Under the pieces are notes generated by a model. The model saw nothing but the letters and a program-made list of their open reading frames with translations. It was not told where the DNA came from and ran no database searches. The position numbers were made by a program, and so were the translations under genes. Source: Candidatus Sumerlaeia bacterium (lineage in GTDB: Bacteria; Sumerlaeota; Sumerlaeia; SLMS01). Taken from it: DNA of 35,441 nt. The stretch's first letter is position 1; each line of letters begins with the position of its first letter. Positions 1 to 35,441 of this stretch are shown piece by piece. The stretch is taken from contig JBBQYG010000020.1 of NCBI GenBank assembly GCA_038208905.1, forward strand, positions 1 through 35,441, in the 5' to 3' direction.

Positions 1-5
1 GTGAC

Positions 6-132
6 TCTCGAAAGTCCTGTCGTATTCCAACGTAGCTTGGGCGTCTCGCCCGAGCCTCGTCGCCCCCACACGCGGGCAAGATGCCCACGATACTCTTTTA
101 CGGCGTCCTCCATCGCGACAAGACTTTCGAGA
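6..132. repeat. REPIN/MITE-like nested inverted-repeat element containing a GTAG-type REP doublet
   Basis: Outer 17-bp inverted repeat TCTCGAAAGTCCTGTCG (6-22) / CGACAAGACTTTCGAGA (116-132), 1 mismatch. Inner inverted pair GTAGCTTGGGCGTCTCGCCCGAG (32-54) and CGCGGGCAAGATGCCCACGATAC (71-93), 18/23 identical after reverse complementing, each with its own GGGCR-nnn-YGCCC hairpin. Confidence 0.65.
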
Positions 133-138
133 ACCGCT

Positions 139-1350
139 CTAGATGACCTCGTCCACCTGCACGTGGGAGGAGTTGAAAATCTGGTGCAGGATCGCCGCCG
201 CGGCCCCCATGGGGCCCAGATCGACATCGAGATTGCTCAGGATGATGGGGGTGCTCTGCATGATCGGCCCCAGGGTGTGCCGCGCCGTCTCCGCGCGGAG
301 GTCCTCCAGAAAAAGGTCCGCCGACCGGCAGACGCGCCCGCTGAGGATGATGGCCTCGGGATCGAAGAGGTTGGCCACCGTGGCGATGCCGCGGGCAAGG
401 CGCTGGGCAAAGTCCTTGAATGCCTTCAGCGCCCGGCGGTCGCCGCCCCGCGCCATTTCGGCGAGCTGGGACACGTCGTCCACCTCCAGCCCGCGGGCCC
501 GCGCCCGGCGGATCAACCCCGCGCCGGAGGCCATGTTCTCCATCGCCGAGGGGCAGTCGGCATAGCCGTCGATGTCCTCGTCGCCGATGGGGATGTAGCC
601 GATCTCTCCGGCGAAGCCGCCCTTGCCGCGATACAGCCGCCCATCGATGAACACGCCCATGCCGGTGCCGTGGCCCAGGTTGATGACCAGGAAGTTGGCG
701 AGGTCGCGCCCCGCGCCGAACCAGTGGGACCCGAGCGCCATCATGCGGCCATCCTGCTCCACCAGCGTCGGCACGCCAAACCGGTCGGTCAGCGCCTTGC
801 GGATCATCTCCGCCGGCGACAGGTGATCGGGGTGTGAGTTCATGCCCGGGATCGCGACGCCAATGCCGGAGAGCGGCGTCGACGGCGGGTGCTCGCGAAA
901 AACCTTCTCCATCACCTTGCGCGCCCAATCGGCGTAGGCCTGGGACTTCTTGAGGGCGGGTGTCTTGCACTCGTAGCGCGTCAGCAGCTTGCCGCCCAGG
1001 TTGATCACCACCATGATCGTGGAACGCTTGCCGATATCCAGCCCCACGATCGATGCGGCATCCACATTGAGATAGACGGGGATCGGGCGGCGCCCGCGCG
1101 GGACAGCCTTGGCCTCCTCCTCCAGCACCAGCCCGTCGGCCACAAGCTCGTCCACCAGCGTGGAAACACTGGGGAGGTTGAAGCCGGACTTCTTGGTGAT
1201 GTCGGCGCGGGAGAGCGGCCCGTGCCGCCGGATCACATTGAGGACCGAGTGCTTGCGCAGGCGGCGCTTCTCCATCGAGCGATCCGCCGGTGTGGCGCCG
1301 TTGAAATCCACGACGAGGTCGCCGCGGGTTGGGATCTCCATGAGTGTCAT
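139..1350 (-). CDS. ROK-family transcriptional repressor (N-terminal wHTH + ROK domain)
   Basis: HTH region (PLSRADITKKSGFNLPSVSTLVDEL), GRRP linker, GLDIG, GIGVAIPG, GxGxGxG and GEIG ROK motifs; ATGA overlap with upstream permease. Confidence 0.92.
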   Translation of the reverse strand: MTLMEIPTRGDLVVDFNGATPADRSMEKRRLRKHSVLNVIRRHGPLSRADITKKSGFNLPSVSTLVDELVADGLVLEEEAKAVPRGRRPIPVYLNVDAASIVGLDIGKRSTIMVVINLGGKLLTRYECKTPALKKSQAYADWARKVMEKVFREHPPSTPLSGIGVAIPGMNSHPDHLSPAEMIRKALTDRFGVPTLVEQDGRMMALGSHWFGAGRDLANFLVINLGHGTGMGVFIDGRLYRGKGGFAGEIGYIPIGDEDIDGYADCPSAMENMASGAGLIRRARARGLEVDDVSQLAEMARGGDRRALKAFKDFAQRLARGIATVANLFDPEAIILSGRVCRSADLFLEDLRAETARHTLGPIMQSTPIILSNLDVDLGPMGAAAAILHQIFNSSHVQVDEVI

Positions 1351-2192
1351 CCTTTCAGGCCGCTGGTGGAGATTCCCTCCACGAAGGTCCGCTGGGCAAA
1401 GACGAAGATAGCCAGAATCGGCAGGATCGAAACCATCGCCCCGGCCATCATCATCGGCCAGTCGCTGCTGTACTGCGATTGCAGAAAGCTGAGGCCCGCA
1501 GTAAGCGGCATCTTGTCCAGCGTGTCGATGTAGATCAGCGGGTTCAGCAAATCGTTCCAGCTATTCATGAACGTGAACACGCCCAGCGTCGTCAGCGCGG
1601 GCTTGGCCAGCGGGATGTAGATGCGGAACACGATGCCCCCCGGCGTGCAGCCGTCGATCATCGCGGCCTCATACAGGTCGCGCGGGATGGCGAGGAAGAA
1701 CTGCCTCAGCAGGAACACGCCGAAAGCGCTCCCCATGAAGGCGGGCACCCACAGGGGATAGTGGGTGTCCTTCCACCCGAGATGCTGGCACAGGATGAAC
1801 ACGGGGATCAGCGTTACCTGATAGGGCACCATCAGCGTCGCCAGCGTCGTGGTGAACAACGCGCCGCGGCCCGGGAAGTTCAGCGCCGACAGCGCGAATC
1901 CCGCCATCGAGCACGACAGCAGCGTGCCGATCACGGTAAGGCCCGTGATCTTGACGCTGTTGAGGAGGAACTTGGCCATCGGGATCGCCTCGGCCAGGCG
2001 GGAGTAGTTGGACCACTGGGGGCTCGCCGGCAGGAACCGCGGCGGATACTCGAACGCCTCGCCCAATGTCTTCAGCGAGGTGCTCGCCATCCACAGGAAC
2101 GGGAACACCATCAAGAACGCGACGGCGGTCAGCGCCGCATAGACAAGCGCGTCCTTGAGCATGGCGATGGGCGTGGACGCGTTTCCCCTCAT
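1347..2192 (-). CDS. Carbohydrate ABC transporter permease (MalG-like)
   Basis: Multiple TM segments, EAA loop (LYEAAMIDGC), FMNSWNDLLNPLIY motif; ATGA overlap with upstream gene. Confidence 0.93.
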   Translation of the reverse strand: MRGNASTPIAMLKDALVYAALTAVAFLMVFPFLWMASTSLKTLGEAFEYPPRFLPASPQWSNYSRLAEAIPMAKFLLNSVKITGLTVIGTLLSCSMAGFALSALNFPGRGALFTTTLATLMVPYQVTLIPVFILCQHLGWKDTHYPLWVPAFMGSAFGVFLLRQFFLAIPRDLYEAAMIDGCTPGGIVFRIYIPLAKPALTTLGVFTFMNSWNDLLNPLIYIDTLDKMPLTAGLSFLQSQYSSDWPMMMAGAMVSILPILAIFVFAQRTFVEGISTSGLKG

Positions 2193-3094
2193 GTGTGAAC
2201 CCAGTGCCGGCGCAACTGGAGCTGCACCAGCGTGGCGGCGAAGATGATCGCAAACAGCGCCGTGCCCACGGTGCTGGCATAGCCGAGCTCCAGGTTGGAG
2301 AAGGCGTGTCTATACAGGTAGTACACGATGGTCAGGGTGGAATCCGCCGGGCGACCCTCCCTCGTCATGATATACACCTGGTCGAAGACCTGAAACGCGG
2401 AGATCACGCCGACCGTAACGACGAAGAACAGCACCGGGGAAACGCCCGGGATCGTGATGTGGCGGAACCGCATCAGCGGGCCCGCGCCGTCGATCTCCGC
2501 CGCCTCGTACAGGTGGCGCGGCACGCCCTGCAGCGCCGCCAGCAGGATCACCATGTTATAGCCAAGGCCCTTCCACACGCTCATCAGCATGATCGCCGGC
2601 ATCGCGGTCGCGGGATCGGCCAGCCACGGGATGGGGCTCGGCGGCTTCAGGCCCGCCAGCTTGAACGCGCTCGCGATCGCATAGTTCAGCACGCCATAGT
2701 TGGGATCGTAGAACCACGCCCACACCAGCGCCACCGCCACCGTGGAGGTGACGACGGGCGTGAAATAGAGTGTGCGGAAAAAGCCAATCCCCCGCAGGGG
2801 GCGATTCGCCAGCATCGCCAGCAGCATCGACAGCGCGATACCGATGGGCACCGTTCCGATCACGAAGTAGAGCGTGTTCCCCAGCGCCTTCCAGAAGAGC
2901 GGATCGCCGAAGAGACGCGTCCAGTTGCCGAATCCCACGAAGCGCGGCGGCGTCAGGCTGTCCCACGCAAAGAAGCCGATCACCCAGGAGAACAGGATCG
3001 GCCCCACCGCGAACACCAGCAATCCGGCGATGTAGGGCGCCGACAGGAGGAGCCCCCAGAACCGCTCGGTGCTGGCGACGCCGCTGCTCTTCAC
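2189..3094 (-). CDS. Carbohydrate ABC transporter permease (MalF/UgpA-like)
   Basis: FVGFGNW, VWKGLGYNMVILLAALQGVP, YEAAEIDGA motifs. Start reassigned to GTG at 3094, which gives a GTGA overlap with the SBP stop. Confidence 0.92.
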   Translation of the reverse strand: MKSSGVASTERFWGLLLSAPYIAGLLVFAVGPILFSWVIGFFAWDSLTPPRFVGFGNWTRLFGDPLFWKALGNTLYFVIGTVPIGIALSMLLAMLANRPLRGIGFFRTLYFTPVVTSTVAVALVWAWFYDPNYGVLNYAIASAFKLAGLKPPSPIPWLADPATAMPAIMLMSVWKGLGYNMVILLAALQGVPRHLYEAAEIDGAGPLMRFRHITIPGVSPVLFFVVTVGVISAFQVFDQVYIMTREGRPADSTLTIVYYLYRHAFSNLELGYASTVGTALFAIIFAATLVQLQLRRHWVHT

Positions 3095-4395
3095 GGGTTC
3101 GCCGACCCCTTTGCCAGAATCGCATCCACCGCGGCGGTGGCCTCCCTGGCCGCCGTGGCAACGTCCATGCGGCCCATCCACACAAGCTCCAGCTTGCCGC
3201 GAATCGCCGCCTCCCACTGGGTGGAACCAGCGGTATAGTCGGGCACCCTTCCCGATTCGATCTGCGACAGGAAGTGGCGCTTACCCTCGGGCTTGCCATC
3301 CAGATAGATCGGCGATTCCGCCACCGAGCGCAGCGCCGGAATCGACGTGCCGCTTCGCGCGAGGGATTCCTGGTAGGGCCGCGAGCCGAGGAACTTCACC
3401 AGCTCCCACGCGGCGTCCTTCTGCTTCGAGCCCGAGTAGATCGCGTTGCCGAGTCCGTTCACCACGCCCACGCTTTGCTCGCCCTTCGGCAACGGCGCCA
3501 CATCCCACTGGAAATGATCCGCGGCGGAGAAGCCCTTGATCATCCACGACCCCTCCGACGACATGGCGAGCCGCCCCGTGAGGAACATGTTGCTGCCGAA
3601 GGTGGACGCCTGCGAGGCGTTGGGCGAAACCTTCTCCTTCAGCACAAGCCCCGCCAGGAACTCCAGCCCCTCGATGGCCTCCGGCGAATCGAGAACGCAC
3701 TTCGTCCGCGCCTCGTTCAGCACGTTGCCGCCAGCCTGCCACACCCAGGAAATCCAGTGGACCTCCATCGACTCGAAGGCCGCCAGATAGCCATAGCTCT
3801 CCATGCGCCCGTCGCCGTCCTCGTCGCGGGTCAACGCCTTGGCCTTCGCCAGGAAGTCGTCCCATGTCCAGTCGGGCTTGGGGTACTCGACGCCGAGCTT
3901 GTCGAAGAGCGTCTTGTTGTAGAAGATCCCGATCGCGTTGCAGTCGCGCGGCATCGCCCACAGTCCGTCGGCGTCGGTGAAGATCTCCACCGGCGCGGGA
4001 TAGAACTCCTCCATCTTCAGCGTGGGATCGCCGGCGGCGCGCGCGGCGAGGTTCTCGATCTGGCCGCGCTGGCGATAATCCTGCACGCGGGTGCCGCTGA
4101 ACAGGAACACGTCGGGCGCGGTCCCCGCGGCGAACTGGGCCTGGAGCTTCGTCCAGTACTCGCTCCACGAATTGAACTCCACGATCACGCGGACGCCCGG
4201 GTGAGCCTCCTCGAATTGCTTGAGCAGCGCGCGCTCGGCGTCGATCTCCTGCGGCGTGCCCCACCGCGCGTATCGGATCGTCGCGGAGCCGTCGGGCGCG
4301 GGGGCATCGTCGCCGCCACAGCCCGCCGCCAGAATCAGAATGGCGGCCATCAAGCCGCGCCCGGCGCCATTGATCTTGCGGAGGAAGGTGCTCAT
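3091..4395 (-). CDS. Sugar ABC transporter substrate-binding lipoprotein (SBP_bac_1-like)
   Basis: Lipobox LAAGC; AAGTAPDVF, FYNKTLF, WTWDDF, AAWELVKFL motifs; GGAG SD upstream. Confidence 0.92.
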   Translation of the reverse strand: MSTFLRKINGAGRGLMAAILILAAGCGGDDAPAPDGSATIRYARWGTPQEIDAERALLKQFEEAHPGVRVIVEFNSWSEYWTKLQAQFAAGTAPDVFLFSGTRVQDYRQRGQIENLAARAAGDPTLKMEEFYPAPVEIFTDADGLWAMPRDCNAIGIFYNKTLFDKLGVEYPKPDWTWDDFLAKAKALTRDEDGDGRMESYGYLAAFESMEVHWISWVWQAGGNVLNEARTKCVLDSPEAIEGLEFLAGLVLKEKVSPNASQASTFGSNMFLTGRLAMSSEGSWMIKGFSAADHFQWDVAPLPKGEQSVGVVNGLGNAIYSGSKQKDAAWELVKFLGSRPYQESLARSGTSIPALRSVAESPIYLDGKPEGKRHFLSQIESGRVPDYTAGSTQWEAAIRGKLELVWMGRMDVATAAREATAAVDAILAKGSANP

Positions 4396-4460
4396 GGACG
4401 ACGCTCTCCTTGGATGGACAGCGGGGAGCCTGCGGCGGTGGCGGGCTTCGGCGCAAGGAA

Positions 4461-4491
4461 TTACTTCGGGATTTAATAAACTCCGACAGTA
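4461..4491. promoter_or_regulatory. Candidate ROK operator upstream of the ABC operon
   Basis: AT-rich TTACTT-N8-AATAAA (4461-4480) within an imperfect dyad TACTTCGGGATTTA-A-TAAACTCCGACAGTA, ~65-95 bp upstream of the SBP start; resembles XylR/NagC-type ROK boxes. Confidence 0.4.
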
Positions 4492-4509
4492 TTTCGCCGC
4501 ATCGCGCGC

Positions 4510-4977
4510 TCAGCCAAACATCTCCTCAAGCATCGGGCCCTCCAGCGAACGCCCTCCCTGCCGGAGCGTCCGCGCGTTGAGCCTGGGCCAGTGGCTCCAT
4601 TCGAAGGGCTCCGCATCCAGCCGGTCGTCCGCGGGCCACTCCCCCCGGAACATCGCGCCGGGGACGCCGGGGGCGGGTTCGTATCCGTGGCGGCGATAGA
4701 AGGCCTCCTGGAACGAACCGGCGTCGGTGTTGAGCTGGGAGAACCGGATGCCGCGCTGCTCCGACACCCGGCGATGCAGCACAAAGAGCGCCCCCGCCAG
4801 GCCGAGGCCGCGCCACTCGGGCCGCGTATAGACATGGCCCACGATCTCCGCACCATCGGCGTCCCACGCGCACACATTGGCAACGGGCGTCTCGCCATGC
4901 CACGCAGCGAAGAACGTCCACCGCAGCCCGCCGTGCGCCGCGAGGCGGACTTCGCGTCCGCCCGCCAGCGTCGTCAC
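4510..4977 (-). CDS. GNAT-family N-acetyltransferase
   Basis: Acetyl-CoA motif VYTRPEWRGLGLAG and FYRRHGY; GTG start at 4977 overlaps the epimerase stop (GTGA). The longer 4510..5943 ORF is not the real start. Confidence 0.8.
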   Translation of the reverse strand: MTTLAGGREVRLAAHGGLRWTFFAAWHGETPVANVCAWDADGAEIVGHVYTRPEWRGLGLAGALFVLHRRVSEQRGIRFSQLNTDAGSFQEAFYRRHGYEPAPGVPGAMFRGEWPADDRLDAEPFEWSHWPRLNARTLRQGGRSLEGPMLEEMFG

Positions 4978-5888
4978 GGCATCGCCCCGATCGTGCGGCG
5001 CAGGCCCTCCTCCAGCTCCACCTGCGGCGCCCAGCCCAGCGACCGCAGGCGCGTGGCGTCTCCGCACGAGTTGCGCACATCGCCGGGGCGTTCCGGCGCG
5101 TGGGCGACGGAGGAGGACGATCCCGTGATGGCGACGATGCGCTGCGCGAGTTCGTTCACGGTGATCTCCGATCCCGTGGCGACGTTGTAGATCCCGTCGC
5201 CAGTCTCCGCCGCCAGCAGGTTGGCGCGCACCACGTCCTCCACGAAGACGAAGTCGCGGCTCTGTCCGCCGTCGCCATAGATCGTGATGGGCTGGTTGCG
5301 GCGCGCGCGTTCCGCAAAGATCGCGACGGCGGCGGCATAGGGCGACTTGGGATCCTGGCGCGGGCCATAGACGTTGAAATAGCGCAGCGCCACCGTCTGC
5401 ACGCCAAAGGCCGCGCGATACAGCGCCGTGTAGTATTCGCCCGTCAGCTTGCTGATCGCATAGGGGCTCACGGGCTCCGGCAGGTTGTCCTCGCAATGGA
5501 TGTGGCGCTGGGCCTCGCCATAGACGGCGCTGGTGGTGGAGAACACCACGCGCGCGGCGGGATTCAGGCGCGCGGCCTCCAGGATGTTCAGCGTGCCGTT
5601 CACGTTGATGGCCTGTGTGAGGTAGGGTTCGCTCATGGATTCGGGGACGCTGACGAGCGCGGCCAGGTGATGGACCACATCGGCCCGCGCGACGAGCCCG
5701 CGCACAAGGTCGCGGTCCTCGACGCTCCCCTCCACGAACTCGCAGCCGATTCCATCCAGGTTGCGGCGATGCCCCGTTCGGAAGTTGTCCAGCACGACGA
5801 CCCGGGCGCCGCGGTCGATCCATGCGCGGGCGATGTGGCTGCCGATGAATCCGGCTCCGCCGGTGACGAGGACTCTTTTCTGGCTCAC
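4974..5888 (-). CDS. NAD-dependent epimerase/dehydratase (extended SDR, UDP-sugar 4-epimerase-like)
   Basis: TGGAGFIGSH Rossmann motif, YAISK (YxxxK), LRYFNVYGPRQ, GDGGQSRDFVFV. Confidence 0.93.
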   Translation of the reverse strand: MSQKRVLVTGGAGFIGSHIARAWIDRGARVVVLDNFRTGHRRNLDGIGCEFVEGSVEDRDLVRGLVARADVVHHLAALVSVPESMSEPYLTQAINVNGTLNILEAARLNPAARVVFSTTSAVYGEAQRHIHCEDNLPEPVSPYAISKLTGEYYTALYRAAFGVQTVALRYFNVYGPRQDPKSPYAAAVAIFAERARRNQPITIYGDGGQSRDFVFVEDVVRANLLAAETGDGIYNVATGSEITVNELAQRIVAITGSSSSVAHAPERPGDVRNSCGDATRLRSLGWAPQVELEEGLRRTIGAMP

Positions 5889-5943
5889 GCGGAAACTCCG
5901 TTTCGGGCGGTCGGCGGGCGGAGGAATCCCGCTTGCGCCGCAT

Positions 5944-5963
5944 TTAGATAGAGATCAAATAAA
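5944..5963. promoter_or_regulatory. Second candidate ROK-type operator in the divergent promoter region
   Basis: TTAGATAGAGATCAAATAAA matches 4461-4480 at 14/20 positions; lies in an AT-rich island between the epimerase and the DUF4832 gene. Confidence 0.3.
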
Positions 5964-5990
5964 AGCGATAAGTAAATAAAGGGAAATCTG

Positions 5991-7418
5991 ATGACCGCGC
6001 CACGAAATCTCCTCGCCGCCCTGCTGCTGCCGCTCGCCGCGGCCCTTCAGGCGGAGCCCATCGTGTACGCGCCGCTCGCGGGCGCCATCGACAATCCCGA
6101 GCGCGGCTTCTACTCCGTGGGATCGGGCAACGGATCGCTGGCCGATCTTTCCACCGACTACGGTTTCATCCGGTCCCAGGGCGTCACGCTGGTCTATGGC
6201 CGCCTCAATCTGGAGCCCTATGCCGCCACGGCGCTTCCCCCGTCCTACCTCGGCGACCTCTCCGCGGGATTCGGCCTCGCGCGCGCGGCGGGGCTCAAGG
6301 CCATCGTCCGCGTCGTCTATAACGATGGCTTCGCCACGCCCAACCCGCCGACGGAGGCCACGCTCGGGCAGACGCGCGCCCATCTCCAGCAGCTCCAGCC
6401 GATCTTCGAGGCCAACAAGGACGTGATCCTCCTCTTCCAGGCGGGCATTGTTGGCGCCTGGGGCGAGTGGCACAGCACCGACCAGTACCGCGACCCGCTG
6501 GAGGCCTATGCCGACAACAACGTGCCCACTCCGGCGGGCCGGCGCAGCGTGGTGGATGCGCTGTTGGAGTATACCCCCGCCAACCGCTTCATCCAGGTGC
6601 GCCGCCCGTGGTTCAAGGACCCCGACTTCGGCGCGGAGGCGCTCTTTCCCGGGGAGCAGGTGGACGCCGCCACGGCGTTCACGTCGCTGGGCGTGGCGCG
6701 CGTGGGGCATCACAACGATTGCTTTCTGGCGTCCAACACCGATTTCGGCACCTATCAGGGGAGTGGAATCAACGCGCAGAAAAACTTCCTGGCGGAAGAC
6801 ACGCGATTCGTCCCCATGGGGGGAGAGACGTGCAACCCCGACATCGACTTTGCCAACTGCACCCGCGCGCTGGACGAGATGGCCCGCTTCCACTACAGCT
6901 ACCTCAACCTGCTCTATCATCCCGACGTGTTAATCGAGTTCCGCAACTCCGGCTGCTTTGACGAGATCAACCGCCGGCTCGGCTATCGCTTCGAACTCGT
7001 CAGCGCCGACCTGCCCACCACCGTGCAGAACGGTGTGGCCGCCAACTTCACCGTCACCATCCGCAACGTCGGCTTTGCCGCCGCGATCAACCAGCGCCCC
7101 GTGTATCTCCTGGTCCTCGACGGAGCAACCATCGTCGCCCAGGTCGAGGTCCCCGGCGCCGACCCCCGGCGCTGGCTGCCGGGCGCCGACCACGCGCATT
7201 CGGGCTCGTTCACCGTCAGCGGCGTCGCTCCGGGGGCCACGCTCTCCGCCGCGCTATGGCTCCCCGATCCCGAACCCGTATTGCAGCAACTCCCCGCCTA
7301 CTCGATCCGCCTCGCCAGCGAGAACGTGTGGCAACCCGCCACGGGCCGCAACGTGCTGACCGACTCCATCACCGTCGGCCCGACGGCGACGGTGCCGGAT
7401 GCGTTTATCCTGAACTGA
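5991..7418 (+). CDS. Secreted DUF4874/DUF4832-domain protein (putative glycoside hydrolase-like)
   Basis: Signal peptide (MTAPRNLLAALLLPLAAALQA); NPERGFY, AGIVGAWGEWH, VGHHNDCFLA, MGGETC, RRLGYRF, NVGFAA, DPRRWLPG, YSIRLAS motifs typical of this family. Confidence 0.8.
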   Translation: MTAPRNLLAALLLPLAAALQAEPIVYAPLAGAIDNPERGFYSVGSGNGSLADLSTDYGFIRSQGVTLVYGRLNLEPYAATALPPSYLGDLSAGFGLARAAGLKAIVRVVYNDGFATPNPPTEATLGQTRAHLQQLQPIFEANKDVILLFQAGIVGAWGEWHSTDQYRDPLEAYADNNVPTPAGRRSVVDALLEYTPANRFIQVRRPWFKDPDFGAEALFPGEQVDAATAFTSLGVARVGHHNDCFLASNTDFGTYQGSGINAQKNFLAEDTRFVPMGGETCNPDIDFANCTRALDEMARFHYSYLNLLYHPDVLIEFRNSGCFDEINRRLGYRFELVSADLPTTVQNGVAANFTVTIRNVGFAAAINQRPVYLLVLDGATIVAQVEVPGADPRRWLPGADHAHSGSFTVSGVAPGATLSAALWLPDPEPVLQQLPAYSIRLASENVWQPATGRNVLTDSITVGPTATVPDAFILN

Positions 7419-7528
7419 ATGCCTGGCGGGGGCGGATGCGCTCGGGTGCGATTGCACAGGAGTATCAAGCCTCGCCAACAAGTTCTCTTGGATGGAGAGT
7501 GATGCACGCTTCAGCGCGCATCTACTTA

Positions 7529-7546
7529 CCCCGGATTTATCCGGGG
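7529..7546. repeat. Short perfect palindrome CCCCGGA-TTTA-TCCGGGG (REP-like)
   Basis: 7-bp stem with 4-nt loop in intergenic DNA; resembles REP/IS200-IS605-associated hairpins; single copy in this window. Confidence 0.4.
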
Positions 7547-7738
7547 AGGGGCAACGCGGATCAGGGATTCCCCGACTCGCCACGGCACGAGTTGTAACCA
7601 TCATTTGCGATTCGTGGCACGGGGCGTGGCGGCGTCTGCGATTCGCATTGGTAAGCGTTCATTCGCGATGCGACTGCCCTTGACCGCCTTCATCGGCCCG
7701 CGACTTCTACCGCACCCCCACGTGAAGGAACCCCCCCT

Positions 7739-9643
7739 ATGAAGAAGAGCATATTGAATTCGCTCACCGCGCTGATGCTCATTGGCGCGGCGCCGGTCGC
7801 CGGTCTGGCTGGTCAGTTTCTCGACAACTTTCAGGACAACAATTTCGCGTCGGAGGCGTGGACCGCTGGATGGGTCGGCGGCAGCGGCGGGTCGGGAAAG
7901 AGCTTAGCCTATCGCACGCGACAGACGTTTCCCATCGGCGCCTCCGACAAGGATTCCGCGCTGGTTCTGATTTCGGGAAACTACTACTACCAGTATGGAA
8001 CCGATCCCGAATCCGCCGCGGGCAACAGCCAGATCGCTGCTTCGGACCGCACGACGGCTTCTCCCGCGCAGCGGCTTCAGTTTGCCGGGCTCAACCTGGC
8101 GCGTGGCACGGCCTATGATGCTACGGCCCACAAGTACCTGCGATTCACCGCATGGCTTCCCGTAACCCAGCCGACCTGGGCCAGCACCAACGCCGCCGAT
8201 ACCTTTGTCGTCGGTATTGGAGAACTCAATCCCTCGCCAAACAGCGGCGTCGGCCCGTGGAACAGCACGGGAACCACGCTGGTCGGCGTTCCCCTCACTT
8301 CCACGCCAACGGCCTATCTGGTCGAGGTCAACGATTCACTCAAGTTCAAGATCGATCCCATCTTTACGGCGATCTTCGGCGGCGCCACCACAACGCGTGC
8401 CTCCATCAACTCCGTGAACTTCGGTTACCGTCGCTCGGGCGCTCCGGCAGCTGCATCCAACCTCGGCCGCATGTTCTTCATCGACGACATCGCCTTTCTC
8501 AATGCCGACCCCGGATATACGCTCACGCCGAGCGGCGCGCCCATCGACGAGTCGGGCCCCGGGAACACCACGACCTTCACCGTGGTCCTCAACGCGCAGA
8601 CCACCAATCCGATCACGATCAGCCCGGTTTCCGCCGCTCCCGGCCAGGTGACGGTGTCGCCCGCCTCCTGGACATTCATTCCCACGGGGACGCCGGGCGC
8701 AAACGAGTCGCTGTGGAATAGCGCCGCCACCTTTACCCTGACCGCCGTGGACGACTTTGCCGACGAGGCCAACACCCCCTACAACATCACGTTCACCAGC
8801 ACGGTCAACGACCTCGCCTACACCAGCGTGCCGCTCCCCACGACCTCGATCACCGTGCAGGACGACGACCTGCCGCCGGGATATACGTTCACCCCCGCCT
8901 CCAACAACCTCAATGAAACCTCGCCGGGGAACACGGCGAACCTCTCCATGGCGCTCGATGGAATTCCCAGCGCCGCCGTGGACGTGACCTTTGCGCCATC
9001 CAACGGCGCCCAGATCGGCGTCTCGCCCACCACGTGGAGATTCCTTCCGTCGGGAATTCCCGGCGCGGGCGAATCGCTGTGGAACTCCCCCGCCAGCATC
9101 ACCGTTACGGCCACCGACGACGGCGTGGACGAGGCCGATATCACCTATACCGTGACGGCGAATGTGACCACGTCGGACCTTGCCTATACCGCGCTGGCCA
9201 ATCCCGCCGTCAATGTGCAGGTGCTGGACGACGACCTGCCCGCAGCGTATTCCTTCACGCCCGCCAGCAACACCATCAACGAATCCCCCGCGGGGAACTC
9301 GGTGAACCTCTCGCTCGCGCTGGCCAGCGCGCCGACATCGGCCATCGACGTCACCTTCGTCCCGTCCAACGGCGCCCAGATCAGCGTCTCGCCCACAACG
9401 TGGCGCTTCCTTGCGTCGGGAATTCCCGGCGCGGGAGAGTCACTCTGGAGCACCCCAGCGGCGGTCACCGTGACGGCAGTAGGGGACGGCGTGGACGAGC
9501 CGGACACGACCTATACCGTGACGGCGGACGCGACCACGGCGGATGCGGCATTCACGCTGCTGGCGGATCCGGTGGCGAACGTGGAAGTGCTGGACGACGA
9601 CGTGGTCGCTAGCGTTGGCGAGTGGACAATCCTGGAAGACTGA
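7739..9643 (+). CDS. Secreted surface protein: N-terminal CBM-like beta-sandwich + three Calx-beta-like repeats
   Basis: Signal peptide; FFIDDIAF strand ends the N-domain; three 122-aa repeats ending [QL]DDD; AAGGA SD upstream. Confidence 0.75.
   Translation: MKKSILNSLTALMLIGAAPVAGLAGQFLDNFQDNNFASEAWTAGWVGGSGGSGKSLAYRTRQTFPIGASDKDSALVLISGNYYYQYGTDPESAAGNSQIAASDRTTASPAQRLQFAGLNLARGTAYDATAHKYLRFTAWLPVTQPTWASTNAADTFVVGIGELNPSPNSGVGPWNSTGTTLVGVPLTSTPTAYLVEVNDSLKFKIDPIFTAIFGGATTTRASINSVNFGYRRSGAPAAASNLGRMFFIDDIAFLNADPGYTLTPSGAPIDESGPGNTTTFTVVLNAQTTNPITISPVSAAPGQVTVSPASWTFIPTGTPGANESLWNSAATFTLTAVDDFADEANTPYNITFTSTVNDLAYTSVPLPTTSITVQDDDLPPGYTFTPASNNLNETSPGNTANLSMALDGIPSAAVDVTFAPSNGAQIGVSPTTWRFLPSGIPGAGESLWNSPASITVTATDDGVDEADITYTVTANVTTSDLAYTALANPAVNVQVLDDDLPAAYSFTPASNTINESPAGNSVNLSLALASAPTSAIDVTFVPSNGAQISVSPTTWRFLASGIPGAGESLWSTPAAVTVTAVGDGVDEPDTTYTVTADATTADAAFTLLADPVANVEVLDDDVVASVGEWTILED
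8510..9601 (+). repeat. Three intragenic tandem repeats, 366-bp period
   Basis: Repeats start at 8510, 8876 and 9242; copies 2 and 3 share long near-identical DNA, e.g. CGTCGGGAATTCCCGGCGCGGG and TCCAACGGCGCCCAGATC. Confidence 0.85.
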
Positions 9644-9648
9644 GCCCG

Positions 9649-12600
9649 ATGAAGAAGCCGCATTCCATCGCGCGGGGGGGGAGCGCTGTCTCCCTCCTCG
9701 CTGCGCTTTCCCTGCTCGCGGGAATCACGTCCGCCCAGGAGGCGCGGACGGGATGGAGGGCCGCGTTTGAGCCGGCTGGCATCATCGCCACCGGCGCAGA
9801 GCCGTTTGCCATCGAGCTGGCCGATGTGGACGACGACGGCGACATCGACGCGGTGACGGTATCGCGCACAGACAGCACCGTGGCGTGGCAGGAAAACACC
9901 GACGGCCGGGGCGGCGCCTGGCTGGCCCACACCATCACCACGGCCAGCGCGGCGCCGCTGAACTTTGCGCTCGCCGATTTCAACGACGACGATTTCCCCG
10001 ATGTGGTCGTCGCCTCCTCTGGCGAGGACCGCGTCGATTGGTACCAAAATCCGGGTACGCCGGGCGGCGCATGGGCCGCGCACTCGATCTATGCCCCCCC
10101 CGCGCAGCCCACCCCGCCCGACATCACCACGCCGACCTATCTGGTGGTGGCCGACATGGACGACGACGGCGACACCGACGTGGTGGTGGCCTCCTACACC
10201 GATCGCCGCGTGACGCTGCTCATCAATGGCGACGGCGCAGGGCAGAGCTGGACGCGGCAGACGCTCTCCTCCAATGCGCGAGATACGCTGGGCCTTGCCG
10301 TTGGCGACCTGACCGGCGAAGGCGATATCGACGTCGTATCGCTCTCGACCTTCGACGATTCCGTGGGCGCGCTGATCAACGATGGCGCCACGCCGCCCAT
10401 CTTCGCCTCCATCGCCATCGAGCCCACCGGCGGCCAGCCCTCCACCGTGAACTTTCCATCGAACGCGTGTATAGACGACTTCGACGGCGACGGCCGCGCC
10501 GACATCGCGGTGGTGTCGATCCTGGACTCCAAGCTGTCGCTGTATACGAACCTCGGCGGATCGCCGCCGACATTCGCCGCCAGCACGCTGCGCAGCTTTC
10601 CGCCGCTCTTTGGCGTGGGATTCAACGGCCTGTTTCGCGCGGCGGCATTCGACGCAGACCGCGACGGCGACGCCGACATCGCGACGGCGTCGCTCTATGA
10701 CGGGCAGGTGGGCTTTCTGGAGAACCGCCTGAGCGAGGGCCTCGGCTGGCCCTTCACGACCGTCACCGCCGCAGCCTCCGGCGCGACCCACGTTGGCGTC
10801 GGCGACATCGACGGCGACGGTCGCGTGGACATGGCCAGTTCCGCCAGCTATGCCGGGCGATTCGAGTGGTACCGCAACGTGGGCGGGCAGTGGGACGCCG
10901 CCGGCATCGACCGCGCCCCCGCGCTCGCGACACCGTCCACGACCACTCCACTGGCGACTCTGCGCATTCATAGCTTTGGCCGAGCGGGCGACGAGACGCT
11001 GTCGCTCGACGCAATGACGCTCGGCTTCACCACGCGCGACGGCGCCACGATCACGCTCGCACAGGCCGCGCCCCTGCTGGAGACCATTCACATCCACCTC
11101 GACGGCGACCAGGACGGCGCAATCGGTGGTCCGATGGATGCACTGATCGAGAGCATTGATATGCCGAGTACCGGCGCCACGGAACTGACCGTCGCGCTCA
11201 ACGGCGCCAACATCCCCCCCGGCGATACCGTGGACTTCCTGATCGCGGCGGATATACGCGCCACGGCGGAGTCCGCGACACCGGCGGCGCTGCGCCTCTC
11301 CGTCGCATTCGACGATCTGTTCGTCAGCGGAATCGAGACCTTCGATCCCGCGACACGCCACGCGGGCCCAACGAGTTTCCTGACCAAGAGCATCACCGCC
11401 GACGGTGTTCCGCCCGCCGCGCCCACGATCCTGGGCATCGATCCCGACACGGGCGTCGCCGGCGACGCCATCACCAACCAGGCCGCCATCGCGGCGGGGG
11501 GCAGCGCGGAGCCACGCGCCACGGTGACGCTTCTGCGCAATGGCGCGGCGGTGGGGACGGGCCTGGCCGATGCACTGGGGGCCTGGCGTATAGACGCGGG
11601 CATCCTGGGGGCGGGGCGATCCACGCTGACGGCGCGCGCGACGGACGGGGCGGGGAACCAAGGGCCGCTCTCCTCCAGCTTCTTCGCCACGCTCGACCTC
11701 GTCGCGCCGACCGTGCAGCTTGGCGCGCCCGACCTGACCGCCACGCGCTCCGGTCCCGTGCGGATCCCCGTCGTCTTCGCGGGGCAAAACCGCGTGGATC
11801 TTTCGCCCGCCCATGTGGCGATCGAGGGCACCGGAATCACCGGCTACCAAGTGGCAACCACCGCCAACCAGATCACCGTTTCGGCAATCACGGGCGACGG
11901 CAGTTTCACCGTTCGGGTGCTGGAAGGCGCCGCGTCGGACAACTCCGGCAATGCGACCGCCGCATCCGGGCCGTCGGCGACGATCCTGGTGGACAACACT
12001 CCCCCGGCGGTGGACTTCGGCGCGCCGACGCCATCGCGCGCGCGCAGTGGAAGCATTGTCTATACACTCGACGTGGAGCCTGGCGCGATCCCGGCGCCGA
12101 ACATCGCGGCCCTTGTGGGCGTGCAGGCCACCGGCACCGCGAATGGATCCGCGACACTGACGGGGAACCAGATCGCAATCGCGAGCCTCGGCGGAACCGG
12201 CACGCTGAGCCCGACGCTCGCAGCGGGTGCCTTTGCCGACGCGATGGGCAATGCCACGCCTCTCCTGGTCGCAGGCGATGCCGCCGCCATCGACAACACC
12301 CCGCCGTCGGCCACCTTCGCGACGCTTGGAGATGGCATCGTCGTGGGCGAGCCGATGCTGCTCGAGGTGGCGGGGGCCTCCGAGCCCATCCAGACGACAC
12401 AGCTTTGGGTGCGCTTCGACGGAGCCGCATGGACGCTTGCCTCCGGCCCCCTTGTCTATACGCCCTCACGCGTGGACGACGCCGCCGACGGACTCTATGA
12501 GTTCTACGTGAGGCTTGGCGACGACCTTGGCAATCTCGGGCCCGCGCCGGTGCCGGGCACGCCGCCATCCGGTTCCATTCTTTTCAACAGCGCCGGGGGC

Positions 12601-13026
12601 TCCTGGTATCGGCGCGACCTCTCCGCCGGGGGGCCGTTCCTGTTTCCAGCCGAGACGGGCCGCGCCGTCGAGCTGGAGACGGATTCCACGGGCGGCATTG
12701 TTAGGACTCTGTGGCGTGACGATGTGGACCTCGCCCCCGCCAACCTCGATCCGGCGCTGCTGGCGGGCGTGACACTCGTGATCGAGGCCAACGTGTCTAT
12801 ACAAGGAACGTGGACGATTCCGATGCCCGCCGCTCTCGATCTTTCATTGCTGGAGGACATCTGGGTGGCGCGCGATGGCGTCGTTTCCCTGGCGGGCGGA
12901 ATTGTTGGCGTGGACCCGGTGGCGGACACGGCGACGATCACCCTGGATGTGGACGCAGGCATGACGACTGTATATCTCGCAAGACCGGGCGCACTCCTCT
13001 CCGCCGGGCCGGAGGCCTGCCCATGA
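9649..13026 (+). CDS. Secreted FG-GAP/VCBS-repeat protein with bacterial Ig-like domains
   Basis: Signal peptide from ATG 9649; seven DxDxDGxxD-type repeats; DGAGN/DNTPP Ig-like repeats; ATGA overlap with the next gene. Confidence 0.82.
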   Translation: MKKPHSIARGGSAVSLLAALSLLAGITSAQEARTGWRAAFEPAGIIATGAEPFAIELADVDDDGDIDAVTVSRTDSTVAWQENTDGRGGAWLAHTITTASAAPLNFALADFNDDDFPDVVVASSGEDRVDWYQNPGTPGGAWAAHSIYAPPAQPTPPDITTPTYLVVADMDDDGDTDVVVASYTDRRVTLLINGDGAGQSWTRQTLSSNARDTLGLAVGDLTGEGDIDVVSLSTFDDSVGALINDGATPPIFASIAIEPTGGQPSTVNFPSNACIDDFDGDGRADIAVVSILDSKLSLYTNLGGSPPTFAASTLRSFPPLFGVGFNGLFRAAAFDADRDGDADIATASLYDGQVGFLENRLSEGLGWPFTTVTAAASGATHVGVGDIDGDGRVDMASSASYAGRFEWYRNVGGQWDAAGIDRAPALATPSTTTPLATLRIHSFGRAGDETLSLDAMTLGFTTRDGATITLAQAAPLLETIHIHLDGDQDGAIGGPMDALIESIDMPSTGATELTVALNGANIPPGDTVDFLIAADIRATAESATPAALRLSVAFDDLFVSGIETFDPATRHAGPTSFLTKSITADGVPPAAPTILGIDPDTGVAGDAITNQAAIAAGGSAEPRATVTLLRNGAAVGTGLADALGAWRIDAGILGAGRSTLTARATDGAGNQGPLSSSFFATLDLVAPTVQLGAPDLTATRSGPVRIPVVFAGQNRVDLSPAHVAIEGTGITGYQVATTANQITVSAITGDGSFTVRVLEGAASDNSGNATAASGPSATILVDNTPPAVDFGAPTPSRARSGSIVYTLDVEPGAIPAPNIAALVGVQATGTANGSATLTGNQIAIASLGGTGTLSPTLAAGAFADAMGNATPLLVAGDAAAIDNTPPSATFATLGDGIVVGEPMLLEVAGASEPIQTTQLWVRFDGAAWTLASGPLVYTPSRVDDAADGLYEFYVRLGDDLGNLGPAPVPGTPPSGSILFNSAGGSWYRRDLSAGGPFLFPAETGRAVELETDSTGGIVRTLWRDDVDLAPANLDPALLAGVTLVIEANVSIQGTWTIPMPAALDLSLLEDIWVARDGVVSLAGGIVGVDPVADTATITLDVDAGMTTVYLARPGALLSAGPEACP

Positions 13027-16000
13027 AGCGCGCGATACTCCTTCTTACGGCGATGGCCTGCGCGGGCACTGCCCCCGGTGCCGTGTGGGACGACTTCGTG
13101 GCCGCGCGGAGTGCCAACGAGCGCTCGCCGATTCCCGATTTCTCCTACGCGGGCTATCATCGCGGAGAGGCCCGCCCGCCCCACGTGGCCGGGCCGATCT
13201 TCAACGTGACCGATTTCGGCGCCGTCGCCGACGATGGGCTAAGCGACCGCGACGCCATCCAGTCCGCGATTACGGCGGCGGAGACCGCGGGCGGCGGCGT
13301 GGTGTTTTTTCCTCCGGGGAGCTTCACCTTCAACACCGCGGCGGCGGTGGGCTCCACCATCAGGATCAGGGGGAGCAACGTAGTCCTCCGCGGAAGCGGC
13401 AGCGGCGAGGGCGGCACCGAGCTCTTCATGGCACGGAACTTCACGCCGACCGATCCGGCGCGCCCGTGGACGACGCCGTGGATGTTTGAGATCGCTCCTC
13501 CGGCACAGGGGCAGCCGCTGGTCACCACCCTCGCGGAGTTGGCGCCGATGGGCGCCGACTCCATCGTGGTTCAGAACGCGGCGACGCTCAGCCCCGGCGA
13601 CTGGATCACGCTGAGCCTGGCGGATCCCGCCGCGATGGAGAGCTTCCTCGCGCCGCTTCGCGCCTCGGGCGCGTGGACACGTCTATACACCGACGGCCTT
13701 CGCGCCAGCGAGCGGCACGAAGTCGATCGCGTGGAGGGAAACCGTGTTTTCCTGCGCGAGCGCCTGTTGACGGACATCGACCCGCAGTTTGCCTGGCGCG
13801 TTGTGCGCACGCCGGCCATCGAGGAGATCGGCTTCGAGGACATCCTGTTTCGCGGCAACTGGAAGGAGACCTTTGTCCACCACCAGAACGCGACCCACGA
13901 CTATGGATGGAGCGCCCTGCTGTTCACCTTCGTCGCGAATAGCTGGGTCCAGCGCTGCCGCTTCGTGGATTGGAACTACGCGGTGCAGTTCGACAGGACT
14001 TCTTACAGCACCGTCCTGCACACCTCGCTGGAAGGGAACCGCGGCCACTTCGGATTCACGTCGCGCGGCGGGAGCAACACGCTCTTCGCCCTGTCGCGCG
14101 ACACGTCGTCTGCGTTTCACTCCGCAAGCTGGGGCTACGAAAGCAGCGGCGTCGTGTTCTGGCGCTATGACTATGCGGGAAACACGTGCTGGGACGCGCA
14201 TGGCGGCACGCCCTATGCCACGCTCATCGATGCGTCGTCGGGCGGCGTGGAGTATGGCCACAGCAGCGGACCCATCGAGGGGCTGCCGAATCACCTGCGC
14301 GATTTCGTGCTCTGGAACTTCACTCAGATCGGCGCGCCGGTCGCTGGCTATGATTTCTGGCGTCCCGATCCGTTTGCCTACGACCGCTTCGTGATGCCGT
14401 GGATCGTGGGCTTTACCGGCACCGGGACCACGTTCAACGCGGCGCACGCGCAGATCGAGAGCCACGGTCAGCGCGTCGATCCAGAGTCACTGTACGAGGC
14501 CCAGATGGCGCTGCGCCTTGGCGCGCCGCCAACGTGGATCGCACAGGCCAAGCGCGACTGGGACGTGGTGAGGGAGGCGCGCGCCATCGTGCCCGGGCAC
14601 GATGCCGTGGCCGCGCGCACCGCCGACACGATCACGCCCAACGCGGTCAATGCGCTCGATGCGACTCTTGTCTATTCGGGGCTCTCGCCCTTCGCCACCA
14701 ACCTCTCCATTGCGGAGGACGGCGGCTCCGCGGTCGACGTGCTTCTGGATGGAATCACCGATCGCGCTCCGTGGAGTTTTGCTCCGGGCCCAGATGGCGT
14801 GCGGCGACTGACGCTGCGTCTCTCCAACATCACCGCCACGGCGGGCGAGGTGCAGTTGGACGTCGTACTCGACCGCGTGGCTCCATCGGTTCCGGCATTC
14901 GCGGAGGCGAGCGCCTCCACCACCTCCTCTCCTGTCTCCATCGTGTGGAATGCGAGCGACGACGGCGCTGGTTCCGGCATCGCGGGATACGATGTGGAGG
15001 TTGCGCCGCTTCCCTCTGGCGCGCCGCAGACCTACTTCGCCAACGCAAACGCGCTCGATGTCATTCTCGCGGAGGGCGACTTTTCGATTCGTGTGCGCGC
15101 AGCGGATGGCGCCGGGAATCGCAGCGCGTGGAGCACCGCGCCGCTGGCGCTGACGGTCGATGGCACCGCGCCGTCCGCGATTGCCGATGCGACGATCGCG
15201 CCGGGGAATCAGTTCGCCGATTCGTGGGCGACGGGCGCGGCGCAATTCGACTTCGCCGGTACTGCCGAGCCCGGCGCCGCGATTCACATTCTGTATCGCG
15301 GCGCGGAGTACGAGGCCGTCGCCAATGCGGGCGGCACATTCAGCGCGACGATTCCCGCGGGCGAGGAGGGCACCGCCGAGCTGCTGGCCGTGGCGGAGGA
15401 TGACGCGGGGAACCAGGGCGTGGAGGCCTCCATCGCCATCGTCGTCGATCGCACTCCGCCCAACTTCACGTTCGGGTTCCTGCCAGCCGTCCCCCATGCA
15501 TCCACCTTGCCGGTTCCGTTTCCGATCAGCGTTTCCGATGCGACGCCGGTCACGCTGAATTCGGCGCAGATCCAACGCCAGATCACCGGCAACCTGGTGG
15601 TGGAGGGCGTAACGCTCTCGGGCTCAACCCTGATGGTCGCGATTGGCAAGGCGGTTGGGGATCTGCCGCTCAGCGGGGCCATCCGGCTGCGCGGGCTTGC
15701 GGGGGCGTTGACCGATGCGGCGGGAAATCAATCCGCGCTCACCGGATTTTCCGGGGTGATCGCCGTCGATGTCACTCCGCCCACGGCGGGCATCGCCACG
15801 CGCCCGCCCTATCAGGCCGGCGGAGACATTGATCTCGCGATCACGCTGGCCGATGACCAGCCAACCAACGACATCGAGTCCGCCTTCTGGATCCAGCCAC
15901 CCGGATTGCCCTGGCGCGTGCTTGCCGGGGGGACTCCCGGCCCGGGAAGTTTTGTCTATACACCCACGACGCGCGGCGAGGAGTTCGACGGCGTCTATCG

Positions 16001-16544
16001 CTTCGCCGTCCGCGCCACTGACCCCGGCGGCAACGCCAACTTTCCCGCCACGGGCCCCGGCCCCGAGACGCCGATCACGCCAGTCGCGTTCAACACCGAG
16101 GCCGGTACGCCGTTTGTCCACGACATCGCGGAGAACGGCATATTCCACTTCCCCATCGTCACGAATCGCGTCGCGTCGCTCCAGATTGCGGCGCTGCGCC
16201 AGCCGGGCCTCCTCCAGTTCACTAATCCCGATGGGCTCCCAATGCTTCCGCCGCGCTTCATTCCCGCGCTGCTGCTGCCACAACACTGGATCGCCGACAC
16301 CGACACGCTCCGCGCCGTGGATGGAACGCTCATGTTTTCCTTCCCGACTCCGATCCCCGCTGGCATCGGCGCGGTGGACATGGCGTGGCGGATTGCTCCG
16401 GGTGGCTCCATCGCCGAGCCCCACGCCGCGCTCCCCGGCGGCGCGCCGGGCACGCTGACCTTCGCGGTGTGCGAGATCGAGGGCACCTGGATCCTCGGCT
16501 CCTCGCGCGCGCTGCCTCTGCCGGAATCGATGACGATCTACTGA
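13023..16544 (+). CDS. Secreted beta-helix (Pectate_lyase_3/DUF4955-like) putative polysaccharide-active protein with FN3/Ig-like stalk
   Basis: Start at ATG 13023 (MKRAILLL...); PDFSYAGYHRGE, FNVTDFGAVADDG, GGVVFFPPG, VVLRGSGS, LPNHLRDFVLWN, PESLYEAQ motifs; DGAGN Ig repeats. Confidence 0.78.
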   Translation: MKRAILLLTAMACAGTAPGAVWDDFVAARSANERSPIPDFSYAGYHRGEARPPHVAGPIFNVTDFGAVADDGLSDRDAIQSAITAAETAGGGVVFFPPGSFTFNTAAAVGSTIRIRGSNVVLRGSGSGEGGTELFMARNFTPTDPARPWTTPWMFEIAPPAQGQPLVTTLAELAPMGADSIVVQNAATLSPGDWITLSLADPAAMESFLAPLRASGAWTRLYTDGLRASERHEVDRVEGNRVFLRERLLTDIDPQFAWRVVRTPAIEEIGFEDILFRGNWKETFVHHQNATHDYGWSALLFTFVANSWVQRCRFVDWNYAVQFDRTSYSTVLHTSLEGNRGHFGFTSRGGSNTLFALSRDTSSAFHSASWGYESSGVVFWRYDYAGNTCWDAHGGTPYATLIDASSGGVEYGHSSGPIEGLPNHLRDFVLWNFTQIGAPVAGYDFWRPDPFAYDRFVMPWIVGFTGTGTTFNAAHAQIESHGQRVDPESLYEAQMALRLGAPPTWIAQAKRDWDVVREARAIVPGHDAVAARTADTITPNAVNALDATLVYSGLSPFATNLSIAEDGGSAVDVLLDGITDRAPWSFAPGPDGVRRLTLRLSNITATAGEVQLDVVLDRVAPSVPAFAEASASTTSSPVSIVWNASDDGAGSGIAGYDVEVAPLPSGAPQTYFANANALDVILAEGDFSIRVRAADGAGNRSAWSTAPLALTVDGTAPSAIADATIAPGNQFADSWATGAAQFDFAGTAEPGAAIHILYRGAEYEAVANAGGTFSATIPAGEEGTAELLAVAEDDAGNQGVEASIAIVVDRTPPNFTFGFLPAVPHASTLPVPFPISVSDATPVTLNSAQIQRQITGNLVVEGVTLSGSTLMVAIGKAVGDLPLSGAIRLRGLAGALTDAAGNQSALTGFSGVIAVDVTPPTAGIATRPPYQAGGDIDLAITLADDQPTNDIESAFWIQPPGLPWRVLAGGTPGPGSFVYTPTTRGEEFDGVYRFAVRATDPGGNANFPATGPGPETPITPVAFNTEAGTPFVHDIAENGIFHFPIVTNRVASLQIAALRQPGLLQFTNPDGLPMLPPRFIPALLLPQHWIADTDTLRAVDGTLMFSFPTPIPAGIGAVDMAWRIAPGGSIAEPHAALPGGAPGTLTFAVCEIEGTWILGSSRALPLPESMTIY

Positions 16545-16642
16545 GGAGACTCGCCACCCGCGCCCGCCATGATCCCCGTCGCGGGGTCTCAGGCCGCCCG
16601 ACCCCGGCTGAAGCTTTTTTATGAACTTCGGGCCAAGCCAAG

Positions 16643-16734
16643 GTAGCACGCGCATCCAGTGCCCAAGCCCCGACCAACCTCCCGTTCTGCGAAGGCCCTG
16701 GGATGCACCCACATGGGCGTGGCTTCCATGCCAC
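16643..16734. repeat. Degenerate GTAG-type REP doublet
   Basis: GTAGCACGCGCATCC at 16643 and inverted CATGGGCGTGGCTTCCATGCCAC (16712-16734), similar to the REPs at 32-93. Confidence 0.45.
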
Positions 16735-16882
16735 CGTGCTTCGCGGCCTTGAACCCGGCGGATTCCCCCCGCCATCGTGGCGCCCCGGTGAACAAGCGCG
16801 CACGGGACCGGTTTCGGCTTGAGCAAGGGGCACGTTGGAAGCCTCATACTCCGTTTGGGAATAGTCCCCGGAGGAGCCTCCC

Positions 16883-19048
16883 ATGAATTCCTATCTCGCA
16901 TTTGGTTGTCGTCTTAGATTGTTGATGGTTGCGGCCGCCGTTTTCGCGGTCGGGGTCGCCGCCGCCGCCCCGCCCGCCAACTACTATCAGACGGTGACGA
17001 CGCAGACCGGCGCGGAGCTGAAGGAGGAGCTGTACCTGATCGTCAGCGGCCAGCGCGGCTATGCCTTCAAGTCGCTCACCTATGCCGCCACGCGCGATGT
17101 GCTTCTCAACTCCGTGGACAGCGTGGGGGAGAATCAGGTGAAGATGATCTATACCAACGACATCCGCACCACCGACGGCTGGCCCGCGACGATCAATCGC
17201 GAGCATTCATGGCCCCAGTCCTACGGTTCCTCCGTGCGCCCGAAGGACGCCGATCTGCACCACCTGTTCCTGTGCGATGCCTCGATCAACAGCTCGCGGC
17301 AGAACATGCTTTACGGCTACGTGACGGGCGGAGTGATCGAGACAAACTATACCGGCCTTCCCGAGGACCAGAACATCCGCACCAGCACCGTGTGGCAGGC
17401 GTCGCCGCGCAGTCGCGGGGATGTGGCGCGCGCGATCCTCTACATGGATACGCGCTACACGGACTACTCCCTGATCAACCGGGGAGAGACCCTCGGCAGC
17501 AACCAGATGGGCTACCTCGACGACATCCTGCAATGGAACGCCGAGGACCCGGTGGACGATTGGGACCGTGGCCGCAACGACCGCGTGTTCACCTTCCAGA
17601 ACAACCGCAATCCCTACATCGACCACCCCGAGTGGATCACCCTTGTCTATGGGGCCGCCAACAATGCCGCGCCATCCATCGCCAACACCGTCACCATTCC
17701 CGCCGTTCCCGTGGAGGGACAGGCCATCGGATTCAGCACCGCCGCAACCGACGGCGACGGCGTGGCCTCGGTTCAGGCGTTCTGGCGCGTCGGTGGCGCG
17801 GGCACCTTCACGGCAACGCCAATGGCCAACGCGGGCGGCAGTACCTTCACCGCGCCGAACGCCGTCTCGATGCAGCCCGAGGGCACCATCGTGGACTACT
17901 ACGTCCGCGCGGAGGACGCCGTCGGCAACGTGTCGTTCCGTCCCGTCTCCGCCGATGTGTCCCCGCTGACCGTGGTGGTGCGCGGGGATTCGCCGGAGCT
18001 GACCGCGATGGAGATCCTTCCCGGAACCATCCGCGCTTCGGACCGCCCCAACATCTTTGTCACCGCGCGGGACAACGCCGGCGACGGCGCCGACAACCTG
18101 ACGCTCAAGGTCTTCTGGCGCTTGGCCGGAAACGGTCCGTTTGCCGAGGTTCCGATGGCGATCGTGTCGGGCACGCGGTGGGAGACCACTGTATCCCTCC
18201 CCGAGCAGCCCGAGGACACCGCCGTGCAGTACTATGTGGAGGCACGCGACGCGGGAGGAAAAACAGCGACGCTCCCCGCGGGCGGACCGGCCGATCCCTC
18301 GGCCTACTTCGTCGAGGCCGACTATCCCTTCCTCGCCATTCCCAACGCCGACGCCGTGGCGGGGAGGATCCTCCTGACCGAGTTCGCCCACCAGACCGTG
18401 GATGCCTTCACGGAGTTCGTGGAGATCGCCAACGTCTCCAGCGAGGACTACCGCATCGGCGGCCTCGTGATCACCGACAACAACGTGGGCGCGGTGTCGG
18501 AATCATGGGTGCTGTTCCCGCCGGAGGCCCGCCTTCCGCGCGGCGGAATCGTGGTGGCCTTTATCCGCGCCGCGCCGAGCCAGGAATTCCTGGACGCCAT
18601 CCCGCGCGTCTCCAACCGCGATGGCGCGCCGGTTCAGGTGTATGTGCTGGATGGCGAGCGCACCTTCGACGGACGCCCGGCCCCCTCGCTGCTGAGGGGC
18701 GACGCGGGCGAACCGAATCTCTCCACCGCCGACAACCTCTCGCTCGTGTTCTGGGCAACGGGCGTCACTCCGACGGAGGCGCATACCTCCGCCCAGGTCA
18801 TCGACGGCGTCGGCTGGGGGAATATCACCACCGCCAACAAAACCGTCGGGTGGGGACCCAACATCACCACGGACACCTCGGAGTTCAACGTCACCATCGG
18901 CAGCCGCGACGGCGCCGTCCGCATCGTTCCCGGCGACACCAACACCAAGGCCGACTGGATGTCCTACACCGGCGCCGATCAGTACACCCCTGGCGCGCTG
19001 CCGGATGCGTTCAAGGATCGGGTGGGCGAGGCGTGGGTCCTTTTTTGA
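16883..19048 (+). CDS. Secreted endonuclease I (Bsn/EndA-like) with Ig-like and lamin-tail-like domains
   Basis: NREHSWPQS, DLHHLF, RGDVARAILYMDTRY, NRNPYIDHPEW; two xxYYVxAxD Ig-like domains; ILLTEF...EFVEIAN lamin-tail-domain motif; GGAGGAG SD. Confidence 0.87.
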   Translation: MNSYLAFGCRLRLLMVAAAVFAVGVAAAAPPANYYQTVTTQTGAELKEELYLIVSGQRGYAFKSLTYAATRDVLLNSVDSVGENQVKMIYTNDIRTTDGWPATINREHSWPQSYGSSVRPKDADLHHLFLCDASINSSRQNMLYGYVTGGVIETNYTGLPEDQNIRTSTVWQASPRSRGDVARAILYMDTRYTDYSLINRGETLGSNQMGYLDDILQWNAEDPVDDWDRGRNDRVFTFQNNRNPYIDHPEWITLVYGAANNAAPSIANTVTIPAVPVEGQAIGFSTAATDGDGVASVQAFWRVGGAGTFTATPMANAGGSTFTAPNAVSMQPEGTIVDYYVRAEDAVGNVSFRPVSADVSPLTVVVRGDSPELTAMEILPGTIRASDRPNIFVTARDNAGDGADNLTLKVFWRLAGNGPFAEVPMAIVSGTRWETTVSLPEQPEDTAVQYYVEARDAGGKTATLPAGGPADPSAYFVEADYPFLAIPNADAVAGRILLTEFAHQTVDAFTEFVEIANVSSEDYRIGGLVITDNNVGAVSESWVLFPPEARLPRGGIVVAFIRAAPSQEFLDAIPRVSNRDGAPVQVYVLDGERTFDGRPAPSLLRGDAGEPNLSTADNLSLVFWATGVTPTEAHTSAQVIDGVGWGNITTANKTVGWGPNITTDTSEFNVTIGSRDGAVRIVPGDTNTKADWMSYTGADQYTPGALPDAFKDRVGEAWVLF

Positions 19049-19050
19049 AC

Positions 19051-19145
19051 AGTGGGGAGAGGCAGGAAAAAGCACGGAGCGGCAGGGAAAAGTAGGGGCC
19101 TGCCCTGCTTTTCCCCTGCCTCTCGCTGCCGTTCCCTGCCTTTAC
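19051..19145. repeat. Inverted array of degenerate 10-bp tandem repeats between convergent genes
   Basis: Left arm of GGCAGGGAAA-like units (GGCAGGAAAA, AGCACGGAGC, GGCAGGGAAA); right arm TTCCCCTGCC, TCTCGCTGCC, GTTCCCTGCC. Confidence 0.75.
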
Positions 19146-19919
19146 CTATCCTCTCGCCAACGCATACTTCTCCGCGACGTGGACCCAGTTGATGATGGCG
19201 GGGAAGGCGTCCACATAGGCGCCGCGGTTGTTCTTGTACTTGAGGTAGTAGGCGTGTTCCCATACGTCGATGCCCAGAATGGGGACGATGCCCCACTGGG
19301 TGTTGAGCTGCTGGTTCTGGGCGCCGAGGATGACGAGTTTCTGGGCGGCGAAGCTGAAGGCGAGGAGGCCCCAGCCGGAGCCCTCGACGCGCTTGCTGGC
19401 GGCGGCCAGGTGGGACCACATGGCGTCGAAGCCGCCGAAGTCCCGGTCGATGGCCTTGGCCAGATCGCCGGTCGGCTTTCCGCCCATGCTCCCCTCTCCC
19501 TCGTCGGGCGGGCCGATGGAATCCCAAAACAGGCAGTGGAGGAAATGCCCGCCGCCGTGGAACGCGGATTGGCGCGACCAGTGATCGACGAGGTCGAAAT
19601 TCCCCGCGGCGCGCGCCTCGGCCAGGGCCTTCTCGGCGGCAATCAGCCCGGCCACATAGCCGGCATGGTGCTTGTCGTGGTGGAGGCGCATGGTCTCCTC
19701 GTCGATGACCTCCTTCACGGCGTCATAGCCATAGCGAAGCGGCGGCAACACATAGGCGCCCGATCCATCGATGGCGCCCGGCACCAGATTCATCAGCGAG
19801 TGGGCGGAGTCCGTGGTGTGGGCGCTCGCGCTTCCCGGCGACAGCGCCGACAGCGCGGCGGCCCCCCCGGCGACGGCCCCGGCGACAAGAAAATCCCTGC
19901 GATTCAGTTCATGGTTCAT
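19146..19919 (-). CDS. sodA: Superoxide dismutase Fe/Mn family (probably Mn) with Tat signal peptide
   Basis: NRRDFL twin-arginine signal; LHHDKHH, FHGGGHFLH, GSGWG, DVWEHAYY; GGG before the second His ligand and QNQ suggest Mn type. Confidence 0.88.
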   Translation of the reverse strand: MNHELNRRDFLVAGAVAGGAAALSALSPGSASAHTTDSAHSLMNLVPGAIDGSGAYVLPPLRYGYDAVKEVIDEETMRLHHDKHHAGYVAGLIAAEKALAEARAAGNFDLVDHWSRQSAFHGGGHFLHCLFWDSIGPPDEGEGSMGGKPTGDLAKAIDRDFGGFDAMWSHLAAASKRVEGSGWGLLAFSFAAQKLVILGAQNQQLNTQWGIVPILGIDVWEHAYYLKYKNNRGAYVDAFPAIINWVHVAEKYALARG

Positions 19920-19985
19920 GTAGGGCTCCTATGGAATTGATCTATGTCCCATGGTGCATAGGTGGTCATGGGGGGGCAGCAGAAA

Positions 19986-20052
19986 AAAGAGGGAAAGACG
20001 GGAACGGCGGATTTTTCTGTTGTTCCCGTTTTTTCCGCCGTTTGCGCCGTTT
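19986..20052. repeat. Inverted array of degenerate 9-bp repeats
   Basis: AAGAGGGAA-AGACGGGAA-CGGCGG, then TTCCCGTTT-TTTCCGCCG-TTTGCGCCG. Confidence 0.55.
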
Positions 20053-20084
20053 AAAAACAAGAGGCGGGCTCCGAAGAGCCCGCC
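20053..20084 (-). terminator. Rho-independent terminator of the pilin gene
   Basis: Minus strand GGCGGGCTC-TTCG-GAGCCCGCC (9-bp stem, C(UUCG)G loop) followed by TCTTGTTTTT. Confidence 0.8.
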
Positions 20085-20119
20085 CCGCAAAAGCCGGCCT
20101 GAGTGATCAGGCTAGCGTA

Positions 20120-20488
20120 TCAGGAACCGTCGGCCTGGGGGAAGACGTGGGGGAAGTTAGCCTGGGTGGACAGCGAGCAGGCGGGATCAACGTCAACCGC
20201 GCCGATGGTGTAGACGCCGTTGCCGGGGCACTCGGGCGACTTGCGGATGTAGTTGGCGTTGCCAATGAGATCGGCCCACGTGGGGGTCGACGTGCCGGCA
20301 ACGTTCGTCTCAAGCGCCCAGGACTGCTTGGCGCCGTCGACCTTGGACTGGTTCTCCTGGCAGGCATTGCGGCGCGAGATTTCGCGGGCGCGGAGGAAGC
20401 TGGGGACGGCGATCGCGATCAGGATGCCGATGATGGCAACCACGATCATGATCTCAACGAGGGTGAAGCCTTTGGTGCTGCGAACCAT
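20120..20488 (-). CDS. Type IV pilin-like protein (short, likely major pilin)
   Basis: Class III signal KG|FTLVEIMIVVAIIGIL with E5; three Cys; strong SD AAAAGGAG. Confidence 0.88.
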   Translation of the reverse strand: MVRSTKGFTLVEIMIVVAIIGILIAIAVPSFLRAREISRRNACQENQSKVDGAKQSWALETNVAGTSTPTWADLIGNANYIRKSPECPGNGVYTIGAVDVDPACSLSTQANFPHVFPQADGS

Positions 20489-20544
20489 GGGAGGTCTCCT
20501 TTTTGAGTGCGGCGGTCAGTTGTCCGCTGTGTCGCGTCCATCCA

Positions 20545-20562
20545 TTGCACCCTCGGTGCCAG
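20545..20562 (-). promoter_or_regulatory. Sigma54 (-24/-12) promoter of the pilin gene
   Basis: Minus strand CTGGCACCGAGGGTGCAA: TGGCAC core, GG-N10-GC spacing, ~60 bp upstream of the ATG. Confidence 0.6.
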
Positions 20563-20757
20563 ATGCTGGTGCCCTTGTCGAAAATCGGCCAGTTCGTTAT
20601 TCAAAGCCTTTGGTATCAGTGGTATAAGGATTATTCGCCTGGCGGGATGGCAGCTCTCTGGGGCGGTAAATGCAGGGAATCGTGGCCATGTGCACTTACC
20701 CACGGGTAACACGATTCACACTTCCTGTTGAGTGGATTTCCCACGCTCTGAATGTGG

Positions 20758-21894
20758 TCACTTTGTTGACACCCGGCGGCCCAGTTCCGCCAAGGAGTCG
20801 GCCAACGCCAGCATGTCGGCCACGGTTGTGGCGGCGCCCGGCGTGATGCGAACGGCCCCCCCGGCGCGAGCCTCGTCGCCGGGGAACATCGCGCGCAGGG
20901 CCGGCGAGGCCTCCATGACCCCCGTGGCGCAGGCCGCCCCCGAGGACACCGCGAAACCCCGCCCGTCCAGCGCCACTACTGCATCGGCGCCATCGAGTCC
21001 CGGGATGCGCAGGCTGAGAAAACCCGGTAGGCGCGCGTCTGCCGCGCCGCCATTGACCTCGTGAGCCACGCCCAGATCGGCCAAGCGCCGGAGGAACACT
21101 GACTCCAGATTGCGAAGGTGCTGGTTCCGGGCCTCGCGCCGGTCCTCCGCCTGGCGCAGGGCCATGGCGAATCCCCGGATAAGGGCCACCGGCTGGGTTC
21201 CCGCGCGGAGGTCCCCCTCCTGCGGTCCGCCGGTGATCATCGGCAGGAGCCGCATCACCCCCGGCCCGGCGAGGAGCCCCACCCCCGGCGGACCATATAC
21301 CTTGTGCGAGGACATCGAAACGAGGTCGGCGCCGAGGTCCGCGATGCGGACCGGCGCGGCGCCGAAAAACTGGGTCACGTCGCAGAGCCAGAGCCCGCCG
21401 CCCGCGCGCCGCAACCTCGTCGCGCCCGCCAAGTCCTGAAGCACGCCCGTTTCGTTCTGGGCCGCCATCAGGCAAAGCAGGTCCACGCCATCGGAGGTTT
21501 CGGGAAGCTGCGCCCTTCCCCCCGGCGTAACCGGCATCGCGAAAACATCCGCCAGCCCCCGCGAGGCGAGGTCTGCCGTGGTCTCCCGGATACAGGAGTG
21601 CTCCAAATCGGATGTCAGGACGCGCAATCGCCGCCCCTGACGCCGCCAGACTTCGGCAATTCCGCGCAGGGCGAGGTTGTTTGCCTCGGTCGCGCTGGAG
21701 AGAAAGACGATCTCACCGGGAGACACAGCCAGAATGGCGGCGGTCTCTGCGCGGGACTCTTCCAGGAGAGCGCGGGCCTTTTGACCCGGCACGTGAACCG
21801 AGGAGGCATTCATGGGCAGGGCCATCAGCCGCGCAATTTCCTCGCGGATCATTGCATCCACCGGCGTTGTCGAGGCATGATCCAGAAAGATCAC
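20758..21894 (-). CDS. iscS: Cysteine desulfurase (IscS/NifS family, class V PLP)
   Basis: IFLDHASTTP, SATEANN, SSHKVYGP (PLP Lys), SSGAAC (catalytic Cys); start reassigned to GTG 21894 behind an AAGGAGG SD. Confidence 0.88.
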   Translation of the reverse strand: MIFLDHASTTPVDAMIREEIARLMALPMNASSVHVPGQKARALLEESRAETAAILAVSPGEIVFLSSATEANNLALRGIAEVWRRQGRRLRVLTSDLEHSCIRETTADLASRGLADVFAMPVTPGGRAQLPETSDGVDLLCLMAAQNETGVLQDLAGATRLRRAGGGLWLCDVTQFFGAAPVRIADLGADLVSMSSHKVYGPPGVGLLAGPGVMRLLPMITGGPQEGDLRAGTQPVALIRGFAMALRQAEDRREARNQHLRNLESVFLRRLADLGVAHEVNGGAADARLPGFLSLRIPGLDGADAVVALDGRGFAVSSGAACATGVMEASPALRAMFPGDEARAGGAVRITPGAATTVADMLALADSLAELGRRVSTK

Positions 21895-22156
21895 TGGCTG
21901 GCCCTCCTTGGCCACCTGCTTGCTCCCTATGTCTATGCGAGCGCGGAGGACCACCGCAAGGGTCGCGCTCGAATAAAACTTTATCGCTAATCTGGTCCTC
22001 GCTCCACCGCAACCGGCGCAAAGTTTGCCGCCTTCGCTTGACTCGGATAGCCATCCGGTAGGGTGCTACAACCAAGTTAACCCGCACAGGCACCCTTTCG
22101 AGCCGCCTTTCCCCGCCCCTGGTCTGAGGGCGCCCAACGACCGAGGAGATTAGACT

Positions 22157-22759
22157 TTGGCCACCGCCACGGTTCCCCCCCGAATGATGAACGAAGCCCA
22201 AGCACAGCAGAATGCCGGTCGCAACATCCAGTGCGCCGTGCTGGACGATGGCGAGATCGCGCTCGTCCGCGTAGGCGGCCGCGCCAACTTCATGAACTCG
22301 CTCCCCCTCAAGAAGTTCGCCGCCACCATCTCCGAGGCCATTGCCAAGCCCCGCTTCATCGTGGACCTCCACGAATGCGAATCGATGGATTCCACCTTCA
22401 TGGGCGTTCTGGCGGGCATCTGCATCACGCTCTCCCAGAAGGGCGCCCCGCGCATGATCGTGCTCAACGCCAACGAGCACTGTTGCCGCCTCCTCAAGAA
22501 CCTTGGCCTGACCCACCTGCTCGAACTCCGCAAGGAGGGCGACATCCCCGCCCTCAACGTCACCGACGCCGATTTTCAGGAGGCGGGCCCGACCCAGATC
22601 ACCCGCACCGAGCAGATTTGCCTCACCTTGCAGGCCCACAAGGACCTCGTCCGCATCGACGGCGGAAACGAAGTACGCTTTCAGGCCGTCATCGAGTACC
22701 TCGAGGAAAGCCTCAACAAGGAAGGCGCCCCCTGCCCCCCCGACAAGAAGCCCGAGTAG
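22157..22759 (+). CDS. STAS-domain anti-sigma-factor antagonist
   Basis: VDLHECESMDSTFMGVL (phospho-Ser motif DS), LLKNLGL; GAGGAG SD before the TTG start. Confidence 0.85.
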   Translation: MATATVPPRMMNEAQAQQNAGRNIQCAVLDDGEIALVRVGGRANFMNSLPLKKFAATISEAIAKPRFIVDLHECESMDSTFMGVLAGICITLSQKGAPRMIVLNANEHCCRLLKNLGLTHLLELRKEGDIPALNVTDADFQEAGPTQITRTEQICLTLQAHKDLVRIDGGNEVRFQAVIEYLEESLNKEGAPCPPDKKPE

Positions 22760-22774
22760 ACACCCGGGCCCGCC

Positions 22775-23581
22775 ATGAGCCAGGCTCGCGTCCTTCGCGC
22801 GATCGTTCTTAAGTCCCACGACACCGGCAACACGTCCGAAGTGGTCCACGTCCTCACCGGCGAACTGGGCCGCCTCTCCGTGTATGCGCGCGGGTTGAAG
22901 GATCCGCGCAGTCGCCACGCGGGCGTCCTCCAGCCGCTCTCCGAAGTGGAACTCTCGCTGCATCTGAAGGACGGCGCCGACCTCGGAACACTCCGCGACG
23001 CGACGTTGATCGACGCGCACCCAGCGATCGCGTCGGACCTCGAACGCCTGGCCCTCGGTCTTCTCCTCGCCGAGGCCGCCTCCACCGCTGGCGAACCGGG
23101 CCACCCCTGCGAGGACGCCTACGAGGCGCTTCGCCAAGGGCTCGCCCGCATCGAGCCCGCGTCGGGGCTCCCGCCGCTCGACAGCACGTGCGCCGCGCTG
23201 GCGGACCTGCTCCACGCGATGGGCTATGGGCCCCAGCTCGACGCGACCGCCACGCGACCGTGGCCCGCGGGCGAGCCGCGCCCCACCTGCTTCTGGCTCC
23301 GCCCCGAGACCGCCACGATCCACCTCGCCAACCGCCAGCCCACCGCCCCCCCCGACTGGCCCATCACCCGCCCCCGCGCCACCACCGATTTCCCCATCCC
23401 GCCGTCCGCCGTCCGCTTCCTCCACAACCTCGCCCAAGGCGACGCCGTCCCCCGCCTCACGGCCCCCGAAGCCATGCAACTCATCGAGGCACTTGTCCGC
23501 ATCGCCGAACTCCACCATGACGCGCCGCTTCGCGCGAACCGGTTCTGGCGGGAGATCAGCGGGCAGGAAAAGCAGGGATGA
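22775..23581 (+). CDS. recO: DNA repair protein RecO
   Basis: AIVLKSHD...VVHVLTGELGRLSVYARG...LQPLS N-terminal OB fold; GYGPQL; divergent C-terminal part lacking the 4-Cys Zn finger. Confidence 0.8.
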   Translation: MSQARVLRAIVLKSHDTGNTSEVVHVLTGELGRLSVYARGLKDPRSRHAGVLQPLSEVELSLHLKDGADLGTLRDATLIDAHPAIASDLERLALGLLLAEAASTAGEPGHPCEDAYEALRQGLARIEPASGLPPLDSTCAALADLLHAMGYGPQLDATATRPWPAGEPRPTCFWLRPETATIHLANRQPTAPPDWPITRPRATTDFPIPPSAVRFLHNLAQGDAVPRLTAPEAMQLIEALVRIAELHHDAPLRANRFWREISGQEKQG

Positions 23582-23750
23582 GGTAGGAGGGATGAGGGAT
23601 TTTTTTGTACAGTCAGGACATGGGTACCACCGGCGGCGGTTCTTCGGTTTCTGGCGAGGGGTGGGACTGATGGGACGTATGCGTCGGCGGGGAGACACCT
23701 CAGCGACACGCCCCCGCCGTTGCTTTTCATCCCTCATCCCTGCCGTTCAT
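23579..23750. repeat. Inverted array of 7-bp repeats with internal 9-bp repeats
   Basis: ATGAGGT-AGGAGGG-ATGAGGG on the left, TTCATCC-CTCATCC-CTGCCGT-TCATC on the right; GTGGGACTG-ATGGGACGT-ATG between them. Confidence 0.55.
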
Positions 23751-23809
23751 CTCCGCTTGCCGGGAACCCCGCCTTCGTCGCACCGTTGCCTTGGAGCAGC
23801 GCGAACCCC

Positions 23810-25858
23810 ATGAGTGATTGGCAGGAAAACCAGAGCGAGGCCGAGACCCTCTGTGAAGAGGGGCAGCGGCTGATGGACGCGGGTCGGCTGGCGAGCGCGG
23901 GGAATTGCTTCGAGCGGGCGGTGAAGCTGGCGCCGGAGTTTTCCGAGGCGCTGTTCCAGCTCGGCAATTTCTATCTGGAGACGAGCCGCGCCGATGAAGC
24001 GATCGCGGTGCTGCGGCGCGCGGTGGCGCTGGATCCGCAGAACGGCGAAATCCATCTGGTGCTGGGCGAAGCCTATCTGCTGGCGGAGCGCCCGGCGACG
24101 GCGGTGGTACCGCTGCGCGATGCCGCGCGCCTGCGGCCCTTCAGCCCCGAGGTCCACGCCGCCCTTGGCCGCGCCACCCATGCCGCCGAACGCCCCGAGG
24201 AAGCCGAGGAGCATTTCCAGCAGGCCCTGGAAATCGATCCCCAATTCGTGGACGCATGGCTGGGGCTCGCGAAGGTCTATTTCGACAACCAGCGGCTGGA
24301 CAAATCCATCGAGATGCTGGACGAGGCCGCGCGGTGCGACCCGGCGCATCCGCTGCCGCCGCTCTATCGCGGCATCGCCCGCCTGGAGCTCGAAGAAGAG
24401 GCCGCCGCGCGGGAGGATTTCCTGGCGGTGACGCGGCTTGATCCCGAGGAGCCGCAGGGGTGGTTCCACCTTGGCCGGCTGAGGCATCTGGCCGGCGAAA
24501 CAGACGCGGCGATTCCCGATCTGGAGCGCGCGCTGCTGATCGATCCCGCCTATGCCCAGGCGTCGCTTTTCCTGGCCGACATCCACCGCGACCGCGCGGA
24601 GCACGACCGCGCCGCCCGCGTTCTGGAGGCGGCGCTGGAATCCGACGAGCGCAATATCGACCTGCTCTTCAACCTCGGCGTCGAGTTGCAGTCCCTCGGC
24701 AAGAACGCCCGCGCCATCGACACCTATAACCGGGTGCTGGGCGAGTATCCCGAGCATCCCGACGCCCTCAACAATCTGTCCTCGATCTTTCGCGAGGAGG
24801 ACAATCTGCGCGCGGCCATCGCCTGCGCCCACGAGGCGCTCCGCCACCTGCCCGACCACGGATTCGCCCACTGCAACATGGGCCTGGCGCTGGAGGCCCT
24901 GGGCCAGGACGACGACGCGCTGTCGCATTTCGCGGAGGCCCGCCGCCTCCTTCCCGCGGAGGTCGGCCCCCATCTGTATGCGGCGCGGCTGCTGTTGCGG
25001 CTTGGGCGCAATCGGGAGGCCGTGGGTGCGCTCCGCGGCGCCCTCGCCGCGGATCCCGCGGATGAATACTCGCTCTATCACCTTGGCACAGCGTATCTGG
25101 AGATGGGCCGCTTCGACGAGGCGGCGGAGACAATCCAGCGGCTGGTGGATCGGTCCCCGAATCGGCCGGAATTCCTGACGGTTCTGGGCGTGGCGCTGGT
25201 CAGCGCGGGGCGCGCCCTTGCCGCGATCCCAGTGCTGAGGGAGGCGGCGGCGCTCGACCGCGAATCCGTCGATATTCACCTCAAGCTCGCCTATGCCTTG
25301 CAGGAGGCCAGTCGTTTCGCGGAGGGGCGTGAGGCCCTGCGCCACGCGGCGCGGCTGGAGCCAGTAAATCCCCTGCCGCTGATGGAACTGGCCAGATCCC
25401 ATGCCCGCGGCGGCGACTGGCATGGCGCCGTGGAGCCGGTCTGCCGACTCGTCCGCCTGGATCCATCGCCCGCCAACATCGACCGCCTTGGCTATGCCGC
25501 GCGGCGTGGCCGGGGACGGCGCCGCGCGCTGGCCACGATGGAGCGCGTGCTGGGCCGCGACCCGGGCAACAAGGCGGCGGCGATGCTTGCCCTGGCGTTC
25601 ACGATCGACACGCTTCGGATCCGGCGAATTCCCGCCGCGTTTATGCGCGCGCGGCGCCTCGCGGGGGGCTCTGCGGAGGCGGAATTGCTGCGGCCCATTC
25701 GATGGGCCCTGCTCGGGCTGGTTGTTGCGGGACTGCTTGCCTATGTTGCAACCTACGATGGCTTCGCCGGGCTTGCCGCGCTGGTTGCCGGGTTGCTGTC
25801 GGTCATCGGCGGTTTCGCCCTGCGCCGCCGCTCAGCCGCCCGCCCCACGGAGCTTTGA
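23810..25858 (+). CDS. Long TPR-repeat protein with C-terminal membrane anchor
   Basis: Continuous 34-aa TPR periodicity (A..LG...A...A..LDP) over ~550 aa; two hydrophobic helices followed by RRR at the C-terminus; start at ATG 23810. Confidence 0.85.
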   Translation: MSDWQENQSEAETLCEEGQRLMDAGRLASAGNCFERAVKLAPEFSEALFQLGNFYLETSRADEAIAVLRRAVALDPQNGEIHLVLGEAYLLAERPATAVVPLRDAARLRPFSPEVHAALGRATHAAERPEEAEEHFQQALEIDPQFVDAWLGLAKVYFDNQRLDKSIEMLDEAARCDPAHPLPPLYRGIARLELEEEAAAREDFLAVTRLDPEEPQGWFHLGRLRHLAGETDAAIPDLERALLIDPAYAQASLFLADIHRDRAEHDRAARVLEAALESDERNIDLLFNLGVELQSLGKNARAIDTYNRVLGEYPEHPDALNNLSSIFREEDNLRAAIACAHEALRHLPDHGFAHCNMGLALEALGQDDDALSHFAEARRLLPAEVGPHLYAARLLLRLGRNREAVGALRGALAADPADEYSLYHLGTAYLEMGRFDEAAETIQRLVDRSPNRPEFLTVLGVALVSAGRALAAIPVLREAAALDRESVDIHLKLAYALQEASRFAEGREALRHAARLEPVNPLPLMELARSHARGGDWHGAVEPVCRLVRLDPSPANIDRLGYAARRGRGRRRALATMERVLGRDPGNKAAAMLALAFTIDTLRIRRIPAAFMRARRLAGGSAEAELLRPIRWALLGLVVAGLLAYVATYDGFAGLAALVAGLLSVIGGFALRRRSAARPTEL

Positions 25859-25946
25859 CCCTTGCAAGCCGGGCCCCGCTGGCGATGATGCCAGCGACGC
25901 GGCCCGACACGGCGCGATCCCCAGCACCGTTAGCCCCCGCGCGACC

Positions 25947-26795
25947 ATGGACCCTGAAGAAATCGAACCCCGGCTGGAACAGCTCTACGAATCCGCCAAG
26001 TCCGCCAGCAGCGAGGGCCTGGTCGAGGAAGCGCTCAAGCGTTGCGAGGAGGCCCTCCTCCTCCTCGACAGCTATGGCGAGGACACCGAGCGCCACAGCT
26101 ACTCCGACTTCGTGATGCTCGTGGGCGACGTCCACTGGGGCGCCGGCGACTATGAGCAGGCCTGCCAGGCCTATCACAAGGTGGTCCTCAACGACCCCGA
26201 GCGCATCGACGCGCGCATCGCGACCGGCGTGGCGCTCTATCACCTGTGCCGCTTTTCCGCCGCCCAGAACATGCTGGAGCTTGCCAGCATCGACGAACCC
26301 GAGGACGGCGAGGTGTGGTACTACCTGGGCCTCCTCGCGCTGCGTCAGGGGAAATCCTCCGTCGCCATGCGCCACTTCGCCGAGGCCCACGAGCTGGACG
26401 AGGAGCGCTTCGTCCTCCCCGTCGAGACCTCCGACGCGCAGATTGCGGAGATTGTGGAACACCTCCTCGACGACATCCCCGAGGAGCTTCGCGCCGCCCT
26501 CCACAACGTCCCCATCGTGCTCGAACGCCACCCCGACGAGGAGTTGCTCCTGGAGAGCGAACCGCCCATGGACCCCATGGTCCTTGGCCTCTTCGAAGGC
26601 ACCCCCATCACCGCCGCCCAATCCACCGACGTCCCCACCAGCCCCACCCGCATCGTCCTCTATGCCGAGAACATCTGGCTCCTCGGCGCCGACCAGGAGA
26701 CGCTCGAAGAAGAACTCTTCATCACCCTCAAGCACGAGATCGGGCACTACTTCGGCCTGTCGGAGGACGACCTGACGGAGCGGGGACTGGATTGA
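25947..26795 (+). CDS. TPR + Zincin_1 (minimal zinc metallopeptidase) protein
   Basis: N-terminal TPRs; LGLFEG, RIVLY, TLKHEIGHYFGLSEDDL (HExxH); start at ATG 25947. Confidence 0.87.
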   Translation: MDPEEIEPRLEQLYESAKSASSEGLVEEALKRCEEALLLLDSYGEDTERHSYSDFVMLVGDVHWGAGDYEQACQAYHKVVLNDPERIDARIATGVALYHLCRFSAAQNMLELASIDEPEDGEVWYYLGLLALRQGKSSVAMRHFAEAHELDEERFVLPVETSDAQIAEIVEHLLDDIPEELRAALHNVPIVLERHPDEELLLESEPPMDPMVLGLFEGTPITAAQSTDVPTSPTRIVLYAENIWLLGADQETLEEELFITLKHEIGHYFGLSEDDLTERGLD

Positions 26796-26800
26796 TTGAG

Positions 26801-26945
26801 GGCGGGGAACGGCGGGAACAGCGGTAACGACGGACAAAACCGCCCCCCCGACATCCCCGCATTCTTGCTCTCTGCCCTTCCCGCCGTTCCCCGCCGTTCC
26901 CGCCGTCCCCTGCCGTTCCCGCCGTTCCCCGCCGTTCCCGCCGTT
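26801..26945. repeat. Inverted array of 9/10-bp tandem repeats
   Basis: GGCGGGGAAC-GGCGGGAAC-AGCGGTAAC on the left; about seven (C)CCCGCCGTT units at 26878-26945. Confidence 0.8.
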
Positions 26946-26981
26946 AAATGACTTCCCCCGACCACTGGCCGGGGGAAGTCA
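26945..26981 (-). terminator. Strong hairpin, likely (bidirectional) terminator
   Basis: Perfect 12-bp stem TGACTTCCCCCG (26949-26960) / CGGGGGAAGTCA (26970-26981); short T run on the minus strand. Confidence 0.65.
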
Positions 26982-27115
26982 CGATGGCTTGATTGGGAAT
27001 TAGGCCTCTCGGCTTAACTGCCGACTCGTCATCGGAAGGGTGGCCGAGGGGCTAAGAAGCCGCCACCTCGCTATAATTGGCCCGGCAACAACTCATCTGA
27101 CCACCTCCTTTCCTA
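26982..27115 (-). ncRNA. Candidate structured small RNA carrying an extended SD and a 14-codon ORF
   Basis: GGAAAGGAGGTGG SD; stems GGTGGC/GCCACC enclosing GGCT-TCTT-AGCC; TCGGC-AGTTAA-GCCGA hairpin; followed directly by the terminator. Confidence 0.5.
27052..27096 (-). CDS. Small ORF MSCCRANYSEVAAS (14 aa)
   Basis: ATG at 27096 is 6 nt downstream of GAAAGGAGGT; TAG at 27052-27054. Too short for the supplied ORF track. Confidence 0.45.
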   Translation of the reverse strand: MSCCRANYSEVAAS

Positions 27116-27291
27116 GCGTTGCAGCGAGTGATCGGCAGGGGCGGGGCTGGGGTCAACACTTAAATGATGGGATACATACGAATTGGAGCGAAGCTGGGGA
27201 TAAGTGCCGGGGGGGCGGTGAAACTGCGCCGAACTTCATCGGTCCCATTCCTCCTGTTCCCCCGCCACGCGTTACTATGCCGGCCGCAACC

Positions 27292-27852
27292 TCAGCCCGG
27301 CGAGTAGTCGCTCGCGCGGAAGACATCGCCGCGGCTGATGGTGCCGTTCGTCGGATCATAGAGTGTATATTCGTAGCCGACCACGCCGCCATAGAACAGC
27401 TCGGGCGTATATCCGGGATAGAAGCGGATCGGGTTGGTGTCGTCGATGCGGTCGGGGCCGTCGCTGGCGAGTGCGTATCGGTGGGCGGCCTCGAGCGGCA
27501 TGGTGCCAAACTTGTAGTCGCCGACGGATCGCCACGGCCCGGGGCCGCCGGGGTCGTCGGGGGCGAAGGGATCGTTCGGCACGCTGGTGATATACGATAT
27601 CGGCGTCGTGATCGACGTGAAGCGGCGGAAGCGCGGCACGAAATTCGTCTGGGGATAGGCGTTGGAATCCACGTAGTACGCGGCGAGCGCCGTTGCGAGC
27701 GTGCGCAGGTCGGCGCGGACGCGTGTGGTCTTGGACCGCGTCTGGGCCTCCAGGAAATTCGGCACCGCGATCGCCGCCAGGATGGCGATGATCGCGACCA
27801 CAACCAGCAGTTCGATGAGGGTAAAGGCGTTGATGCGGCGCGTGGTTGCCAT
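27292..27852 (-). CDS. Prepilin/GspG-like pseudopilin (AVPNFLEAQTRSK...YDPTNG family)
   Basis: A|FTLIELLVVVAIIAILAAIAVPNFLEAQTRSK, DPF, SDGPD, YDPTNGTISRGD; ATG 27852 with GGAG SD. Confidence 0.87.
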   Translation of the reverse strand: MATTRRINAFTLIELLVVVAIIAILAAIAVPNFLEAQTRSKTTRVRADLRTLATALAAYYVDSNAYPQTNFVPRFRRFTSITTPISYITSVPNDPFAPDDPGGPGPWRSVGDYKFGTMPLEAAHRYALASDGPDRIDDTNPIRFYPGYTPELFYGGVVGYEYTLYDPTNGTISRGDVFRASDYSPG

Positions 27853-27929
27853 CAATTGCTCCGGGGGCTTGCGACTGGGTGGAAAATGGGCCTTATGGGT
27901 CGCATGGTTCCTATGCTTTTGTAGTGCCA

Positions 27930-28529
27930 TCAATCCCCCGGCGGGGGCGGCGTCCCATCCGGGGGTGGGCCAAATCCGCCGGGGCCCCCCGGGCCCCCCA
28001 TCGCGCGGAACCGCCCGCGCATTTCCTCGCGCTTCTTCTCGTAGACGGCATAGTCCGCCGCGCTCAGCGTCTTCTTCGCCTCGGCGTCGCGCTCGGCCAT
28101 GAACTTCTGCATTCCGGCGAGGCGGGTTTGCATCTCCGCCTGGGCCTTGGCCTGCTGATCGGGCGTCAGCAGCTTTCGCATCTCGGCAAACATCCCGAGG
28201 CGGTCGATCATCGGCTTGTCCTGATAGGTTGCGCGGATCGCGTCGATCTTCTCCATCTGCTCGTCGGAGAGCTTCAGCTCGTCCCTCATTCGCGCGCGAA
28301 AAGCCTCGGGATCGCCAAACCCCGGCGCGCCTGGGCCCTCGCCCCGCCCCGGCCCCCCCGCGCCTCGCGTCGGTCCGCCGGGGCGATTGTCCGCGACCGC
28401 GACGCTGTCACGAAGTCCGTTGGAACTCTGGCGGATAGATGCATATAAATATAGACCACTGACGACGAGCACGAGCGAAACGATCCCGATCTTCAGGAAG
28501 TTTCCCTTTCCCTTCGATTCCTCCGGCAT
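27930..28529 (-). CDS. Membrane-anchored Spy/CpxP-like (LTxxQ) protein
   Basis: N-terminal TM helix; LKLSDEQ and LLTPDQQ motifs; Gly/Pro-rich flanks; start at ATG 28529. Confidence 0.65.
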   Translation of the reverse strand: MPEESKGKGNFLKIGIVSLVLVVSGLYLYASIRQSSNGLRDSVAVADNRPGGPTRGAGGPGRGEGPGAPGFGDPEAFRARMRDELKLSDEQMEKIDAIRATYQDKPMIDRLGMFAEMRKLLTPDQQAKAQAEMQTRLAGMQKFMAERDAEAKKTLSAADYAVYEKKREEMRGRFRAMGGPGGPGGFGPPPDGTPPPPGD

Positions 28530-28709
28530 GTTACCGACTCCGGGCAATCTCGATGGTTGTTCCCAATGGAACGGCGATGGACGCTGGGGAGCGGAGAGAA
28601 CCGGCAAGTCCCTGCTTTTCAGGGCATCCCCGCATCCCGATCGATAGAGTGGCAAATCGCGTTCCTCGGTTGGAAAAAAAAGGGGACTGAAAAGATGGAC
28701 GGCGACGCA

Positions 28710-29372
28710 CTACCGAGACGCGAGCCCCGCGAACATCTCCTCGATGCCGCGTTCCACGCGCAGCGGGACGTCGCTCTCCATGCCGTTCCTCGTCAGGATC
28801 CGCGTCACCAGCGCCGCCGGCCTGAGGGGAATTCCTGTGTCCGCCGCCGCCGCCGCATAGGCCGTGAGCTGGCCGTCGAAGATGGTGTCCCCCAGGCGGC
28901 GGATCGTCTCCCGGGCGAGGAGGCGGCTGCGCATCGGCAGCGGCGTGGTGCAGCACGCGACGCCATCGCCCGACTTCCACGAGGGGCTGGATGGAAACAG
29001 TTCATCGACCGGGACGGGAAACTCCTCCGCCGAATCGGGCAGCAGGCGCATCACGCCGCCGCACGCCGACAAGTCCCAAACGCGGGCCACCGGCACGATG
29101 GCGCCGGGGGCCAGCCCGGCGCGGGACGCGACGCCCGGCGTTGCGGTGGCATCGACGATGGGAGAGAGCGCCTTGGCCCCGCGCCGCGCCGCGATGCGCG
29201 CCGCGGCATAGGCGGCGGAGTGATCGGGTTCCACCACGAAAACGCGGATCTCGGCATCGCCGACCATGCCGTGGAAAATGCGAAACGGGCCGTCCACGCC
29301 GTCCTCGAAATCGCGCAGGTGCTGCGCCGCGCGGCGGGCGCGTTCCAGCCCGCTGACGAAGAAGGCGATCAC
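28710..29372 (-). CDS. Hypothetical protein, possibly degenerate nucleoside phosphorylase/MTA-SAH nucleosidase fold
   Basis: GTG start overlapping the upstream stop (GTGA); pattern LAPGAIV...TT...IFDGQLTAYAAAAADTGIP parallels PNP_UDP_1 folds without the DME motif. Confidence 0.5.
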   Translation of the reverse strand: MIAFFVSGLERARRAAQHLRDFEDGVDGPFRIFHGMVGDAEIRVFVVEPDHSAAYAAARIAARRGAKALSPIVDATATPGVASRAGLAPGAIVPVARVWDLSACGGVMRLLPDSAEEFPVPVDELFPSSPSWKSGDGVACCTTPLPMRSRLLARETIRRLGDTIFDGQLTAYAAAAADTGIPLRPAALVTRILTRNGMESDVPLRVERGIEEMFAGLASR

Positions 29373-30157
29373 GATCCCGCCACCGGCGCGGCGTGCTCGG
29401 CGGCAAGGCGGCACAACTCCTGTGCCCGCGTGTCGTCGTTCTGCGCCGCGCGTTCGTTGCCAAGGCGGCGATGGATTTCCGCGCGCAGCTCCAGGTTCTT
29501 CCACGATCCCGGCTCGCGGATCACCGCCTCGTTGACCGACGAGAGCGCCTCCTTCTCGTCACCCATGTCGTGGAGCGCGCGCGCCTTTTCCCGCCATCCC
29601 GCGGAGAGATTGTCGGCGGCCGCCAGCGACGCCATTGCGGCGGCCAGCGCCTCCTTCGGCTTGCCCGCCCGGCGATGCGCCGCCGCCCTCAGCGCGCTGA
29701 CCACCGCGTCGCCGGTGAGGAAGCGGTCGGCCTGGCGGAGTAAGTGCTCCTCCTCCTCCGCGTTGCGCGTCAGCTCCAGCGCCAGGATCATCGTGTGCGC
29801 GTTTGACCGTGCCTGGGAAATCGCCATGTAGAGCTGCCCGCGCACATCCTCCAGCTCGGCCTCCGGCATGGGCGCCGCCGGCAGCACCACGCGCTGCGCG
29901 GCCACGCCGCGGACGTCGAGGTGTTGGATGATGGGGCGGATGCCCTCTCCCGACGCCGTCAGCAGATAGCGCCCCGCGGGGAACTCCCGGTCAAACGGGG
30001 TGAACCCCGCGCGCTTGCCGTCCATCCACACTTCCATTTGCAAGGGAACGGCGCATTCGAATCGCACCAGGCGGAGAGTGCCGCTGGTCTCCGCCTCCTC
30101 CCCGCGCGCCGTCGTCACCATGACGAGCAGTGTAAGCGCCCACAGGAGCATGGGCAT
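29369..30157 (-). CDS. Exported PEGA-domain + TPR protein
   Basis: Signal-like MPMLLWALTLLVMVTTARG; EVWMDGKRAGFTP...GRYLL PEGA motif; C-terminal TPRs. Start uncertain (30151, 30157 or 30247). Confidence 0.7.
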   Translation of the reverse strand: MPMLLWALTLLVMVTTARGEEAETSGTLRLVRFECAVPLQMEVWMDGKRAGFTPFDREFPAGRYLLTASGEGIRPIIQHLDVRGVAAQRVVLPAAPMPEAELEDVRGQLYMAISQARSNAHTMILALELTRNAEEEEHLLRQADRFLTGDAVVSALRAAAHRRAGKPKEALAAAMASLAAADNLSAGWREKARALHDMGDEKEALSSVNEAVIREPGSWKNLELRAEIHRRLGNERAAQNDDTRAQELCRLAAEHAAPVAGS

Positions 30158-30210
30158 CCTGCCGGTCCGCCATAGCCCCGGCGAAGGAGGGCCCATGCGC
30201 CCGACGCCAC
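30145..30210. repeat. Degenerate REP doublet overlapping the PEGA-TPR gene start
   Basis: GGAGCATGGGCATCCTGCCGGTC (30145-30167) resembles the REPs at 32-93; degenerate inverted partner ends ...ACGCCAC at 30210. Confidence 0.5.
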
Positions 30211-30228
30211 AGCGAAAGGATCGTGCTA

Positions 30229-32184
30229 TCACTTGCGCGGAAACCATGAATCGAGGAGCGACTGAATGAAACCGGGTTGCTCTTCGCGCGGGCGGGATTC
30301 CCGCGCCACGGCAACGGGCGCCGCCTCCATCGCCATCTTCTCCAGCCTGCGGCGCAGCGCGCGGTTGGCGGGGTCGAGCGCCAGCGCCTCGTTCCACCTG
30401 GCCCGCGCGTCCAGGGCGTTTCCCGCCGCGTGGAGCAAATCGCCAAGGCGCTCGCATCGCGCCGCCGACGCGGGTTCCAGCTCGCGGGCGCGGCGCATCG
30501 CTTCGATGGCGGAGTCCAAGTCGCCCGCGCGGGCGTGATCGTCGGATAGCTCCGCCAGCGCGTCGGCGTTGGGGCCAGCCAGCGCCATCGCGGATTTCCG
30601 CGCCTTCGCGGATGCCGCGTAATCGCCAAGGGCGCGCCTGAGCGACGCCAGCACGATCCACACGCGGGGCTCGTCGATGTGGCGCGCGGCAACGGCCTCT
30701 ATACGGCGCGCGGCCAGCTCCAGCGGGGCGCGGCCCGCGCGGCTCGCCGGGGCAAGCAACTGCTCCGCGCGCTCCAGCGCCTTGAAGTCCGCGGGATGAT
30801 GCACCGCGAGGGCCAGCCACCGCGTCGCGGCGGAATCGCCCTCCACCGCCCGCAGCCGCGCGACACAGTGCCGCGCGGCGTCGAGATCGCCCAGGCGGCG
30901 GCGAATCTCCGCCAGGCGCCGCCACAGCTCGGGGTCGTCGGCGTTCTCCTCGGTCATCGCCGTGGCGAATTCGTTGCCTTCCTCCACGCGGCCCAGGCGT
31001 ATATACGCATCCAGCATTTGCAGGCGGGCCGCGCGCGGCGTCTCGGCAAGGCGGTGTGCCCGCGCCAGCAGCTTCAGCGCCCCCGCGTCGTCGCCGCGCG
31101 CCGAGTGGCGCTCCGCCAGCAAGGCCAGGGTTGCCGGGCGGTCGGGATCTTCCTGCAACGCGCGGCGCAGGCAGTCCTCCGCCTGGCGCAGGCGCCCGCC
31201 CGCGCTGTGGTGGCGGGCAAGTTCCTCCCATGCGATGGGGCTGTCGGGATTGGCGGAAACGGCTGCCTCGGCGAGGCGGGCCGCGCGCGCCGACTCGAGT
31301 CGCGTGCTGTAGATGCTACTCAGCGCCAGGAACGCGCGCGACGCCAACTCTCCGCGCGGTTCGCGGGCGACATAGGCCTCCAGCAATTCCGCCGCGCGCG
31401 CGGCATCGCCCGCGGCCGCGTGATGCAGTCCCAGCATCGCGTCCATCCGCGGCGTCGCCCAGGGGGCCTCCCGCGCGCGCTCCAGCGCCGTGGCCGCGTC
31501 GCCCGCGTGCCCCTCGCTCGCCAGGCAGAGCGCGGCGAACTGCTCCATCGTCGCGACTGCCTCGTGAAAATTCGCGTCCTTGTCCATCGCGCGCAGCAGG
31601 AAGGAGAACGCCGGCGCCGGGCCCGCCATGCCGCGCTGGGTCGCCTGCATCCACGCCAGCGCCATCAGGTAGTCGCGCATCGCCGCCGCATCCGCCGTGG
31701 GCGGGCGCGCAACGAGCCGCGCAGAAGACTCCGATCCGGTGATCGTGTGCGTCGCCGCCGCGATCATCGCGTGAAACCGGGGGAGCGACTCCGCCGGTGG
31801 CCCCGTCGTGTCCTCCCGATAGACCGGGAACCCCAGCGACAGGTCTACCACCTCCACCGTCGCCTCCAATTCGTCGTCCGACCAGCGCGCCATGCCCTGC
31901 ACCACGTGGGTCACCGTCATCTCTCCCGGAAACGGGAGCGCCATCACCTGATCGATGGACCACAGAGTGTTCGTCATCAGCCAGCCGCGCTTCTCCGGCT
32001 CCGTCTCCGAAATCGCGAGCAGGTTCTGCAATACCGGCTGCACCCCCGCCAACCGCCCGAGGCGCTGCTCCAGATAGCACGCGATCCCGCGGCACAAGTC
32101 GGCCTGCTGGACGCTGGGCGGCGTCGCCCCCACCGCGAAGGGGAACAGTGCCACAGTGCGCGAGGGTCGTAGGTCGTCAGTCAT
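30229..32184 (-). CDS. TolB-N-like domain + TPR-repeat protein
   Basis: TVALFPF...HVVQG...VEVVD alpha/beta domain, PPTADAAAMRDYL linker, then many TPRs; ATG 32184 with GGGGAG upstream. Confidence 0.75.
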   Translation of the reverse strand: MTDDLRPSRTVALFPFAVGATPPSVQQADLCRGIACYLEQRLGRLAGVQPVLQNLLAISETEPEKRGWLMTNTLWSIDQVMALPFPGEMTVTHVVQGMARWSDDELEATVEVVDLSLGFPVYREDTTGPPAESLPRFHAMIAAATHTITGSESSARLVARPPTADAAAMRDYLMALAWMQATQRGMAGPAPAFSFLLRAMDKDANFHEAVATMEQFAALCLASEGHAGDAATALERAREAPWATPRMDAMLGLHHAAAGDAARAAELLEAYVAREPRGELASRAFLALSSIYSTRLESARAARLAEAAVSANPDSPIAWEELARHHSAGGRLRQAEDCLRRALQEDPDRPATLALLAERHSARGDDAGALKLLARAHRLAETPRAARLQMLDAYIRLGRVEEGNEFATAMTEENADDPELWRRLAEIRRRLGDLDAARHCVARLRAVEGDSAATRWLALAVHHPADFKALERAEQLLAPASRAGRAPLELAARRIEAVAARHIDEPRVWIVLASLRRALGDYAASAKARKSAMALAGPNADALAELSDDHARAGDLDSAIEAMRRARELEPASAARCERLGDLLHAAGNALDARARWNEALALDPANRALRRRLEKMAMEAAPVAVARESRPREEQPGFIQSLLDSWFPRK

Positions 32185-32216
32185 TGCCGGTTTCGCTCTC
32201 CCCGCCACCCTTTTGG

Positions 32217-32232
32217 GCGACGAGCGTGCCAA
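32217..32232 (-). promoter_or_regulatory. Possible sigma54 promoter of the TPR/PEGA operon
   Basis: Minus strand TTGGCACGCTCGTCGC (TGGCACG, GG-N10-GC), ~33 bp upstream of the ATG. Confidence 0.35.
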
Positions 32233-32261
32233 GCAGAGTGGCAGACAGCGGCGGTCGTTTC

Positions 32262-32305
32262 AAGGGAAAGGCTAGGGAACGGCAGGGATAAGCAGCGAAA
32301 AGCAG
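32262..32305. repeat. Single arm of the 10-bp repeat family
   Basis: GCTAGGGAAC-GGCAGGGATA-AGCAGCGAAA-AGCAGG. Confidence 0.55.
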
Positions 32306-32386
32306 GTGCAGTTAAGTGCAGTCCCCATTGACGGGTAGTCACGTTGCGGGGCGAATCGTCTCATTCCACTGACAGGAGTGCTCGTC

Positions 32387-32755
32387 ATGCCGCTTCGCCA
32401 ACTGCTGTTGCTGCTCCCGCTGATTGTGCTGTTTACCGCATCCTGCGCCACGACGGGCGGCGGTGGGTCGGTGGTGACGGGGAAGGCGAGCTACTATGGC
32501 CCCGGCTTCGACGGGAAGGCGACGGCAAACGGCGAGAAGTTCGACCGCCGCGGCCTCACCGCCGCCCACCCATCACACCCCTTTGGCACCCTTGTTCGTG
32601 TCACCAACATCGCCAATGGCAAGTCCGTGGACGTGCGCATCAACGATCGCTTCGGCGGCCACCGTGGCCGTGTCATCGACCTGAGCGAAGGCGCCTTCCG
32701 CCGTATCGCCGACGTGAAGGCGGGCGTGATCGATGTCAGGGTTGAAAAGATGTAG
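32387..32755 (+). CDS. rlpA: RlpA-family (DPBB) lipoprotein, septal ring lytic transglycosylase-like
   Basis: Lipobox TASC; GKASYYG, TANGE, TAAH, VRINDR, IDLS motifs; AGGAG SD before ATG 32387; no SPOR domain. Confidence 0.9.
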   Translation: MPLRQLLLLLPLIVLFTASCATTGGGGSVVTGKASYYGPGFDGKATANGEKFDRRGLTAAHPSHPFGTLVRVTNIANGKSVDVRINDRFGGHRGRVIDLSEGAFRRIADVKAGVIDVRVEKM

Positions 32756-32757
32756 AA

Positions 32758-32927
32758 GGCAGGGAACGGCAGAAAATGCCCGGGAGAAGCCGGGGACGGC
32801 AGGGGAAAGCAGGAGAAAAACAGAATACGAGGCTGCCACTTGCTGCCGTTCCCTGCTTCTCCCCGCCGTTCCCCGCCGTTCCCTGCTTCTCCCCGCCGTT
32901 CCCTGCCGTTCCCCGCTGTTCCCTGCC
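32758..32927. repeat. Largest inverted 10-bp tandem array
   Basis: About six AGGGAACGGC-like units (32758-32815), a spacer, then nine exactly 10-bp-phased CCCYGCCGTT/CCCTGCTTCT units (32841-32927). Confidence 0.85.
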
Positions 32928-33051
32928 TCAATAAAGCTTGACCGAACCGTCGCGGCCTCGTCAAGCTCCCTCGGCGTTGATGAATAGCCCCAGTCTCATC
33001 AACTTTGCACCCGGTTTTCCCGGAACCCACCCCTGCAAGGAGTAGCAACTG

Positions 33052-33738
33052 ATGAATCGAAAGACTTCTGGTTTTACCCTGATCGAGCTGCTGATCGTGG
33101 TCGCGATTATCGCCATTCTGGCGGCCATCGCCGTCCCCAACTTCCTCGAGGCCCAGACGCGCTCCAAGGTTAGCCGGGTGAAGAGCGACCTTCGCACCCT
33201 CGCCACCGGCATCGAGGCCTATCAGGTCGATTGGAACAACCCCCCGCCAGAGTCGGGCAACGGCCCGGGCGTCGGCATTTTTGCAGGCCGAACAATTGAC
33301 GGCAGGGCCGGCCAGACCGGCATCATGTCCGTCGCGCTTTCGACGCCGGTGGCTTACCTGACGAACGCCGACCTTCGCGATCCCTTCTTCACCAGTGACG
33401 GAGGCGTGCGCCCCGACATCGCGCTGTTCACCTACAAGGTCTCCAAGTGGGAGTGGAACTTGAACACCGATACCGACGCCTCCACCATGAGCTTCGGCGA
33501 GGGCGCCTCCATGACGCGCGGCCGCTTCAACGAGCTCTATGGCGCCTGGCGCACATTCTCCGTCGGCCCGGACCGCGACTGGGACAACAACCCCACCAAC
33601 GCCCGGACCGCATTCGCCAACCCATGCAGCGCCGGCCTTCCCTATGATCCGACCAACGGAACCCTCAGCATCGGCAGCATCGTTCGCTCCCAGAAGGAAG
33701 CCGATCAGAAGTCATGGCAGATCGTCGCCGGCCAGTAA
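33052..33738 (+). CDS. Prepilin/GspG-like pseudopilin (AVPNFLEAQTRSK...YDPTNG family)
   Basis: G|FTLIELLIVVAIIAILAAIAVPNFLEAQTRSK, LSTPVAY, DPF, SVGPD, YDPTNGTLSIGS; AAGGAG SD. Confidence 0.9.
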   Translation: MNRKTSGFTLIELLIVVAIIAILAAIAVPNFLEAQTRSKVSRVKSDLRTLATGIEAYQVDWNNPPPESGNGPGVGIFAGRTIDGRAGQTGIMSVALSTPVAYLTNADLRDPFFTSDGGVRPDIALFTYKVSKWEWNLNTDTDASTMSFGEGASMTRGRFNELYGAWRTFSVGPDRDWDNNPTNARTAFANPCSAGLPYDPTNGTLSIGSIVRSQKEADQKSWQIVAGQ

Positions 33739-33768
33739 GCCGCGGCGCGGTTCGGTGGCTGTATATAC

Positions 33769-33802
33769 AAAGGGCGGCGCCGGGAAACCGGCGCCGCCCT
33801 TT
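33769..33802. terminator. Bidirectional terminator between the pilin and lon
   Basis: AAAGGGCGGCGCCGG-GAAA-CCGGCGCCGCCCTTT perfect 15-bp stem with GAAA tetraloop between convergent genes. Confidence 0.85.
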
Positions 33803-33841
33803 GCGATTGGCGTAGTCATCGAATCCGGAATGTGACCCGCC

Positions 33842-35440
<1,599 letters not shown>

Positions 35441-35441
35441 C

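Follow-up and report, generated by a model that had tools for sequence, protein, structure and literature searches.

A short, degenerate C-terminal tail of about eight residues recurs on secreted proteins of a Sumerlaeota bacterium and of related organisms, and resembles an address label that has not been described before. It sits on signal-peptide-bearing proteins of unrelated families, is independent of the domain that comes before it and occupies the terminal position only. The conserved form reads V-x-[DE]-(x)-W-x-[LIVM]-[FY or DE]-COOH; its core is a Trp (or Phe) at -3, that is three before the last residue, with an acidic residue before it, and a linker rich in Thr, Ser, Pro and Val precedes the whole. 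One sister form reads [LV]-P-V-E-L-S-x-F-x-[LV]-E-COOH (for example [LV]PVELSAFGLE-end and VPVSLSSFGAE-end), and further ones add two to three acidic residues beyond the W-x-L core. The Trp can stand at -3, -4, -5 or -6, and among 45 carriers the final residue is E, Y, F, D, R or N. No family model or paper found by our database and literature search describes the tail. The earlier note on this DNA had named a match to a known sorting HMM as one outcome that would speak against its proposal; no sorting model in NCBIfam (E up to 1) or Pfam matches the tails.

Five window genes and their C-termini

The window is a 35,441-nucleotide stretch of a Candidatus Sumerlaeia bacterium, and five of its genes, co-oriented on the + strand, have C-termini exactly at the positions, and with the residues, that the earlier note had given:

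g1, 5991-7418, + strand: secreted DUF4874 + DUF4832 protein, glycoside-hydrolase-like (Pfam 1.3e-55, 2.6e-34), ending ...TVPDAFILN-stop (7392-7418)
g2, 7739-9643, + strand: secreted protein that has three ~120-aa repeats and, at its N-terminus, an unnamed domain, ending ...SVGEWTILED-stop (9614-9643)
g3, 9649-13026 (start 9649 likely), + strand: secreted FG-GAP/Big_13 protein, ending ...SAGPEACP-stop (13006-13026)
g4, 13023-16544, + strand: secreted pectate-lyase-fold/DUF4955 protein (BT3328-like) with Big_13 and further beta-rich domains (Pfam, NCBIfam), ending ...LPLPESMTIY-stop (16518-16544)
g5, 16883-19048, + strand: secreted endonuclease I with Ig-like repeats and a lamin-tail domain (Pfam Endonuclease_1 1.4e-32), ending ...VGEAWVLF (19022-19048 including the stop)
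Terminator-like hairpin 3' of g4, 16592-16609, + strand: from a consensus scan only, which gave 12 sites against 7.4 expected in shuffles

The stop codon is TGA in all five. The g3 stop overlaps the g4 start (ATGA), as had been reported, and only 5 nt separate g2 from g3; together with the hairpin after g4, this suggests that g2, g3 and g4 form one transcription unit. Three prepilin-like genes and TPR genes also lie in the window, but as neighbours only; they speak neither for nor against the T2SS/T4P-like machine or the TPR or PDZ receptor that the earlier note had suggested. By a crude in-house rule 5/5 have Sec signal peptide-like N-termini, in agreement with the earlier claim, and no frame downstream of the stops encodes a hydrophobic helix with a basic tail; the earlier description of a short terminal tail on signal-peptide-bearing proteins, with neither a TM helix nor a folded domain, is supported. 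The supposed unrelatedness of the five fails for one pair, since g3 and g4 are paralogous over their C-terminal ~480 residues (BLASTP 29% identity, E 3e-19), the g3 end corresponding to the g4 tail minus its last two residues.

Tails were scored with cross-family matrices, each trained without the family under test, and the window genes were ranked among 966 control ORFs from 78 loci of other phyla. The g5 tail, the canonical version, scores 10.5 (0/966 controls as high; 11.4 with the full matrix) and that of g2, with its Trp at -5, scores 8.2, a value reached by 1/966; both are strong. The g1 tail, in which Phe replaces Trp at -3, is marginal (3.1, reached by 22/966), that of g4, with Met at -3 and Tyr last, is weak (0.7, 80/966), and the g3 end is a non-match (-5.8, 539/966). 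Two of the five genes pass the 99th-percentile threshold, and the combined p is 1.9e-5 when g1-g5 are taken as a set. Judged from these ends, the g5 and g2 tails are functional-looking, those of g1 and g4 appear weakened and that of g3 has probably been lost. The tail that all five were said to share is therefore clear in g5 and g2, marginal in g1, weak in g4 and missing from g3. The consensus proposed for it, [VL]-[PG]-[DE]-[AS], had the wrong core, the conserved element being Trp or Phe at -3 after an acidic residue. That loose pattern, as rendered here, is found in 2/966 control ORFs, and 0/19 other window genes end in this way, as had been stated.

Recurrence in relatives and independence from the preceding domain

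Relatives belonging to four families (endonuclease I/LTD, DUF4874/DUF4832, DUF4955 lyase-like and the g2 family) also have the tail; it is this recurring short tail that survives from the earlier reading, rather than the written consensus, the count of five out of five or the unrelatedness. Relatives end in ...VSDWTIY and ...VTEWSLF, which agree with the VxDWxxY/F tails mentioned there for Sumerlaeota. Close homologs of g1 with Trp at -3 end, for example, in ...SEFWTLD and ...AESWIVE, the latter in a named Sumerlaeota. Both V626 and W629 of g2 are invariant in its two relatives (ends ...SVPMWRELGQ and ...QVPGWIQITD). The only full-length ortholog of g4 ends in ...IREGFVAY, and a g4 relative with a different C-terminal architecture in ...AVLHWILY. 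A locus of another genome (L002), the single Sumerlaeota locus from the genome scan, holds two tandem nuclease paralogs ending in ...VVDSWASY and ...LPTVLSVFSIE. All named carriers are Sumerlaeota (n = 6: P0009, P0011, P0026, P0130, P0135 and L002).

Enrichment was assessed on the homolog sets of the four families plus two short loci (the window and L002). Trp at -3 is found in 21/43 close homologs of the four families versus 6/366 distant homologs, counts that are not independent given the kinship among homologs. Close homologs contribute 15/23 (g5), 6/15 (g1), 0/2 (g4) and 0/3 (g2, where 3/3 of the set have Trp at -5), and distant homologs 0/97, 3/105, 2/148 and 1/16, respectively. Controls have Trp at -3 in 10/966 ORFs, and in 1/225 of those that are signal-peptide-like. 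With cross-family matrices, tails above the controls' 99th percentile occur in 10/22 members of the g5 family, 4/15 of g1, 1/2 of g4 and 0/2 of g2. The pattern [DE]-x(0,1)-W-x-[LIVMFTSA]-[FY] occurs 15 times at the terminus versus 10 times internally in 45 proteins (31,784 residues), and at the terminus of none of the 966 controls. These 45 include P0146 and P0266, which were made carriers after their tails had been seen and are excluded from the 43-homolog Trp count. The crude rule recognises a signal peptide in 38 of the 45 carriers, the remaining 7 having hydrophobic N-termini. Above-threshold tails are absent from the other 27 proteins of the window and L002, among them a lipoprotein SBP, a TAT superoxide dismutase, a DPBB lipoprotein and three prepilin-like proteins.

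The tail is terminal both with and without a ~130-aa insert, and in the g2 family behind three repeats (g2) or one (two relatives). It follows a ~45-residue low-complexity Pro/Thr/Ser linker in P0031 and a different beta-helix architecture in P0266, and where complete repeats end in ...NETD or ...DDD it comes 4-6 residues later. A Calx-beta-like domain may have carried along both the g2 tail and the tails of long g5-family forms (likeness at BLASTP E 0.037), which would make them less independent of each other.

These observations bear on an alternative in which the tail is a structural strand in cis, the last beta-strand capping or completing the protein's own beta-sandwich, with no sorting role; the likeness among tails would then arise because edge strands are often hydrophobic-x-aromatic-x-hydrophobic. 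A strand-like pattern behind beta-rich domains (LTD, Calx-beta-like repeats, DUF4832, Big_13) is in keeping with this, as are the resemblance of the second tail form to the first strand of a folded ~115-aa domain of other phyla (see below) and the similar W-x-L strands that end the P-domain proteins P0083 and P0402 of other lineages. Furthermore, the DUF4832 family carries in other lineages a different short strand-like terminal tail (17/104), so that the g1 tail may be a terminal strand intrinsic to its family. Nevertheless, the linker of P0031, the position beyond complete repeats and the retention of the tail regardless of the preceding domain all argue against a strand in cis, as do the 360/366 distant homologs that have the same domains without the tail, and we consider this explanation unlikely.

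Known C-terminal signals

Distant g5 and g1 homologs from other phyla carry other sorting signals at the same position: Por_Secre_tail, GlyGly-CTERM (17.8 bits on a distant homolog, cut-off 15.5) or IPTL/XrtH-like TM-plus-Arg tails. Tripartite signals (PEP-CTERM/exosortase, IPTL-CTERM, GlyGly-CTERM/rhombosortase, MYXO-CTERM/myxosortase, LPXTG/sortase) are like the tail in that they form the very C-terminus of several proteins per genome region, proteins that have N-terminal signal peptides and otherwise unrelated domains and whose homologs elsewhere have no signal or another one. This likeness covers attributes 1, 2, 6, 7 and 8 in section 5 of the Haft preprint, and six of the eight attributes of C-terminal sorting signals on the Haft list are present wholly or in part. 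Unlike these signals, the tail lacks both a transmembrane helix (uncharged runs within the last 30 residues reach 13 at most) and an Arg cluster, the protein ending 3-6 residues past the aromatic, and a tail-bearing substrate could not be held by an intramembrane sorting enzyme. Its motif also resembles ...[IV]P-x-[LV]-S-x-W-G, the start of the IPTL/XrtH-like tails on distant nuclease homologs, where a helix and an Arg cluster follow.

The T9SS CTD (Por_Secre_tail, TIGR04183/PF18962) occupies the same place on homologous cargo, in Bacteroidota and other FCB-type homologs of g5 and g1. It folds into an Ig-like sandwich of seven strands and ~75 residues, in contrast to the ~8 residues that follow a linker here, and T9SS CTD models of Pfam and NCBIfam match no window protein. 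According to one report (PMC11285876) the last strand matters for T9SS and a C-terminal extension is tolerated, which parallels the extended tail forms. In L054 and L051 proteins the T9SS CTD comes after an unnamed domain of ~115 aa, itself with no Pfam or PDB match, whose first strand, SLPVEL[TN][SG]F, is almost identical in sequence to the second Sumerlaeota tail form. However, the Sumerlaeota proteins stop three residues past the Phe, and none of the six frames of the window or of L002 contains the remainder of this domain.

Both likenesses would fit an evolutionary remnant of a longer sorting module, persisting without present function and derived either from an IPTL/PEP-CTERM-like signature motif minus its helix or from the first strand of the pre-T9SS-CTD domain. 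Yet Trp is conserved at a fixed terminus across homologs of 43-64% identity, unlike a functionless leftover, and the tail outlasts repeated gain and loss of domains. It is also always kept, in terminal position, through at least three switches between variants on the nuclease tree; a remnant thus seems improbable.

WxL domain proteins and donor-strand systems (Bacillota Elr pilus; chaperone-usher pili) share with the tail a Trp-x-Leu core near the C-terminus, and likewise combine a constant attachment module with variable payloads. As described in two sources (bioRxiv 10.64898/2026.10.17.759780; PMC10599100), a chaperone grips the subunit's C-terminal strand and a partner strand completes the fold. 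Unlike the tail, WxL denotes an entire Ig-like domain, itself incomplete, that contains two WxL motifs and has an N-terminal donor strand; it is reportedly Bacillota-only, and the Pfam WxL domain matches no window protein. The outer-membrane-protein beta-signal, which ends in an aromatic residue, and the T1SS signal are, like the tail, short uncleaved C-terminal signals of diderms, and some T1SS proteases end in an acidic plus three hydrophobic residues. The carriers here are soluble multi-domain enzymes rather than beta-barrels, and the tail hydrophobics do not alternate at 0, -2 and -4. For RTX cargo, PMC8277102 describes a non-cleavable C-terminal signal; unlike T1SS cargo, our carriers bear Sec signal peptides and lack RTX repeats.

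Proposed role of the tail

In another scenario the tail is a handle for processing or quality control: a PDZ-type tail-specific protease or stress sensor would read the hydrophobic aromatic C-terminus, with no routing, in maturing, releasing or monitoring exported enzymes. PDZ proteases and DegS read C-terminal aromatic peptides, and 19/45 carriers end in F or Y, while most have a hydrophobic residue at -1. Nevertheless, 23/45 carriers end in E, D, R or N and 2-6 additional residues are tolerated beyond the W-x-L core, which is hard to square with recognition of a free hydrophobic carboxy-terminus, and we find such a handle improbable. Least credible, and in our view very improbable, is chance, by which the last residues of five high-GC genes would merely happen to be small, acidic and hydrophobic, a loose pattern having been fitted to them after the fact. 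It is true that the pattern was drawn up post hoc, that g3 is a non-match and that g4 (80/966) and g1 (22/966) lie within or near the control range, but the cross-family ranks disfavour chance for g5 and g2, and the same tail is found in relatives and in a separate Sumerlaeota genome locus.

The reading that we favour, with moderate confidence and from sequence comparison, is that the tail may be a lineage-specific tag that has no membrane helix and serves to sort or attach proteins once Sec has exported them. We infer all three elements of this proposal, namely that the tail acts in sorting or attachment in the first place, that it would be read by strand addition, and where the cargo would be destined. 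Sec export and removal of the signal peptide would come first, and recognition of the tail afterwards. As a beta-strand-like C-terminal peptide, the tail would be bound by a periplasmic or outer-envelope receptor, probably through strand addition. Folded cargo, comprising many Sec-exported multi-domain extracellular enzymes and adhesins of the window bacterium and its relatives, would then be moved out of the cell or kept on its surface.

Five consecutive genes and their C-termini

The window contig (35,441 bp, 64-72% G+C) carries five plus-strand genes, g1 to g5, whose products have these domains (Pfam, NCBIfam) and ends.

5991-7418 (+), g1: DUF4874 plus DUF4832 protein, ending ...TATVPDAFILN
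7739-9643 (+), g2: unnamed N-terminal domain and three ~120-residue repeats, ending ...VVASVGEWTILED
9649-13026 (+), g3, likely start MKKPHS: FG-GAP repeats plus Big_13, ending ...LLSAGPEACP
13023-16544 (+), g4: pectate-lyase-fold/DUF4955 enzyme, BT3328-family-lyase-like, plus Big_13, ending ...ALPLPESMTIY
16883-19048 (+), g5: endonuclease I, Ig-like repeats and lamin-tail domain, ending ...KDRVGEAWVLF

The translations end exactly as written in the earlier note, which proposed a novel C-terminal sorting signal on these proteins. All five genes stop at TGA, g2 and g3 are 5 nt apart, the ATGA starting g4 includes the g3 stop, and a terminator-like hairpin lies 3' of g4. The third-position G+C (0.81-0.88 across g1-g5) and the presence of homologs for all indicate that these are real genes. 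Opposite them run long minus-strand ORFs, the largest of 779 aa (e.g., 9511-11850); the third-position G+C bias that marks the plus-strand genes as coding is missing from these, which are taken as shadow ORFs of a high-GC genome. Read-through or frameshifting into a longer, hidden signal was ruled out, since the 240 nt past each stop encode no helix plus basic tail in any of the three frames; thus, the ends are genuine. Conservation at the DNA or RNA level was also rejected: the stretches coding for the five tails are not alike in nucleotide sequence, and Rfam has no match in the window. The N-termini of all five fit a Sec-type signal peptide, as had been proposed, by a simple home-made rule rather than a dedicated predictor. 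The C-terminal ~480 residues of g3 and g4 align (29% identity, E 3e-19), with the g3 end corresponding to the g4 tail minus two residues; the similarity between g5 and g4 is not significant (E 0.41). In a PDB sequence search only the nuclease core of g5 was matched, g1 and g2 being without a match.

The gene neighbourhood includes, upstream on the minus strand (139-5888), a sugar-uptake block composed of a ROK/MarR regulator, two ABC permeases, a lipoprotein solute-binding protein and an NAD-dependent epimerase, which fits a polysaccharide-use neighbourhood for secreted hydrolases. Downstream, a Fe/Mn superoxide dismutase (19146-19919, minus strand) has a twin-arginine signal (Pfam TAT_signal 6.6e-06), and so would be an exported enzyme; it has no tail. 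A large TPR protein (23720-25858, plus strand) has a C-terminus with two hydrophobic stretches and then RRRS (...LLSVIGGFALRRRSAARPTEL), which gives it the look of a membrane protein anchored by its tail. It shares ~450 nt with the next ORF, TPR plus Zincin_1 (25401-26795), so the start of one or the other has probably been called wrongly. The pilin expansion pointed out earlier is real in the window: the prepilin-type N-terminal methylation motif is present in three genes, of which one also has a T2SS GspG-like domain; nothing links them to the tails.

20120-20488 (-): prepilin-type gene
27292-27933 (-): prepilin-type gene
33052-33738 (+): prepilin-type gene

A terminal motif among the relatives

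The best named matches of g5 and g1 belong to Candidatus Sumerlaeota, Sumerlaeales and Sumerlaeaceae, which makes an origin of the window in this phylum probable; with identities of only 43-64%, none of the named genomes is a close relative. In the g5 family, the 22 closest relatives all end in a recognisable tail, of three forms. The first has the Trp three residues before the last (position -3), as in ...VEDWSSY, ...VPDWTMY, ...VTEWSLF, ...VSDWTIY, ...VDAWSLF and ...TTWVLF, and further in ...EMWITY, ...EVWVLF, ...DLWLTF, ...SAWVLY and ...TGWNLY. Another carries additional residues (...MWILMGDN, ...MWILLGDE, ...LWFLE), while a second, PVEL-type form reads ...PVELSAFGLE (twice), ...PVSLSSFGAE, ...PVELDQFLVD or ...PVELDWAGVE. 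Close relatives of g1 end in ...SEFWTLD, ...GDFWQIE, ...AESWIVE (named Sumerlaeota), ...ADLWQVR, ...AAWVFR and ...ASWTLR, or in the second form (...LPVTTSCFELE; ...LPVVTSRLEFE, named Sumerlaeaceae; ...VPVALASLTLD). The two g2 relatives have one repeat versus three in g2, yet the tail's V and W are unchanged in both (...SVPMWRELGQ, ...QVPGWIQITD). The sole full-length relative of g4 ends in ...IREGFVAY, and a relative whose C-terminal part is built differently (He_PIG, beta-helix) in ...AVLHWILY. Two different forms occur side by side in a locus of a Sumerlaeota MAG (L002), where tandem endonuclease I plus LTD paralogs (6984-9851 and 9980-12763) end in ...VVDSWASY and ...LPTVLSVFSIE; no tail is present on the other eight complete ORFs of this locus. 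In a tree of the nuclease domain only, the three forms are interspersed, requiring seven changes by parsimony, at least three of them forced by well-supported branches, and they are no more clustered than shuffles in 25 of 200. Taken with the L002 paralogs, the forms therefore behave as interchangeable versions of one element, common to all being hydrophobic-x-x-aromatic-x-hydrophobic-x-end.

The motif is a property of the extreme end and independent of the preceding domain. In the g5-family alignment it closes the protein with or without a ~130-residue domain inserted ahead of it, and in the relative P0031 it follows ~45 residues of Pro/Thr/Ser linker. Among 45 homologs bearing the tail (carriers), it always occupies the last 7-13 residues. 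Thr, Val, Pro and Ser are enriched in the 12 residues ahead of it, where aromatic and basic residues are scarce; in the last eight, Trp (7.8%, compared with 1.7% over the protein body), Glu and Leu are over-represented. The pattern [DE]-x(0,1)-W-x-[LIVMFTSA]-[FY] occurs 15 times terminally and 10 times internally in the 31,784 residues of the carrier proteins, and terminally in 0/966 control ORFs. The cargo is of the exported class, a signal-peptide-like N-terminus being present in 38/45 carriers by a crude rule.

For comparison, a profile search of genome contigs seeded with the nuclease alignment retrieved at least 79 loci, with one from Sumerlaeota (L002) among the matches listed; the controls are the 966 ORFs called from the 78 other-phyla loci. 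The close homolog sets were fixed ahead of tail inspection.

Proteins with W at position -3
g5 set: close 15/23; distant 0/97
g1 set: close 6/15; distant 3/105
g4 set: close 0/2; distant 2/148
g2 set: close 0/3 (W at -5 in 3/3); distant 1/16
Total: close 21/43; distant 6/366
Control ORFs: 10/966; signal-peptide-like controls 1/225

Two of the six distant matches, P0146 (...VDTWNSY) and P0266 (a g4-family relative with another beta-helix architecture), look like true carriers, and were added afterwards to the descriptive set of 45. Of these 45, 23 have W at -3, 30 have either W or F there, 18 have Leu at -1 and 20 an acidic residue at -5; the last residue is E in 12, Y in 11, F in 8, D in 5, R in 4 and N in 2. 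Only Trp approaches invariance, and the consensus first written for the tail, [VL]-[PG]-[DE]-[AS] followed by hydrophobic residues (2/966 controls, as rendered here), is to be replaced.

Since homologs are not independent, position matrices trained solely on the tails of the other families provided a further test. Members scoring above the controls' 99th percentile numbered 10/22 in the g5 family, 4/15 in g1, 1/2 in g4 and 0/2 in g2. The score of the window gene itself was reached by 0/966 controls for g5, 1/966 for g2, 22/966 for g1, 80/966 for g4 and 539/966 for g3, with a combined p of 1.9e-5 for g1-g5 as a set. The claim of five unrelated proteins sharing one tail thus reduces to two clear (g5, g2) and two weak cases (g1, g4), while in g3, a paralog of g4, the tail is lost. 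With a single matrix trained on all relatives, the window and L002 together (34 proteins) gave only g2, g5 and the L002 nuclease above the threshold. As claimed earlier for the cytoplasmic and lipoprotein ORFs of the window, none of the 27 other window and L002 proteins exceeded it, among them the lipoprotein solute-binding protein, the TAT-signal superoxide dismutase, a DPBB lipoprotein and the three prepilin-like proteins.

The independence of the families is weakened at two points. The g2 repeat plus tail gives a marginal BLASTP alignment (E 0.037) with the insert plus tail of the long nuclease forms; hhalign found no match between the two, a weak test given that the alignment used (A1) was keyed on an insert-less sequence. 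Furthermore, 17/104 distant DUF4874/DUF4832 proteins (e.g., P0144, P0151, P0175, P0216; one is named Polyangiaceae) have, after an APGS-type linker, another short tail, A-x-x-F-x-[VL]-[LI]-x(0-3)-end, which hardly occurs in the controls or the remaining homolog sets. It might be another tag specific to a lineage, or else a strand intrinsic to the family, and the Phe-type tail of g1 could therefore also be intrinsic to its family. Among distant g4 homologs, 6/147 (P0281, P0294, P0296, P0300, P0303, P0350) have a [FVL]-[FYVI]-[RHQ]-[LVI]-x-[VIL] strand among their final ten residues.

Known C-terminal signals and the PVEL-type form

The tail occupies the position of known sorting signals. What distant g5 and g1 homologs have there is a T9SS Por_Secre_tail or FlgD_ig-type domain, a GlyGly-CTERM (17.8 bits against a cut-off of 15.5), or the string [IV]P-x-[LV]S-x-WG with a helix and an Arg cluster behind it; these WG-type tails are weak matches to IPTL_CTERM (16.1 bits, the cut-off being 20.5) or to the XrtH-substrate model. 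The five window proteins and four Sumerlaeota homologs match no sorting model in NCBIfam (E up to 1) or Pfam.

Haft proposed eight attributes for recognising C-terminal sorting signals (bioRxiv 10.1101/2023.06.07.544157). As these are worded in section 5 of the preprint, the tail shares attributes 1 (location at the extreme C-terminus), 6 (an N-terminal signal peptide), 7 (proteins unrelated apart from the signal) and 8 with the tripartite signals, the last being the "choice of anchor", i.e., homologs elsewhere without the tail or with another signal. Attribute 2, several per genome, is suggested by the window contig and L002: two clear and two weak cases fall in the 35-kb contig and two in 20.7 kb of L002. 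In contrast, attribute 3, three near-invariant residues, does not hold for a tail with Trp alone near invariance, and attributes 4 and 5, a transmembrane segment and a terminal basic cluster, are clearly absent. In the last 30 residues of 43 carriers the longest uncharged run is 13, mostly 5-6, and in the last eight K+R amount to 4.1% and acidic residues to 17%; the tail is thus without a membrane helix and without a basic cluster. The T9SS type A signal is a folded Ig-like C-terminal domain of ~75 residues (PF18962/TIGR04183), absent from the five window proteins and the four homologs, although the same models match proteins of L054, a locus from another phylum. The exclusion of both signal types in the earlier note therefore holds.

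A WxL domain spans ~150-200 residues and has two Trp-x-Leu motifs; none was found in the five proteins (Pfam, E up to 0.01), the tail having a single W-x-[LIV] after a linker. The beta-signal of outer membrane proteins combines a terminal aromatic with alternating hydrophobic residues, on a beta-barrel protein. In contrast, F or Y is last in 19/45 carriers, -2 is mostly T, V, G or S, -4 is mixed, and the carriers are soluble enzyme architectures by Pfam. Type 1 secretion cargo, as described in PMC8277102, lacks an N-terminal signal peptide and, in the large cargo class, contains RTX repeats, whereas tail carriers have signal-peptide-like N-termini and yielded no RTX family in the Pfam search. 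A likeness in principle exists with donor-strand systems, where the C-terminal strand of a subunit is held by a chaperone and a strand from a partner fills in the missing part of the fold. According to a recent preprint (10.64898/2026.10.17.759780), this principle extends from chaperone-usher pili to the WxL-domain pili of Bacillota, to which WxL is reported to be confined. The tail is not a member of these systems, WxL being a whole domain.

The second form provides an additional clue. Directly ahead of the T9SS type A CTD, four proteins from two non-Sumerlaeota genomes contain an unnamed beta-rich domain of ~115 residues.

L054, 2533-5511: pre-CTD domain protein
L054, 7863-9485: pre-CTD domain protein
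L054, 10010-12043: pre-CTD domain protein
L051, 7620-9773: pre-CTD domain protein

The models of Pfam and NCBIfam cover just the final ~76 residues of these proteins, and the domain itself has no match in Pfam, NCBIfam or PDB. It starts with SLPVEL[TN][SG]F...W-x-T-E-S-E-x-E-N-L-G-F, and its first strand, SLPVEL[TN][SG]F, is approximately the string of the second Sumerlaeota form. In Sumerlaeota the protein terminates three residues past the Phe, and the remainder of the domain is not encoded in the window or L002. This resemblance, with the donor-strand systems as precedent, favours recognition by strand addition.

Possible roles of the tail

The comparisons support a candidate short, sorting-like tail in Sumerlaeota. 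We found no description of a tail of this kind among the entries listed by full-text searches of literature outside subscription journals, nor in passages of a Sumerlaeota genomics paper (PMC8092238). We infer what the tail would do, how it would be recognised and where its cargo would go. As the most likely reading, we give an even chance to the tail being a lineage-specific, helix-less C-terminal tag on Sec-exported enzymes and adhesins, read by an envelope component that would bring about export or surface retention of the carrier. Tentatively, Sumerlaeota might possess a sorting route of their own, with a dedicated receptor reading a helix-less C-terminal strand of ~8 residues in a donor-strand-like manner. 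Folded Sec-exported enzymes would then carry a strand with Trp or Phe three residues before the end, detached from its role as first strand of the domain placed before the T9SS signal in other phyla, and docking would lead to export or cell-surface display of the cargo.

Alternatively, the tail might be a terminal strand packing in cis onto its own protein. We consider this rather unlikely, given the long linker ahead of the tail in P0031 and its absence from 360/366 distant homologs with the same domains. It is improbable that the tail is a functionless remnant of longer signals, and equally so that it serves as a handle for a tail-specific protease. Chance is a live option for g4, less so for g1, and a very improbable origin of the motif as a whole.

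Sumerlaeota are described, in PMC8092238, as an uncultivated, widespread phylum of polysaccharide and chitin degraders. If the tail were a structural strand only, the outcome would be a modest annotation note. If it is a tag, it would offer a simple sequence rule to predict the exported enzyme set of the phylum and, via phylogenetic profiling, a handle on the machine reading it. It would also represent a third design of bacterial C-terminal sorting signal beside the two known, a linear peptide without helix or domain; should the route proposed for Sumerlaeota exist, this would be a signal class distinct from tripartite signals and folded CTDs.

Follow-up and report, generated by a model that had tools for sequence, protein, structure and literature searches.

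A divergent Sumerlaeota member of the Ms_IGR-5 RNA family, apparently built for ribosome loading

Here, we used a computational approach to follow up a minus-strand unit in a contig of a Candidatus Sumerlaeia bacterium (JBBQYG010000020.1, positions 1 to 35,441; this whole stretch of 35,441 nucleotides is called the window), and we conclude that the unit is a new member of the known, uncharacterised RNA family Ms_IGR-5 (RF02471). Judged from its sequence, it is a stand-alone small structured RNA gene of ∼175 nt and very probably a divergent, single-copy representative of that family, an identity that we regard as well supported. The unit exceeds chance expectation in the score of a covariance model built from its relatives, in the z score of its predicted fold, and in the rarity of its match to the 16S rRNA. 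With this assignment, the Ms_IGR-5 family would extend far past the Actinomycetota, into the Sumerlaeota and other phyla, with a Sumerlaeota branch that is invisible at the Rfam cut-off (passed by 0 of 20 phylum homologues of the unit). The family’s best-conserved features are those of a translation unit, that is, a Shine-Dalgarno sequence (SD) matching the 16S tail and a mini-ORF with a drifting peptide and a stop fixed relative to the helices, and our hypothesis is that the RNA must be translated, or must hold ribosomes, to do its job. The best overall explanation, and in our judgment a somewhat likely one, is a regulatory RNA that is translated and whose fold the ribosome opens.

The sequence-only reading had described a hidden minus-strand unit with an SD, a 14-aa ORF, hairpins, and a terminator. 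On re-reading the coordinates in the sequence, we find this unit to be real: a −35 box, a 14-nt SD, a 14-codon ORF, hairpins, and a terminator are all present on the minus strand from 27156 to 26946 (all features below are on this strand). The −35 box TTGACC (27156-27151) is followed, 17 nt to its 3′ side, by a possible weak −10 element, GATCAC (27128..27133), read from the letters only. TTG[AC] occurs 44 to 57 nt upstream of the SD in 30 of 36 distinct phylum homologues, with 28 placements at −44 to −47; by eye, TnTAAT-like hexamers occur at the −10 position of relatives. A simple scan over the window called neither a σ70 promoter nor a terminator at the unit, where the −10 element is weak and the T tail amounts to 3 T. 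With promoter spacing setting the 5′ end and the terminator the 3′ end, we predict a transcript of ∼175 nt (26946..27122), presumably made in the window organism; this agrees with the ∼170 nt expected earlier and falls within the 165 to 276 nt of the relatives.

The transcript would begin just before the 5′ strand of helix H0 (CGCUA, 27114..27118; H0, P1, and P2 are helix names, H0 being named in this analysis), which pairs with UAGCG at 27073-27069. Next comes the extended SD GGAAAGGAGGUGGUC (27099..27113): GGAAAGGAGGTGG occupies 27113-27101, and the run complementary to the 16S tail extends to 27099 (GAAAGGAGGTGGTC). The ORF MSCCRANYSEVAAS (27052..27096) has 14 codons plus stop, from the ATG at 27096 to the TAG at 27054-27052; an ATG thus does follow the SD as first described, at 4 nt from GGTGG and 7 nt from GGAGG rather than at the 6 nt then given. 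Inside the ORF lies the second conserved box AGCGAGGUGG (27063..27072; in the window AGCGAGGUGGC at 27072-27062), whose AGCG is part of the H0 3′ strand and whose GGUGGC (27067-27062) is the 5′ strand of P2 and resembles a second SD. The stop codon sits in a GGCU-UCUU-AGCC hairpin (27050..27061) that is enclosed by GGTGGC and its proximal 6-bp partner GCCACC (27039..27044); at the position of this hairpin, GGCUG/CAGCC and GGCAG/CUGCC were seen by eye in relatives. The variable middle domain (27009..27035) holds two hairpins, CCGA/UCGG (27035-27021) and UCGGC/GCCGA (27024-27009), which are mutually exclusive because TCGG is common to both. Relatives differ in both the sequence and the length of this domain, and the switch that had been read into its stems is specific to the window and not conserved. 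Farther downstream (26983..27002), UAAUUCCC at 27002-26995 and GCCAUC at 26988-26983 occupy the position at which the relatives carry AAUCC..CAG(U)CCACCG, the distal strand of P2. The unit closes with a terminator, recognized from sequence and fold (26943..26980), which consists of a hairpin at 26980-26950 and the tail AUUUAAC; its stem of 11 bp, GACTTCCCCCG/CGGGGGAAGTC, is followed by ATTT and is lengthened to 16 pairs in the fold. A stable hairpin with a T-rich stretch was found in 36 of 36 phylum homologues.

Over its last 14 nt, GGAAAGGAGGUGGUC can pair with the free 16S tail, one of the pairs being G-U. Counted over both strands with G-U allowed in contiguous pairs, this SD is one of seven sites in the genome with at least 14 contiguous pairs to the 15-nt 16S tail, which was borrowed from two same-class genomes because no 16S gene is present in the window’s own assembly (such a gene is likewise absent from two of five relatives searched). 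One relative (genome G047, locus L164) reaches 16 contiguous pairs with the 16S 3′ end of its own genome, compared to 14 in the window. The extended SD is invariant in relatives, an invariance that, for both boxes, is partly forced by construction, since the loci from the contig scan were found by a pattern containing both boxes and the relatives were found using the window itself. Elsewhere in the genome, at C130:5525, 16 nt match the complement of the 16S end perfectly; they lie inside an apparent opposite-strand coding region with no unit around them, and we take this match as chance.

Helix H0 (5 bp, CGCUA/UAGCG in the window) joins the 5′ end of the RNA to the second box. On 36 distinct phylum sequences, 87.8% of its cells pair, with changes on both sides in three of the five pairs; none of 500 shuffles matched the observed values, and slid controls paired at 11 to 50%. 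P2, defined as GGUGG plus 5 nt pairing with a downstream 5 nt plus CCACC just before the terminator, has a variable half that forms 5/5 pairs in 57 of 143 sequences and 4/5 in 63, against 13.8% (5/5) and 41.2% (4/5) in a control that used the strands of other sequences. The window’s own P2 has only 6 bp, formed as GGUGGC/GCCACC (proximal) or GGUGGC/GCCAUC (distal; six possible pairs including one G-U), with 3/5 in the variable half; most relatives carry the partner at a more distal site, immediately 5′ of the terminator. The hairpin P1 of Actinobacteria does not hold in the window’s family and was dropped as an element of the window unit. By eye and uncounted, Trp/Arg and Thr/Ala differences among the listed ORFs sit in codons of the P1 3′ strand, where they accompany altered bases on the 5′ side of that hairpin. 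Relative to shuffles, the fold of the predicted transcript has a z of −3.9; the single-sequence minimum-energy fold is without H0, and in it the first SD pairs through its 3′ part with 27002-26983. Across the family, conservation covers the SD, the frame and stop of the ORF, both H0 and P2, and the terminator. The earlier proposal was to fall if no homologues conserved the SD-ATG spacing or stems; homologues do keep the spacing from SD to start, the ORF, and the helices.

Searched at its gathering cut-off, Rfam gave no match in the window. RF02471 scored 15.3 bits there against a cut-off of 45 (E between 0.11 and 0.57 for the different stretches searched), aligning end to end with 26946-27119 (−), and the runner-up place in the window’s genome scored 14.8 bits. 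Three of ten pattern loci passed the cut-off, namely those of a Streptomyces (59 bits), a Nonomuraea (56.1), and an acidobacterium (47.7). Our covariance model R1, built from 42 homologues with the window left out and including L037 and L020, both above the Rfam cut-off, scored 58.2 bits at 27049-27121(−) (E 7.9e-14 over the 4.24-Mb genome; runner-up 17.9 bits), a score to be read with the caveat that its seed sequences were located through the shared boxes. The Rfam consensus of RF02471 contains GGAAGGAgGugGuCc and GUGAGGUGgCug. The window unit and Ms_IGR-5 share the 5′ box GGAAGGAGGUGGUCC and the second box GAGGUGGCUG in equal order and spacing; a short ORF with its stop 8 nt after the box (by eye, the Rfam consensus reads UUG ... 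GAG GUG GCU GCC CGC UAG); a GGUGG able to pair with a downstream CCACC; their own terminator; single copy; and no fixed neighbours. They differ in that the window unit lacks P1 between the boxes, has an H0 of 5 bp compared to ∼3 in Actinobacteria, places the CCACC partner proximally, and belongs to a host phylum other than Actinomycetota.

Ms_IGR-5 is said to have been described originally from Mycobacterium smegmatis, by Li and colleagues in 2013. Gene numbering suggests that Streptomyces scr4389, which appears as a list entry in two papers, may be the same RNA, a point on which we make no claim. Rfam lists RF02471 as an actinobacterial sRNA, and our literature search for a function of Ms_IGR-5 found none. 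According to the respective reports, the transcript was detected in S. lividans (PMC8079986) and in S. avermitilis (PMC8780764), and ribosome-protected Ms_IGR-5 reads were obtained in M. abscessus and M. smegmatis (PMC4974804). The resemblance to the Acido-1 motif that had been suggested did not survive the searches: the two have in common that they are orphan RNA motifs, intergenic and from soil bacteria, RF01686 gave no match here at E up to 10, and a whole-genome search returned nine weak matches, none of them on the window’s contig.

The unit occurs as a single copy in each of 37 of the 75 Sumerlaeota genomes searched, and no copy was seen in about half of those 75. Beyond the phylum, the motif scan returned matches in Actinomycetota, Planctomycetota, Acidobacteriota, Armatimonadota, an Entotheonellaceae genome, and others. 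The genomic neighbourhood is not conserved: flanking genes differ between lineages and are wholly different in other phyla. In the window, the next gene downstream is convergent: it lies on the plus strand, ends at 26795, and encodes a TPR + Zincin_1 protein; neither this gene nor the pilin-like one on the other flank is related to peptide maturation. By manual count, 12 of 28 phylum loci have their first downstream ORF on the opposite strand. The unit thus stands alone in the window, as originally suggested, having a terminator and a promoter-like −35 box of its own, and it is not the leader of a downstream gene there.

Its short ORF is widely retained in the family. All 127 distinct sequences carry an ORF of 11 to 19 codons with a start 6 to 14 nt after GGAGG and a stop 7 to 11 nt after the box, in one of two frames (106 SEV and 21 QRGG/ERGG, counted manually). 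In the less biased set of model hits, an ORF of 11 to 14 codons ending exactly 8 nt after the box was found in 36 of 37 phylum homologues, with TAG in 28, TAA in 6, and TGA in 2, compared to a mean retention rate of 0.17 after shuffling of the variable stretch; the window ORF, with 14 codons and its stop 8 nt after the second box, conforms, and homologue L177 lacks the stop usually found there. The reading frame switches between phyla, so that the C-terminal half reads SEVAxx or QRGGxx/ERGGWSx on the same nucleotides. Among 190 variable codons there are 24 for Cys (18 TGT, 6 TGC), 24 for Tyr, and 31 for Ser, whereas Cys makes up 0.9% in the window’s genome and is encoded there by 758 TGT and 4,095 TGC; this preference for TGT opposes the genome’s codon usage and so indicates a constraint on the nucleotides. 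On the other hand, the enrichment in Cys, Tyr, and Ser, together with the motif Y-x-C-[TS]-S, which is found again in Sumerlaeota, Planctomycetota, and Bryobacterales, including sequences with a different downstream frame, makes a role of the peptide possible. The Actinobacteria among the 127 listed sequences have no Cys in the ORF. Selection seems to act on translation and not on a conserved peptide, against which the frame change and the choice of Cys codons argue. We consider it probable that translation is part of the RNA’s function, and the ORF is presumably translated in the window organism. The evidence supports the ribosome recruitment proposed beforehand and, with regard to the three roles offered for it (dual-function sRNA, ribosome sponge, or micropeptide mRNA), speaks against a conserved peptide; the unit appears built for loading.

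The mechanism that we infer for a translated regulatory RNA runs as follows. The 5′ end would lie a few bases upstream of CGCUA, which would pair with the UAGCG inside the ORF to form H0. The loop closed by H0 would display an SD matching the whole free 16S tail and then the start codon; a ribosome would load at this SD, read 14 codons, and halt 8 nt past the second SD-like box, and in passing it would have to unwind both H0 and the GGUGG:CCACC helix P2. The selected trait would be the loading, the passage, and the halt at a fixed place rather than the peptide, and it would follow that the RNA alternates between two folds, one closed and without translation, the other open and translated. Such a switch, which we advance tentatively as a possible rather than a probable step, would release the conserved 3′ strand and the AAUCC motif (AAUCC..CAGUCCACCG) for a partner.

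The boldest alternative is a ribosome-parking RNA, abundant and stable, whose maximal SD would retain 30S or 70S particles in times of poor elongation; translation of the mini-ORF to its stop would free the particles, much as pRNA synthesis frees RNA polymerase from 6S RNA. We consider this unlikely, even though it would accommodate up to 16 contiguous pairs between RNA and 16S in one genome and 14 in the window, an ORF and stop that are kept where the peptide is not, a second SD-like box that, in either frame, precedes the last sense codon by 4 to 7 nt, a single-copy, housekeeping-like gene without fixed neighbours, and the ribosome-protected reads reported in mycobacteria (PMC4974804). A sponge would require copy numbers near that of the ribosome, about half of the phylum’s genomes are without a copy, and the second box is fully accounted for by H0 and P2 pairing, so that its resemblance to an SD may be incidental. 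Extended to the whole family, this reading becomes a widespread parking RNA in at least six phyla, whose two SD-like boxes would set the P site on the first and the last codon of a mini-ORF that serves as a built-in release track. Such an RNA would be to the ribosome what 6S RNA is to RNA polymerase, or else a message on which new subunits are test-driven; we rate this reading as improbable. The pairing of both halves of the second box favors an RNA that is not translated and regulates by binding protein or RNAs, the SD likeness and the ORF being by-products of purine-rich helices, as do the 3′ part of the first SD, which is stem-bound in many lineages and in the window’s minimum-energy fold, the conserved unpaired AAUCC motif, and the listing of the family as an sRNA in Rfam. 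We nevertheless find this reading quite improbable in view of an ORF retention of 36/37 compared to 0.17 after shuffling, the occurrence of all three stop codons at one fixed site, the SD-compatible spacing of the start codon in every sequence, and the ribosome protection reported in mycobacteria (PMC4974804).

Were the RNA a plain mRNA for a micropeptide of 11 to 19 residues, perhaps Cys dependent, its structure would give stability and high expression only. The retention of the ORF in 127/127 and 36/37 sequences fits this explanation, as do the abundance of Cys (24/190 variable codons compared to 0.9% in the genome), Tyr (24), and Ser (31) and the recurrence of Y-x-C-[TS]-S in three lineages. 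It is an unlikely explanation all the same, given a C-terminal half that is read in two frames over the same nucleotides, the lack of Cys in the listed actinobacterial ORFs, a TGT bias contrary to genome codon usage, and residue differences (Trp/Arg, Thr/Ala) that, by eye, track strand changes in P1. An attenuator in which a leader peptide controls downstream genes (DUF2284, RNase III) and which a rearrangement has uncoupled in the window would explain the same-strand RNase III gene within ∼1.5 kb in five family-level relatives (L010, L011, L012, L014, and L015), directly after DUF2284 in three of them, as well as the order of short ORF, alternative stems, and terminator. It is nonetheless very unlikely: the window’s next gene is convergent, the first ORF is on the opposite strand in 12/28 phylum loci, neighbours are wholly different in other phyla, the window’s alternative stems are not conserved, and the stop lies far upstream of the terminator, which a ribosome would therefore not reach. 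For the window itself, with no same-strand downstream gene and stems that are not conserved, we reject a leader-peptide transcription attenuator.

Known systems offer partial parallels to the unit. In attenuator leader peptides such as trpL and ermCL, the translation of a very short ORF, not its product, remodels RNA helices. The unit has a comparably short ORF and a terminator downstream; unlike these leaders, it is followed by no regulated gene in the window or in many relatives, has no run of regulatory codons, and has a stop that is fixed relative to a helix and not to an anti-terminator. Dual-function sRNAs (SgrS/SgrT, SR1/SR1P, and RNAIII/hld) are likewise small stand-alone transcripts combining structure with an ORF, which in them is translated; their peptides are longer and conserved as peptides, whereas the reading frame of the unit changes between phyla. 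6S RNA is stable, imitates the natural ligand of RNA polymerase, and is released when used as a template. On the boldest reading, the unit would resemble it as a stable ligand mimic freed by the machine’s own use, with the ribosome taking the place of RNA polymerase as the machine. If ribosome parking proved true, the family would add a novel class of global regulators acting on the translation machinery; if false, the unit would still be a well-defined orphan RNA deserving annotation. Next to the unit, weak matches to miRNA families at 26797-26919 reflect the long hairpin of a neighbouring repeat.

The minus-strand unit at about 27156-26946 is a divergent member of a known, uncharacterised RNA family, Ms_IGR-5 (Rfam RF02471, "Actinobacteria sRNA"), in a phylum new to that family, and its interest lies in the family's wide spread and translation-centred design, which the cross-phylum comparison makes visible and testable. 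At its own cut-offs Rfam gave no match in the window, and Acido-1 (RF01686), which the sequence-only reading had named as a resemblance, had no match at the unit at E up to 10. Under relaxed thresholds RF02471 aligned end to end with 26946-27119 (minus), but its score of 15.3 bits falls far short of the family's 45-bit cut-off and barely exceeds that of the next place in the genome (14.8 bits); taken alone, the match would not count. The same cut-off was passed by none of the 20 Sumerlaeota loci tested and by 3 of 10 loci carrying a two-box motif (GAAAGGAGGTGRTC, 15 to 45 nt, AGCGAGGTGG), from Streptomyces (59 bits), Nonomuraea (56.1 bits) and an acidobacterium (47.7 bits); both boxes are visible in the RF02471 consensus line itself. 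An independent covariance model covering the 5' domain, for which 42 diverse sequences were used with the window left out, gave the window 58.2 bits (E 7.9e-14), against 17.9 bits for the genome's next place. We consider it highly probable that the unit belongs to the Ms_IGR-5 family. Ms_IGR-5 is named among the detected transcripts in a report on S. lividans (PMC8079986), matches an sRNA transcription unit reported for S. avermitilis (PMC8780764), and, for M. abscessus and M. smegmatis, counts among the sRNAs credited with "significant ribosomal reads" (PMC4974804). A literature search by name, accession and word combinations found no functional study of it, which does not disprove that one exists. 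A look-up of public sequencing runs gave no RNA run containing the window.

All the parts proposed from the sequence were found on the minus strand: a -35 box, TTGACC (27156-27151); a purine-rich Shine-Dalgarno (SD) run, GGAAAGGAGGTGGTC (27113-27099); a 14-codon ORF, MSCCRANYSEVAAS, from ATG at 27096 to a TAG stop at 27054-27052; a stop-codon hairpin, GGCT-TCTT-AGCC, flanked outside by GGTGGC and GCCACC; two small, mutually exclusive stems (27035-27009); and a strong hairpin (26980-26950) followed by ATTT. The sole correction is to the SD-ATG spacing, given earlier as 6 nt, which is 4 nt from GGTGG and 7 nt from GGAGG. A simple consensus scan called neither promoter nor terminator at the unit; the predicted transcript fold beats 200 of 200 shuffles (z = -3.9). 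Among Sumerlaeota sequences, 30 of 36 carry a -35-like TTG[AC] at a constant distance and all 36 have a stable hairpin and, after it, a T-rich tail; the predicted RNA lengths are 165-276 nt (174 in the window). The neighbouring genes, one for a pilin-like protein whose N-terminus bears a methylation motif (minus, end at 27292) and one for a TPR + Zincin_1 protein (plus, end at 26795), are convergent, which leaves the unit without a downstream gene on its own strand, as already stated from the sequence.

A DNA search matched 9 of 40 related genomes, always in the SD-ORF part and at about 75-92% identity. Scanned over the genome collection, the two-box motif matched at least 120 records; those listed include many from Nonomuraea, Streptosporangium and Streptomyces, others from Planctomycetota, Acidobacteriota, Sumerlaeota/BRC1 and Armatimonadota, a genome of Entotheonellaceae and a MAG labelled "Deltaproteobacteria". 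Within Sumerlaeota the covariance model matched 37 of 75 genomes (24 of the 43 of high quality), with exactly one copy in each. The neighbours of the RNA gene are not conserved among lineages: a Fur-family gene and a THAP4-like haem-binding gene flank it in Nonomuraea and Trebonia, a PAS/GAF gene and a pyridoxamine-phosphate oxidase gene accompany the Streptomyces locus, and unrelated genes lie beside it elsewhere. Local synteny is seen only within the window's family, where an RNase III gene lies downstream on the same strand in five relatives (L010, L011, L012, L014 and L015), with a DUF2284 gene between in three of them; the window has lost this arrangement and has other genes in place. Because neighbours vary and the first downstream ORF lies on the opposite strand at 12 of 28 Sumerlaeota loci (hand count), the data fit a self-contained gene rather than a leader. 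At some homologous loci (L162, L178, L020), tRNA genes lie 0.3-1.3 kb from the RNA gene.

Two predicted helices involve the second box, a conserved SD-like stretch inside the ORF (27072-27063, minus). H0 joins CGCUN, directly 5' of the SD, to N'AGCG of the second box; in Sumerlaeota it is a perfect 5 bp in 29 of 36 sequences and keeps at least four pairs in 35, with variants that include CGCUA/UAGCG, CGCUG/CAGCG, CACUG/CAGUG and CGCCG/CGGCG. On an alignment fitted to the covariance model, from which H0 itself is absent, 87.8% of cells are paired and three of five pairs show two-sided changes, values reached by 0 of 500 shuffles; slid controls gave 11-50%. P2 pairs GGUGG and the next five bases with five downstream bases and CCACC, usually right before the terminator. 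Its variable half forms five of five pairs in 57 and four of five in 63 of 143 sequences, compared with 13.8% and 41.2%, respectively, when one strand is swapped from another sequence; variants include UUGUC/GGCAA, CUGCG/CGCAG, UCACG/CGUGA and CCGAG/CUCGG. Homologues conserve helices, as they do the ORF and the SD-start spacing. In the window P2 is short, GGUGGC pairing either with proximal GCCACC, the stem noted from the sequence, or, at the homologous distal place, with GCCAUC. The two exclusive stems, also seen then, are present, lie within a freely varying domain and are not general. Nor is P1, a hairpin separating the two boxes that stands out in Actinobacteria and in one acidobacterium and is absent from the window's family.

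All 127 distinct sequences of the ORF listing have an ORF of 11-19 codons, starting 6-14 nt past GGAGG and stopping 7-11 nt past the second box, which is read as S-E-V in 106 (hand count) and, with the frame moved by one base, as Q-R-G-G or E-R-G-G in 21 from Planctomycetota and Armatimonadota. Among 37 Sumerlaeota model hits, chosen without the two-box pattern, 36 keep an ORF of 11-14 codons ending exactly 8 nt past the second box (stops TAG 28, TAA 6, TGA 2; starts ATG 22, TTG 14), and one homologue (L177) has lost the stop. Such an ORF survives shuffling of the variable stretch at a mean rate of 0.17, a contrast that overstates the number of independent events, since the sequences are kin. 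Even so, if translation were not under selection, it would be difficult to account for an ORF kept across several phyla and in both frames. The SD itself is extended, as first noticed. In a relative's genome (G047), the RNA's GAAAGGAGGUGGUCCA can form up to 16 contiguous pairs, one of them G-U, with that genome's 16S end; this end reads ...GGCUGGAUCACCUCCUUUCU in two same-class genomes carrying the RNA. With a tail borrowed from same-class genomes, the 16S of the window's genome being unassembled, the window SD forms 14 pairs, a level reached at only 7 sites in the 4.24-Mb genome, several of the others being G runs. The 16S 3' end also has a perfect 16-nt complement (GAAAGGAGGTGATCCA) outside the window, at about 5525 on contig C130 of the same genome; this match lies inside an apparent opposite-strand coding region with no ORF-and-terminator unit and was taken as chance.

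From sequence comparison, a functional role for translation of the ORF seems reasonably likely; how it would act is a more tentative matter. We propose that the RNA, made from its own promoter and ended by its own terminator, would close H0 at its 5' end, the H0 loop presenting the SD and start codon. A ribosome would load with unusually high affinity, translate the 14 codons, thereby opening H0 and P2, and stop 3 nt past the P2 strand, ahead of the 3' domain and terminator. At the stop, 5 nt would separate the second box from the P-site codon downstream of it, a spacing like that of an SD, so that the box may keep the terminating ribosome in place. The distal strand, which reads AAUCC..CAG(U)CCACCG in relatives, would be released by translation; in the window, the single-sequence fold also allows it to pair with the first SD. 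Such a translation-driven switch is a possibility to which we give somewhat less than even weight.

The sequence-only reading, a stand-alone RNA that recruits ribosomes, was borne out in its observations and only partly in its interpretation, and several rivals to the switch deserve mention. A 6S-like RNA that parks ribosomes would be another reading of the long SD pairing, and an untranslated sRNA has to be set against the conserved ORF, as a displaced attenuator has against the self-contained character of the gene. A true micropeptide mRNA might be suggested by the recurrence of Y-x-C-T-S and by ORFs rich in Cys: the 190 variable codons include Cys 24, Tyr 24 and Ser 31, far above the genome's 0.9%, 2.2% and 6.0%. 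However, the frame of the peptide's C-terminal half differs between phyla while the nucleotides are unchanged, and the second box is wholly explained by H0 and P2 pairing. The Cys codons, moreover, are TGT 18 and TGC 6, counter to the genome's usage (TGT 758, TGC 4095), and therefore indicate a nucleotide constraint. In peptides of Actinobacteria, differences of Trp/Arg and Thr/Ala are located in P1 3'-strand codons and accompany 5'-strand changes (by eye, uncounted). The peptide is thus an unlikely candidate for the selected product.

Other elements surround the RNA gene. DnaA-box-like words (TTATTCACA, TTTTCCACA, complement TGTGGAAAA/TGTGGATAA) occur in 13 of 36 Sumerlaeota homologues (L151, L152, L156, L157, L165, L166, L168, L171, L176-L179 and L188), about 77-94 nt before the SD and at a near-constant distance upstream of the -35 box, against a chance expectation roughly estimated at less than one; they may be a regulator's site, and none lies upstream of the window's copy. 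In the window, a second SD-like AGGAGG (27255-27250, minus) precedes ATG codons at 27248 and 27239 and a frame of about 28 codons; the whole stretch (27153-27255, minus) lies just past the stop of the pilin-like gene (27292), and the TGA that ends the frame shares bases with the RNA gene's -35 box. Directly downstream, a tandem array of a 9/19-nt unit, GGCGGGAAC / GGCGGGGAAC (26874-26945, minus), adjoins the terminator and forms a long hairpin (26801-26945) with a short inverted copy at 26801-26833. Array-like stretches recur at dozens of further sites in the genome (48 matches, the query included). The element resembles a dispersed intergenic repeat of the REP type and accounts for weak matches to Rfam miRNA families.
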